From the IMG/VR virus record IMGVR_UViG_3300045957_000057, positions 1 through 53,572 of that record: a DNA stretch of 53,572 bases; one strand, 5' to 3'. The notes beneath the pieces were generated by a model. It had not been told where the DNA came from and made no database searches. It was given only the letters and a program-made list of their open reading frames with translations. The translations under genes were made by a program, and so were the position numbers. Position 1 is the first letter of the stretch. Every line of letters begins with the position of its first letter. The DNA comes from a virus. Lineage: Duplodnaviria > Caudoviricetes. Below are positions 1 through 53,572 of this stretch, piece by piece.

Positions 1-36
1 TCGCTGAGCCTCGCAGGACACGGGCAGACGCTTGGG
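1..36. repeat. Terminal direct repeat, left copy (circular assembly overlap)
   Basis: tcgctgagcc...cgcttggg at 1-36 is identical to 53537-53572; the ORF starting at 53404 continues in frame into 3..419. Confidence 0.95.
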
Positions 37-419
37 CTCAGCTCATGGCAGCTATCAAGGGTGACGTTCCGGTGCTACTCAAGGACAGCAACCCTCCCGC
101 AGGCGCACTCCTGGAGATCGTTGAGTCACGCTGGGAGGTCCCTCGATGGCTGAACCGATCACCCCCGAACAGCTCCACCAGTTCCACTTCCAAGCATCCA
201 GAGCCGCCGCCCGGATTCGTCACCGAGACGCTGACCGAGATCGCCCCGCTCGACATGGACCGCGGAACCGCTCTGCAGTGCGCAGTGCAGCTGCACTGCG
301 AAGGTCTCGGAGACATCGAACTCGGCGCAGTGCTCGACACCGCCGCGGCGCTGCATGCGTGGCTCGTCGCCGACAAGGTCGACGTCGGCGACTTCGACCG
401 CCCCGCCGGCGGGGCATGA
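3..419 (+). CDS. Hypothetical protein, 3' part of origin-spanning ORF (starts 53404); may hide a separate gene starting at 146 with a 1-nt frameshift near 217
   Basis: In frame across the junction; GGGAGG RBS before ATG146 (MAEPITPEQLHQ). Confidence 0.5.
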   Translation, partial: AEPRRTRADAWAQLMAAIKGDVPVLLKDSNPPAGALLEIVESRWEVPRWLNRSPPNSSTSSTSKHPEPPPGFVTETLTEIAPLDMDRGTALQCAVQLHCEGLGDIELGAVLDTAAALHAWLVADKVDVGDFDRPAGGA

Positions 420-427
420 TCTGACGC

Positions 428-1810
428 ATGGACGCAGCCGCAGTGCTCGACATCGTGCCCGGTGCTCGACTCGCCGACGGGCTCGTCGTGCCGGAAGATC
501 TCGACGCACCGTTTCCGACACCGCACGGCTTCACACCGCCCGTCGAGTGGCTGCTCGAACCGCATCACGATGTCATTCCCGGCGCGACTGGGCTGATCAC
601 GGCGGACGGCCGCTTCTGCGCCTACTCGCACGAGTGGGACCGCTGTCACGTGTCGTTCACCGGCGCCGGCGAGTGCTGGACACCGCCGAGATCAGCGACC
701 GGCAACCGGATGTTCCATCAGAGCCGCACGACAGCGATGGCGGCCGACGGCACGATCGTCGAGATCCCGACCGGCGTCGTGCCGTTCGGCGGCGGTCACG
801 CCCCGCTCGACGCGACGGTCGCCGAAGCGTCGCAGTGGTACGACCGGCCGGACGTCACGAAGGTCATTGCACGAGCGGTCGAAGTCGACGACGGCTGCGT
901 GATGTGCGGCTTCATCGTTCCCGGCACGACGCACCGAGAGGTGGCGCTCATGCGAGCGTCGGCGCTCTCCGGCGACTGGCGATGGGTGCCGCAGATTCAT
1001 GATCTCGACTTCCTCGGTCCGTGCTTCGTCGCTCGGCCGGGGCTGCCGCTGTCGCTTGAGCACGCAGCGATCGAGCAGGCGCTCTGGCAGATCGAGCGCA
1101 CGACCGAGGTCAGCCGCACCGCCTCCGGCCAGATCTCCGCTGTTGTCGGAGGCATCGTCAGCTGGGCGCCGCGGCCGGCCGTGACCGATCATGTGCCGGC
1201 AGCCGTGATCGCCGCAGCAGTCGAACAGACCGGAGACGAACCGATGCCCGCTTGCAAGTGCCAGCAGACCGATACCGAGACGACGCCGGCGACGGTCGCC
1301 GCTCCGGTTCTGCCATCACACCGGAACCGGACGGCCGCGGCCGGCACATCGCTCTCGTTCCGCGAACTTGAGGAGTCCGTGCAAGAGGCGCTGATCGCAG
1401 CGTTCGGCACCGGCCCCGACCCGTGGGTGTGGGTCAAGGACTTCGACGACACGTGGGCCGTGATCGAGCTTGAGCGCTCCGACCCGATCCTTGGCACCGG
1501 CACCGGCACGTACCAAGTGGCGATCACGATCAACGCCGACGGCACCGTGCTCGTCGACCGCATGTCGGCGACCGAAGTCGAGACGGTCTTTCAGCCGGTC
1601 GGCGGCGGCACTCCGGAGAGCATCGAGGCGCTGCCGATGGTCACCGCTCACGCTTCGGACGCAGCGGCGATCGCCGAGATCCGGGCCGAGCTTGAGAGAG
1701 CGCTTCAGACCGTCGAGGCGCAGTCGGCCGACATCGCCCGGCTGACCGCTCAGTCGCTCGAACCGGCCGAGATCGTCGAGCAACTGCCTGAGGCGCCGGA
1801 ACCGGTCTAG
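428..1810 (+). CDS. Capsid maturation (prohead) protease, actinophage type
   Basis: Motifs CH..F..C.TPPRS, GGGHA, YD, LSGDWR recalled from actinophage capsid proteases; lies between MuF-like gene and major capsid. Confidence 0.75.
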   Translation: MDAAAVLDIVPGARLADGLVVPEDLDAPFPTPHGFTPPVEWLLEPHHDVIPGATGLITADGRFCAYSHEWDRCHVSFTGAGECWTPPRSATGNRMFHQSRTTAMAADGTIVEIPTGVVPFGGGHAPLDATVAEASQWYDRPDVTKVIARAVEVDDGCVMCGFIVPGTTHREVALMRASALSGDWRWVPQIHDLDFLGPCFVARPGLPLSLEHAAIEQALWQIERTTEVSRTASGQISAVVGGIVSWAPRPAVTDHVPAAVIAAAVEQTGDEPMPACKCQQTDTETTPATVAAPVLPSHRNRTAAAGTSLSFRELEESVQEALIAAFGTGPDPWVWVKDFDDTWAVIELERSDPILGTGTGTYQVAITINADGTVLVDRMSATEVETVFQPVGGGTPESIEALPMVTAHASDAAAIAEIRAELERALQTVEAQSADIARLTAQSLEPAEIVEQLPEAPEPV

Positions 1811-1819
1811 ACTGAGCAT

Positions 1820-1918
1820 CGGCCTACGGGGCCGCGACACGGACGGTCGCAGCAGCGGCGGTCGGCGCATCAGCCGGCCCGCTCGGAGTGGTTTCCTCGC
1901 TGCTGTCGACCGTCCGTG
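1820..1918 (+). ncRNA. Putative structured small RNA / cis-element with GGAGUGGUUUCCU loop
   Basis: Stem 1838-1857 pairs with 1898-1918 (12+8 bp, one bulge); inner hairpin 1858-1882; unpaired 1883-1897; possible -10 TAGACT at 1808-1813. Confidence 0.55.
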
Positions 1919-2055
1919 GTGCATACTCCGCACCGGAACCTCTACAGCTCACCGGGTGAGCTGCACGGAGAGCACCGGGTGCGCTTCGAGTGGGGAACCG
2001 ACTGCCGACCGGGTCGGCGACCGCAACCGAACCGAAGTGCAGGAGGCACACCATC

Positions 2056-3978
2056 ATGCGGATGTTCAAGATCGGCGATCAGTGGTACAAGCTGGACGGC
2101 GCCCAGCTGGTCAAGATCGATGCTCCGGAGACCGAGCCGGCCGAGGGCGAGTTCTTCGACGCCTCGACTCTCGTGACCGAGTTCGACGGCATCGGCGAGC
2201 TGACCGCCGTCGCCGACCGAGCGAACGAGCTGATCGGCGAGTACAACCGTCTGCGGACCGAGGCCGCGACCGACCCCTCGAAGCTGACCGAGGCGAAGAC
2301 GGCGTACGATGCGTCGCTCGTCGCTCGGGTGCTGCACGGCGAGCGCAAGACCGCTCTCGACGGGCTGCCCGAGGCCGGTGCCCTGCCGAACGAGCCAGCT
2401 CCGACCGAGACCGACGACAAGCCGACCGAGACCGACGACAAGCCGGACGAGACGCCGGACGAGACGCCGGACGGCACTGACGTGACCGTGCCCGACGATG
2501 CGTCGTCGCTCACGCAGTCGATGCAGCTCGTCACCGCTGCCGCCGCTGCTGCCGGTGTCGATCCGGCCGATGTCTTCGCTCGGCTCGTGCCCGGCGGCGG
2601 CGACAAGCCGGCTGGAGCTCCTGCTCGGACCGAGCCTCGACAGCAGGCGACGATCATCGCCGCTGCCGACATCGGCTTCGGTGGCGGGCACGACATGTCG
2701 CTCGACGATCTGGCGACCGCTCATCAGCGGTTCGCGAAGAGCCGCCGGCACAACACCGCCGCCGTCGCCCAGACGATCGCGACGATCGAGATGTACGGCG
2801 ACGCTCCGAGCATGGTCGCATCCGCTCAGGCCGTCGAAGCTGCTGCCGACCGGAAGATCGACGCCGCTTCGGCCGCCGAGTTCCACGCTCGTCGCGCCGG
2901 CAGCCGGGGCATGACCGCCGCCGCTCCGGACCGGTGCGGCCCCCCCGATGTCCGCCGCGAGATCAAGTACGCCGGAGACGACACGTCGCCGCTGCTCAAC
3001 CTGGTGGAGACCTACCCCAGTCCGCACTGCGAGCTGGAGTACTACAAGGACATCTCGCTCTCGGACGCGAGCCCCGGCGTCGGTCGCTGGACCGAGGCCG
3101 CCCGCTCGGCGTATCAGACGGCGCTCGACAACTGGCGCTCGACCCAGGACGCTGCGACGCTCGCTGCGCTCAAGGCGGCCGAGAAGCTATGCGTCATCGC
3201 CGACTGCCCCCCGACGGGCAACGTCACGATGCTGCCCATCTATGCGTGCATCGAGTACCCGACCGATCTCGAGGTCTGCTCGCCGCAGGCGATCCGGGCC
3301 TACATGCGGGCGCTCAACCGTGCGTGGATCCGGGAGCGGTCGTCGAACTTCCTCGCCGTGCTGGCGACGATGTCGGCTCGTGTCACCGTCGACGCTTCCG
3401 ACGGCTTCTTCGAGAACGCCGACACGACCCCGATCAGGCTCGGCGCCGGCGGTGTGCTCGACTACGTGATGTCGACGCTGATGGGCATGGGGGTCATGGA
3501 CGAGCGGGTCACCGAGGGCGACTACGTCGCCGTCGTGCCGTACGGTCTGCAGCGGTTGCTTGAGATGGAGGGCCGGCTCGCCGAGGGTGTGTCGGCGATC
3601 TCCGACACGCTCGGCGGTATCCGCACGATCACGTCGCTCGACGTGGCGACCGGTTCGTCGCTGCCGTGGACGAGCATGCCCGCCCAGGACGGCACCACGA
3701 CCGACTTCGTCGGCGCTCTGCTGCCGCCGTCGGCGTGGGACATCGCCGTCTTCGATCCGAGCGACTTCTTCGCCATCACCCGACCCGACATCGAGCTTGG
3801 TGCTCAGGTCACCCCGGAGACGATCCGAGGGAACATGGTGTTCGGCGGCTTCATGGAGTCGCACGAGGGCTACGGCAAAGACGGCGCTCACCCGAGCTGG
3901 ACGATCGCCGCATCTAATCTCGTCTACAACGGCGTGCGTCCGGACAAGGCTTCGGCCGCCGGGCTGCTCACCGTCTGA
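2056..3978 (+). CDS. Major capsid protein (hexamer type) with N-terminal scaffold-like acidic/coiled region
   Basis: AGGAGG RBS at 2041-2046 before ATG2056; ~640 aa; follows protease; PTETDDK/PDET repeat linker. Confidence 0.8.
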   Translation: MRMFKIGDQWYKLDGAQLVKIDAPETEPAEGEFFDASTLVTEFDGIGELTAVADRANELIGEYNRLRTEAATDPSKLTEAKTAYDASLVARVLHGERKTALDGLPEAGALPNEPAPTETDDKPTETDDKPDETPDETPDGTDVTVPDDASSLTQSMQLVTAAAAAAGVDPADVFARLVPGGGDKPAGAPARTEPRQQATIIAAADIGFGGGHDMSLDDLATAHQRFAKSRRHNTAAVAQTIATIEMYGDAPSMVASAQAVEAAADRKIDAASAAEFHARRAGSRGMTAAAPDRCGPPDVRREIKYAGDDTSPLLNLVETYPSPHCELEYYKDISLSDASPGVGRWTEAARSAYQTALDNWRSTQDAATLAALKAAEKLCVIADCPPTGNVTMLPIYACIEYPTDLEVCSPQAIRAYMRALNRAWIRERSSNFLAVLATMSARVTVDASDGFFENADTTPIRLGAGGVLDYVMSTLMGMGVMDERVTEGDYVAVVPYGLQRLLEMEGRLAEGVSAISDTLGGIRTITSLDVATGSSLPWTSMPAQDGTTTDFVGALLPPSAWDIAVFDPSDFFAITRPDIELGAQVTPETIRGNMVFGGFMESHEGYGKDGAHPSWTIAASNLVYNGVRPDKASAAGLLTV

Positions 3979-3995
3979 TCGGCGTAACGTTGATC

Positions 3996-4033
3996 GAGGT
4001 CGGCCGGCTCGCTTCCGCCGGTCGGCCGGCCTC
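3996..4033 (+). terminator. GC-rich hairpin after major capsid gene
   Basis: gaggtcggccggc ... gtcggccggcctc imperfect inverted repeat; no U-tract. Confidence 0.45.
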
Positions 4034-4064
4034 GGTCGCTCCGCTCGCAGCGTAAGCTCTGCGC

Positions 4065-5078
4065 ATGTTCACTCCGGTTCGTTCCCCTCTGCTCGAAGAG
4101 CCGCCGTCGTGGTCGATTCTCGACGTGGCCCGACCGATCGGAGATCTCGACGGTCTCACGGACGCCGTCACGAGCTGGGGCTCCGGCGTCGGTCTGCACT
4201 ATCTGCCCGGCGGCGACGTCGGCCGGTGGCGGCACGACACGATGCTGACGAACGCAGCGTTCGACGATCCGGACATCGCCGGCATCGCCGATCCGGCCGA
4301 GTGGCCGACAGCGATCGACGTGCAAGAGGGCGGTCAGACCGTCTACTCGGCCCCGAACGGCGAGAAGCCGGTCTCGGCCGATCTCGCTCGGGTCAACTTC
4401 CGCACGTTCTCGGTGTTCACTCCGCTGCTGGAGCTCGAACTCGCTCAAGAGACCGGCGAGGCGGCCGATCTCGCTCGTGACCGGCTGCGTGCGAACATCG
4501 CCGGTCAGATCGCTGCCGAGTTCGCTGATTCGCTCTACACGAAGAATCCGGGGCTGTACCGGGCGGCGACCGATCAGTCGTCGGCGTCTCCGGTCGATCC
4601 GACGTACGGTCTGACGGTGCTCGCTGAGGCGTTCGGAGCGTCCGGCACCGCCGACGGCTCGGCGTACGGCGATGCGGTCGTCACAGCGCCGTGGCACGCT
4701 CTGCCAACGCTGGTCAAGCGCGGCTCGGCGCAGTGGTCGAACGGCCGGCTGCTCGACGTCTTCGGTCAGCCGCTCAATGTGACGCCGGGGCACGTGCTCA
4801 ACGGTCCGCTGACCGACCCGCTCGATCTCGACTCGTCGCAGCCACCGGCCGACGCCGCGGCGTGGATGTACATCTCGCCTCGCCCGTACGTCGGTGTCGG
4901 CTCGTTCCGGCCGCTGCCGACCGGCGACGAGCGGGCGCCGGGCCGGCCGGCTCCGTCCGGCACGCACGCCAAGGCGAACATCCAAGTCGGTCTCGCCGAG
5001 GCGCCGGCGATCGTCGTCTTCCGGCCGGTGCGTGTGCACGCCGTCGAGGTCACGCTGAACGAGCCTGTCGGCAGCTGA
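4065..5078 (+). CDS. Second capsid protein (putative pentamer/vertex protein)
   Basis: 337 aa directly after major capsid; pattern resembles the second capsid protein of cluster-B-like actinophages (from memory); homologous to 41896..43173. Confidence 0.6.
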   Translation: MFTPVRSPLLEEPPSWSILDVARPIGDLDGLTDAVTSWGSGVGLHYLPGGDVGRWRHDTMLTNAAFDDPDIAGIADPAEWPTAIDVQEGGQTVYSAPNGEKPVSADLARVNFRTFSVFTPLLELELAQETGEAADLARDRLRANIAGQIAAEFADSLYTKNPGLYRAATDQSSASPVDPTYGLTVLAEAFGASGTADGSAYGDAVVTAPWHALPTLVKRGSAQWSNGRLLDVFGQPLNVTPGHVLNGPLTDPLDLDSSQPPADAAAWMYISPRPYVGVGSFRPLPTGDERAPGRPAPSGTHAKANIQVGLAEAPAIVVFRPVRVHAVEVTLNEPVGS

Positions 5079-5103
5079 GCCGTCCGCAGCGCATGATGCG
5101 GAC

Positions 5104-5571
5104 ATGACTCTCCCAGCTGCAGATCCAGTCGGCTTCGGTTCCGGCGGTGGAGGCGGTTCCGGCAACTCGACGGCGACGGTGCTGCTCATGCGGGATAGCG
5201 GCAACGACACGCTGTTTCTCCGGCGGTTGCCTCGCAATGAGAGCGGCACACCGGGCACAGCTGTCGACACGCAGCTGGACGGCACGAGCGTCTACACGGT
5301 GACCGGCACGCCAATACCGGTGACCGAGCTGCCACGCGGCCCCGAAGGTTCGGTGACGGTCACCGCGCTTGGCAACTCAGACAATCACACGACGACCGCA
5401 GGCCGTTCGTCGGTGACGTACTTCGTCGAGTCCGCCGGCGTCACGCTCGGTGGAGTCGCCGTGCCGGCGAACACGGCGCACACCGTCGAGATACCGGGTG
5501 GCACGATCCCGGCGCTGTCGTTCGCCACCGATGGCTCCGGCTCGGTGACGATCATCGAAGAGGGGATCTGA
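5104..5571 (+). CDS. Putative virion/head accessory protein (Thr/Gly-rich)
   Basis: Late-type promoter; N-terminus conserved with inverted fragment at 42940-43155. Confidence 0.6.
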   Translation: MTLPAADPVGFGSGGGGGSGNSTATVLLMRDSGNDTLFLRRLPRNESGTPGTAVDTQLDGTSVYTVTGTPIPVTELPRGPEGSVTVTALGNSDNHTTTAGRSSVTYFVESAGVTLGGVAVPANTAHTVEIPGGTIPALSFATDGSGSVTIIEEGI

Positions 5572-6662
5572 TGGCCTTCGCTTTGATCGACGCATTTCAC
5601 TGGGAAGCCGGCGAAGATCACGCCGAGTGGACGAATCTCGATGCCACCTTGCCGACGACAGATGAGGTGACCAACGTCGGAGCCGACGACGGGACCTTCT
5701 GCAAGCATCTCGTTTTCGGCTCGTCACATGACTTTGAGGCCAGCTGGTTCGAGAAGTACGATCGGGCCACCGTCGGGACCGCTGTCCTATTCCAGGTCAC
5801 TCTCCGGATCGATGATCTGACCGATCTCGACAGCAATGTCTACATGGTGCACTGTCAGCGCGACACCGGCGGCGATGGCGGACTCGCAGGCATCAAGATC
5901 AACGCGAACGGGTCAATCGACGCAATGGTCTTCAGCAGTCAGAGCATTCAACAGGTCGCCGGATCGGGCACCGTGCTCGCATCTTCGGCTGCCGGCGTCG
6001 TCGGCAATGACGCCAAGACCGTTGTCACTTGCCGAGTCGTGTTCGACAACTCGGCCGGCGAGATACAGGTGAAGGTCGGGCAGGGCGAAGTGCTCACCGT
6101 GACCGGCGAGGACACGTATCGAGGACCCGGGAACCCCGGCACGGTCTGGGGCTTCGGTCTGTTTCTCTCGTCGGTCACGTTCGGCTCGGTCGATGCGCGG
6201 TTCTCACAGTGCACGATCGCCGAAGATGGCGATCTCGCCGACTTCGCCCCGAAGCACTATCAGGGGTATGCGAGCGACGGCGTCACGACCGACAACGATG
6301 GGACGATCTTCGGCGGTGAAGCCACGGCCGATGCTGCGCTCGGAGCGATCCCAGCCGTCGACACTGACGGGATCACGCTCGACAATGTGAACGACGCCCA
6401 GGGGTTGACGTTCCCGACCCCGACCGAGACCGGGATCGACACCGTGCAGCTGTGGGGTGCCGTCGGCGACGACGCTGCCGGCTCCGAAGTGCTGCGAGTC
6501 GATCTCGCCGACGGCACCGCTACCGAGACAGGCTCGGCGATACCGCTGTCGGCGGACTTCGGCGCAGTGGCACTGACCGAGCTACTCACGTCACCGCCCG
6601 GCGCTGCGTCGTGGGACGCCGCGAAGGCAGATCTCGAAGGCACGCTGGTCAGAACAGCATGA
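5571..6662 (+). CDS. Putative virion accessory protein, beta-rich (lectin/ConA-like fold possible)
   Basis: 363 aa, Asp/Thr/Gly-rich, translationally coupled in the structural operon. Confidence 0.5.
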   Translation: MAFALIDAFHWEAGEDHAEWTNLDATLPTTDEVTNVGADDGTFCKHLVFGSSHDFEASWFEKYDRATVGTAVLFQVTLRIDDLTDLDSNVYMVHCQRDTGGDGGLAGIKINANGSIDAMVFSSQSIQQVAGSGTVLASSAAGVVGNDAKTVVTCRVVFDNSAGEIQVKVGQGEVLTVTGEDTYRGPGNPGTVWGFGLFLSSVTFGSVDARFSQCTIAEDGDLADFAPKHYQGYASDGVTTDNDGTIFGGEATADAALGAIPAVDTDGITLDNVNDAQGLTFPTPTETGIDTVQLWGAVGDDAAGSEVLRVDLADGTATETGSAIPLSADFGAVALTELLTSPPGAASWDAAKADLEGTLVRTA

Positions 6663-6898
6663 CGACCGAGGCGCGCAACGTCGTTCTCGTCGTCGGTAGC
6701 TCGCCGGCGTTCGCGCCCGAGGCGCGCAACGTCGTTCTCGTCGTCGGTAGCTCGCCGGCGTTCGCGCCCGAGGCGCGCAACGTCGTTCTCGTCGTCGGGT
6801 CCGACGACCCGGACTTCGTCACCCCTGCCGGCTCCGGCTGGGTGAGCAGCAGCCGCCGGCGCCGCGCTCAGATTCTCGCTCAGATTCTCGGCGCATGA
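6659..6898 (+). CDS. Small protein with ~2.6 tandem copies of EARNVVLVVGSSPAFAP
   Basis: ATGA overlap with upstream stop; 51-bp exact tandem repeats. Confidence 0.6.
   Translation: MTTEARNVVLVVGSSPAFAPEARNVVLVVGSSPAFAPEARNVVLVVGSDDPDFVTPAGSGWVSSSRRRRAQILAQILGA
6666..6798 (+). repeat. 51-bp in-frame tandem repeat (2.6 copies)
   Basis: Copies start at 6666, 6717 and 6768 and are identical. Confidence 0.95.
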
Positions 6899-6927
6899 TC
6901 CCGAGCTAGCTCTAGGCTCGGCGGGCG

Positions 6928-7212
6928 ATGCAGCCCGCGCCGAACAGCTGCTCGACCTGCACGAATCTCGTCGACGGCCGATGTCACGGGATGCCGCCGC
7001 GGCCCGGCAATCTCGCAGGGCACGCCGTCTTCCCGATCATCGTCAGAGCCGAAACGACTGTGTGCCGAGCGTGGACCGACCGACCCTTCGGACAGCCCGA
7101 CAGCGAGCTACCGGACCCGCACGAGCGATCTGTGCTGCCGTACGTAGCGCTCTCGCTCATGGCTCTCGCCGTGCTCTTCGCTCTGCTGCTGCTCGCCGGG
7201 AACCTTGCTTAG
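6928..7212 (+). CDS. Small Cys-containing protein with C-terminal TM helix
   Basis: CxxC...C...C plus hydrophobic tail. Confidence 0.55.
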   Translation: MQPAPNSCSTCTNLVDGRCHGMPPRPGNLAGHAVFPIIVRAETTVCRAWTDRPFGQPDSELPDPHERSVLPYVALSLMALAVLFALLLLAGNLA

Positions 7213-7229
7213 ATCGCCGGTGGTAACCA

Positions 7230-7580
7230 GAGAACCCCCCCCAGAAGTACCTAAACGGCCGAAACCGGGCTTCAAGTACTTCTGAGGGCTTGCTCGATCG
7301 TTCCTTGCTTGAGTCGCGCGGCGTGAAACCGTCGAACCGCGGGCCGACAGACTCGGCCCGTCACCGCGGGAGGGGGCACCGCCGCTGACGACACTGCGAA
7401 GATGCGGAGCGCTTGTGCGGTACCTCTGAAGGGGCGCTCGCCGGCAGTCGGCTCGATCGCTGCATACCCGGGCGTCGGGGACGATTCTCACGTCTCGCGC
7501 CGTGTCTCGTCCGGCGAGCCGACAAGCTAGTCGTCGATCAGACGTTCGACTAGGCTGTGAGCTGTTCAGTTCTTCGCTGT
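7230..7580 (-). ncRNA. Putative structured non-coding RNA / origin region
   Basis: No credible ORF; several perfect stems; C8 run; minus-strand TCGACG-17-TAGGGT promoter at 7614-7586. Confidence 0.45.
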
Positions 7581-7661
7581 TCCGAACCCTACCGGCCCGA
7601 CTGCTGCTCGTCGAGCACCAGCGGGCCGGTCTGGTTTCCGGCCGCGGCCCATCATCGTCCG

Positions 7662-8102
7662 ATGCTGAAATCTGAGTCCGAACGCATCGCTCTCGTCCGC
7701 ACGATCGCTCCGCTCTTCTGGGCATTCGTCGTCACACGAGTCTCCGACTGGGGCGTCGATCTGCCGCAGCGCATCGCCGACATCATCGGTCTCGACGTCG
7801 GCGTGACGAACTCCGGCATGACGATCGTCGTCGGCATCGCGCTCTGGCTCACCGCCCGCATGTGGCCGAGCGTCTTCGAGCGGCTGCTGATGTGGATCCC
7901 CGTTGACGGCTACGCATACCGCCGCAACGACGATCTCGTCATCGACACCGGCCGACTGCCCGGCGCTGCTCCGGTCGTTGCATCGCTCGAACCGCTCGCC
8001 GGCACCGACCGGTTCGCCCAGGCATTTATCGCCCGCCGCCCGTCGCCGACGCAGCTCCGAGCCGCCGCTGCGCAGCTGCTCGACGCCGCCGAGCGCCGCT
8101 GA
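7662..8102 (+). CDS. Holin-like membrane protein
   Basis: Two hydrophobic segments; RT..P...R..P..LL..P..Y pattern like actinophage holins; late-type promoter. Confidence 0.5.
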   Translation: MLKSESERIALVRTIAPLFWAFVVTRVSDWGVDLPQRIADIIGLDVGVTNSGMTIVVGIALWLTARMWPSVFERLLMWIPVDGYAYRRNDDLVIDTGRLPGAAPVVASLEPLAGTDRFAQAFIARRPSPTQLRAAAAQLLDAAERR

Positions 8103-8155
8103 TCCGCCCGCGGCGCATCATCTGATCGTCAACCGACTGCACAGGAGACATACCG

Positions 8156-9160
8156 ATGCCCACGACCCTGCAGTACTCGGCGCACGACCTCTGTGCGTCG
8201 ATTGCTCTGCCCCTCAACTGCGACGGAACGATCGCCGACGAGGTCGACACGTTCACGCTGAACGGTGCTCTCGCCGGCACCGAGACGGAGATCCCGATCA
8301 ACGAAGCCGTCGATCTGCAGAACACCCCGACGTACGGCGAGCTGACGCTCGACGCCGGCGGACCGAACGAGCAGGTGCTCGGCTACGGATCGATCACCGA
8401 CCCGACGACCGCCGGCTCGGCGATCTTCAATCTGATCACCGGCGACGCGGTGGTCGGAGCCGTCGACGACGGTGACGCCGTCACGATCGCCCGGTCGACG
8501 CCGATCGTGCACTGCGGTCTCACGCAGGTGCGGCTCATCCCACAGACGACCGACGAAGTCATCGACGAAGATCCGTCCGGTCAGGCGAACCAGAACGTCG
8601 CCCGCCGCCGGATCCCGCCGCAGCGCAACGGCTACATCGTCGAGGCCGACATCACCTCGAGGGAGAACCCGATCCTCTGGGCGGCGCTCAACCAGTACGC
8701 CCCGATCATCGACCCCGACGAAGAGAACGCCGTCATCGGCTTCGAGGAGATCGTCTCGACGGCGCAGACGTGCCCGACATGCGGCAGCGGCGCCGGCACG
8801 TGCCACGAGATGGCACTGATCCTCATCTACAACGCCTGGTGCGGCGAAGAGCGCAACACCGAGTTCCCGTACGTCGCCAACGTGCTGCGGTCGCTGCAGT
8901 TCGAGCCCGAGACCGAGAACATCGTTCGAGGCCGCGGATTCAACGCCGGCCGAGTGCTGCGTGCGACGCTCCGCACGAACTCGGCGTTCATCGACCCGTG
9001 GGGCATCGACCCGCGCGGCGCCGGCCAGACCGCCCGCTGGCAGGAAGTCGGCATCAAGCAGTCCCGGATCGACGCCAACGCCGATCTGTCTTCGCTGCTG
9101 ACCAACGGCTGCGGTTGCGGTGCGTGCCCGAACCCGGTGCTCGCATGGCCGACCCCTTGA
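8156..9160 (+). CDS. Major tail (tube) protein
   Basis: AGGAG RBS; 334 aa; position before adaptor/chaperone/tape measure. Confidence 0.65.
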   Translation: MPTTLQYSAHDLCASIALPLNCDGTIADEVDTFTLNGALAGTETEIPINEAVDLQNTPTYGELTLDAGGPNEQVLGYGSITDPTTAGSAIFNLITGDAVVGAVDDGDAVTIARSTPIVHCGLTQVRLIPQTTDEVIDEDPSGQANQNVARRRIPPQRNGYIVEADITSRENPILWAALNQYAPIIDPDEENAVIGFEEIVSTAQTCPTCGSGAGTCHEMALILIYNAWCGEERNTEFPYVANVLRSLQFEPETENIVRGRGFNAGRVLRATLRTNSAFIDPWGIDPRGAGQTARWQEVGIKQSRIDANADLSSLLTNGCGCGACPNPVLAWPTP

Positions 9161-9250
9161 CCCTGACGGTCCGCTGCTCGGCTGACGGGGCATACCGGCC
9201 CGAGGCTTCGGTCTCGGGCCGGTGCGCGTCCGCAGCGCAGAATGTCGAGC

Positions 9251-10336
9251 ATGCTCCGGCTGACCGCTCCGATCGACCGCCCGTACCGGATCGCCGTCGA
9301 CGCCGCGGTCGACGATGGGTCGCTCGCTGTGCAGATCACGGCGCCGGACACGACGACGAGCAGCCCAGCGCTGACCGTCGCCGGCGCCCGGCACGTCGCC
9401 TCGATCACTCCGGATCAGCTCGGCACACACACGATCGAGATCACAGCATCCGACGACCCGACGATCGTCGGCGAGAGCTTCGAGCTGATCGTCTCACAGC
9501 TCGGCGAAGCCGATCTCGTCTTCGATCACACGACGACCGAGACGCCCTGCGGTGAGCAGCTGCTTCGCTGGCCATGCCCGCATCTGGGAGCGCTCGACTG
9601 CATCGACGAATACTCGCCAGAGTCCGTGCGCCGGTGGATGAGCATCGCCGCCGGCAAGATGTACCGAGACGCCGCCGCCCGGTTTCCCGGCTGCCACATG
9701 TACTTGCGGCTCCGACCGAAGATCTCCGGAGCGTGTCTCGTGCCGACACCGGGCGGTCATCACGGCTTCGATCTGTTCGAGACCGTCCGCTATCCGGTGC
9801 TGGAGCTCCTCGAGGTCGAGACCGAGGGCACGGCCTCCGATCCGGCCGACTGGACGATCGAGCAGCAGCGGTGGCTCGTGCCGGCCGACGGCGTCAGCTG
9901 GCCGGTCCAAGACTGGGACGGCGATCTCGCTGGGCCGCGCACGTGGTCCGTGCTCGTCCGTGCCGGCCGCCGGCCGCCGCCGCTCGTCGTCAGAGCCCGA
10001 GACATGTGGGCGCTCGCGATGATCATCCGCACCGAGCCGACGACAAGCGGCTCGATGGCTTGCCGGATGCCGGACGGCACGACGCAGCTCAGCGAGAACG
10101 GCCGGACGATGCGACTCGACCCGGACATCGCTGGCGCTGCGCTGCACGCCGAGCTGGTTCGAGAGTGGGGAGCGAAGCCGTGGGATCTGTCCGGCATTCA
10201 CGACCCGGCCGAGCCGACCGCCCGCGGGTCACGCACCGCCCGAGTCGTGCCCGGCGATCAGACGCCGACATCGCACCGGCTGTTTCTCGGCTCCGGCTGT
10301 GATCTGACCGCCGAACTCGCAGCGCTCGCACCCTGA
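9251..10336 (+). CDS. Head-to-tail adaptor
   Basis: GR.PP...A, CR.P..TTQ.S..G.T pattern; synteny. Confidence 0.6.
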   Translation: MLRLTAPIDRPYRIAVDAAVDDGSLAVQITAPDTTTSSPALTVAGARHVASITPDQLGTHTIEITASDDPTIVGESFELIVSQLGEADLVFDHTTTETPCGEQLLRWPCPHLGALDCIDEYSPESVRRWMSIAAGKMYRDAAARFPGCHMYLRLRPKISGACLVPTPGGHHGFDLFETVRYPVLELLEVETEGTASDPADWTIEQQRWLVPADGVSWPVQDWDGDLAGPRTWSVLVRAGRRPPPLVVRARDMWALAMIIRTEPTTSGSMACRMPDGTTQLSENGRTMRLDPDIAGAALHAELVREWGAKPWDLSGIHDPAEPTARGSRTARVVPGDQTPTSHRLFLGSGCDLTAELAALAP

Positions 10337-10785
10337 TGGCCAGCGTGCAGGCTCAGCTGCTCGCCGAGTTCGACGCCGACCTGCTCGCCGGCGCCGCGGC
10401 CGTCGCGGATGACTACGTGCAGCGAGTCCGGTCGTCGTCGGCCACGCCGAGAGACACCGGCAAGCTGGCCGACGGCATCATCGCCGACCCGCCTCGAGGC
10501 TCGACTGGGCGAGTCACGGTCACCGTCCGCTCGACCCGCCGGTCAGACGCCGGCGCTGACATCGGCACGATCCTCGATCAGTCGACCGGCCGGCTCGTCA
10601 CGGCCGAGTCGAAGGGACATCGAGCGTTCGGCCCGATCCGGCCGCCCGTGCCCGTCGCCGGCGGCTCGACTGCGTGGCTGCCGCACTTCCGAGTGACGAC
10701 CGCTCACGTCGGATGGTGGGAAGCAGCGAACCCGGAGGCGACGCTCCGTACGGCGTCACAGCAGCTTGCTAGGTTCGATCTGTGA
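10336..10785 (+). CDS. Neck/tail-completion protein
   Basis: TPRDTGKL motif typical of HK97-gp10-like proteins; synteny. Confidence 0.55.
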   Translation: MASVQAQLLAEFDADLLAGAAAVADDYVQRVRSSSATPRDTGKLADGIIADPPRGSTGRVTVTVRSTRRSDAGADIGTILDQSTGRLVTAESKGHRAFGPIRPPVPVAGGSTAWLPHFRVTTAHVGWWEAANPEATLRTASQQLARFDL

Positions 10786-11072
10786 CTACTCCGCATGTAC
10801 ACGAGCCGAACGTCATGATCGCATCCCTGCCGCCGCTGTGGCCGGACAGCTGGCCGGCGCCGGCCGAGTGCGTCTCGATGCTGCCGCACACCGGTGATCA
10901 TCCGACGGTTGTGCTCGCCGACATCATGGCCGCCGGCGAGCTGTTCGCCGCCGCCGGCTACGATCCGGACGTGCTGCTCTTCGCTCAAGCCGCCGTGGTC
11001 GCCGGCCGACAGTTCCGGTCGACGGCCGAGATCCTGATCGAGATCTCGAACGCCGCGGGCGGGCCGGGCTGA
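10782..11072 (+). CDS. Hypothetical protein
   Basis: Coupled ORF in the operon. Confidence 0.5.
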   Translation: MTTPHVHEPNVMIASLPPLWPDSWPAPAECVSMLPHTGDHPTVVLADIMAAGELFAAAGYDPDVLLFAQAAVVAGRQFRSTAEILIEISNAAGGPG

Positions 11073-11626
11073 TGCCGGTCACACGCCGTCAGGCGCTCTG
11101 CTGCTTGCTCGACTCGGTCGAGGCCGTTCGAGCAGCTGATCCGGTGCTCGGCGTCGAAGAGCACGAGTACCGGCACCGCTACCCGTCGACCGAGCTGACA
11201 TGGCCGTACTGCCAGCACGACGCCGTCGTCGGCCGAGCGATCGAGCCGACGACCGTGCCGCCGGCGTATCTGCAGCTGCCGGAGTCGAACGATCCGCAGA
11301 CGACCGGACGCGTCTGGTTCGACCGCTTCGAGATCGACGTCGTGCGTTGCGGCCCGCCGGCTCCGACCGGCGACGGCTGTCTCGGTGATCTGTACGGCGA
11401 CTGCAGCTCGCCGCCGTCGCACGGCACGCTCGCCGGTCATCACGAGCTGCTAGAGATCGAACTCGAGGCTCTGCGTGCGCAGCTGCTCGACCGGTGGTGC
11501 TCGTGTCTCGTCGATCTCGGTGCCGGCTACGCACGGCATGCGCCTCGGTGGATCGAGACGCTGGCCAGAGTGACCGGTGGGCGGTTCACCGCGAACCGCA
11601 TCATCGTCGGCACGCGCCTCGGCTGA
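11072..11626 (+). CDS. Putative tail terminator
   Basis: Cys-rich, IDVVRC motif; precedes tail chaperones. Confidence 0.5.
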   Translation: MPVTRRQALCCLLDSVEAVRAADPVLGVEEHEYRHRYPSTELTWPYCQHDAVVGRAIEPTTVPPAYLQLPESNDPQTTGRVWFDRFEIDVVRCGPPAPTGDGCLGDLYGDCSSPPSHGTLAGHHELLEIELEALRAQLLDRWCSCLVDLGAGYARHAPRWIETLARVTGGRFTANRIIVGTRLG

Positions 11627-11642
11627 GCTACGCTCGGCCGTC

Positions 11643-12284
11643 ATGAGCAGCCACATCTCAGACGAGCCCGAACTCGGCGGTCAGCACGCGCCGGCACACC
11701 GATCGGCCGGAGCACCGACCGGCCCACCGAGGAACGGGGCGACCGACCCGCCGCCGCCGGTCGATCCGAAGCTACTCGACGACTACGAGCAGTTTCAGGC
11801 GTGGAAGGCGATGCGTGCCGAGGCCGCAGCGGCGAACGACGGGCTGTCTGACGACGGCGACTCGGCGCTCGATCCGTTCTCGTTCAAGCTCCGCATCCGC
11901 GACGGCGAGACGGTGCACGAGTTCACGACTGTCGACGTCACCGACGAGAACGTGCTCGCACATCTGCAGGTGCTCGTCACGTTCGCCGAGTCCGACACCG
12001 ATCGGGCCGCGGCCGTCTTCGAGGCCGTGCTCGGCTCGATCGAGTACGTGCGGCTGCAGAAGATGATCAAGCCGATGCTGCGCCGCATCGAAGCGGCACA
12101 CGCCGCAGACCCCGACAACTGCCCGTCAGTGCTTGAGACGTGGCAGAACATGATCTCGACCGTCGCGAAGCCGATCCAGGAGCTTGCGTCTGACCCAAAA
12201 CGGCTCGACTCGCTGCGTGGGCGCTCCAGCACTGGACGCTCGTCGAAGACCGGCTCGCCGCCCGCGGCACTTCCGTCGAGCTAG
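11643..12284 (+). CDS. Tail assembly chaperone (G)
   Basis: Upstream of tape measure; contains slippery site. Confidence 0.75.
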   Translation: MSSHISDEPELGGQHAPAHRSAGAPTGPPRNGATDPPPPVDPKLLDDYEQFQAWKAMRAEAAAANDGLSDDGDSALDPFSFKLRIRDGETVHEFTTVDVTDENVLAHLQVLVTFAESDTDRAAAVFEAVLGSIEYVRLQKMIKPMLRRIEAAHAADPDNCPSVLETWQNMISTVAKPIQELASDPKRLDSLRGRSSTGRSSKTGSPPAALPSS

Positions 12285-12601
12285 TCAACGTCCGCCGGTT
12301 CTACGTGCACGTGCTGGAGCTGTTCATCGAGCATCACACGCTGCCCGTCGACCTGGCCCGACAGACGATCGAAGAGCAGCGGCGCAGAATCCTGTTCGAG
12401 CTTGAGTCTCCGCTGCCGTCAGCGTCGCCAGAATCGCCCACACGGGCCGCCGGGCCGGTCTCGGAGGCAGACAGGCTACGGCAGCGTCTCGCAGCGCTAC
12501 AGAAGCAGATGTCGGTCGAGCGCTCCGGCGAACGCCGGCTCGCGATCCGAGACCAGACGATCGACCTCGCCCGCCGCATCCGAGATCTCGAAGCCGACTA
12601 A
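12194..12601 (+). CDS. Tail assembly chaperone extension (GT) via programmed -1 frameshift at C CCA AAA
   Basis: X XXY YYZ heptamer at 12194-12200; the -1 frame reads KTARLAAWALQHW... open into ORF 12305..12601. Confidence 0.8.
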   Translation, partial: PKTARLAAWALQHWTLVEDRLAARGTSVELVNVRRFYVHVLELFIEHHTLPVDLARQTIEEQRRRILFELESPLPSASPESPTRAAGPVSEADRLRQRLAALQKQMSVERSGERRLAIRDQTIDLARRIRDLEAD

Positions 12602-12628
12602 CCTACGGCCGCGGCGCATCATACACCG

Positions 12629-15600
12629 GTGACCGTCGAGCGAGTAGTCGAGATCGACTTTCGGGCCCAGCGAGCCCGCTCCGAGCTGTCGAGCTTCGGT
12701 GCCGAAGTCGACTCGCTGATCCGGAAGCTGTCAGACGTCTCGCTTGTGCTCACCGTCGACGACGGACAGCTGCGAGGCATCAGCAGCGCTATCGACTCGA
12801 TCGACACCGTCGTCGAGATCGATCTCTCGGTCAACGACAGCGAAGTCGACGATGCCTTCGACTCGGTCGCAGCGCTCGACGGGCTCACACCGTCAGTCGA
12901 TCTCGAAGTGAACACCGGCGACGTCTCGGCCGCCGTCGACGAGCTGAACCGGCTCGACGCCGACGTCGGCGGCACCGTCACGATCGACGACTCGGACATC
13001 ACGAGAGCGATCACCGGCGTCGGAGAGCTGACGTCAGCGCTCGGCAATCTCGACGGCACCGTGACGATCGACCTTGGAGACATCGACGAGGCGACCGCAG
13101 CACTCAACGATCTCGACGGCTTCACCGCCCGAGCGTCGGTGGAGCTCGACGACAGCGAGATCGACACAGCACTCGACCGTCTCGAGGATCTGAACTCGGC
13201 GGTTTCGTCGACGATCACGCTCAACGACTCGGAACTCGACGCAGCGATCCGCAAGGCGAACGACTTTCCCGACCCGATCGACACCGAGATCTCGGTCGAC
13301 GACTCGGCGCTGTCGAACGCCGCCGGACTCGTCGCCGGCGGCACGCTCGCCGGCGGTGTCGCAGCCGGATTCTCGCAGGCGCTCGATCTCGGAGCGACGA
13401 CGGATCTCGTGACAGCGCAGCTCGGACTCACGACCGAGGCCGCCGCTCAAGCCGGCGACGTCGCCGCCAACGTCTACGCCGGAGCGTGGGGCGAGTCCGT
13501 CGGACAAGTCGGCGAGGCGCTGACCGCTGTCGGCCAGAACATCACCGATCTGAACACCGTCGGCGAGGCCGAGCTGCAAGGGCTGACGACTCGGTCGCTC
13601 GATCTCGCCAAGGCGCTCGACGAGGACGTCGGCGGCGTCACTCGATCCGTCGGTCAGCTGATCCGCACCGGACTCGCCGAAGACGCAAACGAAGCGTTCG
13701 ACATTCTCGCCACCGGACTGCAGACCGGAGCGAACCGCGGGCAAGATCTGCTCGACACATTCAACGAGTACGGCACCTCGTTTCAGGGTCTCGGTCTCGA
13801 CGCCAACGACGCTCTGACGATCTTGAACAACGGGCTCGACGCCGGCGTCGATAACACCGATCGCATAGCGGACGGGCTCCGCGAGTTCCGCATCCGGGTA
13901 CAAGACGGCACGACCGCCGGCATCGAGGGCTTCGACAAGCTCGGCATCTCGGCCGGCGAGCTTGAGTCGGCAATCGGCGCCGGCGGACCGGCGGCCCGAG
14001 CAGCGTTTCAGCAAGTCGTGCAAGGGCTGCAGTCGATCGAAGATCCGGTCGAGCGCGACCGGATCGCATTCCAGCTCTTCGGCACCCAGCTGGAGGACTT
14101 CGGCGTCAACGCCGGCGATGTCTTCGACACGACGGCGAACGCGATCGGCGATGTGTCCGGCGCGGCCGAGCAGCTGGGCAACGATCTGAACGACAACGCG
14201 GCCACTCGGATCGAGGAATTCAAGCGGACGGCGTTGCTCGGGCTGACCGAGTTCGTCGGCAACGCCGTGATCCCGGCCGTCGAGGGGCTGATCGAAGTCT
14301 TCGGCCCTGGGCTCCGGTCAGCGTTCGAGACCGTGCGCCCCTTCATCGAGACCTTCATCCAGAGCTTCGAGACACTGCGAGCCGGATTTCAGACCGGCGA
14401 GTTCTTCGGCGGCGGCGGCATCTTCGACGTGATGAACGCCATCGGCGTCGCAGCTCGCGAAGTCGTCGATCAGATCGAGCAGCTGATCCCGACCATCGTC
14501 GAGCTGGCCGGGGCGTTCGTCGCCGGCGTGCTGCCCGGTCTACTCGAAGTCGTCGGCACGATCGCAGCGACCGTCGTACCGGCGCTGCTCGACGTCGGTG
14601 CCGTCATCGTCGACGACGTGCTGCCGGTTGTGCTCGATCTCGCCGGCACGTTCGTCTCGGACGTGCTGCCGGTGCTCGCACAGTTCGCCGGATTCATCAT
14701 CGAGAACGTCGTGCCGGTCGTCGCTGAGATCGTCGGTGCCGTCGCTCGCTTCCTCGGAGTGCTCAACGAAGCGAAGATCCTGCTGCCGATCATCGTCGGC
14801 GCGCTCGCCGTGGTTCTCGGCCCATTCACACTGCTCGGCGGCGCCGTCGTCGCTCTCGTCACTGGGTTGATCCTGCTGTACAACCGCTTCGAGCTGGTCC
14901 GCACAATCGTCGGCATCGTCGGCGACGTGCTCGGCTTCCTGTTCGGTCTGCTCGGCGACATCATCGTCGGCATCATCGACTTCGGCTCGGCGATCGTGGG
15001 CTTCCTGATCGACCCGCTGTCAGCGCTCGGCGGTGTGCTCGATGTCGTCGGCGCGGCGTTCGGGCTGCTCGCCGATGTCGTGACCGCCGTCTTCGGCGTG
15101 ATCGTCGACGTCGTCGGCGCCGGCATCGGCTTCGTCGTCGATCTGTTCACCGGAGCCGGCGACTCGATCGGCGGCGCATGGTCCGCACTGTGGGACGGGC
15201 TGCTCGCCGTCGTCTCGACCGTCTTCGGTCTCGTCGGCGATGTCATCTCGGCAGGCATCGACTTCATCGTCGGACTGTTCGGCGGTGTCGCCGGCGCCGT
15301 CGGCGATGCGTGGTCCGCCGTGTGGGATCTCGTCACCGACGTCGCTCAGACCGGCCTCGACAACCTTGGCTCGATCGTCGAACTCGGACTCAACATCCTG
15401 ACGACGATCTTCGACACCGTGCTCGGTCTGCTCGGCGCCGCATGGTCGCTCTACTGGGACACGATTACCGCCGTCGTCGGCGCAGCGCTCGACGCCGTCG
15501 GCGCCGTCGTGGAACTCGGCCTCGAGATCGTGACGACGATCTTCGAGACGTGGTTCGCCGTCGTCTCGGCCGTCTGGGGCTTCTTCTGGGATGCGCTCTC

Positions 15601-17347
15601 GGCCGTCGTCGGTGTCGCTCTCGACGTCGTCGGCGCTGCGCTCGATCTCGGTCTCGCCGTGCTGACGGGCATCGTCGAGAGCGTGCTCGACGGTCTCGCC
15701 GTCGTCTGGGATCTGTTCTGGACCGGACTCTCGGCGATCGTCGAGCTGTACATCGGAATCGTCTCGACCGTCGTGCAGACCGGACTCGATGCGGTGTCGG
15801 CAATCTTCGACACCGTCGTCGGCATCGTCACCGCAGCGTGGGATCTGTTCTGGTCCGGACTCGTCACCGTCGTCGAGACGTACATCGCTCTCGTCACCGC
15901 AGCGATCGACGTCGGACTCGCCGTGATCTCGACGATCTTCGAGACGATCACCGGAGCTGTGCAAGCGGTCTGGGACTTCTTCTGGCAGCAGCTCGTGCAG
16001 ACCGTCGACTTCTATGTCGGTCTCGTTTCGGCAGCGATCGATCTCGGTCTCGCTGTGCTGACCGCTGTCTTCGAGACGGCCGCGGCCGTCATCACCGGCG
16101 TGTGGGATCTGCTGTGGGGCGGCATCCAGGCCGTCGCCGAGACCGTCATCGCTGCCGTGACGCTCGTCGTGCAGGGCTGGGCGATCATCCTCTCGGCAGC
16201 GTTCGAGGTGATCTCGGCCGTCGCCGGCGCCGTCTGGGACACGTTCTGGGCGACCGTGCAAGCCGTCGTCGACACCGTCATCGCTGTCGTCGTCGGTCTC
16301 GTCGACACCGGACTGAACAACGTGCGCACGATCTTCGAGACCGTGACCGGCATCGTGCAGACCGTCGTCTCGACAGCGTTCACAGCGATCCAGACGACGA
16401 TCTCGACCGTCATGTCGATCGTGAGCGGCATCGTCAGCTCGGTGCTCGGCACGATCCAGTCGACGTTCTCGTCGGTGCTGTCGGCGATCTCCGGTCTCGT
16501 GTCGACGATCTTCGGCACGATCCGGTCGAACATCTCGACGGCGATGTCGGCGATCTCGGCCATCGTCAGCTCGGTGCTCGGCATCATCCGGTCGACGTTC
16601 TCCGCCGTCTTCACCGCGATCCGCACCGTCGTCTCGACAGCCATGTCGAGCATCCGCACCGTGATCTCGGCCGGCATGGCAGTCGTGCGGAGCGTGATCA
16701 CGACCGCAGTCACGACGATCCAGCGAGTCTGGTCGACCGCATGGGGCGTCATCGAGCGAGTCGTCAACACCGCCCGCAGCGGCATCGACGCAGCCATGTC
16801 CGGCATCCGCCGAGCGATCGAAGCGCTGCTCGGCCCGATTCAGACCGTCGTCGACGGCTTCCGCCGGATCACGAACAACATCCCGAACTTCGGCTCGATC
16901 ACCTCCGGTCTCGGCGGCATCGATATCCCGTTCTTCGGCGCCGGCGGCGTCGTCGACGGTGCGACACTGCTCGTTGCCGGCGAGCGCGGCCGAGAGGCGA
17001 TCGTGCCGGACTATGCGAGCTTGACCGACATCAAGCGCATCCTCGGCCGCACGTCGATCCTCGACCGGCTCGCCGCCGACTTCTCGGCTCAGCAGCGAGC
17101 AGCGTTCTCGGCGTTCACTCAGCGCACCGAAGACGATCAGTCGCTCGGCGACCCCGGCGGCCGGTTCGGTGGAGCTCCACCGCCGCCGACGTTCGTCGAC
17201 AACTCGCAGCATCACTACGATCTCAAGATCGTCGACGGCTCCGGCACCGCAGCGTCGAAGCAGCGCACAGCGTCGGCCGTGCTCGGCGAGATCAAGCGCA
17301 AGCGACCGCCGCGCCGTCCGGCCGGCAGCTGGAGGGCCGCCCGGTGA
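12629..17347 (+). CDS. Tape measure protein
   Basis: 1572 aa; Ala/Gly-rich core; 11/22-residue Trp/Phe periodic repeats; follows chaperones. Confidence 0.93.
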   Translation: MTVERVVEIDFRAQRARSELSSFGAEVDSLIRKLSDVSLVLTVDDGQLRGISSAIDSIDTVVEIDLSVNDSEVDDAFDSVAALDGLTPSVDLEVNTGDVSAAVDELNRLDADVGGTVTIDDSDITRAITGVGELTSALGNLDGTVTIDLGDIDEATAALNDLDGFTARASVELDDSEIDTALDRLEDLNSAVSSTITLNDSELDAAIRKANDFPDPIDTEISVDDSALSNAAGLVAGGTLAGGVAAGFSQALDLGATTDLVTAQLGLTTEAAAQAGDVAANVYAGAWGESVGQVGEALTAVGQNITDLNTVGEAELQGLTTRSLDLAKALDEDVGGVTRSVGQLIRTGLAEDANEAFDILATGLQTGANRGQDLLDTFNEYGTSFQGLGLDANDALTILNNGLDAGVDNTDRIADGLREFRIRVQDGTTAGIEGFDKLGISAGELESAIGAGGPAARAAFQQVVQGLQSIEDPVERDRIAFQLFGTQLEDFGVNAGDVFDTTANAIGDVSGAAEQLGNDLNDNAATRIEEFKRTALLGLTEFVGNAVIPAVEGLIEVFGPGLRSAFETVRPFIETFIQSFETLRAGFQTGEFFGGGGIFDVMNAIGVAAREVVDQIEQLIPTIVELAGAFVAGVLPGLLEVVGTIAATVVPALLDVGAVIVDDVLPVVLDLAGTFVSDVLPVLAQFAGFIIENVVPVVAEIVGAVARFLGVLNEAKILLPIIVGALAVVLGPFTLLGGAVVALVTGLILLYNRFELVRTIVGIVGDVLGFLFGLLGDIIVGIIDFGSAIVGFLIDPLSALGGVLDVVGAAFGLLADVVTAVFGVIVDVVGAGIGFVVDLFTGAGDSIGGAWSALWDGLLAVVSTVFGLVGDVISAGIDFIVGLFGGVAGAVGDAWSAVWDLVTDVAQTGLDNLGSIVELGLNILTTIFDTVLGLLGAAWSLYWDTITAVVGAALDAVGAVVELGLEIVTTIFETWFAVVSAVWGFFWDALSAVVGVALDVVGAALDLGLAVLTGIVESVLDGLAVVWDLFWTGLSAIVELYIGIVSTVVQTGLDAVSAIFDTVVGIVTAAWDLFWSGLVTVVETYIALVTAAIDVGLAVISTIFETITGAVQAVWDFFWQQLVQTVDFYVGLVSAAIDLGLAVLTAVFETAAAVITGVWDLLWGGIQAVAETVIAAVTLVVQGWAIILSAAFEVISAVAGAVWDTFWATVQAVVDTVIAVVVGLVDTGLNNVRTIFETVTGIVQTVVSTAFTAIQTTISTVMSIVSGIVSSVLGTIQSTFSSVLSAISGLVSTIFGTIRSNISTAMSAISAIVSSVLGIIRSTFSAVFTAIRTVVSTAMSSIRTVISAGMAVVRSVITTAVTTIQRVWSTAWGVIERVVNTARSGIDAAMSGIRRAIEALLGPIQTVVDGFRRITNNIPNFGSITSGLGGIDIPFFGAGGVVDGATLLVAGERGREAIVPDYASLTDIKRILGRTSILDRLAADFSAQQRAAFSAFTQRTEDDQSLGDPGGRFGGAPPPPTFVDNSQHHYDLKIVDGSGTAASKQRTASAVLGEIKRKRPPRRPAGSWRAAR

Positions 17348-18828
17348 GGCATCTGCTCGGTTACCTGCATCTCGAGGATCTGACCGGCCAGTGCGTCGAG
17401 CTGATCAACGGCGCACGGACCGCAGCACTCATCGACCGGGCACGGCAGAACCCGACCGGCGCCGACGGCTGCCGAGTGCACGAGCACTGGGACGAGCGAC
17501 CGCTCTCCGGTGAGCGTGTCTGGTTCGGCAATGACATCTGGGCTTTCAACTCCGGCCAGTACGGCGCCGACTCGGCGCTGTGGGACGACCCGCTCGGCGA
17601 GCAAGATCTCAACCCGTGGGAAGACACCGACAACCCAGCGACGGCCGAGGTCGCCGGCTTCCTGCCGGACGCTCCCGGCCCCGGCCTCGGTCTCGTGCTC
17701 GAAGCGCCGACCGAAGCACGAGTCATGGAGTCGAGCCGAGTCGAGCCGCTAGAGCTGGTCGTCACCGGCACCGTCGTCGCCGGCACGAGCCGCGGCGAGT
17801 CGGCGTACCTGCAGTGGCTCAACCGAGTGCTGACCGACCCCTACACGTTCCGCACCGGTTGGAAGGCGACCGTCTTCACTCACTGCCCGGACGAGACGGT
17901 CTGGGATCCGATCACCGATCCGTTCGATCTGCCGCCGGACCCGAACGGCGCTCCGACGTACCCGCCGACGTGGGACGACCCGGCGCCGGACGTCCTCGAG
18001 GAGTGGGCCGGCGCGACACCGTGGCCGCTCGACTCGGCGATCTGGCAGCTGTTCGACGTGCGCTTCGTGTCGATCGACCCGCTCAACGATCAACCGCTGT
18101 TCCCGCACGCCGTCGGCCGCCGCTACGCCATCCGGTTCGCCGTCGGCCGGCACAACGTGTACGACCGGCCTCGGACGCTCGCGACGCTCGGCGGAACCGG
18201 CGAGTGGGTCACCGGCGAGTCGTACTCGAACCCCCTTGAAGTCGGCGATCCGGTCGAGACCGTCGATCAGTTCGATCTCGGGCCGCCCGGTGTCGCTGTG
18301 CCGCTCCGGCCCGGCCGGCAGTCCGGACTCATCGCCGGCCCCGGCCGGTGGTCGCTGCCCGAGTCGTGCATGCGAGAGGCTGCGCTCACACCACCGCGAG
18401 CGGTCACGCTCCGAGATCAGATGATCGTCGAGATCCACAACCCGTCAGCGGTCAGCTGGGTCTACAACGCACGAGTGCGGTTCTGGAAGGCGTATGTCGG
18501 CTTCGCACCGCCGAACACCGCTGTCGGCGACCAGTTCTATCGAGATCTCGAACCGGCGGCCGAGCTGCGGATCATCAAGATCGGCCCCGGCGAAACGCTG
18601 GAGTACGACGGCCGCACGAAGCGAGTCACGCTCAAGCGGCCCGGCATCATCGAAGACGTCGTGCCCGGCCGGATCGTCGGCCGATCCGGCAGTCGTGTCG
18701 AACCACCGCCGCTTGAGTGCAACAACCGCTACTGGGTCGGGGTCGAGCTGTCGACCGACTCGGGCTCGTACGGTGATCTCGATCTCGAAGTGACCGTACG
18801 AGGAGCGATGGAGATGATCCCGACATGA
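17344..18828 (+). CDS. Distal tail / minor tail protein
   Basis: GTGA overlap with tape measure stop; real part of the 1216-aa listed ORF (ELING.RT.A motif). Confidence 0.7.
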   Translation: MRHLLGYLHLEDLTGQCVELINGARTAALIDRARQNPTGADGCRVHEHWDERPLSGERVWFGNDIWAFNSGQYGADSALWDDPLGEQDLNPWEDTDNPATAEVAGFLPDAPGPGLGLVLEAPTEARVMESSRVEPLELVVTGTVVAGTSRGESAYLQWLNRVLTDPYTFRTGWKATVFTHCPDETVWDPITDPFDLPPDPNGAPTYPPTWDDPAPDVLEEWAGATPWPLDSAIWQLFDVRFVSIDPLNDQPLFPHAVGRRYAIRFAVGRHNVYDRPRTLATLGGTGEWVTGESYSNPLEVGDPVETVDQFDLGPPGVAVPLRPGRQSGLIAGPGRWSLPESCMREAALTPPRAVTLRDQMIVEIHNPSAVSWVYNARVRFWKAYVGFAPPNTAVGDQFYRDLEPAAELRIIKIGPGETLEYDGRTKRVTLKRPGIIEDVVPGRIVGRSGSRVEPPPLECNNRYWVGVELSTDSGSYGDLDLEVTVRGAMEMIPT

Positions 18829-21275
18829 GCACGGCGGCCGGTCTGGTCTGCATGCTGCCGATCGGCTCGGGCGACTGGACGGCCTATCTCGCTGATCGGC
18901 TCACCGGCGCCGAGCTGCCGCTTGAGCGCACGACGTGGCGGGGCTCGGCCGGCCGTGCATACCGGCGGCCGTCCGAAGCGTCGATCGTGCTCGATCCGGA
19001 GTACGCCGCCCGGTTCGGGCGCCGTCCGCTGCTCTGGTCGAACGAGCTGCGGTATCGCCGCGACGACGGGCTGATGTGGACCGGCCCGATTGTCTCGGTC
19101 GACGACGATCCCGACGACGGCGTCGTGTGGGAAGCACGAGACCGGATGGAGCTGGTCGTGCAGCGCCGCTGGTTCTGGCGCACCGGCGCATACTCCGGCG
19201 ACACCGCCCGGCTGATGTCGATCGCTCTCGACGCCGGCGACTACTCCGACCCGACGCTGCTCGTCCGAGACGAACGCTCGACCGGGGTCATCGTCGACAT
19301 GCCGGTCGTCGCCGGCGACAAGATCGGCGACGCGCTCGAAGCGATCGGCGTGCCGTGGACCGTCGTCGGCGACGTCGTGCGATACGGCGACATCCTCGTC
19401 GAGTCCGGCTTCACCCTCGAGGCCGACGGCTTCGGCGACAACCGGCCCCCGCTCCGAGCCGACGGATACGAGCGGCTGTCGCACGTCTGCGCCGTCACCG
19501 AGAACAACGGCCGAGTCTTCTTCCCGTCGGCCGACCCCGAAGACCGAGACCCCGGCTCGCCGTTGCTCGTCGACACGATCGACGTCGGCGACGTCTCGGT
19601 CGGCGCCGCACGACAGCTCGCCCGGCAAGCGTGGCTGCGACGCCGCGGCGAGCTTGCGGTCGTCTCCGACGCCGACTCGCCGCTGCCGTTCGACTTCCCA
19701 CTGCAAGCCGACACGCTCGTGCCCGGCGCTGTGCTCACCTCGTCGTCAGCCGGCCGGCAGCTGACCGCCGAACGCATCCCGGTCTATCTCGACTCGGTGA
19801 ACTTCGAGATCGCCGACGGTGTCGAGAACGCATCGACCGGCGAGCTGGTTCACGCGACCGAGATCGACGTGACCGACCGCACCACGCAGCGTCTCGGACC
19901 GGCCTCGAACGCCGGCACGTTCTTCCCGACGACCGAGACCTACCCGCTCGACCAGCTCGACGGACACGACTGGAACGAGCTTGATCTCGACCCTGTCGGC
20001 GACTTCGATCCGGGCGACCCCGGCGGCCCGCTGCCGAAACTCGACCCGATCCGGTGGGACCCTCAACCGCCGATACCGCCGTTCGGCCCAGACGGCGCAC
20101 CGACGGCAGCCGACGAGCCGGAGGCCGACGACGGGTGCGCTTGCTTCAAAGCGCCGATCTGGCTGTGCACGACGCTCCGGGGCGGCGACACGACATGGAC
20201 CTCGCTCGACGGTGACACTCGGACGCTGTCACCGCGGCATGCCAGACAGACGGCCGACGGCGGTCTGATCACGCACGCCAACCAAGGCCAGCCACAGATG
20301 CAGTTCTATGACCCGAACAACCAGGGCGATCTGACATCCGGTGTGCTCCGATACGACATCGAGGTGACCTGCCACTGGGACTACCCGGCCGACGATGGCG
20401 TGCATTCGTACTGCTACTTCCGGTTCGGTGACTGGAACTTCGCTGCGATGATCTTGCATCCAGGCTGGTTCAACAATCCGCCGTCGGCGGTTCCTCCGGA
20501 GCCGGAGTTTCACGCTCTGCACAGCGCCTACAACCCGGGCAGCTTCGCCGACGCGACGCTTGACTCTGACCCGTCGACGGTGCCCGGTCTGACCGGCTTC
20601 ACCCGCGGCCGCATGGTCGCCGAGTACGACATCGACACCGGCGACGCCGAACTCTGGCTCGGGCTACCCGGCGGTGCGCTCGTCTCGCAAGGCGCGAAGA
20701 ACATTCTCGGAGCGGGCACCGCCGACGCCGGCGGCGGCTTCGAGTTCAATTGGGATTACACCGGCAAGTACAACCTGCCGGCCAACTACACGCACGTCGT
20801 GCTGCACTCGGCGATCGTGCAGCTCGACGGCGTCGACCTGATGCGAGCCGACGCCGCGGCGATGAACTCGATCGTGCCGCCGCACCGACCCGGCGTCGAG
20901 CTGCTTGATCAGGTGTACGGCTTCGGCCCCGGCGGATATCAGCTGTTCGGTGGCTCGTTCGATTCGTGGTTCACGTTCTCGCCGAACGGCTCACCGTTGC
21001 TGATCTCGGTCGACGGCACCGGCGACGACGATCCGAACTACACCGGCAACGAGCCGATCTGGGTCGACGGCGACCCGCTGATCGAGCCGGCAATCGCCGC
21101 GGCCAACCGGCTCGATCCGGCGCACATCGAGATCTACAACGCTCAGCCGAGCGAGTGGCTGCCAGCAAACGGCGACGCTCATCTCGTGTACGCCATCGCT
21201 GATCTCGCTGGCTTCGATAACGTCCGCGACGGCTGGCCGTCCGGCTTCTGGCCGTTCGGGCCCCGCATCCACTGA
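18825..21275 (+). CDS. Minor tail / baseplate hub protein with aromatic-rich C-terminal domain
   Basis: W..EL...RD...WTGPI motif; 816 aa; synteny. Confidence 0.7.
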   Translation: MSTAAGLVCMLPIGSGDWTAYLADRLTGAELPLERTTWRGSAGRAYRRPSEASIVLDPEYAARFGRRPLLWSNELRYRRDDGLMWTGPIVSVDDDPDDGVVWEARDRMELVVQRRWFWRTGAYSGDTARLMSIALDAGDYSDPTLLVRDERSTGVIVDMPVVAGDKIGDALEAIGVPWTVVGDVVRYGDILVESGFTLEADGFGDNRPPLRADGYERLSHVCAVTENNGRVFFPSADPEDRDPGSPLLVDTIDVGDVSVGAARQLARQAWLRRRGELAVVSDADSPLPFDFPLQADTLVPGAVLTSSSAGRQLTAERIPVYLDSVNFEIADGVENASTGELVHATEIDVTDRTTQRLGPASNAGTFFPTTETYPLDQLDGHDWNELDLDPVGDFDPGDPGGPLPKLDPIRWDPQPPIPPFGPDGAPTAADEPEADDGCACFKAPIWLCTTLRGGDTTWTSLDGDTRTLSPRHARQTADGGLITHANQGQPQMQFYDPNNQGDLTSGVLRYDIEVTCHWDYPADDGVHSYCYFRFGDWNFAAMILHPGWFNNPPSAVPPEPEFHALHSAYNPGSFADATLDSDPSTVPGLTGFTRGRMVAEYDIDTGDAELWLGLPGGALVSQGAKNILGAGTADAGGGFEFNWDYTGKYNLPANYTHVVLHSAIVQLDGVDLMRADAAAMNSIVPPHRPGVELLDQVYGFGPGGYQLFGGSFDSWFTFSPNGSPLLISVDGTGDDDPNYTGNEPIWVDGDPLIEPAIAAANRLDPAHIEIYNAQPSEWLPANGDAHLVYAIADLAGFDNVRDGWPSGFWPFGPRIH

Positions 21276-21300
21276 TCCGGCCGCGGTGCATCATCCGAAC

Positions 21301-22029
21301 ATGGCATCGATCGAGCCGAATGACAGCATCGACGTCGCCGACGGAGCGAACCCCGACGCTGTCGCCCCATCGGTCCGTATCTGGCGGATCTCACCGATCC
21401 GGCTGCGATCCGGCACGGTGCCGCCGGACTTCACCGACAACGGCAACGACATCTACCTGCTCGGCGACGACGACGACGACACGGTCGAGCCGTCGGTGCT
21501 ATCCGGCCTCGGTAACAGCTTGCGCAACGGTCTCAAGCGGACCTACACCGACGAGGGCTCGCCGTCGCTGTGGGCCGAACCGGCGCCGCAGTCGTATGAC
21601 TCGGCGGGCAGCTCGGTCGGCACGGTCGGCAACCCGACCGGCCCCCCGGGGGCCGCCGACACGACGATCGATCTCGGTGTCGCAGCGACTCATTCGATCG
21701 TGAACAACGGCGACTTCCCGCTCGTCGTGCGGCCGGTCATCTCGATCGTCGGCGCCCGCTACGAGTCGCCGCTGGCGACGCTCCGGGCGAACCTGACGAT
21801 CACCGCTGACGCCGTCGTGACGAACGTCAGCCGGGACCTGTTCTTCGGCTACGGCGGCTCGAACACGATCGCGCTGCCGGCGGTCAACGTGGCGACCGGC
21901 GGCTCGTACCAGCTCGACGCCGAGCTGCAGCTGATCTACCGACAGGCCGTCGCCGAGGCGTTCGAGTTCGCTGTCGCCGGCGCTCAAGTCGTCTTCCAAA
22001 TCATCGAGTACACGAGCGCCGGGAGCTGA
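21301..22029 (+). CDS. Minor tail protein
   Basis: Late-type leaderless promoter; beta-rich. Confidence 0.55.
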   Translation: MASIEPNDSIDVADGANPDAVAPSVRIWRISPIRLRSGTVPPDFTDNGNDIYLLGDDDDDTVEPSVLSGLGNSLRNGLKRTYTDEGSPSLWAEPAPQSYDSAGSSVGTVGNPTGPPGAADTTIDLGVAATHSIVNNGDFPLVVRPVISIVGARYESPLATLRANLTITADAVVTNVSRDLFFGYGGSNTIALPAVNVATGGSYQLDAELQLIYRQAVAEAFEFAVAGAQVVFQIIEYTSAGS

Positions 22030-22033
22030 CCGC

Positions 22034-22831
22034 ATGGTCTCGACCCTGACCGACAACCGCTGCCGAGCGTGCGGCGGCTCGACCGCAGCCGACATCTCGA
22101 CACACGAAGCGACACCGGACCCGCATCCCGGCTACCTCCTCGAGGTCGACGCCGCGGCGACGTATGCGACGGCCGCCGCAATCGCGACAGCGGTGTCGGA
22201 TCACGAAGCGCTCGCGAACCCGCACCCGGTGTACCTCACGCAAGCAGAAGGCGATGCGGCGTACGAACCGCTCGGCGGTGGCGGCGCCTCGGTCGCAGCG
22301 CACGTCGCTGACGCCGGCGATCCGCACGCCGCGGCCGGCTACACGAAGACGACCTTCGTCGAAGACCGAACCGGTTGGGGCTACTACCAGAACGACACCG
22401 AGACGTCAGGCGCTCCGCTCGTGCTCGTCGCAGCGACACCGGCCGATCTGCCGAACCCGGCCGACACGACGAACGAGAACGAGCTTCCGTCGGACCGGAC
22501 CGACTTCTACGAGACGACGGGGGACACGGTCACGTTCGGCTCGGTCGACGAGCTGGTCGAGATCGAGGTGCAGCTCACCGTCGAAGCCGTCGCCGCTACC
22601 GACTGGCTCGACATCTGGCTCGAAGAGTCCGGCGGCACCGAGCACGGCCGCACGACGTTCGCATTGCCGAAAGGCACGACACCGCAGACGCTCGTGCATC
22701 GGTTCGCTGTCGCTGCGTCGGCGTTGCTCGTCGCCAACGGCGGCACGGTCCGAGTCGAGTCGAACGACGCCGTCTCGGTGTACGACATCCGCTACCTGAT
22801 CAGCAGATCGCACTTCACTCGCACGACGTAG
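22034..22831 (+). CDS. Tail fibre / receptor-binding-like protein
   Basis: Repeated H....DPH..Y fibre motifs. Confidence 0.6.
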   Translation: MVSTLTDNRCRACGGSTAADISTHEATPDPHPGYLLEVDAAATYATAAAIATAVSDHEALANPHPVYLTQAEGDAAYEPLGGGGASVAAHVADAGDPHAAAGYTKTTFVEDRTGWGYYQNDTETSGAPLVLVAATPADLPNPADTTNENELPSDRTDFYETTGDTVTFGSVDELVEIEVQLTVEAVAATDWLDIWLEESGGTEHGRTTFALPKGTTPQTLVHRFAVAASALLVANGGTVRVESNDAVSVYDIRYLISRSHFTRTT

Positions 22832-22869
22832 AACTCCAGTGCTAGAGTGGCGGTCATGGAAACCACTCA
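22829..22869 (+). promoter_or_regulatory. Early promoter: TAGAAC-N4-GTGCTA operator, -10 TAGAGT, leaderless ATG, GGAAACCACTCA
   Basis: One of five copies with identical spacing. Confidence 0.75.
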
Positions 22870-23122
22870 GCAGCAGAACACACGAGTCGACCGGTTCACC
22901 GAGGTGAAGACGGCAAAGCTCCGTCTGGCGGTCGGCGAGCACAGCGGCGGCGGCACGTTCACCGTCGCCGATCTCAGCAGCGACGCCGGCGGCGTCTGGG
23001 TCACGATCGTCGACGGCGAGTCCGACGGCATCCGCCGCTTCTATCCGATGCACCGGATCCACTCGATCGACGTCGAGTCGTCTCACTTCGACGACGTCGA
23101 TCACGACGAGATCCCGTTCTAG
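22856..23122 (+). CDS. Small hypothetical protein (METTQ..., acidic DEIPF tail)
   Basis: ATG 7 nt after -10; C-terminal DDVDHDEIPF resembles an SSB tip. Confidence 0.6.
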   Translation: METTQQQNTRVDRFTEVKTAKLRLAVGEHSGGGTFTVADLSSDAGGVWVTIVDGESDGIRRFYPMHRIHSIDVESSHFDDVDHDEIPF

Positions 23123-23275
23123 TTCGCCCCCCCGACCGGACGGACCGGCCGTCGAGTCCGCTTGATCTCCCGTCTCCGCTCACCGGATAGAGCAGCCATC
23201 CGAAGCAGAGATTCCCGATCGAGCGGCCGACGGCCGGTCTCGTTCTGACTCTACGCAGATCGGAGACCACGCACC

Positions 23276-24805
23276 ATGGAACCGACCAACGAACAGTCGG
23301 CGATCATCGACGCCGCCGGCGACGGGCGGCATCTGCTCGTCGAAGCGCTCGCCGGCACCGGCAAGACGACGACGATGGAGGAGCTCGTCCGCCGCAATCC
23401 GGGCGGCCCGTCGCTGTACATCGCCTTCAACCGCTCGATCGTCGACGAAGCGACAGAGCAGATGCCGCCCGTCGTCCGCTGCGCGACCGTGCACGAGCTG
23501 GCGTATCGAGCGATCGGCTCGCCGTGGACGAAGCGAACTCGCATGCCCCGGATGAAGTCGACCGAGATCGCACGCCGGCTCGGCCTCGAGGCGATGTGGC
23601 TCAACGGACCGTGGGGCAGCAAGCGAGTCTCGGCCGGATTCCTCGGCGGGCTCATCGTGTCGTCGCTCAAGCGGTTCGCCCGCACCGGCGATCTCGTGCC
23701 GGGCCCGCAGCACGTGCCGCTACCTCGGGCAGCGCAGCTCGATCCGGGCATCCGGCTACTCGGCCGCGAGATCCGATCGCTGATCGCACCGAAGCTCGCT
23801 CAAGCGTGGGCGCTGACGACCGCCGTCGACGGCGAGCTGCCGATCGACGGAAACGTGATCATCAAGATGTGGCAGCTCTCGAACCCGGTGCTGCCGTACG
23901 ACCGGATCATCGTCGACGAGGCGCAGGACATGAATGACGCCGCTCGTGCGGTGATCGAAGCGCAGATCGACCGGTCGCAGCTGATCATCGTCGGCGACAC
24001 GTGGCAGCAGATCAATGCATGGAACGGCGCCGTCAATGCGCTGTCGAAGTTCTCGAAGCTGATCGACCGGCCGCCGCTGTACCTGACGAACTCGTGGCGG
24101 TTCGGACCGGAGATCGCCGAGCGAGCGAACCTCGTGCTCGACACGCTCGGCGCTCCGACCCGGCTCGTCGGCCGCGGCGCACCGGGCGAAGTCCGGCACC
24201 TCGACTCGCCGGATGTGCGACTCAGCCGGACGAACGCCGAAGCGGTCAGAGTCGCGCTCGAAGCGCTGGCCGACGGCCGGCGGCCGCACATCGTCGGCGG
24301 CGCTACCGACGTCGTGAACTTCGCCGAGAACGTCATCGAGCTCCAGCGCGGCGGCACGGTCACGCATCCGGAGCTGGTGTGCTTCGACTCATGGGCCGAC
24401 GTGCTCGCATACGTCGCGACCGACGAACTCGGCGCCGAGCTGAGCGGCTTGGTGAACCTGATCCTCAAGTTCGGCGCTCAGACGATCGTCGACACGATGG
24501 GCAAGCAGCCGGACGAAGACGACGCCGACATCGTGCTGTCGACGACGCACAAGATCAAGGGTCGGCAGTGGCCGACCGTTCAAATCGCAGGCGACTTCAC
24601 CGTGCTGCCCGGAGTTCTCGACGACGTCGAAGAGCTGCGGCTGCTGTACGTCGCAGCGACTCGACCGCGGACGACGCTCGACGTCTGCGAGCCGATGTTC
24701 TACCCGGATCGAGCACCCGAATTGGAGGACAACAATGGAAGCTCAGACGACGGAGACGCTGACCGAGCGGCCGGAGCTGATCGACCCGACCGAGTGGAAG
24801 CGTGA
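23276..24805 (+). CDS. UvrD/Rep-like superfamily 1 helicase
   Basis: ALAGTGKTT, DEAQD, VGD.WQQI, LT.SWRFG, STTHKIKG, LYVAATR motifs. Confidence 0.9.
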   Translation: MEPTNEQSAIIDAAGDGRHLLVEALAGTGKTTTMEELVRRNPGGPSLYIAFNRSIVDEATEQMPPVVRCATVHELAYRAIGSPWTKRTRMPRMKSTEIARRLGLEAMWLNGPWGSKRVSAGFLGGLIVSSLKRFARTGDLVPGPQHVPLPRAAQLDPGIRLLGREIRSLIAPKLAQAWALTTAVDGELPIDGNVIIKMWQLSNPVLPYDRIIVDEAQDMNDAARAVIEAQIDRSQLIIVGDTWQQINAWNGAVNALSKFSKLIDRPPLYLTNSWRFGPEIAERANLVLDTLGAPTRLVGRGAPGEVRHLDSPDVRLSRTNAEAVRVALEALADGRRPHIVGGATDVVNFAENVIELQRGGTVTHPELVCFDSWADVLAYVATDELGAELSGLVNLILKFGAQTIVDTMGKQPDEDDADIVLSTTHKIKGRQWPTVQIAGDFTVLPGVLDDVEELRLLYVAATRPRTTLDVCEPMFYPDRAPELEDNNGSSDDGDADRAAGADRPDRVEA

Positions 24806-25211
24806 GCTGCTTGCGAGCGGCCGAGCGATCATCTGCCGGCAGGTGCGAGTCGACTGGCCGGAGACGGTGCAGACGTGCTTGCCGCACGACATGCTCGTCG
24901 CGTACTGGTGGTCGAGAGTGATCGGCTGCTGTCCGGCGGTCGCCGTGTCGTATCTGCACCACGTGGCGGTCACGGCCGGCTCGGTCGACGTCGATCGGCT
25001 GTCGGCGCTGCTCACTCCGATCGATGGCGGCTCGGTGCTCGAACCGGGCTCGATCGTCGACGAGTGGAACGTCATCGACAACATCGTCGCCGCCGCTCGG
25101 TATCGGCTCGTGCTGTGCACCGAGCACGAGCTGCTGCTGCCGACGCTCGTGCCGCAGCCGGGCTCGGTGAGCTTCGAGCACATCGAGGCGCTGTTGCGAG
25201 GTGACGACTGA
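24735..25211 (+). CDS. Hypothetical protein
   Basis: GGAGG RBS. Confidence 0.55.
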   Translation: MEAQTTETLTERPELIDPTEWKRELLASGRAIICRQVRVDWPETVQTCLPHDMLVAYWWSRVIGCCPAVAVSYLHHVAVTAGSVDVDRLSALLTPIDGGSVLEPGSIVDEWNVIDNIVAAARYRLVLCTEHELLLPTLVPQPGSVSFEHIEALLRGDD

Positions 25212-25513
25212 TGGGCACCGACTGCTCTGGATTCACTGGCACGATCACCGTGACCGGCTCGACCGGCCCGGATGATCCGCACTGCGAGACGTGCGGACGG
25301 CGGCACTCGGAACACGAGCGAGCTGACCGGTTGAGCGAGCTGCAGACGGCGCTTGAACGACTGCACTCCGAGCGGCGACTCGACTGCGTCGTCGCCGGCA
25401 AGACAACGAACGACGGCCGGCCGGCGTCGGTCTGCACCGAGATCATCACCCGACACCAGCAGATGTGCGCCGGCTGCGCCGCTCGACGACTGCTCGGAGG
25501 TGGCGGCTCATGA
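25211..25513 (+). CDS. Small Cys-rich protein
   Basis: Coupled ORF; CxxC motifs. Confidence 0.5.
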   Translation: MGTDCSGFTGTITVTGSTGPDDPHCETCGRRHSEHERADRLSELQTALERLHSERRLDCVVAGKTTNDGRPASVCTEIITRHQQMCAGCAARRLLGGGGS

Positions 25514-26100
25514 CCGAGCTGATCAGCGACACGATGAGACTCGTGCTCGAAGCCGAGACCGTCGCCCTGCCGGCACAGACCGGCCCGTACGTCGAGTACA
25601 AGTGCGGCTGCAGCGAGTACATCGGCGACATCGACGCTCACCACTGGAACCGATGCGCTCCGCACGACCGGCATCTCGTCACTCGCTCCGGCGACTCGGA
25701 GATCTGCCGGCGCTGCGAGGTCGTGCATCACTACGTCGACAGCCGGATCGAAGCGGTCACCGGCACCGGCGGTCTCGTCTTCGTCTGGTGGCAAGACGAC
25801 CACGGCTCGAAGTGGATCGGCCGAGCGCTCGGAGCGTCGACCGACGTCTCGAAGTTGCTCGTCGACTCGGCGCACTGCACTGACGAACCGGCGGCCGAGC
25901 CGGAGCCGGAGCCCCGGCAGCGGCGGACGTTCTTCGTCGTCTGGTGCTCGATCTGTGATCCGAAGCCCGACGACCGGCACCCGTCGACGGTGTTCGGCGC
26001 CGAAGACGAGCGCGAAGAGTGGATCGAGCAGCACACCGCCGGACACACCGGCTTCGGTGATGGCGAACCGACGTACACGAGGAAGGAAGCGAAGCGATGA
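25510..26100 (+). CDS. Cys/His-rich hypothetical protein
   Basis: ATGA overlap. Confidence 0.5.
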   Translation: MTELISDTMRLVLEAETVALPAQTGPYVEYKCGCSEYIGDIDAHHWNRCAPHDRHLVTRSGDSEICRRCEVVHHYVDSRIEAVTGTGGLVFVWWQDDHGSKWIGRALGASTDVSKLLVDSAHCTDEPAAEPEPEPRQRRTFFVVWCSICDPKPDDRHPSTVFGAEDEREEWIEQHTAGHTGFGDGEPTYTRKEAKR

Positions 26101-26855
26101 GCGACGACGACATGTTGACCGACCCGTGGGGGATCGCAGACGAGATCGACGGACTCGTCGACGGCTACGACCCGTCGGCCGAAGAACCGCCGACCGTCAC
26201 CGACGAACAGGCCGCCGACTGGGCCGGCCGACGGCTGCTCGCTCTTCGGTTCACAGCCGACGAGATGCGGCAAGTGCAAGCGCAGTACGCCGCCGAGATC
26301 GCCCGGCTCCGACAGCGCCTCGAGGAAGAGATCGCTCGGCTGAACGATCAGCGCGACGAGCACGTCGAGCAGCTGCAGTCGACGCTCGTCGCGCTGTCCG
26401 GCCAGCTGCAGCGCATGCACGCACAGCGGATCGCTCACAGTGAGCAGCTGCACCGCATCGCCGCATCTGCCGCAGCGGACGAGGGCCGGTCGGAGCCGAA
26501 GAAGCGGCTGCCGACGACGATCCGAGTGCCGCACGGCACGCTGCGGTCGCGACAAGCGTCCAGCAACGCTGTCGTGAGCTTCGATCCGGAGCACGAGACC
26601 GACATCGTGAAGTGGCTCGAAGCGAACGGCTACGGCGAAGGCGTGCGGGTCAAGCCGGCGGTCGCTGAGCAGCGGCTCGTCGACAAGCGCAAGCTCGGCG
26701 GGCTGGTGAAGCGTGACGACGACGGCAAGATCGTCGGTCTGACGAACGACGCCGGGGACGAGTGTCCGCACGTCACGGTCACCGACCGAGGCCGTGCGTA
26801 CTGGATCGAGCTGCCGGACGGCCGCAGCTCGAAAGACTGGATGCCCGAGCACTGA
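26097..26855 (+). CDS. Mu Gam-like host-nuclease inhibitor / DNA end-binding protein
   Basis: Long coiled coil then TIRVPHGTLRSR motif; adjacent to RecT. Confidence 0.65.
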   Translation: MSDDDMLTDPWGIADEIDGLVDGYDPSAEEPPTVTDEQAADWAGRRLLALRFTADEMRQVQAQYAAEIARLRQRLEEEIARLNDQRDEHVEQLQSTLVALSGQLQRMHAQRIAHSEQLHRIAASAAADEGRSEPKKRLPTTIRVPHGTLRSRQASSNAVVSFDPEHETDIVKWLEANGYGEGVRVKPAVAEQRLVDKRKLGGLVKRDDDGKIVGLTNDAGDECPHVTVTDRGRAYWIELPDGRSSKDWMPEH

Positions 26856-26896
26856 TAGAACGGAAGTACTAGCATGGCTGACATGGAAACCACTCA
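26856..26896 (+). promoter_or_regulatory. Early promoter: TAGAAC-N4-GTACTA, -10 TAGCAT, leaderless ATG
   Basis: Repeat of the motif at 22829. Confidence 0.75.
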
Positions 26897-28142
26897 CGAC
26901 GAACAGACGACGACCGACGACGATCCGGAGCTGGAGCTCCCGCCGGTCGAAGAGCAACCGACGACCGACGAGACACCGGCCGAGACCGGCCGAGAGACCG
27001 ACTCAGCGGTCGTGCAGTACACCGACCGAGACCGAGACGTCATCGCGTCCGTCGTCGGTCAAGGTGAGCTGAACGACGACGAGATCGACTTCGTGCTCGC
27101 TCAAGCGAAGCGGCTCGGTCTCGATGTGATGACCAAGCACATGCACGCCTGGAAGCAAGACGGGAAGCTGATCATGATGGTCGGCATCGACGGGCTGCGG
27201 CTCGTCGCTCGCCGCACCGGTCAGTTCCTCGGCCGAGACGATCCGGAGTGGCTGACCGCTGACGGCCGCTGGGTCGATGCGTTCATCACCGGCGCCGACG
27301 GCTACGGCCGGTTCCCGCTCGCAGCTCGTGTGCGAGTGCACCGCCGCGGCGATCTGCATCCGACGACCGGTCTCGCGCTGTGGGCCGAGTCGGCGAAGCT
27401 GTACGCCGACGGCAACCCGAAGGCGTCATGGAAGTCGATGCCGGCGCACATGCTCGCGAAGGTCGCCGAAGCGATGGCGCTGCGAGCTGCGTTCCCGGCC
27501 GAGCTGGCCGGCGTCTACACCGACGACGAGATCGCTCACGCTGACGATCTGCTCGCCGACCGGGGCGATCCGGCGAAGAATCCGGGCGCCGGCGACGAGA
27601 CGATCGCAGCGCTCGAAGCTCGACTCGCTGCGATGCAGCCGGAGACTCGCGCTCGGCTCGAAGGGTGGTGGTCGACGCAGTACGGCCCCGGTGTGCTCAA
27701 CGATCCGAACGTGCTGCCGCTCTCGCAAGGCGGTCTGCACCGGTTCACTGCCGCATCGGAGCACGTGACGTACGTCGAGCAGATGATCGGCCGAGCGGAG
27801 CAGCACGACGCCGACAAGGGCGGCGACAGCTCCGGACCAGAGCCGGAGACGCCGGCGCCGACCGGCACTTCGTCGGCCGGCAAGCCGACCGAACCGTCCG
27901 GCGAGCCGGCACCGTTTACCGATCTCGAGGCGACCGTGCTCGCAGCGCTGGAGATTGCGCCGGAGTCGAACCCCGACGAGATCGCCGCGGCCGGCGGCGT
28001 GCCGAAGGATGCGTCGCTCATGACGGCGATCGCTGCGCTGCTTGAGGGCGATCTGATCGAGCCGGTCGGCGACGGCCGAGGGCCAGCGAAGAAGTACCAA
28101 CGGAACGAACCATTGATCGCCGAGATCGAGGGAGATGCGTGA
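26883..28142 (+). CDS. bet: RecT/Redbeta (Bet) single-strand annealing recombinase
   Basis: GIDGLR..A.RTG, W..MP.HMLAKVAE..ALR.AFP, GVYT.DE motifs. Confidence 0.9.
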   Translation: METTHDEQTTTDDDPELELPPVEEQPTTDETPAETGRETDSAVVQYTDRDRDVIASVVGQGELNDDEIDFVLAQAKRLGLDVMTKHMHAWKQDGKLIMMVGIDGLRLVARRTGQFLGRDDPEWLTADGRWVDAFITGADGYGRFPLAARVRVHRRGDLHPTTGLALWAESAKLYADGNPKASWKSMPAHMLAKVAEAMALRAAFPAELAGVYTDDEIAHADDLLADRGDPAKNPGAGDETIAALEARLAAMQPETRARLEGWWSTQYGPGVLNDPNVLPLSQGGLHRFTAASEHVTYVEQMIGRAEQHDADKGGDSSGPEPETPAPTGTSSAGKPTEPSGEPAPFTDLEATVLAALEIAPESNPDEIAAAGGVPKDASLMTAIAALLEGDLIEPVGDGRGPAKKYQRNEPLIAEIEGDA

Positions 28143-28522
28143 TGACAGACGACAAGCCGACATGGGTCCGAGTGCTCGACGCAGCGGTCGAGATCGCCGC
28201 CGAAGAGGGCATCGATGTCGTGTCGCACCGATTGGTCGGCACTCGGGCCGGTCTCGCTCCGAGCAACGTCGCGTACTATCACCCGACGGCCGAACACCTG
28301 CGCCGAGCGGCCGCTCTACAGATCACATCACGTGGCATGCCGGAGTGGGGCCGAGTCGAGTTCGCCGTGCGCCGCTGTCTGCCGGACGGACATCCGGAGC
28401 GTATGCCGTGGCCGACGGATGAGCTGTCCGAGTGGTCACCGCCTGATGACGACGCCGTCGTCGCCGATGCCGTGCTGTGGCTGTACCGACACGGAACGGA
28501 GGCGACCGATGCCGACGAGTGA
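28142..28522 (+). CDS. TetR-like HTH DNA-binding protein
   Basis: VLDAAVEIAAEEGI..VS.R.VG.RAG....VAYY. Confidence 0.7.
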   Translation: MTDDKPTWVRVLDAAVEIAAEEGIDVVSHRLVGTRAGLAPSNVAYYHPTAEHLRRAAALQITSRGMPEWGRVEFAVRRCLPDGHPERMPWPTDELSEWSPPDDDAVVADAVLWLYRHGTEATDADE

Positions 28523-28955
28523 CGTGCCGACGACCGGCGTGCACGAGTGGGGACACCGCCGAGTGCGGTCGCTCAGCCGGTCACACTACGGTGTGACGCA
28601 CATGCTCCGAGAGGCCCGGCGGCCGTGCTCGGTGATGATCGTCATGCTGCCGCCGGATCGGTCGCTTGTGGCGCTCGTGCCGCACGAGCAGCTGCGCAAC
28701 TCGGTCGTCTGCCGAGCCGGTCGGCCGAGGGTCCGGTACGGCGTCGACACCGTGCTTCGGCTCGGAGAGTCGCCGTTCACCGGTCTCGGCGGCGTCAATG
28801 TCGTCATCATCGGCGAACAGCGCTCGGCCGTCGACCGCCGCGGCCGCGACGTGATCGTGATCGACGACGCACGCTTCGTCATCCGACCGTCGAGTCTGCC
28901 CGCGCATGGCTGGGTCGAGGATCACGACATCGAGCTGCCGGTGGCCGACGGATGA
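28509..28955 (+). CDS. Hypothetical protein
   Basis: Coupled ORF. Confidence 0.45.
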   Translation: MPTSDVPTTGVHEWGHRRVRSLSRSHYGVTHMLREARRPCSVMIVMLPPDRSLVALVPHEQLRNSVVCRAGRPRVRYGVDTVLRLGESPFTGLGGVNVVIIGEQRSAVDRRGRDVIVIDDARFVIRPSSLPAHGWVEDHDIELPVADG

Positions 28956-29473
28956 GCGCTCGATACGACCGGCTGCCGATACCGCCGGACGAAGACCGAG
29001 CGATCTTCTACGTCGGCACCGGCGAGACGCCGCTCACGATGAACCAGCTCGTCGGCAAACACTGGTCCGCCTATAACCGGCACATCAACTCATGGAAAGA
29101 CGCAGTCGCCGGCGTGCTCGGCATGCACCGATCGCTGCGGTCTCGGCAGTACCGGACCTTCGAGCTGCACTTCTTCCCGCTCTACCCGACGAGTCACCGG
29201 GGCGAGCTGCCAGACACAGCAGCGCTGGCCCCGGTCACCAAGGGCATCGTCGACGGGCTCGTCGCCGCCGGCGTGCTCTTCGAGGACAACCCGCATCACA
29301 ACGACGTCGAGCATCACCACGCCGGCCGTCGACGAGACGACGTGCCCTGGCCGATCATCGAAGTGCACATCGGCCGTCGACAAGACGACGACGAGCACAT
29401 CATCTGCAGCTGCAGGACCGCATACGAATCGAAGAGAGCCGGCGCCGCCGCCGGACGGAAGGGACAGCGATGA
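28952..29473 (+). CDS. RusA-like Holliday junction resolvase
   Basis: PD......KGIVDGLV.AGVL.ED motif. Confidence 0.75.
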   Translation: MSARYDRLPIPPDEDRAIFYVGTGETPLTMNQLVGKHWSAYNRHINSWKDAVAGVLGMHRSLRSRQYRTFELHFFPLYPTSHRGELPDTAALAPVTKGIVDGLVAAGVLFEDNPHHNDVEHHHAGRRRDDVPWPIIEVHIGRRQDDDEHIICSCRTAYESKRAGAAAGRKGQR

Positions 29474-29481
29474 CAGACCAA
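29458..29481 (+). repeat. 24-bp start-associated direct repeat, copy 1
   Basis: gaagggacagcgatgacagaccaa, identical at 34825-34848. Confidence 0.9.
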
Positions 29482-30999
29482 GCCGAGTTGGAGCTCCAGC
29501 TCATCGAACCGAGAAAGATGAAGACGCTCAAGGCGGCCACGCACACCGAGCGAGAGCGGATCGCCGGACACATGTCGGCGTTCACCGTGCCGTTTGGGCA
29601 GCTCCGGCTCTCGACGAACGTCCGCCTGGAGGCCGACGCCGACGTGCTCGACCTCGCCGAGGACATCCGGACGAACGGGCTACTGCAGCCGATCGCTGTG
29701 CGACCGTACGGCGAAGACGCCGAGGGAGGCTCGGTCTTCGTCGTCGAAACTGGCGAGCGCCGGTACCACGCTCTGCGAGCGCTGCGATTCGAGTCGCACG
29801 ACCGAGTGCCAGTGCACGTGCTCGACCCGGTCGCCGGTGTCGACCGAGTCGTGCGACAGCACGCCGAGAACGCTCAGCGCAAGGATCTGACGCCGCTCGA
29901 CGAGGCCGAGACGCTGCGGCAGTTGACCGAGCTGCACGGACTCAAGATCCGAGATGCGGCGAAGCATCTCGGCATCGACCGCAACACAGCGTCTCGCCGG
30001 CTGCTGCTGCTCCGACTGCCGGACGAGGGGCGGCGCATGCTCGCCGCCGGCGAGTGGGAAGAGGTCGAGGGCGCGCAGCTCGTCGGTCGGCTCGTCCGCG
30101 ACAAGGCACCGGCCGAGCTTGTCGAGCAGCTGCTCGGAGCGACCCGGCATCGAGCACAGCGAGCGCTCGACAAGCACACCGTCGGCCGTGACCGAGACCG
30201 TGCGGTCGCTCAGCTGGAGACACGTGGCTTCGGCATCGTGACGAACCCGAAGAACGGGCCCGCTCCGGCCGGCCGCCGCACTCGCATCGGCCCGGAGATC
30301 GACCCGGAAAAGATCAAGCAGCTCGACCCCGACGACATCGACACCGTGCGAGATCCGGACGGCAAGCCGATCGTCTCCGTGCAGCTCTTCGACGGCGTGC
30401 ATCCGACGCTGATCATCAACCGGCTGGAGCTGACCGACACAGCGCCGAAGCTCGACGCTCCGTCGGCCGACAACGACGCACCGCTCGGCTACGCCATCAA
30501 GCAAGCCGGCCGAGAGGCCCAGATCGGTCGCCGTAGCGGTGAAGTCGTCGAGTGGATGCGCGGCCCCGGACCGGCCAGCACCGATGACGACGATCTGTGG
30601 GCCGCCGTCATGCAGACGCTTGTCAGCCGCTCGCACTTCATCGATCTGAAGTCGGTCGCCGACATCGCCGGCGTCGAGCCGGTGCTCGACGAGCACGGCA
30701 AGGTGCACTCGGAAGGCACCGCCCGCCGGTGGTACGACGAGTGCGACGGCACAGAGTGCCGGCGGATCTGTCTCGCGACCGTGCTGCTCATCGGCGCCAC
30801 GCACGTCGCGAGCCTCGAGGCCGGCGACATGCCCGGCCCGTCGCCGCTGCACGAGACGCTGTTCGCTCTCGTGCCGGATCTGTCGCCGGTCGCCGACGAG
30901 GCCGGCTTCCGTGCGCTGGCGATCGCCGCCGCGATCGCTCACGACGAGCAGCTGAGCAATGAGTCCAGCTCCGACGACAACGATGACGGCGACGAGTAG
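29470..30999 (+). CDS. parB: ParB/Spo0J-family protein
   Basis: GLLQPI.V, GERRYHA, EN.QRKDL.P.DEA, HTH. Confidence 0.85.
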   Translation: MTDQAELELQLIEPRKMKTLKAATHTERERIAGHMSAFTVPFGQLRLSTNVRLEADADVLDLAEDIRTNGLLQPIAVRPYGEDAEGGSVFVVETGERRYHALRALRFESHDRVPVHVLDPVAGVDRVVRQHAENAQRKDLTPLDEAETLRQLTELHGLKIRDAAKHLGIDRNTASRRLLLLRLPDEGRRMLAAGEWEEVEGAQLVGRLVRDKAPAELVEQLLGATRHRAQRALDKHTVGRDRDRAVAQLETRGFGIVTNPKNGPAPAGRRTRIGPEIDPEKIKQLDPDDIDTVRDPDGKPIVSVQLFDGVHPTLIINRLELTDTAPKLDAPSADNDAPLGYAIKQAGREAQIGRRSGEVVEWMRGPGPASTDDDDLWAAVMQTLVSRSHFIDLKSVADIAGVEPVLDEHGKVHSEGTARRWYDECDGTECRRICLATVLLIGATHVASLEAGDMPGPSPLHETLFALVPDLSPVADEAGFRALAIAAAIAHDEQLSNESSSDDNDDGDE

Positions 31000-31054
31000 T
31001 CTCGTCCGTACAGATGCTCTCGTCTCCGAGCGGCGGTGCGAGAGCCCTGTGCCA

Positions 31055-31095
31055 GTGCGCCGGCGCACGTCCCCGATGGATGTGCGCCGGCGCAC
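31055..31095. promoter_or_regulatory. Two perfect 14-bp palindromes GTGCGCCGGCGCAC (parS/operator candidate)
   Basis: At 31055-31068 and 31082-31095, just after parB and abutting -10 TACTGT. Confidence 0.55.
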
Positions 31096-31107
31096 TACTG
31101 TCTCCGA

Positions 31108-31308
31108 GTGCTCACGAGCGTATGCGCCCGAATCGGTTGCGACGAGCCCACAGATCGGGCATCACGGATCGTGGTGCGCTCCGACACCGGCAGTGACGGC
31201 ATCGAGCTGCTGCTGCCGGTCACGCTGTGCGACGGCTGCTCGATCTCGCTGGGGCTCGTCGAGCTACGTGCGTTCGTCCGCCGGCCCGGCGATCACCACG
31301 CCGAGTGA
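31108..31308 (+). CDS. Small Cys-containing protein
   Basis: GTG 6 nt after TACTGT. Confidence 0.45.
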   Translation: MLTSVCARIGCDEPTDRASRIVVRSDTGSDGIELLLPVTLCDGCSISLGLVELRAFVRRPGDHHAE

Positions 31309-31329
31309 CATCCGAGAATCGGTCGCCGG

Positions 31330-32085
31330 ATGAGCGGCCCCGTCGAACCGACGACGCTCGCCGAAGCGCATGCCGAGATCGACCGGCTACGCCGAGCGCT
31401 CCGGATGAACGGCGACGACCCGGATGTAGTCGTCATCACGTACGGCCGAGACAACGCCGCCGTCGAGCTGGTCACGGATCTGCTCGGCATCGTGCCGCCG
31501 GCCGAGTGGCGAACGCTTGCGCTCCGAGCGCTCGACCGAGATCTGCTCGGCGACGAAGAGTGGTGGGCCGCGCTGCAGCGCCGTCGCCGACGCATCGCCG
31601 GCCGACCGATCCGGCCCGGTGATCTGCCGTCGCTGTCGACGAGAGTCACCGTCGCTCATCAGCTGCTCATCGCCGACATCGCCTATCGGCACCGGCCGGA
31701 CAGCGAAGAGCCGGCAGACGCCGTCCGAACGGTCTCGGGCCGGATACGGCGTTACGAGTACACAGATGCCCGCCGGATCGCATACCGGCGATCTGAGGGC
31801 CGCTGCGAGGCCGACGGGCTGCATCACCGAGACTGCCCCGGCACGGTCGACAGTGCACGCTCGCCGGACACGTTCAGGACTCATCACATCTACCCGAGAG
31901 AGCGGGCGAAGCGTGACGGCATGCTCGACGATCCGCTGCTCGATCATCCGGGCAACCTGCTCGTCGTTTGGAACGGTCACACCGGGCTCGGCGCCGGAGG
32001 CTGTCATCGCCGCATCCACACCGAGCGGGCGCTCGCTCACGAGCTGGGGTATCTGCATCGAGATCTCGCTCACGTAGTACCGTGA
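31330..32085 (+). CDS. HNH endonuclease-domain protein
   Basis: C..C, HHIYP, NL, CH..IH in the C-terminal half. Confidence 0.75.
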   Translation: MSGPVEPTTLAEAHAEIDRLRRALRMNGDDPDVVVITYGRDNAAVELVTDLLGIVPPAEWRTLALRALDRDLLGDEEWWAALQRRRRRIAGRPIRPGDLPSLSTRVTVAHQLLIADIAYRHRPDSEEPADAVRTVSGRIRRYEYTDARRIAYRRSEGRCEADGLHHRDCPGTVDSARSPDTFRTHHIYPRERAKRDGMLDDPLLDHPGNLLVVWNGHTGLGAGGCHRRIHTERALAHELGYLHRDLAHVVP

Positions 32086-32125
32086 TCGACCGCAGTCATC
32101 CGAGACACAATCACTGGAGAACACC

Positions 32126-32407
32126 ATGCGACAGAAGATCAACGTCACCGGCTCTACCGTGATCGACGCCGGGCTCGAACTCGAGGACGATGCCGTGCTC
32201 GTCGTCGTCGGCCAGTGCTCACGAGACGGCGCTGTGCTGCAGCAGTCGGCCGGCCGAGTCGAAGTGCGCGGCATCAAGATGAACGACGCGATCCTCTTGA
32301 CCGGCGCCGAGGCGGCCGAGTGGCGGCAGCGGATCGCCGACGAGAACAACGACGCTGACGAGCATGTGATCAACGGCAACGGCGGTGACGAGCCCGCCGA
32401 CGGCTGA
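32126..32407 (+). CDS. Hypothetical protein
   Basis: GGAG RBS. Confidence 0.55.
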   Translation: MRQKINVTGSTVIDAGLELEDDAVLVVVGQCSRDGAVLQQSAGRVEVRGIKMNDAILLTGAEAAEWRQRIADENNDADEHVINGNGGDEPADG

Positions 32408-32891
32408 TGCACCGCCGCCCCCGCCGTGGCCCGGATCACGATGCACGAGCGACACGGTCGACCCCCGGATCTGGTTCTCGGACGAACCGGCCGACGTCGC
32501 CGAAGCTCGCTCGATCTGCGTGCTCTGCCCGGTCGTCGGCGTCTGCCGACAGTTCGGCCGCCGGCAAGCCGCCGGCGTGTGGGGCGGACTCACTCGCGAG
32601 CAGCGAGATCTCGCCGGTCTGACTCTCGGCGAGGCCGAGTTCTGCACCGTCTGCGGCGATCTTCTACCGGACGGTCACAGCTCAAGCATCTGCAGCGCCG
32701 CTTGCTACAGGCGCAAGTCGATCTCGACTCGGAAGCAAGCCCGAGTCGAGATCTCCGCGTCACGAGCGTGCGAGCGGTGCGAGTGCGCGATCTGGCCGCA
32801 GTCACGATCGTGTCTCGTCTGCGGTCACATCGTCGGCGCGGCGCTCCCGAATCGCCCATGGCCCCCGCCGACTAGGCTCGTTTCCGTATGA
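32385..32891 (+). CDS. whiB: WhiB-family Fe-S transcription regulator with extra Zn-finger-like C-terminus (start uncertain)
   Basis: C..D P..WF, A..IC..CPV...C, GVWGG motifs. Confidence 0.85.
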   Translation: MTSPPTADAPPPPPWPGSRCTSDTVDPRIWFSDEPADVAEARSICVLCPVVGVCRQFGRRQAAGVWGGLTREQRDLAGLTLGEAEFCTVCGDLLPDGHSSSICSAACYRRKSISTRKQARVEISASRACERCECAIWPQSRSCLVCGHIVGAALPNRPWPPPTRLVSV

Positions 32892-33220
32892 CGATCATCA
32901 CACTTGCCGAGTTCGCACAGCTGACCGCCGCCGGCATCGCTCTCGGCTGGCTGCTCACTGACGAGAATGCTCTGCTCTTCGCCCCGGCTGAGTGGGCACG
33001 GAAGCGGCTCGCACGCCGGCACAGCACCGTCAGCCGCTACATCGGCAAGCTGCTGTCGTGCGCCGTATGCATCGGCTTCTGGCCGCAGCTCGCTCTCGCC
33101 CGCTACTTCGCGCCGGACGGAGACACGGTGGAGCTCCTGACCGTCGCAGCCGGCGCTCTCGTCGTGCACGTCGCATGGCAGCTCGTCGCCGGCGCTCTGA
33201 TCGCAGCACGATTGAGGTAA
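32888..33220 (+). CDS. Membrane protein (DUF1360-like)
   Basis: LLSCAVCIGFW with flanking TM helices. Confidence 0.55.
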   Translation: MTIITLAEFAQLTAAGIALGWLLTDENALLFAPAEWARKRLARRHSTVSRYIGKLLSCAVCIGFWPQLALARYFAPDGDTVELLTVAAGALVVHVAWQLVAGALIAARLR

Positions 33221-33224
33221 CCCC

Positions 33225-34025
33225 ATGCCCGCTGTCCCGAACCAACCCGACCCGAACTTCGCCGGCGTCCGAAAGGCGACCGACCGGCTCAACAACGTGG
33301 AGACTCCGATGCTCGCCGCTGACATCCGCACCGAAGGACACGAGCAGATCGTGCTCGGCTGTGCCAGCTGCTCGGCGTACTCGCAGCAGCGAGTGACAGT
33401 GCCGAACTCCGTCGTGATGGACGCTCTCGCCGCTCCGTACGAGGACGAGAACGGCACACCGCTCGACGGCGAAGCGCTCGCCGAGCGCATGTTTCGAGAC
33501 GAGCGGATCACGGCGAAGACAAGCGCCGACCCGGTGCCGCATCCGCCGTCGTCTGACTGGCAGCCCCGGCATCTGATGCAGCGAGCGGTCGACATGACGA
33601 ACGCCGGGCTGATCCCGTTCTCGCCGTTCGGCTCGTTCGTCGTGCAAGACGGCATGCGTGACCGGCCGATCTTCGCCGAGTGGCAGAACCGGTATCTCGA
33701 CGAGCTGCCGTCGACGTCGACGCTGACGGTCGTCGAGACCGCTCCACCCGAGCTGCCGGCTGCCGAGCCGGTCAACGTCGCCGACATGCGACCGAGCGAT
33801 CTCGCTGCCGACCTCGAGGCCGGATGGGAAGCCGAGCACGCCGCGGCCGAGCCCGTCGACGAGCCGCCGGCCGACCCGTACCCGGCCGACGGCAACGCAC
33901 GAGCGATCAACCGGTGGGTGGGCGACGACCGCAACCGAGCCGCCGAAGCGCATCAGCGAGAGCTTGAGCGAGACCGGCCCCGCTCGACCGTCGTCAAGCA
34001 CACCGAGCAGCTGCTCGCACAGTGA
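33225..34025 (+). CDS. Hypothetical protein
   Basis: GAGG RBS; C-terminal E...ER.RPRSTV small helical module. Confidence 0.6.
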   Translation: MPAVPNQPDPNFAGVRKATDRLNNVETPMLAADIRTEGHEQIVLGCASCSAYSQQRVTVPNSVVMDALAAPYEDENGTPLDGEALAERMFRDERITAKTSADPVPHPPSSDWQPRHLMQRAVDMTNAGLIPFSPFGSFVVQDGMRDRPIFAEWQNRYLDELPSTSTLTVVETAPPELPAAEPVNVADMRPSDLAADLEAGWEAEHAAAEPVDEPPADPYPADGNARAINRWVGDDRNRAAEAHQRELERDRPRSTVVKHTEQLLAQ

Positions 34026-34274
34026 GCCGGTCATCTGCTCGGAAGCTGCGCCGGCGGCAGGCCGCTCAGCTCGAACGGTCCGGCGCTGATCTGACGAAGC
34101 TGCTGCCGGCACCGCCACAGCCGTCGTGGTGCCACTGGTGGAACCGTGACAAGTCGAAGTGGTACCGGCACGATCCGCGCATCGAGCAGCTGACTCGGCT
34201 GCTGATGACGTCCGCCGATCATCCGGATGTCGTCGCGATCTCGGCCGAGATCGAGCGAGTCGCCGGCGAGCGGC

Positions 34275-34343
34275 TTGTCAATCTAGAACCGGAGCACTAG
34301 TCTTGACGTTCTAAACCACTCCGAGCGAAGGGAAACCACTCCG
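34275..34343 (+). promoter_or_regulatory. Early promoter TTGTCA-17-TAGTCT with tandem operators and two AAACCACTCC boxes
   Basis: TAGAAC-N4-GCACTA at 34284-34299 and TAGTCT-N4-GTTCTA at 34298-34313. Confidence 0.75.
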
Positions 34344-34344
34344 C

Positions 34345-34461
34345 ATGATCTCCGACACCTCGACGAAGAACGACGCTCACACCGCCGCCGGCGTCGAGCT
34401 GCATCAGACTTTCGACGCGATGCTCGAACAGCTCGAAGCGACATACGATGCCGACGCTTGA
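34345..34461 (+). CDS. 38-aa acidic peptide (not in ORF track)
   Basis: MISDTSTK...ATYDADA*, first ORF after the promoter. Confidence 0.5.
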   Translation: MISDTSTKNDAHTAAGVELHQTFDAMLEQLEATYDADA

Positions 34462-34840
34462 CGGCAGCAGCCGCAGCTACACGTGCCGCTGCGGACACGA
34501 CGACGAACAGCACACCGACGGCGTCTGCACCGTCACCGACTGCTACTGCGGCCGAGACCCACTCGCCGGCCGGCCTCGAGAACGCTGCCGGTGGTGCTCA
34601 ACCGGCGCCGACATCGTCTGGTGCCGCACGCTGGCGAACTCGAAGCCGATACCGATCGAGCCGGACCCGAACCCGGCCGGCAACGTCGAGATCGTCGCCG
34701 CCGAGCGCGGCGTGCCGATCGTGCAGACGCACAAGGGGCCGCCGGGCATGTTCGACGAGTGGACTCCGTATATGCCGCATCACGCGACGTGCGATCAGAA
34801 GCTCGGATCACCGAGAAAGCAACCGAAGGGACAGCGATGA
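34448..34840 (+). CDS. Zn-finger-like protein
   Basis: Multiple CxC/CxxC; PHHATC. Confidence 0.6.
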   Translation: MPTLDGSSRSYTCRCGHDDEQHTDGVCTVTDCYCGRDPLAGRPRERCRWCSTGADIVWCRTLANSKPIPIEPDPNPAGNVEIVAAERGVPIVQTHKGPPGMFDEWTPYMPHHATCDQKLGSPRKQPKGQR

Positions 34841-34848
34841 CAGACCAA
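34825..34848 (+). repeat. 24-bp start-associated direct repeat, copy 2
   Basis: Identical to 29458-29481. Confidence 0.9.
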
Positions 34849-35766
34849 ACCGACCACCCACCGATGCCGCCGGGAGCGATCGAGACAACGGAGTTCCCGC
34901 CGCCGAAGCCGCTGCCGGCACCGGAGCCGGATCTCGACCCCGCTGCCGGTCTCGAAGGCGTCGAAGCCGTCGAAGCAGAGCGGGACACGATCGAGGCCGA
35001 GCGCGACACGCTCGCCGAAGAGGTCAAGCGGCTGATCGCCGAGAACGAGATGCTGCGCACCGAGGTCGACCGTCGAGCGGAGCGGGCGGCCGAGCTGTCG
35101 CAGCTGCTCTCGTCGGAGCAGACCGACGCCGAAGCGCAAGAGGGTCGAGCGGTGCAGGCCGAGCACCGCGAGCGGCAGGCCGACCGGACGATCGAGCGGC
35201 TACGGACCGAAGCCGCCGAGTGGCAAGCGCTCTCGACGCTCGTCTGCCGGATCGCCGTCGACGCCGACGGCGTGCTGCGAGTGCCGGGCACCGTCACCGA
35301 AGCCGGACACGAGGGCGACGACGACGAGGACCGGCAGCAGATCCGGGCGCTCGTCCGGAACAACCGCACGACGCTCTGGCGTGAGGTCCGGTACGGACAG
35401 ACCGGCGAGATCGCCGAAGCGATCGACGCGATCATGCGACTCCGACACCGACACCGACACGACGACACTGACGAGCCGGTCGTCGACGCCGAGATCCGCC
35501 CCTGGTGGGACGGAGAGGTCAACATCGACAACCGATTCAACGTCGAGACCGTCGCATGGGAGCCGGGCCGCGGGTGGTGCGTCCGTATCGGAGCCGTAGC
35601 GGACTTGACCAGCCCGCTCTGGTCGCTGCCGACGCTCGAAGCGCTGCAGCTCTCAGCGTGGATCGCTCTCCGAGCCATCGAGCAGGACGCAGCGATGACG
35701 CTCGACGATGCAGCGGTGATGCTCGCTCTCGTATGGGAGCACGACGCTGAAACGGTCGACGGATGA
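34837..35766 (+). CDS. Coiled-coil hypothetical protein
   Basis: ATGA overlap; heptad-rich. Confidence 0.6.
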   Translation: MTDQTDHPPMPPGAIETTEFPPPKPLPAPEPDLDPAAGLEGVEAVEAERDTIEAERDTLAEEVKRLIAENEMLRTEVDRRAERAAELSQLLSSEQTDAEAQEGRAVQAEHRERQADRTIERLRTEAAEWQALSTLVCRIAVDADGVLRVPGTVTEAGHEGDDDEDRQQIRALVRNNRTTLWREVRYGQTGEIAEAIDAIMRLRHRHRHDDTDEPVVDAEIRPWWDGEVNIDNRFNVETVAWEPGRGWCVRIGAVADLTSPLWSLPTLEALQLSAWIALRAIEQDAAMTLDDAAVMLALVWEHDAETVDG

Positions 35767-36470
35767 ACATCACCGGCGGCGAGTTCTTCGCATCACGCGA
35801 GCTGCGCTGGCTCACAAGCGCACGAGCCGGCAACGTCAGTTCGCTTATCACCGCAGACCAGCTCGACAAGATGCCCGAACCGCAGCGGCAGCTTATGACC
35901 GGCATCACGATCATCGACATCGCCGACAACCGCTGGCTCGTCTGCACCGACACACACCGGCTGCACGCCTTCCGCACGAGGCGGATCAACGGCGGCGGCC
36001 GGCCCGAACCAGGCCACTACCAGCCGTCGGACCGCCGCAACCGGTACGACCGCACCGAGCAGCTGTTCATACCGGAGCAGCTGACTCGCCTCGTCCGGCA
36101 AGCGCTCGAACCGCACACCGTCCGCCGGTTGGAGCTCCAGCTCTCCGGCGTCCGGTCACGGCTCCGGCCCTACGCTCACGCCGACGTCACGATCGTCGCT
36201 CACGCCGACGCCAACGGTCTCGACGTGCACGATCGACGCACCGGCGACCGCATCGAGTCAATCACATGCGCGCCACTGCTCGACCGCCGCCGAGAGATCA
36301 AGACAGCGGCGATCAACCTGACCGTGCTCTGGCCGGCGCTCGTGAACAATCGCATCAAGCAGCTGTCGGCGGCCGGCGACATGCAGCCGTTCATCAGCTC
36401 GACGTCGGAGCACATCGCTGTGATCATGCCGACACACGCACCGACCGCAGCAGCAGAGGCCGCCGCATGA
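35763..36470 (+). CDS. Truncated DNA polymerase III beta-clamp-like protein
   Basis: LVCTDTHRL (cf. DnaN vaTDGhRL) and C-terminal P...AVIMP. Confidence 0.5.
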   Translation: MNITGGEFFASRELRWLTSARAGNVSSLITADQLDKMPEPQRQLMTGITIIDIADNRWLVCTDTHRLHAFRTRRINGGGRPEPGHYQPSDRRNRYDRTEQLFIPEQLTRLVRQALEPHTVRRLELQLSGVRSRLRPYAHADVTIVAHADANGLDVHDRRTGDRIESITCAPLLDRRREIKTAAINLTVLWPALVNNRIKQLSAAGDMQPFISSTSEHIAVIMPTHAPTAAAEAAA

Positions 36471-36826
36471 GCACCGATGACACACCCGACAGCTCGATCG
36501 TCCGCTTCATCACACTCGGCCCCGACTCCGACGGCCGCTGGCACGTCTACGGCCAACCCCGCCCCGACGACGTCGACAATCCGCTCGCCGTCCGCAAGCA
36601 GTACAAGATCGGCACCGTCGCACCGGAGCACCCCGACGACATGCCCGCACACGTCGAGCAGCTGACACGACAGCACATCCGGCACGACTACTCGCTCGCC
36701 ACCGACGGCGGATGGCGACACTCGATGTCGAAGAGCGGCATGGCCGTCGACGACCTCATCGGAGCGTTCGACCGACAATCCGACTGGAGCATCCGACACA
36801 CAGCCGAGGAGGTGAACGACACATGA
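36467..36826 (+). CDS. Hypothetical protein
   Basis: ATGA overlap. Confidence 0.55.
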   Translation: MSTDDTPDSSIVRFITLGPDSDGRWHVYGQPRPDDVDNPLAVRKQYKIGTVAPEHPDDMPAHVEQLTRQHIRHDYSLATDGGWRHSMSKSGMAVDDLIGAFDRQSDWSIRHTAEEVNDT

Positions 36827-37084
36827 TCACGCAACGACCCGACCGCGCAGCGATCCGACAACAGCTTGGCCTCGAGGGCAACCTCGACGAGATCCGACGC
36901 CGCCGGTATCTACTGCTGCACGGCACGTGCGCCGCCGTCACCGCAGCCGCAGCGCTCATCAGCATCATCATCTGACCGAAGCTCACGAGCTACAGTCACC
37001 GACCGACACTGCCCCGGCATCCGAGACGCCGCCATCTCGGACATGTCCGGGGCGGTGCCGCGCCCCCGTGGCATCATGACCAGC

Positions 37085-37462
37085 ATGAGCAGCATGAGCA
37101 GCAGCATCGTCACCCGACTCCGCAGACGCTTCGGTCGACGCAGACGTACAGCGACCACCGTCACACCGATCGCTCTCCGACCCGTCCCACTCGACGCCGA
37201 CGGCAGCCGACAGCGGCACCCATCAGGCCAGCCGAGACTCTTCGAGCCGGACCCGTACGCCGTCAACGACCACCCGATGATGCCGTGCACCGCACGCCGA
37301 GACGACCTCGCCGGCGCCGAGCTGACCGTCGAGTTCTGCGATCCGCAGCGCGACACGCGCCCCAGAGCCGACATGAGCGTCTGCACATGCGACGTCTACC
37401 CTCCGCCGATCTGCGGCCGTCGCGGCTGTCACTTCCGTCGCGGCTGTCACGTCTGCGGATGA
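37085..37462 (+). CDS. Hypothetical Cys-rich protein; first gene of the modification/terminase operon
   Basis: ATG 7 nt after CATCAT (37072-37077). Confidence 0.45.
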   Translation: MSSMSSSIVTRLRRRFGRRRRTATTVTPIALRPVPLDADGSRQRHPSGQPRLFEPDPYAVNDHPMMPCTARRDDLAGAELTVEFCDPQRDTRPRADMSVCTCDVYPPPICGRRGCHFRRGCHVCG

Positions 37463-37986
37463 AGCAGCCGATCACGCCGGAAGAGCTGCACCGCTCACAC
37501 CGCTGGTTCAAGCTCGACGAACTCCGGCAGCTGCCCGGCAACCCGAACACCGGCGACGAGCAGTCGCTCACCGACTCGATCGACCAGTTCGGATGGTTCG
37601 ACGGCATCGTCGTCGCTGACGGCATCGTGCTCGCCGGCAACCACCGGCTGCAGCGAGCGCTCGACCGAGGCGAGGCCGGTCTGCCGGGATACGACTTGAC
37701 CGGCTTCGACGTGTCCGACGCCGAGCGCATGTCGATGGCGATCACGCACAACCGCACGACTCGGGCCGGTGTCGACGATCCGGAGCTGCTGCGAGCCGCC
37801 CTCGAGACCGTCGCCGTCGACGACCGGCAGCTCGCCGTCGTCGCTGTCGGCCCGGAGCTGGCAGACGACATGCTCGGCCCGGCCGTGGTCCCCGACTTCG
37901 CTCCGCTGCCGCCGGAGTCGCAGCCGAGACTCGACCGCCGCGAGCCGGTCGTCTGCCCGTCGTGCTCGCACTCGTTCCTGCCGTGA
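37459..37986 (+). CDS. ParB/Srx N-terminal-domain protein with C-terminal Zn ribbon
   Basis: NPN, SI.QFGW...IV, LAGNHR, CPSC.H.F. Confidence 0.75.
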   Translation: MKQPITPEELHRSHRWFKLDELRQLPGNPNTGDEQSLTDSIDQFGWFDGIVVADGIVLAGNHRLQRALDRGEAGLPGYDLTGFDVSDAERMSMAITHNRTTRAGVDDPELLRAALETVAVDDRQLAVVAVGPELADDMLGPAVVPDFAPLPPESQPRLDRREPVVCPSCSHSFLP

Positions 37987-38750
37987 CAGTCGTCGTCGCT
38001 CCGGTCGAGCACGACGCAGCGACGTTCGCCTGCCGGCACTGGCACTACAGCCGATGTGTGCCGGCCGGCAAGCTCATCAAGTACGGCGCCTGGGAGTCCG
38101 ACCGGTTCGTCGGTGTCGTGCTCTACGGCCGCGGCTCGAACAAGAACCTCGCGAAGTCGTTCGGCGTCGAGACGACCGAGATCTGCGAACTCGTCCGGAT
38201 CGCTCTCGACGAGCACGAGACACCGGTGACGCAGATCGTCGCCGAGACGCTGCGGCAGCTCCGGCAGTCGAACGGCGGGCTGCGTGTCTGCGTCAGCTAC
38301 GCCGACCCGGAGCAGCAGCACGTCGGTCGGATCTATCAAGCCGGCAACTGGACGTACCTCGGTCGGACCGAACCGGCTCAGGAGTACGTCGTCAACGGCG
38401 AGCGGATGCACGGCCGGTCACTGCGAGCGCTCCGCAACGCCTCACCGACCGACACTGCCGAGCACCGGAACGTCGTCAAGTGGGCGCAAGCAAACCTCGA
38501 TCCTGATGCTCGGATGGAGTTCGGCTCGTCGAAGCACCGGTACGCGATGCCGCTCGACAAGCCGATGCGGCGGGCGCTGCGCCGGCGAGCGCTGCCGTAT
38601 CCGGCGACGGTCGACGGCGGCGAACTCGTGCGGTCGGTTGCGCTAGAGTCCTCGGTCACAAGCGGTCGAGGGATCGACGGTGATCCGCCCGGCGTCCAGC
38701 GGGGAGGGGTGAGTTCAACTCTCGCCGACCGCTCGGAGAGCAGCCGATGA
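37983..38750 (+). CDS. mom: Mom-like (GNAT-fold) DNA adenine modification enzyme
   Basis: HYS, GV..YG, ELVR.A, VSYAD..Q.H.G.IYQA.NW.Y.G, KHRY motifs. Confidence 0.8.
   Translation: MTVVVAPVEHDAATFACRHWHYSRCVPAGKLIKYGAWESDRFVGVVLYGRGSNKNLAKSFGVETTEICELVRIALDEHETPVTQIVAETLRQLRQSNGGLRVCVSYADPEQQHVGRIYQAGNWTYLGRTEPAQEYVVNGERMHGRSLRALRNASPTDTAEHRNVVKWAQANLDPDARMEFGSSKHRYAMPLDKPMRRALRRRALPYPATVDGGELVRSVALESSVTSGRGIDGDPPGVQRGGVSSTLADRSESSR
38662..38733 (+). tRNA. Degenerate tRNA-Gly(TCC)-like RNA within the 3' end of the mom-like gene
   Basis: Acceptor GCGGTCG/CGACCGC + T73; D-arm GGATC/GATCC; anticodon loop CGTCCAG; T-arm GTGAG-TTCAACT-CTCGC; upstream -10 TAGAGT at 38644-38649. Confidence 0.75.
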
Positions 38751-39358
38751 CAGAGCAGCCGACGCTACGGACAGAGCAGCAGCGCGCCGGATGGGCTCAC
38801 GCAAGCGAGAACCCTGATCAGGCGACCGTGACCGGTATCGCCGCCGCGGCCGGCGTCAGCACCGGCACCGCTGCGAAATGGCTTCGGCAGTGGCGTGAAC
38901 AGCTCGGCGATGATCTCTTCCGATCCGAAGCGGCGACCGCTCGTGCTGAGCAGACGTTGGCGGCTCGTGAGGCGGTCGAGCTGATGTGGGACGATCTTCA
39001 CCTCACCGAGGCCCGCAACGCCGGTGTGACGGCTGGACGCATCCGGACGAAGATGCTGGAGCTTCTGCCGTCGGTGGCGACGGTTCGAGTCGATCGGGGT
39101 GCCGACGGTCAGTCGGAGCCGGTGCTCGTGCCGGGGCCGCCGGCTCGTGAGATCGAGCAGCTGTCTCGTGCGTACGTGCGTCTGCTTGAGGCGGCCGAGC
39201 TGATGTCGGGCCGGCCGACTCGGCACACTCGCCGGTCGGTGCCGTCTGATCAGTGGCAGCCGGCGGTGCCGGCTGATGCGATGTCGGACGAGGAGAAGCG
39301 TGCGAAGGTGCTCGACATCCGCGAGCGGCTGCTCGAACGACGGGCGGCGGGCGGATGA
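38747..39358 (+). CDS. Terminase small subunit (HTH)
   Basis: IAAAAGVSTGTAAKW HTH; upstream of the large subunit. Confidence 0.6.
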   Translation: MTEQPTLRTEQQRAGWAHASENPDQATVTGIAAAAGVSTGTAAKWLRQWREQLGDDLFRSEAATARAEQTLAAREAVELMWDDLHLTEARNAGVTAGRIRTKMLELLPSVATVRVDRGADGQSEPVLVPGPPAREIEQLSRAYVRLLEAAELMSGRPTRHTRRSVPSDQWQPAVPADAMSDEEKRAKVLDIRERLLERRAAGG

Positions 39359-39594
39359 CCGGGCACTCGTGCGATGTGTCGATCGGCTGGGTGATCGGGC
39401 CAGTCGGTGACGGTCGGCCGTCGGTGATCGACTACCGAGTGACGTGCCGGAGCTGCGGCATCGTCGACAAGGCCGGTCTGCACCGGCTCGCTGTCGGTCG
39501 GGCCGAAGCGCACGAGGCCGAGCACGACGCTCCGGCCGGCGGCCGGTGCGAGCCGGGCTTCGATCTCGACGAGCCGGAGAGGGCGGCCGGCTGA
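39355..39594 (+). CDS. Hypothetical protein
   Basis: Coupled ORF; CxxC. Confidence 0.45.
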   Translation: MTGHSCDVSIGWVIGPVGDGRPSVIDYRVTCRSCGIVDKAGLHRLAVGRAEAHEAEHDAPAGGRCEPGFDLDEPERAAG

Positions 39595-39667
39595 TGACGA
39601 TCGTCGCCGTGCTCGTGCTCGTTCTGATCGTGTGTCACTCGCTCATCACGATCGGCGAGCTGAGCTG

Positions 39668-39994
39668 ATGCCCTGCGGCCAGATGCACGAGCGGCACTGG
39701 TTCACTCGCCGGGGGCTGATGGACACCATGATCAGCGTGCTGCTCGAGGACGGCGGCGGACTCAGCTCGACCGAGCTGCGACAGCTGACCGAACCGCTCG
39801 GCGTGCCGTACGACCGCTTCGACGTCGTGCTGCGGTACCTCGTCCGTGCCGGCGACGTGATCCGTGTCGAACAACCAGACTGGCATCACGTCGTCGAGGT
39901 CCGCGACGATGAGCAGAGCTGGCCAGCCGAGTCGCATCTGTACTTCGCTGACCCGATGGCCGAGACGAGCTGGGCCGCGACCGCAGCGGCATGA
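39668..39994 (+). CDS. Hypothetical protein (winged-helix-like)
   Basis: Coupled to terminase. Confidence 0.45.
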   Translation: MPCGQMHERHWFTRRGLMDTMISVLLEDGGGLSSTELRQLTEPLGVPYDRFDVVLRYLVRAGDVIRVEQPDWHHVVEVRDDEQSWPAESHLYFADPMAETSWAATAAA

Positions 39995-41565
39995 CCGACA
40001 CGCTCGACCCGCTCGTCGACGAGCAGCTGCTCGATCTGCTGACCGACGACTTCGTCGCACAGCTCGAAGGCGACGAACTCGACGCTCTGCTCGAAGTGAT
40101 GCTCGACACGGTCACCGTGCCCGGACGCCGCGGCCTACAACCGCATCAGCTCCCACCGGCGGACTTCCAAGCCGGAGAGCAGTTCGCTTGGATGTTCCAG
40201 GCCGGCCGCGGCTCCGGCAAGACGATGTCGATGAGCGAAGAGCTGTACGATCACGTCATGCACGGCCCGCCGTGCGACCCGTTCGAGCCCGGCGGTCACC
40301 GGATGGCGATCGTCGCTCCGACGCTCGGCGACGTCGCGTCGTCGTGCTTTCTCGGCCCGTCCGGTCTCCGGCGGATCGATCCCCGGTTCAAGATGGTCTC
40401 TCGGAAGGGCGGCACGTTCGTCATCTTCCCGAACGGCGCCGAAGCGAAGTGCACCGGCGGCAAGACCGAAGACGACACCGAGCGGCTGCGAGCGGCCGGC
40501 AACCTGTGCCGAGCGTGGGTCGAAGAAGCGGCGGCGATCAAGCGGCTCGCTCTCGTGTGGCGTCAGCTGCAGTTCGCCGTGCGGATGGGGCCGCGGCCGC
40601 AAGTGCAGATGTCGTCGACACCGAAGCGGACGACGGCGTTCAAGCGGGTCGTCGACTCGCACCGGGTGACCGTCACTCGTGCCCGGACGGCCGACAACGT
40701 GTATCTGCCCGAGTCGGAGCGCAAGCGGCTGTACGAAGACCACCAGGGCACTCGGCTCGCAGCTCAAGAACTCGAAGGCGAACTCGTCGAAGAGACACCG
40801 GGCGCGCTGTGGACCGGCGACGTCGTCGACGAGCGCCGGATTCTGACGTCGAAGTTGCGGCTGGAGCTCCCGCCGGCGGACGAGACACGAGAGCAGTGGT
40901 TGCGGCGTGCGCTCGGTCTGACGACGGTCTTCGTCGGCGTCGACCCGGCGACGTCCGGCGCCGGCGACCGCACCGGCATCGTCGTCGTCGGCGGCGACAA
41001 CCCGGCGAAGCGGCCATCACGACAGCGTGATGTGTTCTTCCTCGAAGACCGCACCGCGCTGATGGTTCCGTCGACCGTCGATCTCGGCGAAGCGCTCGGC
41101 GACGACAAGCTCGACCCGAACATCGAGGGCTGGGGCGACGTGCTCGGCGAGGTCGCGATCCGGTGGGCGGCCGACGGCGTCGTCGTCGAACGGAACCGGC
41201 TCGGCCGCACCGCTCGCGCCGTGATCCGAGCAGCCGGATTCACCGGTCGGATCATCGAGATCGACGCCAAGGGCTCGAAGGCGAACCGTGCCGACGCTCT
41301 CCGGCAGACGTGGCGGCGGCGCTGCTGGATCGTCGACAAGCTCCGGCATCTCGAGGCCGAAATGACGACATGGGTGCCGGCCGAAGGCGACGATCCGGAG
41401 TTCGACGACGAGGCCGACGATCTGCACGAGTTCACCGGTTCGCCGGACGCTCTGGACGGGGCCGGTCATCCGGCTCGTCTGCTGCTCGGTCTCGAAGAGC
41501 CGATCGTGCCGGACTCCGGCCCGCTGTCGGATGCGATGCTCGCCGGCTGGCAGTCGGTCGCATGA
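39991..41565 (+). CDS. terL: Terminase large subunit
   Basis: AGRGSGKT Walker A, WVEEAA, STPK, QELEGE, GVDPA, VVERN, SPD.LD. Confidence 0.92.
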   Translation: MTDTLDPLVDEQLLDLLTDDFVAQLEGDELDALLEVMLDTVTVPGRRGLQPHQLPPADFQAGEQFAWMFQAGRGSGKTMSMSEELYDHVMHGPPCDPFEPGGHRMAIVAPTLGDVASSCFLGPSGLRRIDPRFKMVSRKGGTFVIFPNGAEAKCTGGKTEDDTERLRAAGNLCRAWVEEAAAIKRLALVWRQLQFAVRMGPRPQVQMSSTPKRTTAFKRVVDSHRVTVTRARTADNVYLPESERKRLYEDHQGTRLAAQELEGELVEETPGALWTGDVVDERRILTSKLRLELPPADETREQWLRRALGLTTVFVGVDPATSGAGDRTGIVVVGGDNPAKRPSRQRDVFFLEDRTALMVPSTVDLGEALGDDKLDPNIEGWGDVLGEVAIRWAADGVVVERNRLGRTARAVIRAAGFTGRIIEIDAKGSKANRADALRQTWRRRCWIVDKLRHLEAEMTTWVPAEGDDPEFDDEADDLHEFTGSPDALDGAGHPARLLLGLEEPIVPDSGPLSDAMLAGWQSVA

Positions 41566-41895
41566 TGTCCGAGTCGCAGCTGCTCCGGCTTCGGCTGCAT
41601 CTCCGGACGCTGATCGTTCTGTCGGTCGGCTACAGCGCTGCGATGTTCGTCGGTGTGCGTGCTGACCGGCTGCTCGTCGGCAACCGGAAGGGCCCTTCCA
41701 CTTCGGCGGGTGGAGGGGCCCTCCCGCGTCCCCTGCTACACTTGGCCTCGTCTTATCCAGCCCAGGTGGGTCCCGGACGCCGCTGGCTCCGGAGGGCGGT
41801 CCCTGGTGTTGATCCGTGGTGGCCACCACGTAAGCCGCCACGAGGAGCCAGGGGCCAAGCCCACCCCACCGACGGTGGTGGTGCACACTGGCCCC

Positions 41896-43173
41896 ATGAC
41901 TCAACCCACCGGCCTCATCTCCGACGAGCGGCCCGCCTGGTCCATCATCGATGCGGCCCGGGACATCACCGACCTCCCCCTGGTCACCGGCTTCGACTAC
42001 TGGCGCGGCGGCCTCGACGTCTGGTGGCGGGCCGCGCAGATCAACCGCATCCCGATCCGGTCCCTGTTCACGGCGTTCCCCGACGCGTCGATCGCCAATG
42101 TCGCCGACCCCGCGGTCTGGCCCGAAGCCAACGTGGTCATTGAGACCGGGCCCGGGGCCGGCAACCAGCTCGCCACGTTCCCCGACGGGGTGAAGCTGTC
42201 GGCGTCGCCGACCGAGATCACCCGCTTTCGGCCGTTCCGGGTCTACGCCCCGTCGGTCGAGCTTGAGCTCATGCAGGGCACCGGCCCGGGGGTCGGTCAG
42301 GACGACGCCCACGACCAGGCCGTCGCCATCGTCAATGCCCACATCACCGCCGGCGTGGTGGCCGAGTTCGCCGACTCTCTGACGACGAAAAATCCGGGCC
42401 TGTACCGCACAGCGGTCGACCAGTCCGGGCCAGCTGCGGTCGACATGGCGGTCGCCATCGCCACCCTCTACGAGGCCCACGGCCGCCTCCCCGCCGGGAC
42501 CGGCCCCGACAACGATCTCAGCCTCACCGGCGGATCCGGAGACGCCCGCCTGACCGTCCCGTATCACGCCATCCCCGGCCTCGTCGAGCGCAACCTGGCC
42601 CGCTGGCAGGGCGGCCGGCTGATCGACTGCTACGGCAACCCGGTCATCACCGGCCCCGGGTACGTGGGCCGCGGGCCCCTCACGGTCAACGACCCGGACG
42701 TCGCCGTCGACCTTGAGTCCAGCGTCGCCCCGGCCGAGGGCGAAGGGTGGTTCTACATCAGCCACGCCCCCTACGTCGCCGTCGGACCGTTCATGCCGGC
42801 GGTGGAGGGCGAGATCGGGCGGAATGCCCCGCGGGGCGCCCACGCGAAGGCCAACGAGGCCGTGGGCCTGGCCGAGGCCCCGGCCATCGTGGTCTTCCGT
42901 CCCGAGCGGGTGTTCGCCGTCAACACCGTCATCGACGATCGGGGTCGCCCCGGCGGCGGCGGCCGGGGCCAGCACGGTCACGCCATCAAGCTCGGTATCG
43001 ACCGCGGTCTGCGGGGTCCCGGTGTCGGATCGTGGAAGCCGCCGGAGGAACAGGCGGCCGTCGGTGTCGCGCATGACGACAACGGAGGCAGTCGGATTGC
43101 CGCTTCCGCCTCCGCCACCGCCGGCGGTCAGGGGAGTTGGAGCTGGGAGAGTCATGTCACAGAACCTCGTTGA
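41896..43173 (+). CDS. Divergent second copy of the capsid pentamer-like gene with an ~80-aa non-native C-terminus
   Basis: Shares PAWSIIDAAR, AEFADSLTTKNPGLYR, VGLAEAPAIVVFRP with gene 4065; CACACT-6nt-ATG promoter. Confidence 0.75.
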   Translation: MTQPTGLISDERPAWSIIDAARDITDLPLVTGFDYWRGGLDVWWRAAQINRIPIRSLFTAFPDASIANVADPAVWPEANVVIETGPGAGNQLATFPDGVKLSASPTEITRFRPFRVYAPSVELELMQGTGPGVGQDDAHDQAVAIVNAHITAGVVAEFADSLTTKNPGLYRTAVDQSGPAAVDMAVAIATLYEAHGRLPAGTGPDNDLSLTGGSGDARLTVPYHAIPGLVERNLARWQGGRLIDCYGNPVITGPGYVGRGPLTVNDPDVAVDLESSVAPAEGEGWFYISHAPYVAVGPFMPAVEGEIGRNAPRGAHAKANEAVGLAEAPAIVVFRPERVFAVNTVIDDRGRPGGGGRGQHGHAIKLGIDRGLRGPGVGSWKPPEEQAAVGVAHDDNGGSRIAASASATAGGQGSWSWESHVTEPR

Positions 43174-43204
43174 TGACGGTGTTGACGGCGAACACCCGCT
43201 CGGG
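42901..43204. repeat. 33-bp perfect inverted repeat pair (42901-42933 / 43172-43204) bounding an inverted segment
   Basis: cccgagcgggtgttcgccgtcaacaccgtcatc and its reverse complement; 37/38 when extended. Confidence 0.92.
42940..43155 (-). pseudogene. Inverted 5' fragment of a gene-5104 homolog
   Basis: MTLPAPTPLTAGGGGGGSGNPTASVVVMRD...LFLRRLPR vs MTLPAADPVGFGSGGGGGSGNSTATVLLMRD...LFLRRLPR. Confidence 0.8.
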
Positions 43205-43283
43205 CGTCGTGATCGGCTGCTGCGTGTGGGCCGCGGCCGTTGCCGGTGTCGTGCTGATGTGGTGTCGGGCGGTCATACAACCG

Positions 43284-43338
43284 TAGAACCGGCGTGCTAC
43301 TCTTGTGCTCACGTAACCACAAGAGAGGAAACCACTCA
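43284..43338 (+). promoter_or_regulatory. Early promoter TAGAAC-N4-GTGCTA, -10 TACTCT, GAGGAAACCACTCA at RBS
   Basis: Repeat motif. Confidence 0.75.
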
Positions 43339-43339
43339 C

Positions 43340-44380
43340 ATGGCACACGAGCTTGAACTCACTGGCGACGGCGTCGCGTCGTTCGCTTACTCGAAGAATT
43401 ACGGCGATCCGTGGCACCGGCTCGGCACTCCGCTCGACGGTCTGTCGGACGTCGACACGATCCTGCAGCTGAGCCGAGCTGACTACGAGGTGCACAAGGC
43501 GACGCTGCTCACGCCGGACCCGGCACCGAGTCGGCGAGACGGCATCGGCCGGCCGATGCTCGACACCGGCAGCTCGTACACGTGGCGCACTCGACCGATC
43601 TGGATCGGCGACGACGGTCAGCCTCGAGGCGGCGACCGGCACGTGCTCGGCATCGTCGGCAACGACTACCCGGTTGTGCAGAACCGGCAGCTGACCGAGC
43701 TGGCCCTGCGACTCGTCGGAGCGCTGCCGGGCGACCGCACGATCGACTGCGCCGGCGTGCTCGACGACGGCCGCCGGTTCTTCTTGACGATCCCGCTCGA
43801 CGACATCGTGCTCGACCCGTCCGGCGTCGCCGACGTGCACGGCCGCAACCTCGTCGTCTCGACCGGTCACGACGGGCACTGGGCGATCAACTTCGTGCAC
43901 GGCATCGTGCGAGCGGTCTGCGCGAACACCGTGCAGGCGGCGAACGACTCGGCGCACTGGCTCGTCACGATCCCGCACCGGGGCAAGTTCGATCCGGATC
44001 GGATCTCGCTGCAGCGTGCGCTCGGTCTCGCCGAGCGCGGCGGCTCGGTGTTCGAGGAGACCGCGGTCAAGCTGCTCGGCATGCCGGCGTCGTTCGACGT
44101 TGTCGTGTCGACGCATGACCGGATCTGGGGCGCTGCTCGTGCGAAGTCGATCCGTGTGAACCGGCTCAACACGCTGGAGACGCTGTGGACGTCAGACACC
44201 AACGTCGGCGCTGTCGGAGCGAACCGGTGGGCGGCGCTGATGACGTTCTCGGAGTACTTCGAGCATCGGCAGCAGTTCGCCGGCTCGAAGCGGCCGGGAG
44301 CTCGACCGCTGCGGGCGACCGGTGTCGGCGGCATGCACACTCGGATCACGCAGGCCCGCAAGATCCTGGAGACGATCTGA
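43340..44380 (+). CDS. DUF932/DUF945-family phage/plasmid protein
   Basis: MAHEL...PWH.LG, Y.VVQN, GHDG, VR.VC.NT motifs. Confidence 0.8.
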   Translation: MAHELELTGDGVASFAYSKNYGDPWHRLGTPLDGLSDVDTILQLSRADYEVHKATLLTPDPAPSRRDGIGRPMLDTGSSYTWRTRPIWIGDDGQPRGGDRHVLGIVGNDYPVVQNRQLTELALRLVGALPGDRTIDCAGVLDDGRRFFLTIPLDDIVLDPSGVADVHGRNLVVSTGHDGHWAINFVHGIVRAVCANTVQAANDSAHWLVTIPHRGKFDPDRISLQRALGLAERGGSVFEETAVKLLGMPASFDVVVSTHDRIWGAARAKSIRVNRLNTLETLWTSDTNVGAVGANRWAALMTFSEYFEHRQQFAGSKRPGARPLRATGVGGMHTRITQARKILETI

Positions 44381-45096
44381 TGGCAGATCTGATCCCAGGG
44401 AGCACGACGCTGCAGCTCAACGAAGACACCGAGCTGATGATCAACACCGATACGGACGGCGGCCGGATCGCTCTCCGTGTCTACGAGTCCGGCGAGTGGG
44501 TCACGGTCGAGACGTCTCCGCTGTCGGCGATGGCGCTGACGTCGGCGTCGAACTATCTGCGGTCGGCTGCTCGGCAGCTGACCGGCTCGGAGGCGTCCGA
44601 TGGCTGATCTCGCAACGGTCTTCACGATCCAGACGGCCGAGCTGCCGCCGGACATCATGTCGCCGCGCTTCGTGTGGCGTGTCGTCGTCGAGCGTGTCGT
44701 CGTCGCTCGATCGAACGTGGCCGAGCGCAGCAAGAACGATGCTGTAGCGGCGGCCGAGTCGGCGATCGTCGAGCTGACGGAGACGCCGGCGACGACGATC
44801 GGAGGCCATCACTGGTCGACGGCCGGCACACGGACGCACGTCGTCGAGCAACCGGGGAGCGTGACCGCATGAGCACCGAGCTGTACGACGGCAGCGGCCG
44901 TCCGGTGATCGACAGCTACCGAGAGGGCGACGTCGTCGCCTTCGACGCCGGCGATCTCTATCCGAAGGGTCAGATGCACGAGCTGAAGATGCAACGGAAG
45001 CTCGGGCGGCGGCCGGCACTCAAGCCGTACATCGAGGCCGTCGGTCACTACGTCGAAGCGTCGAGCCGGTACGTCGAGATCTGCGAGGGCGGCTGA
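44380..45096 (+). CDS. Three small coupled hypothetical ORFs (44380-44607, 44600-44872, 44869-45096)
   Basis: Overlapping start/stop codons. Confidence 0.5.
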
Positions 45097-45149
45097 TGAC
45101 ACCGGAGCAGATCGCCGTCGAAGCCGCCGGGTCGACCGACGTGCAACCG

Positions 45150-45190
45150 TAGAACCGACGTACTAGAGTGGTGCTCATGGAAACCACTCA
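45150..45190 (+). promoter_or_regulatory. Early promoter TAGAAC-N4-GTACTA, -10 TAGAGT, leaderless ATG
   Basis: Repeat motif. Confidence 0.75.
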
Positions 45191-46501
45191 CGACACAGCA
45201 CCGCTCTACATCAGCGAGCAGCGCGGCATCATCCGCTGCGGCCGTCACGGCGGCATGTACATGGAAACGGCCTACGCCGCCGACCAGGGCGCCGACGAGC
45301 TGACAGACTGCGATCCGGACGCTTCTGATCTGCGAGGCGTGTGCTGATGCCGCAGCTGCTCGCAACGACGAACGGCGTCGTCACATGCGACGCTCACACT
45401 CCGGCCGATGACCGGCCGCGGCGCCGAGTCGACATCGGCCGCTGTCTGCCGTGCGAGGTCGACGCCGGCCGGATGACGCCGCCGATCGTCTCAGGCCTCG
45501 AGGCCGAAGAGCTTGCCGACGTGATGCGTCGGCTCCCGCAGATCGATCCAGCTCGGCCGTTCGCGAAGGTCGAGACGTCGACCGGCCGCGAGTGGTATGT
45601 GTGGCCGGGCTACGCCGCGACGGCGGCGGTCGGTCCGGTGATCGAGTTCGCCGATCTCGATCTCGAGGGACAGTGATGATCGAGATCGGTTTGCTCGACG
45701 TGCGGTCGCTGCTCGTCTTCCTCGTGACGCTGCTCGTGCTCGGCACGAGTGTCGCCGTCGCTGCCCATGTCGGCCCGAGCGTCAACGTCACCCGGATCGC
45801 TCTCGGCGTCGGATGTTGGAACGTCCGACGGCGCGTCGCTCGTCGAACCAGATCCGGACCCCGACCTGTGAGGACGGCTACCGGACTCGCGAAGGAGGAC
45901 CCGAAGCTGCGTAGGCTGGGACTGCTCCGCTCGACAGATCGGGCGGCGTCATGAGACCGGCCGATCTGCAGCTGTTCGGCCCGACGGAGGTCGCAGCGAT
46001 GTACGAGCGCCGAGTGCAAGCACGAGAGGCCGTCGAGCGCGAGCGGAGCCGCCGACGGTTTCAGCTCGTCATCGCCGGCATCGTCAGCTGGCTGTTCGGC
46101 GTCTTCGTGATCGGCTTCCCGTGGGGAATGCTGCTCATACCGCTGACGCTCGCCGTCGCGTGGGGCACGATGAAGTGCGTGGAGCGGTTCGGGTGAGCTT
46201 CGTCACCGGCATTGTCGTAGGGATCGCCGGTGTGTTCGGAGCGAGCGCGGCAGTCGTCGCCGGTCTCATCGTCGCAGCGATGCGCGTTGACCGGCGGCGA
46301 GCGGGGGCGCAGCTGCTCGACGACGGGCTGCCGCCGGGCGTCATGATCGCCGACGGTGACGGTCGGAGCCGCACCGTCGAGTGGTGGTGCATGATCTGTG
46401 GCACGTCGAGCGTGACCGGCCGGTCTACGATGCACGGACCGCGGTTCCACAAGTGCGGCGAGCTGCACTCGACTCCGAGCCGGAGCCGCGGCATCGACTG
46501 A
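45177..46501 (+). CDS. Small ORFs 45177-45347 (METTHD...), 45347-45676, 45676-45954, 45951-46196, 46193-46501; last three have TM helices
   Basis: Coupled chain of ORFs. Confidence 0.5.
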
Positions 46502-47373
46502 TGCCGATCACGTACGACGACAAGCGGATCTACCTCGATGACAACCCGCCGGCGCGGTCTCAGTTCCGTGTCGGCCGTCGTGATCCGGTGCGGTCTGTCA
46601 TCGTCGTGCACACCGCCGAGTCGGGCACCGATCTGACCGGTCCGGATCTCAAGGCCGAGAGCGTCGCCGGCTTCATCGTCCGCCGATCGACGCCGGGCTC
46701 GTACCACTTGCTCGGCGACGCCGACTCGATCATCCGGCTGATCCGGTTCGAGAACGAGGCGTTCCACGACCGCACCGGCTCGAACCGGTGGGCGATCGGC
46801 ATCTCGCTCGCGATGAACGCCGGCGACTGGCCGACGTTGCCGGAGCACCGGCGGCAGCAGTTCGTCGCGACGGCGGCCGAGATGGCCGTGATCGCCGGGA
46901 GCTGGCTCGCAGACCGCGGTGTCGGCTGGCCCGAGCCGGTGCTGCTGACGAAGCAGCAGTCGGATCGGTCGGACGCGTCCGGCTTCATCTCGCACGGTCG
47001 TCGAGATCCGGGCCGCCGGTCTGACCCCGGTGTAGCGTTCCCGTGGCTCGACTTCTTCGAGCAGTATCGACGTCGAGCTCCTGCCGGCGTCTTCACCCCG
47101 GACAGCGGAAGCGAGATCATCGTGCCAGAGCAGCGCATGACGTGGGAAGAGGTGCAGCAAGCACTCAACGACGCCGGCTTCGACGCCGGTACCGTCGACG
47201 GTGATCCGTGGACGAAGACGAGAGCGGCGTTCCGTGAGGCGCTGACCGCTGCTCAGGACCCGAAGCTGCCGGATGGGCTCGATCTCGAGGCTCTGATCCG
47301 GAAGGCGGCGAAGTACGACCGGATCTTCGAGGGGGTCAAGGGCATCCGTGAGTCGTTGGGGCTCGGCATCTGA
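46501..47373 (+). CDS. Endolysin: N-acetylmuramoyl-L-alanine amidase plus peptidoglycan-binding domain
   Basis: IVVHTAE, SYH, AFH, IGI, H....SDPG..FPW; VQQAL..AGF..G.VDG..G/W..T. Confidence 0.85.
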   Translation: MPITYDDKRIYLDDNPPARSQFRVGRRDPVRSVIVVHTAESGTDLTGPDLKAESVAGFIVRRSTPGSYHLLGDADSIIRLIRFENEAFHDRTGSNRWAIGISLAMNAGDWPTLPEHRRQQFVATAAEMAVIAGSWLADRGVGWPEPVLLTKQQSDRSDASGFISHGRRDPGRRSDPGVAFPWLDFFEQYRRRAPAGVFTPDSGSEIIVPEQRMTWEEVQQALNDAGFDAGTVDGDPWTKTRAAFREALTAAQDPKLPDGLDLEALIRKAAKYDRIFEGVKGIRESLGLGI

Positions 47374-47519
47374 TGACCGGTCGGCGGCAACTCGAACCGG
47401 GCACACCGGCGCATCGGATCGGTGTCGTGCTGGCGCTCGGCATCGTGGTCTTCTTCGCTGTGGTGGTCATGTCGCTCGCAGCGTGGATCATCGTCGAGAT
47501 CTGGCGGGCGATTCTGTGA
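47373..47519 (+). CDS. 48-aa single-TM protein (holin candidate)
   Basis: Coupled to the lysin; IGVVLALGIVVFFAVVVMSLAAWIIV. Confidence 0.5.
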   Translation: MTGRRQLEPGTPAHRIGVVLALGIVVFFAVVVMSLAAWIIVEIWRAIL

Positions 47520-47741
47520 CGTCGCCGGCGGTGTGCGCCGGAGCGCACTGCTCGAACCGGCCGACGACAACCGTACGGCTCTCGCTCTACCGGGGCCGGG
47601 TCGCTCTCGAAGCGCTCGCTGTGCTCGGCAGGGTGCCGGTCTGCAGCCCGTGCTCGGTCGAGCTGGCCGCCGGCGAGTTCGTCGGTCTCGTCTCGACCGA
47701 TCTCGGGCAGTGACGGCCGGCCGGCGTCTACCGTGTGACGG

Positions 47742-48086
47742 ATGGATGACGAGATCGATCGTGCAGCTGAGAGCATCGAGCAGCTGATCGAGCGGCACAT
47801 CTCTGCTGCAGTGACCGAAGCGTTGCGGCCGATCGAGGGATGGGTTCGGCAGCAGATCGCCCAAGCTCTGTCGGCTCACGCCGGCGAGCGACCGCATCTG
47901 ACCGACGACGACGTGCAGCGGATCGCTCTCGACATGCAGCTCGGGCCGGCACCGAACACGGGACAGCTGCCGGTGATACCGCCGGACGCGACGCAGACGA
48001 TCGTGATGCGTGACGATCCGACTGTGACTCGCCGGATGGTCCGCTCGACACCGCCAGCTGCGCCGGAGTGGCCAAAGCGGCGCTAG
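47742..48086 (+). CDS. Hypothetical protein
   Basis: Plausible composition. Confidence 0.5.
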   Translation: MDDEIDRAAESIEQLIERHISAAVTEALRPIEGWVRQQIAQALSAHAGERPHLTDDDVQRIALDMQLGPAPNTGQLPVIPPDATQTIVMRDDPTVTRRMVRSTPPAAPEWPKRR

Positions 48087-48193
48087 CTCAGCAGTAGCAG
48101 CCACATGACGGTTGCGCCGGCGACCATGCCGACGGCGAGCGTCACGAGCGCGTACACGAGTGTGCGACCGATCGGCCGGTGTTCGAGTTTCAC
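48083..48193 (-). CDS. 36-aa TM peptide
   Basis: MKLEHRPIGRTLVYALVTLAVGMVAGATVMWLLLLS*. Confidence 0.5.
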   Translation of the reverse strand: MKLEHRPIGRTLVYALVTLAVGMVAGATVMWLLLLS

Positions 48194-48196
48194 TGC

Positions 48197-48526
48197 CTAG
48201 TTCGTGCGCTCGGCGCGGCTCAGGTGGTCGATCAGCCGGTCCTCACGCTCTCCGGCACGTTCAAGCAGCTCGGCCGCTCGTTCGAGCGCCACTCGAAGCC
48301 GCTCGGAAGCCTCCGCCGGGTCTCGGTGCACGAGTTTGCCGCCGACGACTTGTTTCACGACCCACACGAGAGCGCCGCTCGTGCCGGTGAGCGCCGCGGC
48401 GGGTATCAACTGCTGCACCGTGTCAGCACTTGCGGTCTGAGCGAGCTGCACGGCGTACGCCGAGATGCTTCCGAGCATCGTGCCGATCACTACGATTCCG
48501 AGCTTCACCGTCACCTCGACTTGCAT
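48197..48526 (-). CDS. Two-TM protein with coiled-coil tail (holin/lysis-accessory candidate)
   Basis: Preceded by the minus-strand late promoter motif at 48554-48569. Confidence 0.6.
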   Translation of the reverse strand: MQVEVTVKLGIVVIGTMLGSISAYAVQLAQTASADTVQQLIPAAALTGTSGALVWVVKQVVGGKLVHRDPAEASERLRVALERAAELLERAGEREDRLIDHLSRAERTN

Positions 48527-48590
48527 CAGTCGGTCTACCCATCGGCCGACCAGATGATGCGCTGCGGACGGCTCGGCTACGCTGTTGACC

Positions 48591-49223
48591 ATGACCACTC
48601 CGATCGACGAACGTGCGGCCCGTGAGGCGCTTTGCCTACCTGCCGACGCGACGCTAGTTCAGAGCCACGTGCGCACTGCGTACCGGCGCCGCGCCCGAGA
48701 GACACATCCGGATGTCAACGACGGCGAGGATGCCGAGTTCAAGCTCGTGACGGCCGCGGCTGAGTACTTGCGGTCGGAGCTTGACCGAGAGGGCGGCGAG
48801 CTGCCACCGCTAGCGGCGAAGCCCCCGCCTCGAGGGCCGAACTTCTCCGGCGCTACGGCCGATGTCGCCGAGATGCTGCGCAAGGCTCGGACGCTGTTCG
48901 ACGATCAAGTCGATGTGTCGGAGTGGGCGCAAGCGAACGCCGAGCGGACGAGACGAGAGCACGCTGAGCGGTACGCCGGGAGGCATGGCCCATCGGCCAA
49001 CATCTGGGATCCGGTCAACGGCCACCGGCCGGCCGACGATCTCCGCACCGCTCGTCTGTCGGCGAACGACGAAGGTCACGTCGTCGTCGAGAACGTCCCG
49101 CCTGGCGCAAGGGTGGTGTTCAATGTCCGCACCGCCGGCGTGCGCATCGAGTCCGCCGACGGTAAGCCGCTGCCGATCAAGATCGACATCGCCGGGATGA
49201 TGAACGATCTGTTCCCCGGCTGA
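48591..49223 (+). CDS. J-domain (DnaJ-like) protein
   Basis: AYRRRARETHPD...F..V..A..YL. Confidence 0.8.
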   Translation: MTTPIDERAAREALCLPADATLVQSHVRTAYRRRARETHPDVNDGEDAEFKLVTAAAEYLRSELDREGGELPPLAAKPPPRGPNFSGATADVAEMLRKARTLFDDQVDVSEWAQANAERTRREHAERYAGRHGPSANIWDPVNGHRPADDLRTARLSANDEGHVVVENVPPGARVVFNVRTAGVRIESADGKPLPIKIDIAGMMNDLFPG

Positions 49224-49244
49224 CCGCGTGCGAGAATGAGCAGC

Positions 49245-49814
49245 ATGATTCCTGACGAGCCACTAGTCGCTGGCGACGGCGGGCTGTTCTGGTGCTTCGG
49301 ACCGACCGAAGACGATCCGTCGCCGGAGCACCGTTGGCACGTCGAGTGCGACGGCCGGATCTTCCCTGATCCGGGCGGTGACTACTGCACGCGCTGCGGG
49401 GCGACCGGCGAGACACGCCGCGGCCCGAAACGGTGCAGCTCGTGCGCTCGGCCGATCAACCGCAACGACGATCACCGGTGCGGAGCGTGCGAGTCCGTCG
49501 ACGCCGAAGCTGCCGCGCTGCCGGTCTGATCTCGGAGCATGTAGCCATTCGGCCCGTCGGCGAAGCACAATCGAGCGATGGCCGCGCAGCACTCTGATGA
49601 TCATCTCGGCCGGCTCGTGGTGCACTCGACGCCGGACATTGTCACCGAGATCGAGGGTGTGCGGTTCGATGAGGCCGAGCGAGCGATGCAGCAGCTCAGC
49701 CGGCACGAGTCGGCGACCGTCCGCACCGAGTACGGCACGGTCTACTTGATCGACGGGCTGCACTTCGCTGCCGGATGGTGGTCACCGGCCGGAACTCCAC
49801 GGGGTGAGTCGTGA
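49245..49814 (+). CDS. Two small ORFs (49245-49529 Cys-rich; 49578-49814)
   Basis: Each has a -10-like hexamer 6-7 nt before ATG. Confidence 0.45.
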
Positions 49815-51403
49815 CGATCAGACGCCGGCAGCAACCGATCTCGGCTGCAGTCGTCGCAGCACCGGGCGGTAACGGCCACACGCTCGGGCATGCTGTGACG
49901 GCCGCCGCCGGACCGGCGTACGAGTCGAACCGGACCGACGGGCTGCCCGACTTCGCTCTGACAGCGCAGCAAGTCGAGATCGATCGGTACGTCGACTGCG
50001 TCGGCTGGGCCGGCTTCTACGTACAGATCAAGGCGATGCTCGGAGCGATGTGCCCGTGGATTGTGGAGCAGCGGCAAGGCGTCGAGTGGGTGCGAGTCGA
50101 GGATCCGAGAGTGAACGCTCTCGCGTCGCTGATTCAGCCGCCGACTCGGTCGCAAGCCGGTCTGCGGTTCCGGTCACTGATGTTGCAGTCGTCGATCGCC
50201 GAGCATGCGTTCTGGCCGGCGCACACGAAGCGGCGCGGTCTCGTCTTCGACATCGCTCACCCTGGGCAGCTTCGGCGGTCTCCGGACTCGTCTGACCGGT
50301 TCGTCGTTCGCACTCGCTCAGATGCCCGGCTCGGCGGGCCCGGCTGGCATGAGTACGGGCTCGAACGGCTCCGGCGGCACTGGATCCCCAACCGGCGGTG
50401 GACCGACGAAGCCGATCCGGAGCTGTCGACCGTGCTGACCGAGCTGCGACTGTACGAGTCGACCGTGCTCGACCTGCTCCGAGCTTCGCAGTCACGCATG
50501 GTGATGAACGGTCTGCTCTACATCCCGACGATGCCGACCGGCTCGAACGCTGACGGTGGCATGTGGGCGACCGAGCAGTCGATCGACGCGTCGTCGCCGG
50601 CGGTGCCGTCGACACCGGCCGGCGGTGGTCTGATGAAGCTGATCGCCGACATGAGCGCGTTCGGTGCTCGGGCCTACCGGGATCATCTCGGCAACGACGT
50701 CGCCTCGGCGATGCCGTACCCGTTCCCGCACTTCGCCGAGCCGAAGATGCTCGACATGGGCCGACCGATCTCGGCCGAAGCTCTCGCAGCGCTCGCCGAG
50801 GTCGTCTTCGCAGCCGCTCGAGGCTTGCATATTCCGTCGCAGTTCCTCGTGTCCGGCGAGGCGTCAGCGAATCACTGGGGCGACGCTGAGCTTCGCCGTG
50901 CGCTGCACGAGCGGGCGGTGTTCCCGGAGCTGGAGCCGAACAACGAGTTCTGGACCGAGGTCGGTCTGCGGCCGATCATGGAGGTGACTCGGGCCGGTGG
51001 GCTCGTGCTCCGTGACGACGACCCGGCTGACTACCGGCTCGGGTGCGACACGTCGGTGCTCGACATCAAGTCGGACTCGCTGCAGGCGATCGCTCTCGCT
51101 CACTCGACCGGCGCTGCCGGTCGTTCGTGGCTGGCGGCGAAGCTCGGCATCCCTGAGTCGGAGATGCTGCGGCTGCCGCACGACGTGACCGAGTACGAGC
51201 AGTGGCTTTACTCGAAGTCGTCGTCGGCTCGTGCCGGTGGTGAGGCGGCGCGAGACGGGCTGACACCGGGGTCGATGCCGGGCCCGCAAGCCGGTGACGA
51301 GCCGGGCTCGGGTGTCGGTCCGGCTGTGCCGTCTGTCGACGCTCCGACCGAGCCGGAGGTGACCGCCGGTGCTCTGCGGTTGATCGCCGGCGGGGGCCGC
51401 TGA
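49811..51403 (+). CDS. Portal protein
   Basis: 530 aa; SR...GLL.IP, A.GL.IP...L...ANHW pattern of actinophage portals; precedes MuF/protease/capsid. Confidence 0.8.
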   Translation: MTIRRRQQPISAAVVAAPGGNGHTLGHAVTAAAGPAYESNRTDGLPDFALTAQQVEIDRYVDCVGWAGFYVQIKAMLGAMCPWIVEQRQGVEWVRVEDPRVNALASLIQPPTRSQAGLRFRSLMLQSSIAEHAFWPAHTKRRGLVFDIAHPGQLRRSPDSSDRFVVRTRSDARLGGPGWHEYGLERLRRHWIPNRRWTDEADPELSTVLTELRLYESTVLDLLRASQSRMVMNGLLYIPTMPTGSNADGGMWATEQSIDASSPAVPSTPAGGGLMKLIADMSAFGARAYRDHLGNDVASAMPYPFPHFAEPKMLDMGRPISAEALAALAEVVFAAARGLHIPSQFLVSGEASANHWGDAELRRALHERAVFPELEPNNEFWTEVGLRPIMEVTRAGGLVLRDDDPADYRLGCDTSVLDIKSDSLQAIALAHSTGAAGRSWLAAKLGIPESEMLRLPHDVTEYEQWLYSKSSSARAGGEAARDGLTPGSMPGPQAGDEPGSGVGPAVPSVDAPTEPEVTAGALRLIAGGGR

Positions 51404-53271
51404 TGCGCCCGCCGGCGGCTGCTCAGCAGATCGCCGAGCGTGCTCTTGGTCAGCTGTCCGGACCGGAGAGGGCCGCGGCTGATCTTCCGTGCCGGATTGC
51501 TGCCGGCACGGATCTGTCGTTCACCGAGATCGCCGCGATCCAGGGTGTGATGCTGCTCGACGACAGCTCGGCCGAGCAGCGTCTCGCTCGGCAGCTGCTC
51601 GGTGGTGAGCCGATGGCGCGGGCAGTCGCCGCGGCGGCGTCTGTAGAGCAGGCGGTCGGCCAGCCCGATCCGGGGCCGCACACCGGCGCGATGCTCGCCG
51701 GCGTCGTTCCCTCCGACGTTGCCGAGCAGCTGTCGGTGTCGGACGGGCTGCCGGTCGGCGATCTGCACGTGACGCTGTTCTTCTTCGGTGACGCCGCCGA
51801 TCTTGACGAGTCGACTCGGCAGAGCATTCGGTCGGTCGCTCAGCAGTTCTCGGCTCGGATGCCGATCTCGGTGATCGCCGGTCATGTTGGGCATCTCGGC
51901 GACGCTGAGCGAGACGGCGCTGTCGCTGTGGCGTACGAGCTGACCGCTCCGGCGCTGCACGAGCTGCATGCCGAGATGCAGCAGCAGCTCGATCAGCTCG
52001 GTGTCGAGTACTCCGACCGGTTCGCATTCCGGCCGCACTTGACGATCACGTATCTGACGCCGGACGAGGCCGAGTCGAGCTGGCCGGAAGGGCCGGTCGA
52101 CCAGCCGGTCGAGTTCGAGCTTGCCGGCGTCGCCGCCCGGTTCGGCGACGAAGACGGCGATACGGACCTGATCGAGCTGCAGGCGCCGCCCACATCGCCG
52201 GTGACGGCCGCCGGGGCCGCTGTCGGCTATCCGGTGCTCTCCGGCGCTCTGACCGAGCTGAACGGCTTCCTGGCGTCCGTCGACCGAGATCTCGGTGTCG
52301 AAGTCCGGACAGCGGTCGAGATCGGTTGGCGGTCGTCGCTCGACCGTGTCGGCCGGATGGCGACACGGCGAGCCGCCGCCGCCGCTCAGCGGCAGCTCAT
52401 GCAGATCGAGCCGGGGGCCGCGGCCGTGCACGCCGCCGCTGATCTGTCCGGTCTCGACGTCGACGCTCTGATCGGTCCGGCAGTCGACGACATCGCTCGA
52501 CACGTCGAGCGCAGGGCCGCGACCGTGCAGGCCGTCGTCGCCGGCCGGATCGGTGAGCTGTTCGGCGTCGACATCTCGAACGTGTGGCCGGAGCCGGCCG
52601 AGATCCGCACGCAGCTCGCCGATGCGATGACGGCGGAGCTTCAGCGCACGCTCGGCCGGCTCGGCGACCGCGATCGGATCGATCCGACAGCGACCGAGGC
52701 CGATCCGCTGCTCGCTCCGTATCAGCTGACTCGCAACGTGCTCGCGTTCGCCGGCGGCGCCGACATCGTCGACGGCGGCATCCGGCGAGACGGCATCGGC
52801 CGGCCGCTGACTGCACGGCTGACCGCCGGCGCCGACTCGGTGCCGCTCGGGCCGGGCACGATCGAGCTTGTGCGTGATGCGCTCGTCTCATGGTCCGATG
52901 CCGGCGTAACAGCCGCGGCACGACGCCGCGCCGGTGCCGCGATCTCGGACGAGCTGCGGGCGGAGTTATCCGAGGTCGCCTCGAGGATGGCCGGAGCGTC
53001 GGAGCAGCCCCCGCTTGAACAGGTGACCGTGCACACGTGGCGGCTGAACCTGAACGGCCGAGCGATCGAGAACCTGCCGAGGCACGAGAAACTTGCCGGC
53101 ACGACTGTCGCTTCGGTGTCGGATCTGCAGCAGCTCGCCGACGCCGCGGCCGATCCGAACGACTGGCCCGGTGTTTCGTACTCGCATCCGGGCGACCATC
53201 GGCACTGCCACTGCGGCTGGGACACGCACATCGAGCTGCGACCGGTGCAGCTCGCTCTTCCGGTGTCGTAA
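51403..53271 (+). CDS. MuF-like minor head protein fused to a 2H phosphoesterase domain
   Basis: LHVTL and PHLTI (two HxT motifs); C-terminal H..L.G, HPGDH.HC.C. Confidence 0.75.
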   Translation: MRPPAAAQQIAERALGQLSGPERAAADLPCRIAAGTDLSFTEIAAIQGVMLLDDSSAEQRLARQLLGGEPMARAVAAAASVEQAVGQPDPGPHTGAMLAGVVPSDVAEQLSVSDGLPVGDLHVTLFFFGDAADLDESTRQSIRSVAQQFSARMPISVIAGHVGHLGDAERDGAVAVAYELTAPALHELHAEMQQQLDQLGVEYSDRFAFRPHLTITYLTPDEAESSWPEGPVDQPVEFELAGVAARFGDEDGDTDLIELQAPPTSPVTAAGAAVGYPVLSGALTELNGFLASVDRDLGVEVRTAVEIGWRSSLDRVGRMATRRAAAAAQRQLMQIEPGAAAVHAAADLSGLDVDALIGPAVDDIARHVERRAATVQAVVAGRIGELFGVDISNVWPEPAEIRTQLADAMTAELQRTLGRLGDRDRIDPTATEADPLLAPYQLTRNVLAFAGGADIVDGGIRRDGIGRPLTARLTAGADSVPLGPGTIELVRDALVSWSDAGVTAAARRRAGAAISDELRAELSEVASRMAGASEQPPLEQVTVHTWRLNLNGRAIENLPRHEKLAGTTVASVSDLQQLADAAADPNDWPGVSYSHPGDHRHCHCGWDTHIELRPVQLALPVS

Positions 53272-53343
53272 AGTTGCATGTTGCTGCAGTGTTGGTATCG
53301 TCTCGGCTGCGAGGCGCTTGCCGCCGCCCAGCGTCCGCATCAC

Positions 53344-53385
53344 GAGCAGGGCCCCCATCTCGTCGCCCGGGTCGGGGCCCTGCTC
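53344..53385 (+). terminator. 12-bp-stem hairpin
   Basis: gagcagggcccc / ggggccctgctc. Confidence 0.5.
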
Positions 53386-53403
53386 TCGTTCTATGATGAG
53401 CGC

Positions 53404-53572
53404 ATGACCGACGACGATCGTCTGCCGCCGACCGGCGCTAGGAGTGCGATGACGAAGCCTGGCGCTATTGAATGGTGGCACTGCCTCGACGTGTGGACGT
53501 CGCTCGGCGGCCACCCCGCCAAGTTCGATGAGTGGATCGCTGAGCCTCGCAGGACACGGGCAGACGCTTGGG
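53404..53572 (+). CDS. Hypothetical protein, 5' part, continues across the origin
   Basis: TATGAT-6nt-ATG; open frame through the terminal repeat. Confidence 0.6.
   Translation, partial: MTDDDRLPPTGARSAMTKPGAIEWWHCLDVWTSLGGHPAKFDEWIAEPRRTRADAW
53537..53572. repeat. Terminal direct repeat, right copy
   Basis: Identical to 1-36. Confidence 0.95.

Follow-up and report, generated by a model that had tools for sequence, protein, structure and literature searches.

A hairpin in a structural-gene gap of an uncultured actinobacterial phage carries the complement of a start-codon motif and may be an antisense element

One of the few non-coding gaps in this phage genome, between a MuF-like head gene (428-1810, PHROG matches) and a 640-aa structural gene (2056-3978, SD caggagg at 2040-2046), folds into a very stable hairpin with the reverse complement of a short motif at its tip, and the motif itself stands at the starts of five genes. 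Could the hairpin act as an antisense RNA on those starts, or does the reversed copy have some other origin? The window, i.e. the whole 53,572-nt stretch of DNA analysed, comes from an uncultured, lytic-looking actinobacterial phage that is unrelated to Cluster K. When the MuF-like protein was compared with 281 phage records by tblastn all were below 60% identity and the best at about 31-35%; the best cultured relatives are about 30% identical. ORF and GC3 maps place every gene with a coding signature on the + strand and show neither a gene nor a coding signature on the - strand; a spurious 81-aa - strand ORF across the gap had 0 matches against 1.84 billion representatives. No tRNA or tmRNA was found. 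Among the 57 ORFs scanned against PHROG there was no match to a repressor or integrase family, lysogeny genes were not detected and the only regulator seen was WhiB-like.

The 11-nt motif, GGAAACCACTC, is present in exact form on the + strand at 22858, 26885, 34331, 43327 and 45179, in all five cases no more than 3 nt from an ATG, and its reverse complement is present once on the same strand, at 1886-1896. This bears out the preliminary description, which had placed the motif at five gene starts and its antisense in a hairpin. Allowing up to one mismatch on both strands of the window again gave six matches, all exact, whereas shuffled sequences averaged 0.37 matches and never had more than 2 (0/100 reached six). 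Under a first-order Markov model, 0.0025 copies of the reversed 11-mer, GAGTGGTTTCC, are expected on the + strand and 3e-5 copies of the 15-mer common to the hairpin and 34313-34327. Exact complementarity of 11-15 nt to the hairpin stretch was found at six sites in five modules, each site lying no more than 3 nt away from an ATG or else at a predicted 5' end. The 15-nt match (1880-1894 with 34313-34327) and the 13-nt match (1886-1898 with 43325-43337, its final base already inside the long stem), both claimed previously, are real. The complementarity between hairpin and gene starts far exceeds chance. At two mismatches 12 matches to the motif were found against 9.0 expected, so there is no overall enrichment; a degenerate copy just ahead of the helicase gene (Table 1), with no promoter module upstream, is notable for its position only.

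Table 1. Features of the phage sequence discussed in the text.
Feature	Position	Strand	Remark
Possible -10, TAGACT	1808..1813	+	Overlaps TAG stop of 428-1810; weak evidence
Non-coding gap, 245 nt	1811..2055	+	ORF and GC3 maps
Three-way-junction hairpin	1838..1918	+	Predicted fold
Antisense stretch CGCTCGGAGTGGTTTCCT	1880..1897	+	Complement of motif
GUGC and CUCC	1919..1929	+	Abut base of the hairpin; fold of 1811-2060
Module 1: TAGAAC, N8, TAGAGT, N7, ATG (22856) GAAACCACTC	22829..22868	+	Leaderless type
Degenerate copy GGAGACCACGC	23262..23272	+	Ends 3 nt before helicase ATG (23276)
Module 2: TAGAAC, N8, TAGCAT, N7, ATG (26883) GAAACCACTC	26856..26895	+	Leaderless type
Module 3: TTGTCA 17 nt upstream of TAGTCT	34284..34347	+	Leadered
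Module 4: -10 TACTCT	43284..43342	+	Leadered
Module 5: TAGAAC, N8, TAGAGT, N7, ATG (45177) GAAACCACTC	45150..45189	+	Leaderless type

The motif is not a stand-alone word. The five + strand copies belong to one conserved promoter-like module of about 45 nt, TAGAAC-N8-TA(G/C)NNT-N7-ATG, of which they form the downstream part, and the window contains exactly five such modules. Three are apparently leaderless and open with ATG GAA ACC ACT, and the motif thereby accounts for the METT N-termini of three proteins as had been proposed: an 88-aa protein starting METTQQQ (no family match for frame 22847-23122), RecT (Pfam and PHROG) and a 56-aa protein starting METTHDT. These three modules have the features of SigA-type leaderless promoters (TAGAGT or TAGCAT, 7 nt, ATG, no GGAGG upstream), from which we infer their transcription starts; leaderless mRNAs are described as common in Actinobacteria in the relevant part of PMC3898074. 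In the two leadered modules an exact copy lies 2-3 nt before the ATG and the copy at the 5' end is degenerate. Thus module 3 has CTAAACCACTCCGAGCG at its predicted 5' end and the exact copy at 34331-34341, 3 nt before the ATG at 34345, while module 4, whose gene encodes a DUF932 protein (E 2.5e-30), has AACCAC near its predicted 5' end and the exact copy at 43327-43337, 2 nt before the ATG at 43340. The exact copies therefore track start codons and not promoters, which points to a role at the RNA level, as does the degenerate copy ahead of the promoterless helicase ATG. That the modules form an 'early regulon', as the preliminary description had it, is unproven; those at 43284 and 45150 have packaging genes on one side and the genes for lysis and the portal on the other.

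Relatives of this phage are known as proteins from Logan/ENA contigs. Five of six RecT relatives (44-63% identity) keep METT(H/L) ahead of an otherwise variable N-terminus, a comparison at the protein level that would imply conservation of the nucleotides. Relative DNA was found neither among GenBank phages (blastn of 1400-2400), nor in IMG/VR with the MuF-like, 640-aa and terminase proteins or a 12-sequence alignment as seeds, nor in JGI metagenomes and GTDB genomes, and scans of the latter two collections for the module pattern gave 0 matches in each. A looser module pattern matched three IMG/VR contigs of 34-41% GC, which were put down to chance. Among sequencing runs, one was listed as containing the window, a DNA run that is its likely source, and no RNA run was listed; comparison of its contigs with 1300-2600 at 80% likeness showed the source contig and short unrelated pieces, without variants in the gap.

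The predicted fold of the hairpin confirms the 20-bp stem (1838-1857 with 1898-1918, with a bulged U at 1906) and the inner hairpin that had been described. The inner hairpin (1858-1882) is one arm of the junction and a 4-bp mini-hairpin carrying the antisense motif is the other. The minimum free energy is -72.6 kcal/mol on the + strand (z -4.83) and -70.5 on the - strand (z -5.52). Among approximately 3,566 90-nt windows of the + strand the hairpin is the second most stable, at -60.4 kcal/mol where the average is -34.5 (sd 6.5). Folding of the gap in its entirety gives -133.7 kcal/mol (z -4.84), a stability reached by 0 of 200 shuffles. Two G.U pairs that exist on the + strand only, 1862.1877 and 1888.1893, make the + strand hairpin better than its - strand counterpart (-56.7) by 3.7 kcal/mol, which favours the + strand. 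The predicted partners of the GUGC and CUCC segments next to the hairpin are GCAC and GGAG at 2042-2049, at the SD of gene 2056 (pair probabilities 0.80-0.96), and the SD and AUG of that gene have predicted partners at 1926-1929 and 1817-1819, respectively.

The antisense stretch is exactly complementary to the 11-nt motif, and the match extends to as many as 15 nt at the 34313 copy and to 13 nt at the 34331 copy. The bases 1883-1897 had been described as unpaired. They are indeed at the tip of the fold but are partly occluded, with GGAG (1885-1888) paired to UUCC (1893-1896) around a UGGU loop and these eight bases unpaired at probabilities of only 0.01-0.22. Eight of the 11 seed bases are thus held in a weak predicted 4-bp helix, which counts against an antisense reading, and UGGU and its flanks alone are free. 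In the - strand fold a 3-bp mini-stem encloses AACCAC, whose bases are unpaired at probabilities of 0.96-1.0.

Neither a promoter nor a terminator that could convincingly be assigned to a hairpin RNA was found, which also counts against an antisense reading. The hexamer TAGACT at 1808, taken previously as a -10, is present but weak: there is no -35-like hexamer 16-18 nt away and no TAGAAC box at the module spacing, a consensus promoter scan gave no promoter at 1808-1813, and TANNNT is estimated from base composition to occur by chance about once per 220 nt. The search for Rho-independent terminators over 1-8000 gave no terminator-like site (0), and the stem is followed by GTGCATACTCC, with no U-tract. 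Rfam gave 0 matches at the gathering score for the whole window and, for 1700-2150, four sub-threshold matches at chance level (E 1.8-7.1). Given that all genes lie on the + strand, read-through of the structural operon should by itself yield a + transcript across the hairpin.

The predicted energies are favourable for pairing. Duplexes between antisense and motif were calculated at -20.3 (11 bp), -21.1, -25.8 and -29.1 kcal/mol, with an opening cost on the hairpin side of 4.5-7.2 kcal/mol (4.5-4.7 for the mini-hairpin). Opening the targets would cost 0.9-5.9 kcal/mol (0.9-1.6 at the three leaderless 5' ends), and the putative mRNAs are predicted to be most accessible at the target sites. A genome-wide duplex scan, which had been expected to rank the five starts at the top, did not separate them: with a 23-nt GC-rich query the true sites (-30.4 and -30.8) were lost among many at -29 to -32. 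Since the GC-rich background scores equally, the scan was rejected as evidence.

Together, the complementarity, the exceptional hairpin in a non-coding gap, its coding strand and the accessible targets lend themselves to the antisense interpretation already put forward, with the partial occlusion of the loop and the weak -10 on the other side. We tentatively favour a + strand antisense element acting at gene starts, a possibility that we place somewhat short of probable. The hairpin at 1838-1918 would act as a + strand RNA, either as a segment of the structural-gene transcript or as a piece cut from it, and its tip would present GAGUGGUUUCC and flanking bases to the motif where this adjoins the start codon of the first gene in each of five transcription units. 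In the three leaderless cases the duplex would start from the G of the 5'-terminal AUG and in the two leadered ones it would span -14 to -3, so that ribosome loading may be hindered, the mRNA exposed to decay, or both. A free RNA, its actual pairing and a repressive effect are what we infer from sequence and predicted folds, as is the direction of regulation, i.e. which partner controls which; with the SD of gene 2056 predicted to be sequestered next to the hairpin, control could also run the other way, from the early mRNAs to the late gene. Small structured phage RNAs whose exposed loops pair with short repeated targets on the phage's own mRNA, away from the gene of the RNA itself, are known from P1/P7 (c4) and P4 (CI). 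The element proposed here would resemble c4 and CI as a structured phage RNA pairing with repeated targets, here away from its own gene. However, c4 and CI serve one operon in the immunity control of temperate phages of Proteobacteria, whereas here five units would be targeted in an actinophage without detected lysogeny genes, and no Rfam family, the C4 type included, reached threshold on the window or on 1700-2150. The c4 antisense RNA is mentioned in a passage of PMC12197685.

If the motif worked as DNA, a phage or host protein would bind double-stranded GGAAACCACTC just past the five -10s and block or modulate transcription, with the reversed copy as a sixth site. Stoperators (e.g. those of L5) are double-stranded immunity-repressor sites of this sort, asymmetric, about 13 bp long and present at approximately 24-30 per genome. 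Like those of Cluster A, the repeat here is scattered, asymmetric, biased in orientation and tied to phage transcription control, and it lies at a fixed 10 nt after the -10 in three of the five modules. The relevant passage of PMC3203893 treats the Cluster A stoperators as sites acting at the level of transcription, and in that of PMC11373665 a regulator is presumed to bind the ESAS promoter repeats of Cluster K. Unlike stoperators, the copies here follow start codons: in the leadered modules the exact copy is by the ATG, at +17 and +21 from the predicted start, and the promoter-proximal copy is the degenerate one. A double-stranded site would not need to stand where the reversed copy does, in the tip of an inverted repeat of 20 bp, and the PHROG scan turned up no repressor. 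We consider an operator unlikely. Recognition of the sense motif on the mRNAs by a protein or by the ribosome appears more doubtful still; the hairpin would then be irrelevant, or it would be a - strand decoy showing the sense motif in its loop. The T4 proteins RegA and RegB, a translational repressor and a nuclease that recognise mRNA motifs, are of this type, the motif is associated with starts, the - strand loop does leave AACCAC unpaired and a GAGTAT that ends some 5-7 nt ahead of the stem base might serve as a weak - strand -10. However, no candidate RNA-binding protein was identified, the - strand is without a gene or coding signature, its fold is the weaker one and gains nothing from G.U pairs, and the TAGAAC box and -10 of the module are not kept at their proper spacing.

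The hairpin might also have a purely structural purpose, in processing, stabilising or terminating the structural mRNA or as part of an SD-sequestering 5' UTR of gene 2056, with the motif a functionless leftover of an inverted promoter-leader module. The predicted pairing of the SD and AUG of gene 2056 agrees with this, as do two further very stable hairpins, at 9181-9236 and 31054-31096, each downstream of another gene. RNase III cuts stems of the size seen here, 20 bp, and its processing hairpins lie between the genes of phage polycistronic mRNAs, e.g. in T7, and the hairpin here shares with these a long imperfect stem, an intergenic gap and a long one-strand operon. We know of no RNase III processing site with complementarity to other phage mRNAs, and an intrinsic terminator would be at odds with the lack of a U-tract, though a terminator of a kind that needs none may be present. 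On the - strand a TAGAGG precedes the reversed copy by 48 nt, the corresponding distance in the leadered modules being 43-47 nt (chance about 0.003, post hoc), which hints at the relic of an inverted module and so speaks against the antisense reading. However, the 30 nt at the promoter position are, TAGA aside, at background (best 14/30, where the mean is 13.1 and the 90th percentile 16), the -10 position reads CGGAGT, and the motif region matches a composite of the 34313 and 34331 copies at 17/17 bases. Such a match between flanks at background level counts against neutral decay, which would not be expected to spare the motif alone, and we regard this combination of structure and relic as improbable. 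A functional sixth promoter on the - strand was rejected in view of the CGGAGT at its -10 and the background level of its similarity to the module.

The closest parallel to the arrangement favoured here, an antisense element displayed in a hairpin, is found in Cluster K. Its phages carry the SAS, a 13-bp sequence (GGGATAGGAGCCC) 3-9 bp upstream of start codons, according to the part of PMC3203893, from 2011, that reports it; some copies are coupled to a conserved element of about 46 bp that contains a promoter (ESAS), as outlined in PMC11373665. Cluster K1 phages have one reversed SAS, away from gene starts, in the account given in PMC3203893. We find this single reversed copy in a hairpin loop that belongs to an intergenic structure on the + strand, both conserved and covarying, in the gap homologous to Anaya 59,682-60,066. 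A conserved TAGACT there would place the start of a putative + strand RNA about 7 nt downstream. The two systems thus share short asymmetric repeats by the starts of non-structural genes, nearly all in one orientation, and a single reversed copy in a hairpin loop. They differ in that the SAS has a canonical SD and always precedes the ATG, while three of the five copies here follow the ATG inside the coding sequence of leaderless genes, and in copy number, five here against 11-19 in Cluster K; the window has 0 matches to GGGATAGGAGCCC at up to two mismatches. The loop matches the SAS in K1 phages but differs in phages of the K5/K6 type. In 6 of 13 sampled Cluster K phages the loop differs, and the five of those checked keep the SAS consensus. 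The Cluster K loop therefore does not track the SAS, an observation against the antisense reading.

The general form of the idea, namely that actinophages with start-associated motifs also encode a coding-strand structured RNA with the antisense in its tip that pairs with all the marked starts, having arisen independently here and in Cluster K1, would explain the SAS but seems to us unlikely. Phage antisense RNAs acting on their own genes are mostly cis-encoded or regulators of single operons. The literature search, with paper supplements and the ZoeJ RNA-seq paper outside its scope, gave no paper that brings noncoding RNA together with mycobacteriophage and Cluster K, and the word mycobacteriophage is absent from a 2025 review of phage small RNAs. 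Should the antisense element exist, a single RNA would reach five transcription units by way of a common start-codon tag, leaderless 5' ends included, a layout for timing control that would be new for a lytic-looking actinophage. The idea is also testable in Cluster K, whose phages are cultured and engineerable, with published RNA-seq for Adephagia and ZoeJ. Their reversed SAS in the loop of a conserved structure offers a concrete experiment for a motif known since 2011 whose function is still called unknown where papers of 2024 and 2025 touch on it (PMC11373665).

The 11-nt motif GGAAACCACTC was found in six exact copies in the window, five on the + strand and one, the reversed copy, on the - strand. 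With up to one mismatch allowed, shuffles expect 0.37 matches, and six were reached in 0 of 100 shuffles; under a first-order Markov model the reversed 11-mer should occur 0.0025 times on the + strand. The motif and its reversed copy are real and non-random, and the claim of the preliminary description that one stretch is complementary to a motif at five gene starts was borne out. Matches with two mismatches are not enriched over the whole window (12 found vs 9.0 expected); one such copy, GGAGACCACGC, ends 3 nt 5' of the ATG (23276) of the helicase gene, a start that lacks a module. The reversed copy lies in a 17-nt antisense stretch that is perfectly complementary to two adjoining + strand copies taken together, 34313-34327 and 34331-34343, matching 15 and 13 nt of them respectively.

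Features of the window, with the promoter-like modules numbered 1-5
Feature	Position	Strand	Remarks
Three-way junction hairpin	1838-1918	+	Predicted fold
Antisense stretch	1880-1896		17 nt
Reversed motif copy	1886-1896	-	Exact
Module 1	22829	+	Leaderless type
Module 2	26856	+	Leaderless type; RecT gene
Module 3	34284 (34284-34313)	+	Leadered type; the only module with canonical TTGTCA, 17 nt 5' of its -10; TAGAAC...GTTCTA inverted pair on either side of the -10
Module 4	43284	+	Leadered type
Module 5	45150	+	Leaderless type
Non-coding gap, 265 nt	6663-6927		51-bp unit x2.6 at 100% identity (6666-6798), then 12-bp unit CGCTCAGATTCT x2.2 (6865-6890)
Stretch within head-gene block, 344 nt	7213-7556		No coding-signature ORF; 18-nt inverted repeat at 7238-7288
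Strong hairpin	9181-9236 (9161-9241)		3' of the 334-aa gene 8156-9160 (highest GC3; as a guess, major capsid); prediction looks like a terminator or a stabiliser lacking a U-tract
Most stable 90-nt window of genome	in 31006-31096		-64.9 kcal/mol
Hairpin, 19 nt, 95% complementary	31054-31096		Just 3' of ParB-like gene, inside called ORF 30959-31333
Cargo called unusual	37962-38750, 48585-49223, 51403-53271		Mom-like, DnaJ-domain and 2H proteins

No + strand copy is an isolated word; each one forms the downstream end of the same conserved module, TAGAAC-N8-TA(G/C)NNT. A window scan with TAGAA[CG]-N6-10-TANNNT gave exactly five sites on the + strand, all five with the motif, and none on the - strand. 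In modules 1, 2 and 5 a -10-like hexamer is followed after 7 nt by ATGGAAACCACTC and there is no Shine-Dalgarno (SD) sequence, an arrangement that, judged from sequence, is that of leaderless mRNAs. This placement of ATGGAAACCACTC at the start explains the METT N-termini, as had been proposed. Modules 3 and 4 carry a degenerate copy at the predicted 5' end, and the exact copy ends 3 nt (module 3) or 2 nt (module 4) 5' of the ATG.

The IMG/VR virus record is complete (53,572 bp, 67.7% G+C) with 36-bp direct repeats at its termini, and in the ORF and GC maps all ORFs with a coding signature (high GC3, moderate GC2) lie on the + strand. Family searches gave structural and packaging matches (tape measure, head-tail adaptor, MuF-like head protein, portal-like protein, large terminase), DNA-related matches (RecT, helicase, Mu Gam-like protein, two ParB-like proteins, Mom-like protein) and WhiB, an amidase endolysin and DUF932, matches that indicate an actinophage-like siphovirus. 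No integrase or repressor family was matched among 57 ORFs in a PHROGs scan. The MuF-like protein has only ~30% identity to its best cultured relatives. The Mom-like DNA modification protein was matched with E 5e-45; a 2'-5' RNA ligase (2H) domain is carried by a 622-aa protein encoded amid the head genes. The five genes had been called early, a label that is justified only in part: modules 1-3 head the replication and recombination region, and modules 4 and 5 have the terminase gene and its 506-aa neighbour on one side and the lysis and portal genes on the other.

In the predicted hairpin the basal stem has 20 bp and a single bulged U. The other two arms are an inner hairpin and a mini-hairpin, in which the antisense motif itself forms 4 bp (GGAG/UUCC) around the loop UGGU. 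Both strands fold well (z -4.83 on the + strand, -5.52 on the - strand), and the hairpin ranks second in stability among ~3,566 overlapping 90-nt + strand windows. The antisense stretch, described previously as unpaired, is indeed at the hairpin tip, but the description is only partly right because opening it costs 4.5-4.7 kcal/mol. Predicted duplexes reach -20.3 kcal/mol at the three leaderless starts and -21.1 (43325), -25.8 (34331) and -29.1 (34313) kcal/mol at the leadered ones, with predicted target opening costs of 0.9-1.6 kcal/mol at leaderless 5' ends and 4.1-5.9 kcal/mol at leadered sites; modelled net pairing energies are favourable. A genome-wide duplex scan was uninformative, since GC-rich chance duplexes score the same as the true sites.

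The whole 245-nt gap, from the MuF-like stop at 1810 to the ATG at 2056 of the gene for a 640-aa structural protein, folds with -133.7 kcal/mol (z -4.84). In this predicted fold the SD sequence of the 640-aa gene (GGAG, 2042-2045) pairs with CUCC 1926-1929 and a GCAC pairs with GUGC 1919-1922, both helices abutting the hairpin base, while AUG 2056-2058 pairs with 1817-1819. Pair probabilities for these helices (1919-1929 with 2042-2049; 1817-1819 with 2056-2058) are 0.76-0.96, and the SD and AUG are predicted to be sequestered within the gap.

A parallel is found in the Cluster K mycobacteriophages, where Pope et al. (2011, PMC3203893) describe a 13-bp start-associated sequence (SAS) 3-7 bp 5' of ATGs, in the non-structural half and in a single orientation; they give its function as unknown, as do later papers, and its extended form contains a promoter (PMC11373665). 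[quoted passage not shown] Anaya was aligned with 12 records hand-picked across the identity range among the matches listed (60 of 182). The alignment of the 13 gaps reveals four helices as well as a terminator upstream and a conserved promoter-like pair, TTGnCG...TAGACT. Of the helix cells, 95.2% are paired, vs 33-50% with partners slid, and two-sided pair changes number 6 vs 1.7 +/- 1.2 in shuffles (0/500). Many G.U pairs exist only on the + strand, and the Anaya gap has no Rfam family match. The gap has the appearance of a structured + strand RNA not described before. Hypothetical ORFs are annotated over it (Validus gp103, Amgine gp95, Peanam gp97). In K1-type phages a C/U-rich loop is the reverse complement of the SAS. 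A reversed SAS (up to two mismatches) is present in 7 of the 13 phages; the other six have another C/U-rich sequence in the loop, yet their forward SAS copies, 17-18 in the five of these phages checked, keep the same consensus. The Cluster K loop thus does not co-vary with SAS, which counts against the antisense reading. The likeness to the window hairpin is one of analogy, not homology, and raises the odds of an RNA reading only moderately.

Logan/ENA assemblies gave 11 matches to the 640-aa protein (42-61% identity) and 16 relatives of RecT. Comparison of seven near-full-length RecT proteins, the window's own included, showed METT(H/L) in six, either right at the annotated start or 2-3 residues downstream (MADMETT, MTDMETT, MGMETT, METT); an acidic stretch of poor conservation comes next. 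The most distant protein (42% identity) begins MTTETET. These N-termini suggest that the start motif is an old feature that the lineage has kept.

The exact motif follows start codons more faithfully than promoters, which in our reading speaks for an RNA-level role. That the motif is a DNA operator is unlikely. Given that the + strand carries every gene, structural-gene mRNA should run through the 245-nt gap on that strand, and two G.U pairs present in the + fold only, with a + fold better by 3.7 kcal/mol, are a weak hint in the same direction. Recognition of the sense motif by a protein, perhaps with a - strand decoy, is the most doubtful explanation. A working - strand promoter by the reversed copy was rejected: the -10 position reads CGGAGT, and the other bases are at background level (14/30 similar, background mean 13.1).

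The hairpin might instead be structural or a relic, which we also consider improbable. A - strand TAGAGG stands 48 nt upstream of the motif, near the 43-47 nt of leadered modules (chance ~0.003, for a pattern picked post hoc). In our reading an inverted module that lost its promoter may be the origin of the reversed copy; all 17 of 17 motif bases are intact and a stem is built around them, a pattern that fits selection on the motif in a new setting better than neutral decay. The most likely reading, held tentatively, is that the phage carries a + strand RNA element whose hairpin tip would pair with the motif beside the start codons of five transcription units.

Follow-up and report, generated by a model that had tools for sequence, protein, structure and literature searches.

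A cloverleaf-forming element at positions 38662-38733 of the 53,572-nt window (the whole stretch of viral DNA that was analysed), at the 3' end of a Mom-family gene, is probably a real gene for a tRNAGly-derived RNA, which would act as a dedicated, GlyRS-charged glycyl carrier for Mom. Comparison with related loci suggests that it is one member of a large RNA family, not recognised before, whose genes are fused to the 3' end of Mom genes in a single clade, and we judge the two statements together to be likely. A literature search returned no prior report of a Mom-linked tRNA-like RNA. The coordinates of the element, its parts and the neighbouring genes are collected in Table 1.

Table 1. Positions of the Mom-linked element, its structural parts and the surrounding genes in the window.
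Feature	Position	Strand	Description or basis
ParB-like gene, directly upstream of Mom	37480-37986	+	PHROGs phrog_723, E 3.7e-16; ORF open from 37285
Mom-family GNAT gene	37983-38750	+	255 codons from GTG; Pfam PF25680, E 5.3e-45; phrog_1384, E 5e-49
Non-canonical tRNA-Gly(UCC)-like RNA	38662-38733	+	72-nt cloverleaf, member of the Mom-linked family; sequence, minimum-energy fold, model R2, family covariation
Acceptor stem GCGGTCG/CGACCGC	38662-38668 / 38726-38732	+	7/7 Watson-Crick pairs
Position 8 = A	38669	+	Sequence
D-arm	38671-38686	+	5-bp D-stem, 38671-38675 / 38682-38686
Anticodon arm	38688-38704	+	One G.G mismatch in the stem
Anticodon loop CGTCCAG	38693-38699	+	G33 at 38694; anticodon TCC (UCC) at 38695-38697
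T-arm	38709-38725	+	T-loop TTCAACT at 38714-38720
Discriminator U73 (T)	38733	+	Sequence
GGAGAG, Shine-Dalgarno-like	38735-38740	+	6 nt 5' of the ATG of the next gene (38747); read from the sequence
Downstream gene with HTH_23 domain	38747-39358	+	Pfam E 8.7e-5, below the curated cut-off
Large terminase	39991-41565		Terminase_6N, E 1.5e-14

The Mom gene and its surroundings

The Mom protein scores 154 bits with PF25680 (cut-off 27.1), and its domain extends to about residue 207-214. The folded part of the protein closes at a PYP motif (38595-38603), and the tail that follows, residues 210-255, is predicted to be disordered, with AlphaFold2 pLDDT values below 50 at residues 210-232 and 237-255. 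Two residues that are essential in Mu Mom (PMC13219725), R111 and S124, have equivalents here: R111 aligns with R72, which is invariant, and S124 with T83, a position that holds either S or T in the clade. The closest homologs (P0001-P0003; 65-77% identity by alignment) were compared at the protein level. The earlier note had placed the element within the last codons of this Mom-family gene, and it does occupy codons 227-251 of the 255-codon reading frame, on the same strand.

The gene is packed tightly between its neighbours. Its GTG start overlaps the TGA stop of the ParB-like gene (GTGA), and its stop overlaps the ATG of the downstream gene (ATGA), whose product is possibly the small terminase. 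A Pfam search gave no match for the ParB-like gene at 37480-37986. A ParB-like gene is annotated upstream of Mom in phages Sicarius2, Appa and Zartrosa, and tblastn places one there in 53 of 80 IMG/VR loci.

Structure of the element

The minimum-energy structure computed by RNAfold for 38662-38733 is the cloverleaf described in Table 1, and every sequence statement made about it in the earlier note holds, including A8, G33, the G.G mismatch and the absence of an encoded CCA, in place of which the sequence reads CGG. Universal features of tRNAs are U8, unpaired A14 and A21, and U33. The window copy departs from all of them: it has A8 and G33, and its C14 pairs with G21, which lengthens the D-stem to 5 bp. 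It shares with the canonical cloverleaf the 7-bp acceptor stem, G18G19, a UUCRANY T-loop and the G53-C61 pair. The T-stem consists of G49-C65, U50.G64 and G51-C63. The eubacterial GlyRS determinants listed in PMC10464925 (G1-C72, C2-G71, C35, C36 and U73) are all present, as the earlier note had read from the sequence.

The earlier note also assigned to the RNA its own -10 box. The hexamer TAGAGT does lie at 38644-38649; a scan of 37000-39500 predicted no promoter-like site and no terminator, and the claim of an own promoter is therefore not supported. From its location, the element appears to be positioned like an intergenic gene, though the Mom frame runs open through it.

Detection in the window and in related loci

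Taken as a single sequence, the element is not above chance. ARAGORN reported 0 tRNAs in the window, and Rfam gave nothing at gathering score over its whole length. In Rfam the element came closest to tRNA-Sec, with 23.1 bits where the gathering score is 47 (E 0.04, in the 601-nt search only); the copy also falls below the gathering score of the tRNA family RF00005 (29 bits). The folding z-score was -1.46, with 17 of 200 shuffles folding equally well. The element stands out as non-random only through its relatives. A search of sequencing runs listed the sequence in one DNA run, a sediment metagenome, and in no RNA run.

A covariance model built from 14 relatives with the window excluded (R2) recovers exactly 38662-38733 over model positions 1-72, with 70.5 bits and an E value of 4e-16. 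The runner-up in the 53.5 kb reached 15.2 bits among the matches listed (E up to 10). With model R1, 53 of 80 IMG/VR loci show the element on the Mom strand at the 3' end of the gene, and model R3 adds 17 for a total of 70; it is absent from the other 10. The IMG/VR relatives came from an alignment-based scan, a single-protein scan having found none, and a metagenome scan with the window protein returned only two loci (one incomplete, one distant), neither with a match to the element. Among prophage loci, 11 of 18 carry the element, one more is cut off by the contig end and six lack it. Four isolate phage records contain it: Arthrobacter phages Sicarius2 and Zartrosa, in which it has no annotation, and Microbacterium phage Appa and Salinibacter phage B2_17, where it is annotated as tRNA-Gly. 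The element was found in none of 12 distant Mom loci, including that of Mu (L104, 0 matches).

Most members are poorly visible to standard tools. ARAGORN calls a tRNA-Gly in 15 of the 80 IMG/VR loci, and 20 members that ARAGORN missed all stay below every Rfam gathering score. Across the whole genomes of Sicarius2, Zartrosa and Appa, the element is the sole RF00005 match over the cut-off. Ordinary host tRNAGly also scores 47-64 bits with R1 and R3; features and position, and not the score alone, define the family.

Covariation and selective conservation

The alignments provide strong evidence for the cloverleaf. Paired bases occupy 98.8% of cells, two-sided changes are seen at 17 of 22 pairs, and the observed score was reached in 0 of 500 shuffles; slid controls give 33-50% pairing. 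In the set of 46 distinct sequences, whose alignment was fitted to the model, 97.5% of cells are paired; across alignments, the values range over 97-99% of cells, with compensatory changes in 17-18 of 22 pairs. The earlier note had set beforehand, as its refutation test, the search for a conserved covarying cloverleaf beside Mom homologs, and precisely such a structure accompanies Mom in the IMG/VR, prophage and isolate loci counted above. Tertiary covariation is seen between the D-loop and the T-loop: the combinations GG with TTC and AG with TGC occur 18 and 12 times, and the mixed ones 3 and 0 times (Fisher p 1.3e-6, uncorrected for relatedness).

Conservation is concentrated at particular positions. 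G1-C72 and C2-G71 are found in 46 of 46 members, G3-C70 in 44 of 46 and U73 in 45 of 46; C35C36 is present in all 42 anticodon loops of seven nucleotides, and G53-C61 is invariant. Elsewhere the sequence is relaxed. Position 8 is A in 42 of 46 members, with a near-canonical exception in L040, which has U8. Among the 42 seven-nucleotide loops, position 33 is U in 28, G in 7, A in 4 and C in 3, and position 34 is U in 28, A in 8, C in 4 and G in 2. The D-arm is missing from some members, and anticodon loops of 5 or 8 nt also occur. The 51-63 pair is A-U in 22 of 46. Host tRNAGly genes served as a same-genome control: 8 of 8 carry both U8 and U33, in contrast to the Mom-linked copies, in which A8 is present or the D-arm is missing. 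Because the G33-containing loop CG-N-CCAG recurs in other members, the G33 of the window copy appears not to be a sign of decay. The contrast between the conserved acceptor pairs, C35C36 and U73 and the relaxed positions 8, 33 and 34 supports the proposal of the earlier note that the RNA would be made for GlyRS and not for the ribosome.

Proposed function and alternative readings

In the mechanism that we propose, the RNA would be made as the 3' part of the mom transcript, given the same-strand overlap. Enzymes of tRNA processing would then release it, with CCA added or, in the members that encode it, already in place. The near-constant positions coincide with the known GlyRS determinants, which points to charging with glycine by the host GlyRS. 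Mom would next acylate the N6 of adenine in phage DNA with the glycyl group, which would rearrange to N6-carbamoylmethyl-adenine; PMC13219725 shows this chemistry for Mu Mom and host tRNAGly only. The failure to maintain U8, a canonical D-loop, U33 and a defined position 34 suggests that the RNA probably serves Mom rather than the ribosome, as a private donor pool that spares translation. Mu Mom accepts all three host isoacceptors, and strictly speaking Mom could thus do without a private carrier. Also counted against the carrier reading were the loci in which the element is missing and, in the window copy, the G.G mismatch of the anticodon stem and a T-stem other than the weak EF-Tu combination.

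An accidental cloverleaf in G+C-rich coding sequence, or a decaying relic, would account for the silence of ARAGORN, the 23.1 bits in Rfam, the z-score of -1.46, the stem mismatch and G33, and the two closest protein homologs (79% and 77% identity; compared as proteins) end about 7 residues after a shared RSVAL motif. The 70.5 bits of a model that had never included the window, against 15.2 for the best background among the matches listed, weigh against it, as do the recurrence of the G33 loop and the compensatory changes between the window and Sicarius2 in the acceptor, D and T stems. By these comparisons chance is already refuted, and chance or decay together can scarcely be credited. An ordinary phage tRNA-Gly that supplements the translation of GGA and GGG would fit the UCC anticodon of 28 of 42 members, the frequency of tRNA genes in phages, near-canonical members such as L040 and the 15 ARAGORN calls. 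It would leave unexplained the high frequency of A8, the 14 of 42 members without U33 and the 14 of 42 with A, C or G at position 34, as well as the D-arm-less forms, the loops of 5 or 8 nt and the 20 ARAGORN-negative members that no Rfam family recognises at gathering score. Moreover, the RNA always has glycine identity and always lies at Mom, it is the sole tRNA of the genome in the window, Sicarius2, Zartrosa and Appa, and the host tRNAGly genes of the same genomes are canonical. We regard this reading as improbable.

The ThrRS regulates through a tRNA-like operator in its own mRNA, and the element could likewise be a cis-acting mimic that stays in the mom transcript and regulates mom or the downstream gene, for instance by binding Mom or GlyRS with an effect on translation repression or mRNA stability. 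In 53 of 57 loci the Mom frame extends into or through the element, in many loci the element starts 2-6 nt after PYP, the last conserved Mom motif, no promoter or terminator of its own is predicted in the scanned part of the window, and Mu mom is known to be under tight control through Com. The frame is open through the entire element in 46 of 57 loci, the window included, and has a stop inside it in 7 of 57. Excision of the RNA would therefore sever the mom mRNA upstream of the stop codon, which also fits a role in cis. This read-through is only mildly enriched, since, counting all frames that cross these elements, 57% are open. Furthermore, the Appa copy is on the strand opposite to mom, the copies in L044, L053 and L105 lie 33-60 nt beyond the Mom stop, and many D-arm-less members encode CCA, which together with the conserved discriminator suits a free, chargeable 3' end and not an internal mRNA motif. 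These exceptions are evidence that the RNA would act in trans, and we consider a purely cis-acting element unlikely. Phage tRNAs have also been proposed to counter defences that target tRNAs, and the conserved GlyRS determinants would agree with a decoy or spare tRNAGly directed against a host defence that hits tRNAGly or Gly-tRNAGly, unrelated to Mom chemistry. Neither the fixed site at the Mom stop across phyla nor the absence of the element elsewhere in the genomes would follow from such a role, and a spare translational tRNA would need the decoding features that are relaxed here, which makes the decoy very improbable.

Two other readings were rejected. An attP or integration remnant does not agree with a cloverleaf of full length whose position relative to Mom is constant across many unrelated contigs, and no integrase is adjacent in the window. 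Selection on the C-terminal peptide encoded by the element does not agree with the predicted disorder of the tail, with reading frames that differ between members or with the 57% of frames that are open.

Implications of the carrier reading

It is only recently that the use of a charged tRNA by Mom for DNA modification was established. Extending the dedicated-carrier reading further, it is possible, if somewhat short of probable, that a hidden class of minimal aminoacyl-carrier RNAs of 65-74 nt, some D-arm-less and some CCA-encoding, is spread over phages from many bacterial phyla and at least one archaeal provirus. Freed from translation, these RNAs would have two tasks only, to be charged by host GlyRS and to pass the glycine on to an enzyme that modifies DNA. 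Such RNAs would be written into the 3' end of the mRNA of that enzyme, each release cutting one mom message before its stop. If so, carrier release would constitute a built-in brake on a toxic enzyme.

The family would then represent a natural experiment, repeated in dozens of independent lineages, on the parts of a tRNA that Mom reads. Under the demands of GlyRS and Mom alone, the RNA would retain its acceptor end, its discriminator, C35, C36 and an L-shaped core, and the rest would drift. If the reading is true, this would be the first virus-encoded tRNA-like RNA dedicated to non-translational acyl transfer and the first linked to DNA hypermodification. The data further point to conservation of a module with three parts, namely a ParB-like gene, Mom and the putative carrier RNA. 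They reveal a widespread class of tRNA-derived genes that escapes tRNA finders and Rfam, and flag unannotated genes in the well-studied SEA-PHAGES genomes.

Comparison with known systems

Plant RNA viruses carry tRNA-like structures (RF00233) at the 3' end of a coding RNA, and these viral tRNA mimics can be charged by a host synthetase. They differ from the element, which matches the tymovirus-type model neither in sequence nor in structure (11.9 bits, gathering score 40, E 8.6), belongs to a DNA phage and forms a true cloverleaf with identity elements in the anticodon loop. With ordinary phage tRNAs the family shares its tRNA-derived genes within phage genomes, and a few members are annotated as tRNA-Gly. 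In contrast to these tRNAs, it consists of a single gene, always with glycine identity and always at Mom, and most members fail both ARAGORN and RF00005.

Mu Mom is the closest functional relative. It is a member of the same family (PF25680), with its essential R111 and S124 represented in the window protein. As described by Silva et al. (Nat Commun 2026, PMC13219725), it takes glycine from Gly-tRNAGly, which bears out the donor named in the earlier note, it refuses Gly-tRNAAla, and all three host tRNAGly isoacceptors serve it. Neither the main text of that paper nor the 2023 preprint mentions linked tRNA genes. Mu has no linked tRNA and uses any host isoacceptor, whereas here a donor-like RNA is encoded by the phage, fused to mom and non-canonical.

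A precedent for a dedicated carrier is provided by the non-proteogenic tRNAGly of Staphylococcus aureus (NP1-3), which feed FemXAB and carry the T-stem combination A49-U65, U50-A64, A51-U63, a hallmark of weak EF-Tu binding (PMC7826273). As proposed for the window RNA, they are glycine tRNAs, charged by the regular GlyRS and dedicated to a non-translational transferase, and both keep U73, which guards Gly-tRNAGly against DTD (PMC6097841). The T-stem of the window copy is not the weak combination, so that exclusion from EF-Tu is unsupported for this copy. The staphylococcal carriers are encoded by bacterial chromosomal genes and serve peptidoglycan as acceptor, whereas the window RNA is viral and its proposed acceptor is DNA. 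They combine the weak T-stem with a normal cloverleaf; the Mom-linked family is instead distinguished by A8, by variation at position 33 and by a D-arm that has a 5-bp stem or is absent.

A tRNA-Gly(UCC)-like element in the 3' end of mom

Judged by itself, the cloverleaf-forming element in the 3' end of the window's mom gene is not convincing. The earlier note had expected tRNA finders to return a low-scoring or pseudo-Gly call. The best Rfam match in a local search was to tRNA-Sec, at 23.1 bits; ARAGORN reported no tRNA over the window, and no Rfam match reached the gathering score anywhere in it. A promoter scan gave no site close to the -10 proposed for the element. The cloverleaf is its minimum-energy fold (z -1.46), and 17 of 200 shuffles fold equally well. 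Inspection of sequence and fold showed the structural description made from the sequence to be right in every detail: the 7-bp acceptor stem is perfect and the discriminator is U, position 8 is A, the anticodon loop CGUCCAG gives G33 and the anticodon UCC, the anticodon stem carries a single G.G mismatch, the T-loop reads UUCAACU, and CCA is not encoded.

The window is a complete virus record of 53,572 bp and 67.7% G+C, in which a GC3 screen yielded 42 credible genes, every one on the + strand. A 43rd open reading frame passing the screen, at 16012-16806 (-) and nested in the gene at 12629-17347, was taken as spurious. Owing to the permutation of the record, Mom and the RNA element are placed just ahead of the terminase genes. 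In an alignment with the Mom of phage Mu, the essential R111 of Mu Mom corresponds to R72 of the window protein, which is invariant, and S124 to T83, where the clade has S or T. The tail of the window protein (residues 210-255) is predicted to be disordered.

Features of the window and Mom-linked elements at other Mom-encoding loci (L-numbers)
Feature	Sequence or locus	Position	Strand	Remarks
UvrD-like helicase	Window	23276-24805	+	Replication/recombination module 23276-28142
Mu Gam-like protein	Window	26097-26855	+	Same module
RecT-family protein	Window	26874-28142	+	Same module
ParB-like gene	Window	37480-37986	+	phrog_723, E 3.7e-16; immediately upstream of Mom, stop overlapping Mom start
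Mom-family GNAT	Window	37983-38750	+	Pfam PF25680, E 5e-45; phrog_1384, E 5e-49
tRNA-Gly(UCC)-like element	Window	38662-38733	+	
Small HTH gene	Window		+	Immediately downstream of Mom; own ATG overlaps Mom stop
Large terminase	Window		+	After small HTH gene
Sicarius2 element	L001; MW862982	2086-2156; 44335-44405		Unannotated in public record; RF00005 42.4 bits
Zartrosa element (Arthrobacter phage)	L003; NC_049468	2101-2171; 46463-46533		Unannotated; RF00005 37.5 bits; R1 76.7 bits
Archaeal provirus copy	L086, Methanobacterium chromosome	1776-1852		tRNA-like element after Mom homolog
Near-canonical variant	L075; L080	1425-1498; 2098-2171		U8, A73, 42% G+C
~65-nt form	L009, L028-L031, L046, L047, L056, L061, L062, L071, L076, L084, L088, L091, L092			

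A Mom-linked RNA family

The element belongs to an RNA family that is conserved in structure and linked to Mom. In the Arthrobacter phage Sicarius2, ARAGORN detected a tRNA-Gly(UCC) overlapping the final 21 nt of a Mom-like gene; relative to the window element its acceptor, D and T stems carry compensatory changes, with T-loop, A8 and U73 identical. Annotated tRNA-Gly genes lie 33 nt beyond Mom in the Microbacterium phage Appa (anticodon CCC, opposite strand) and in the Salinibacter phage B2_17, the latter copy falling below the RF00005 cut-off. Above that cut-off, Sicarius2, Zartrosa and Appa each have one match per whole genome, the Mom-linked copy.

ARAGORN called 15 tRNA-Gly and two tRNAs of undetermined type in 80 IMG/VR loci of Mom relatives, all 17 at the 3' end of Mom and on its strand; the only two tRNAs elsewhere in these loci are unrelated. 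R1, a covariance model of 15 sequences, located the element at 53 of the 80 loci as well as in Zartrosa, Sicarius2, Appa and the window, and the second-round model R3 added 17 (70/80); both models match ordinary tRNAGly as well. At a further locus, L041, the element is apparently present by eye. Of 20 ARAGORN-negative members, none reached an Rfam gathering score. Among prophage loci from GTDB genomes, R3 detected it at 11 of 18, plus one truncated by a contig end, and the genomes concerned belong to Alphaproteobacteria, Gammaproteobacteria, Desulfuromonadales, Chloroflexota, Planctomycetota, Acidobacteriota, Armatimonadota and a Methanobacterium. The loci of the two sets are not independent, with 46 distinct sequences among 57 in one and 70 among 85 in the other.

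A model of 14 relatives with the window left out (R2), run on the window genome with filters off, matched exactly at 38662-38733 with 70.5 bits (E 4e-16). The runner-up, at 3335-3405 (-), scored 15.2 bits (E 0.11) and is probably due to chance; it has acceptor-like and D-arm-like parts, lacks both the anticodon arm and the T arm, and is nested in a gene of the + strand. No second tRNA beyond the element was detected in the window by ARAGORN, Rfam or R2. The window sequence is present in one DNA sequencing run only.

The element was found in none of the 12 distant Mom loci searched (Mu, Salmonella SP-038, Bacillus Thornton, Enterococcus, Corynebacterium Stickynote, Synechococcus, Geobacillus, Listeria, ICP1, Mycobacterium Sorpresa, RaK2 and Melnitz). 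It was likewise undetected at the same-clade loci L014-L018, which are A+T-rich and nearly identical to one another, L027, L034, L065, L081, L085, L087, L089, L090, L099 and L101, which may reflect loss or forms that have diverged beyond reach of the models.

Covariation and conserved positions

The cloverleaf structure is under selection. In a MAFFT alignment of 15 sequences, standard pairs fill 98.8% of cells and both sides change in 17 of 22 pairs; with the occurrence at 70 of 80 IMG/VR loci, this gives a positive outcome to the test proposed in the earlier note, for covarying cloverleaves beside Mom homologs. Covariation scores 0.717, compared with 0.207 for shuffles that ignore phylogeny, none of 500 reaching the observed value, and pairing falls to 33-50% when partner columns are slid. 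For 46 distinct sequences the pairing is 97.5% and the score 0.801, figures that lean towards structure because the alignment was fitted to the model. Eighteen members combine GG in the D-loop with UUC in the T-loop, and 12 combine AG with UGC; mixed combinations number 3 and 0 (Fisher p 1.3e-6, uncorrected for relatedness). The 18-55 elbow contact thus covaries, and the L-shape is kept.

The pattern of conservation matches the determinants of glycyl-tRNA synthetase (GlyRS). G1-C72 and C2-G71 are present in 46 of 46 distinct members, G3-C70 in 44 and U73 in 45, and C35C36 in all 42 seven-nucleotide anticodon loops. The eubacterial determinants listed in the accessible part of PMC10464925 (G1-C72, C2-G71, C35, C36 and U73) lie within this near-invariant set, and U73 guards Gly-tRNAGly against DTD according to the portion available of PMC6097841. 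A73 occurs in one low-G+C pair of loci and in the Methanobacterium copy, where it agrees with the host tRNAGly of the same archaeal genome; the anticodon loop of this copy is irregular.

Other positions are relaxed. Of 46 members, 42 have A at position 8, and the D-stem is 5 bp long or the whole D-arm is absent. Positions 33 (U 28, G 7, A 4, C 3) and 34 (U 28, A 8, C 4, G 2) vary, and four members have anticodon loops of 5 or 8 nt. The window loop type, CG-N-CCAG, is seen in other members, which marks G33 as a trait of the family rather than damage. The host tRNAGly genes of five genomes, eight out of eight, show U8 and U33 together with a normal D-loop, a combination absent from the Mom-linked copies beside them.

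Two architectures are found. The first, to which the window element belongs, has a length of about 72 nt, A8 and a 5-bp D-stem, with CCA mostly not encoded. The second, of about 65 nt, has no D-arm, a bulged A in the T-stem (GGCGG ... CCGACC), CCA nearly always encoded and often the loop CGACCAG, with G33 and the anticodon ACC. In the near-canonical variant, UCC lies in an anticodon loop of 8 nt, and ARAGORN reports a tRNA of undetermined type.

Relation to the Mom frame and the ParB-like gene

The element begins 2-6 nt past PYP, the last conserved Mom motif, in many loci and 58 nt past it in the window. The window linker (38604-38661, about 19 codons, VDGGELVRSVALES...) is common at the protein level to P0001-P0003, the three closest homologs of the window Mom. 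With the Mom frame of each locus taken from the start of the tblastn match, the Mom stop lies beyond the element in 46 of 57 loci (the window among them, at +17 nt), within it in 7 and ahead of it in 4. Mom read-through is only mildly enriched, as over 70 distinct elements 57% of the frames are open in any case. Many Mom proteins in databases have unusual C-terminal tails, which are translated element.

A tblastn search with the ParB-like protein of the window placed such a gene upstream of Mom at 53 of 80 IMG/VR loci, at 11 of the 18 prophage loci and in 3 phage records, Sicarius2, Zartrosa and L105 being among the loci concerned; L105 is the only one of the distant Mom loci fetched that has it. 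The ParB-like gene, Mom and the proposed carrier RNA appear to form a single conserved module of three parts, in which the ParB-like protein may target Mom to DNA or load it there.

Proposed role of the element

We consider the element probably to be a glycyl carrier encoded by the phage, charged by GlyRS and dedicated to Mom. The RNA would be transcribed together with mom, then processed, charged with glycine by GlyRS and used by Mom, and would be excluded from translation; the T-stem of the window copy gives no support for EF-Tu exclusion. The main alternative, a tRNA mimic acting in cis within the mom mRNA, is unlikely, as the Appa copy is inverted, some copies are separated from the Mom ORF and CCA is encoded. 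An RNA serving translation as an ordinary tRNA fits the data poorly and appears improbable; the fit is also poor for a decoy, which we regard as very improbable, and for a chance fold or relic, which is scarcely credible.

Mom-linked tRNA genes are not mentioned in the main-text portions available of PMC13219725 and a 2023 preprint, on which the supplements might bear, and no linked tRNA appears in selected passages on momylation. A literature search for Mom-like proteins with tRNA-Gly found no paper, and broader searches gave nothing relevant in titles and abstracts. A dedicated glycyl carrier would be in keeping with the chemistry of Mu Mom, which, in the accessible part of PMC13219725, moves glycine from Gly-tRNAGly, the donor named in the earlier note, onto N6 of adenine, accepting all three E. 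coli isoacceptors and rejecting glycine on tRNAAla.
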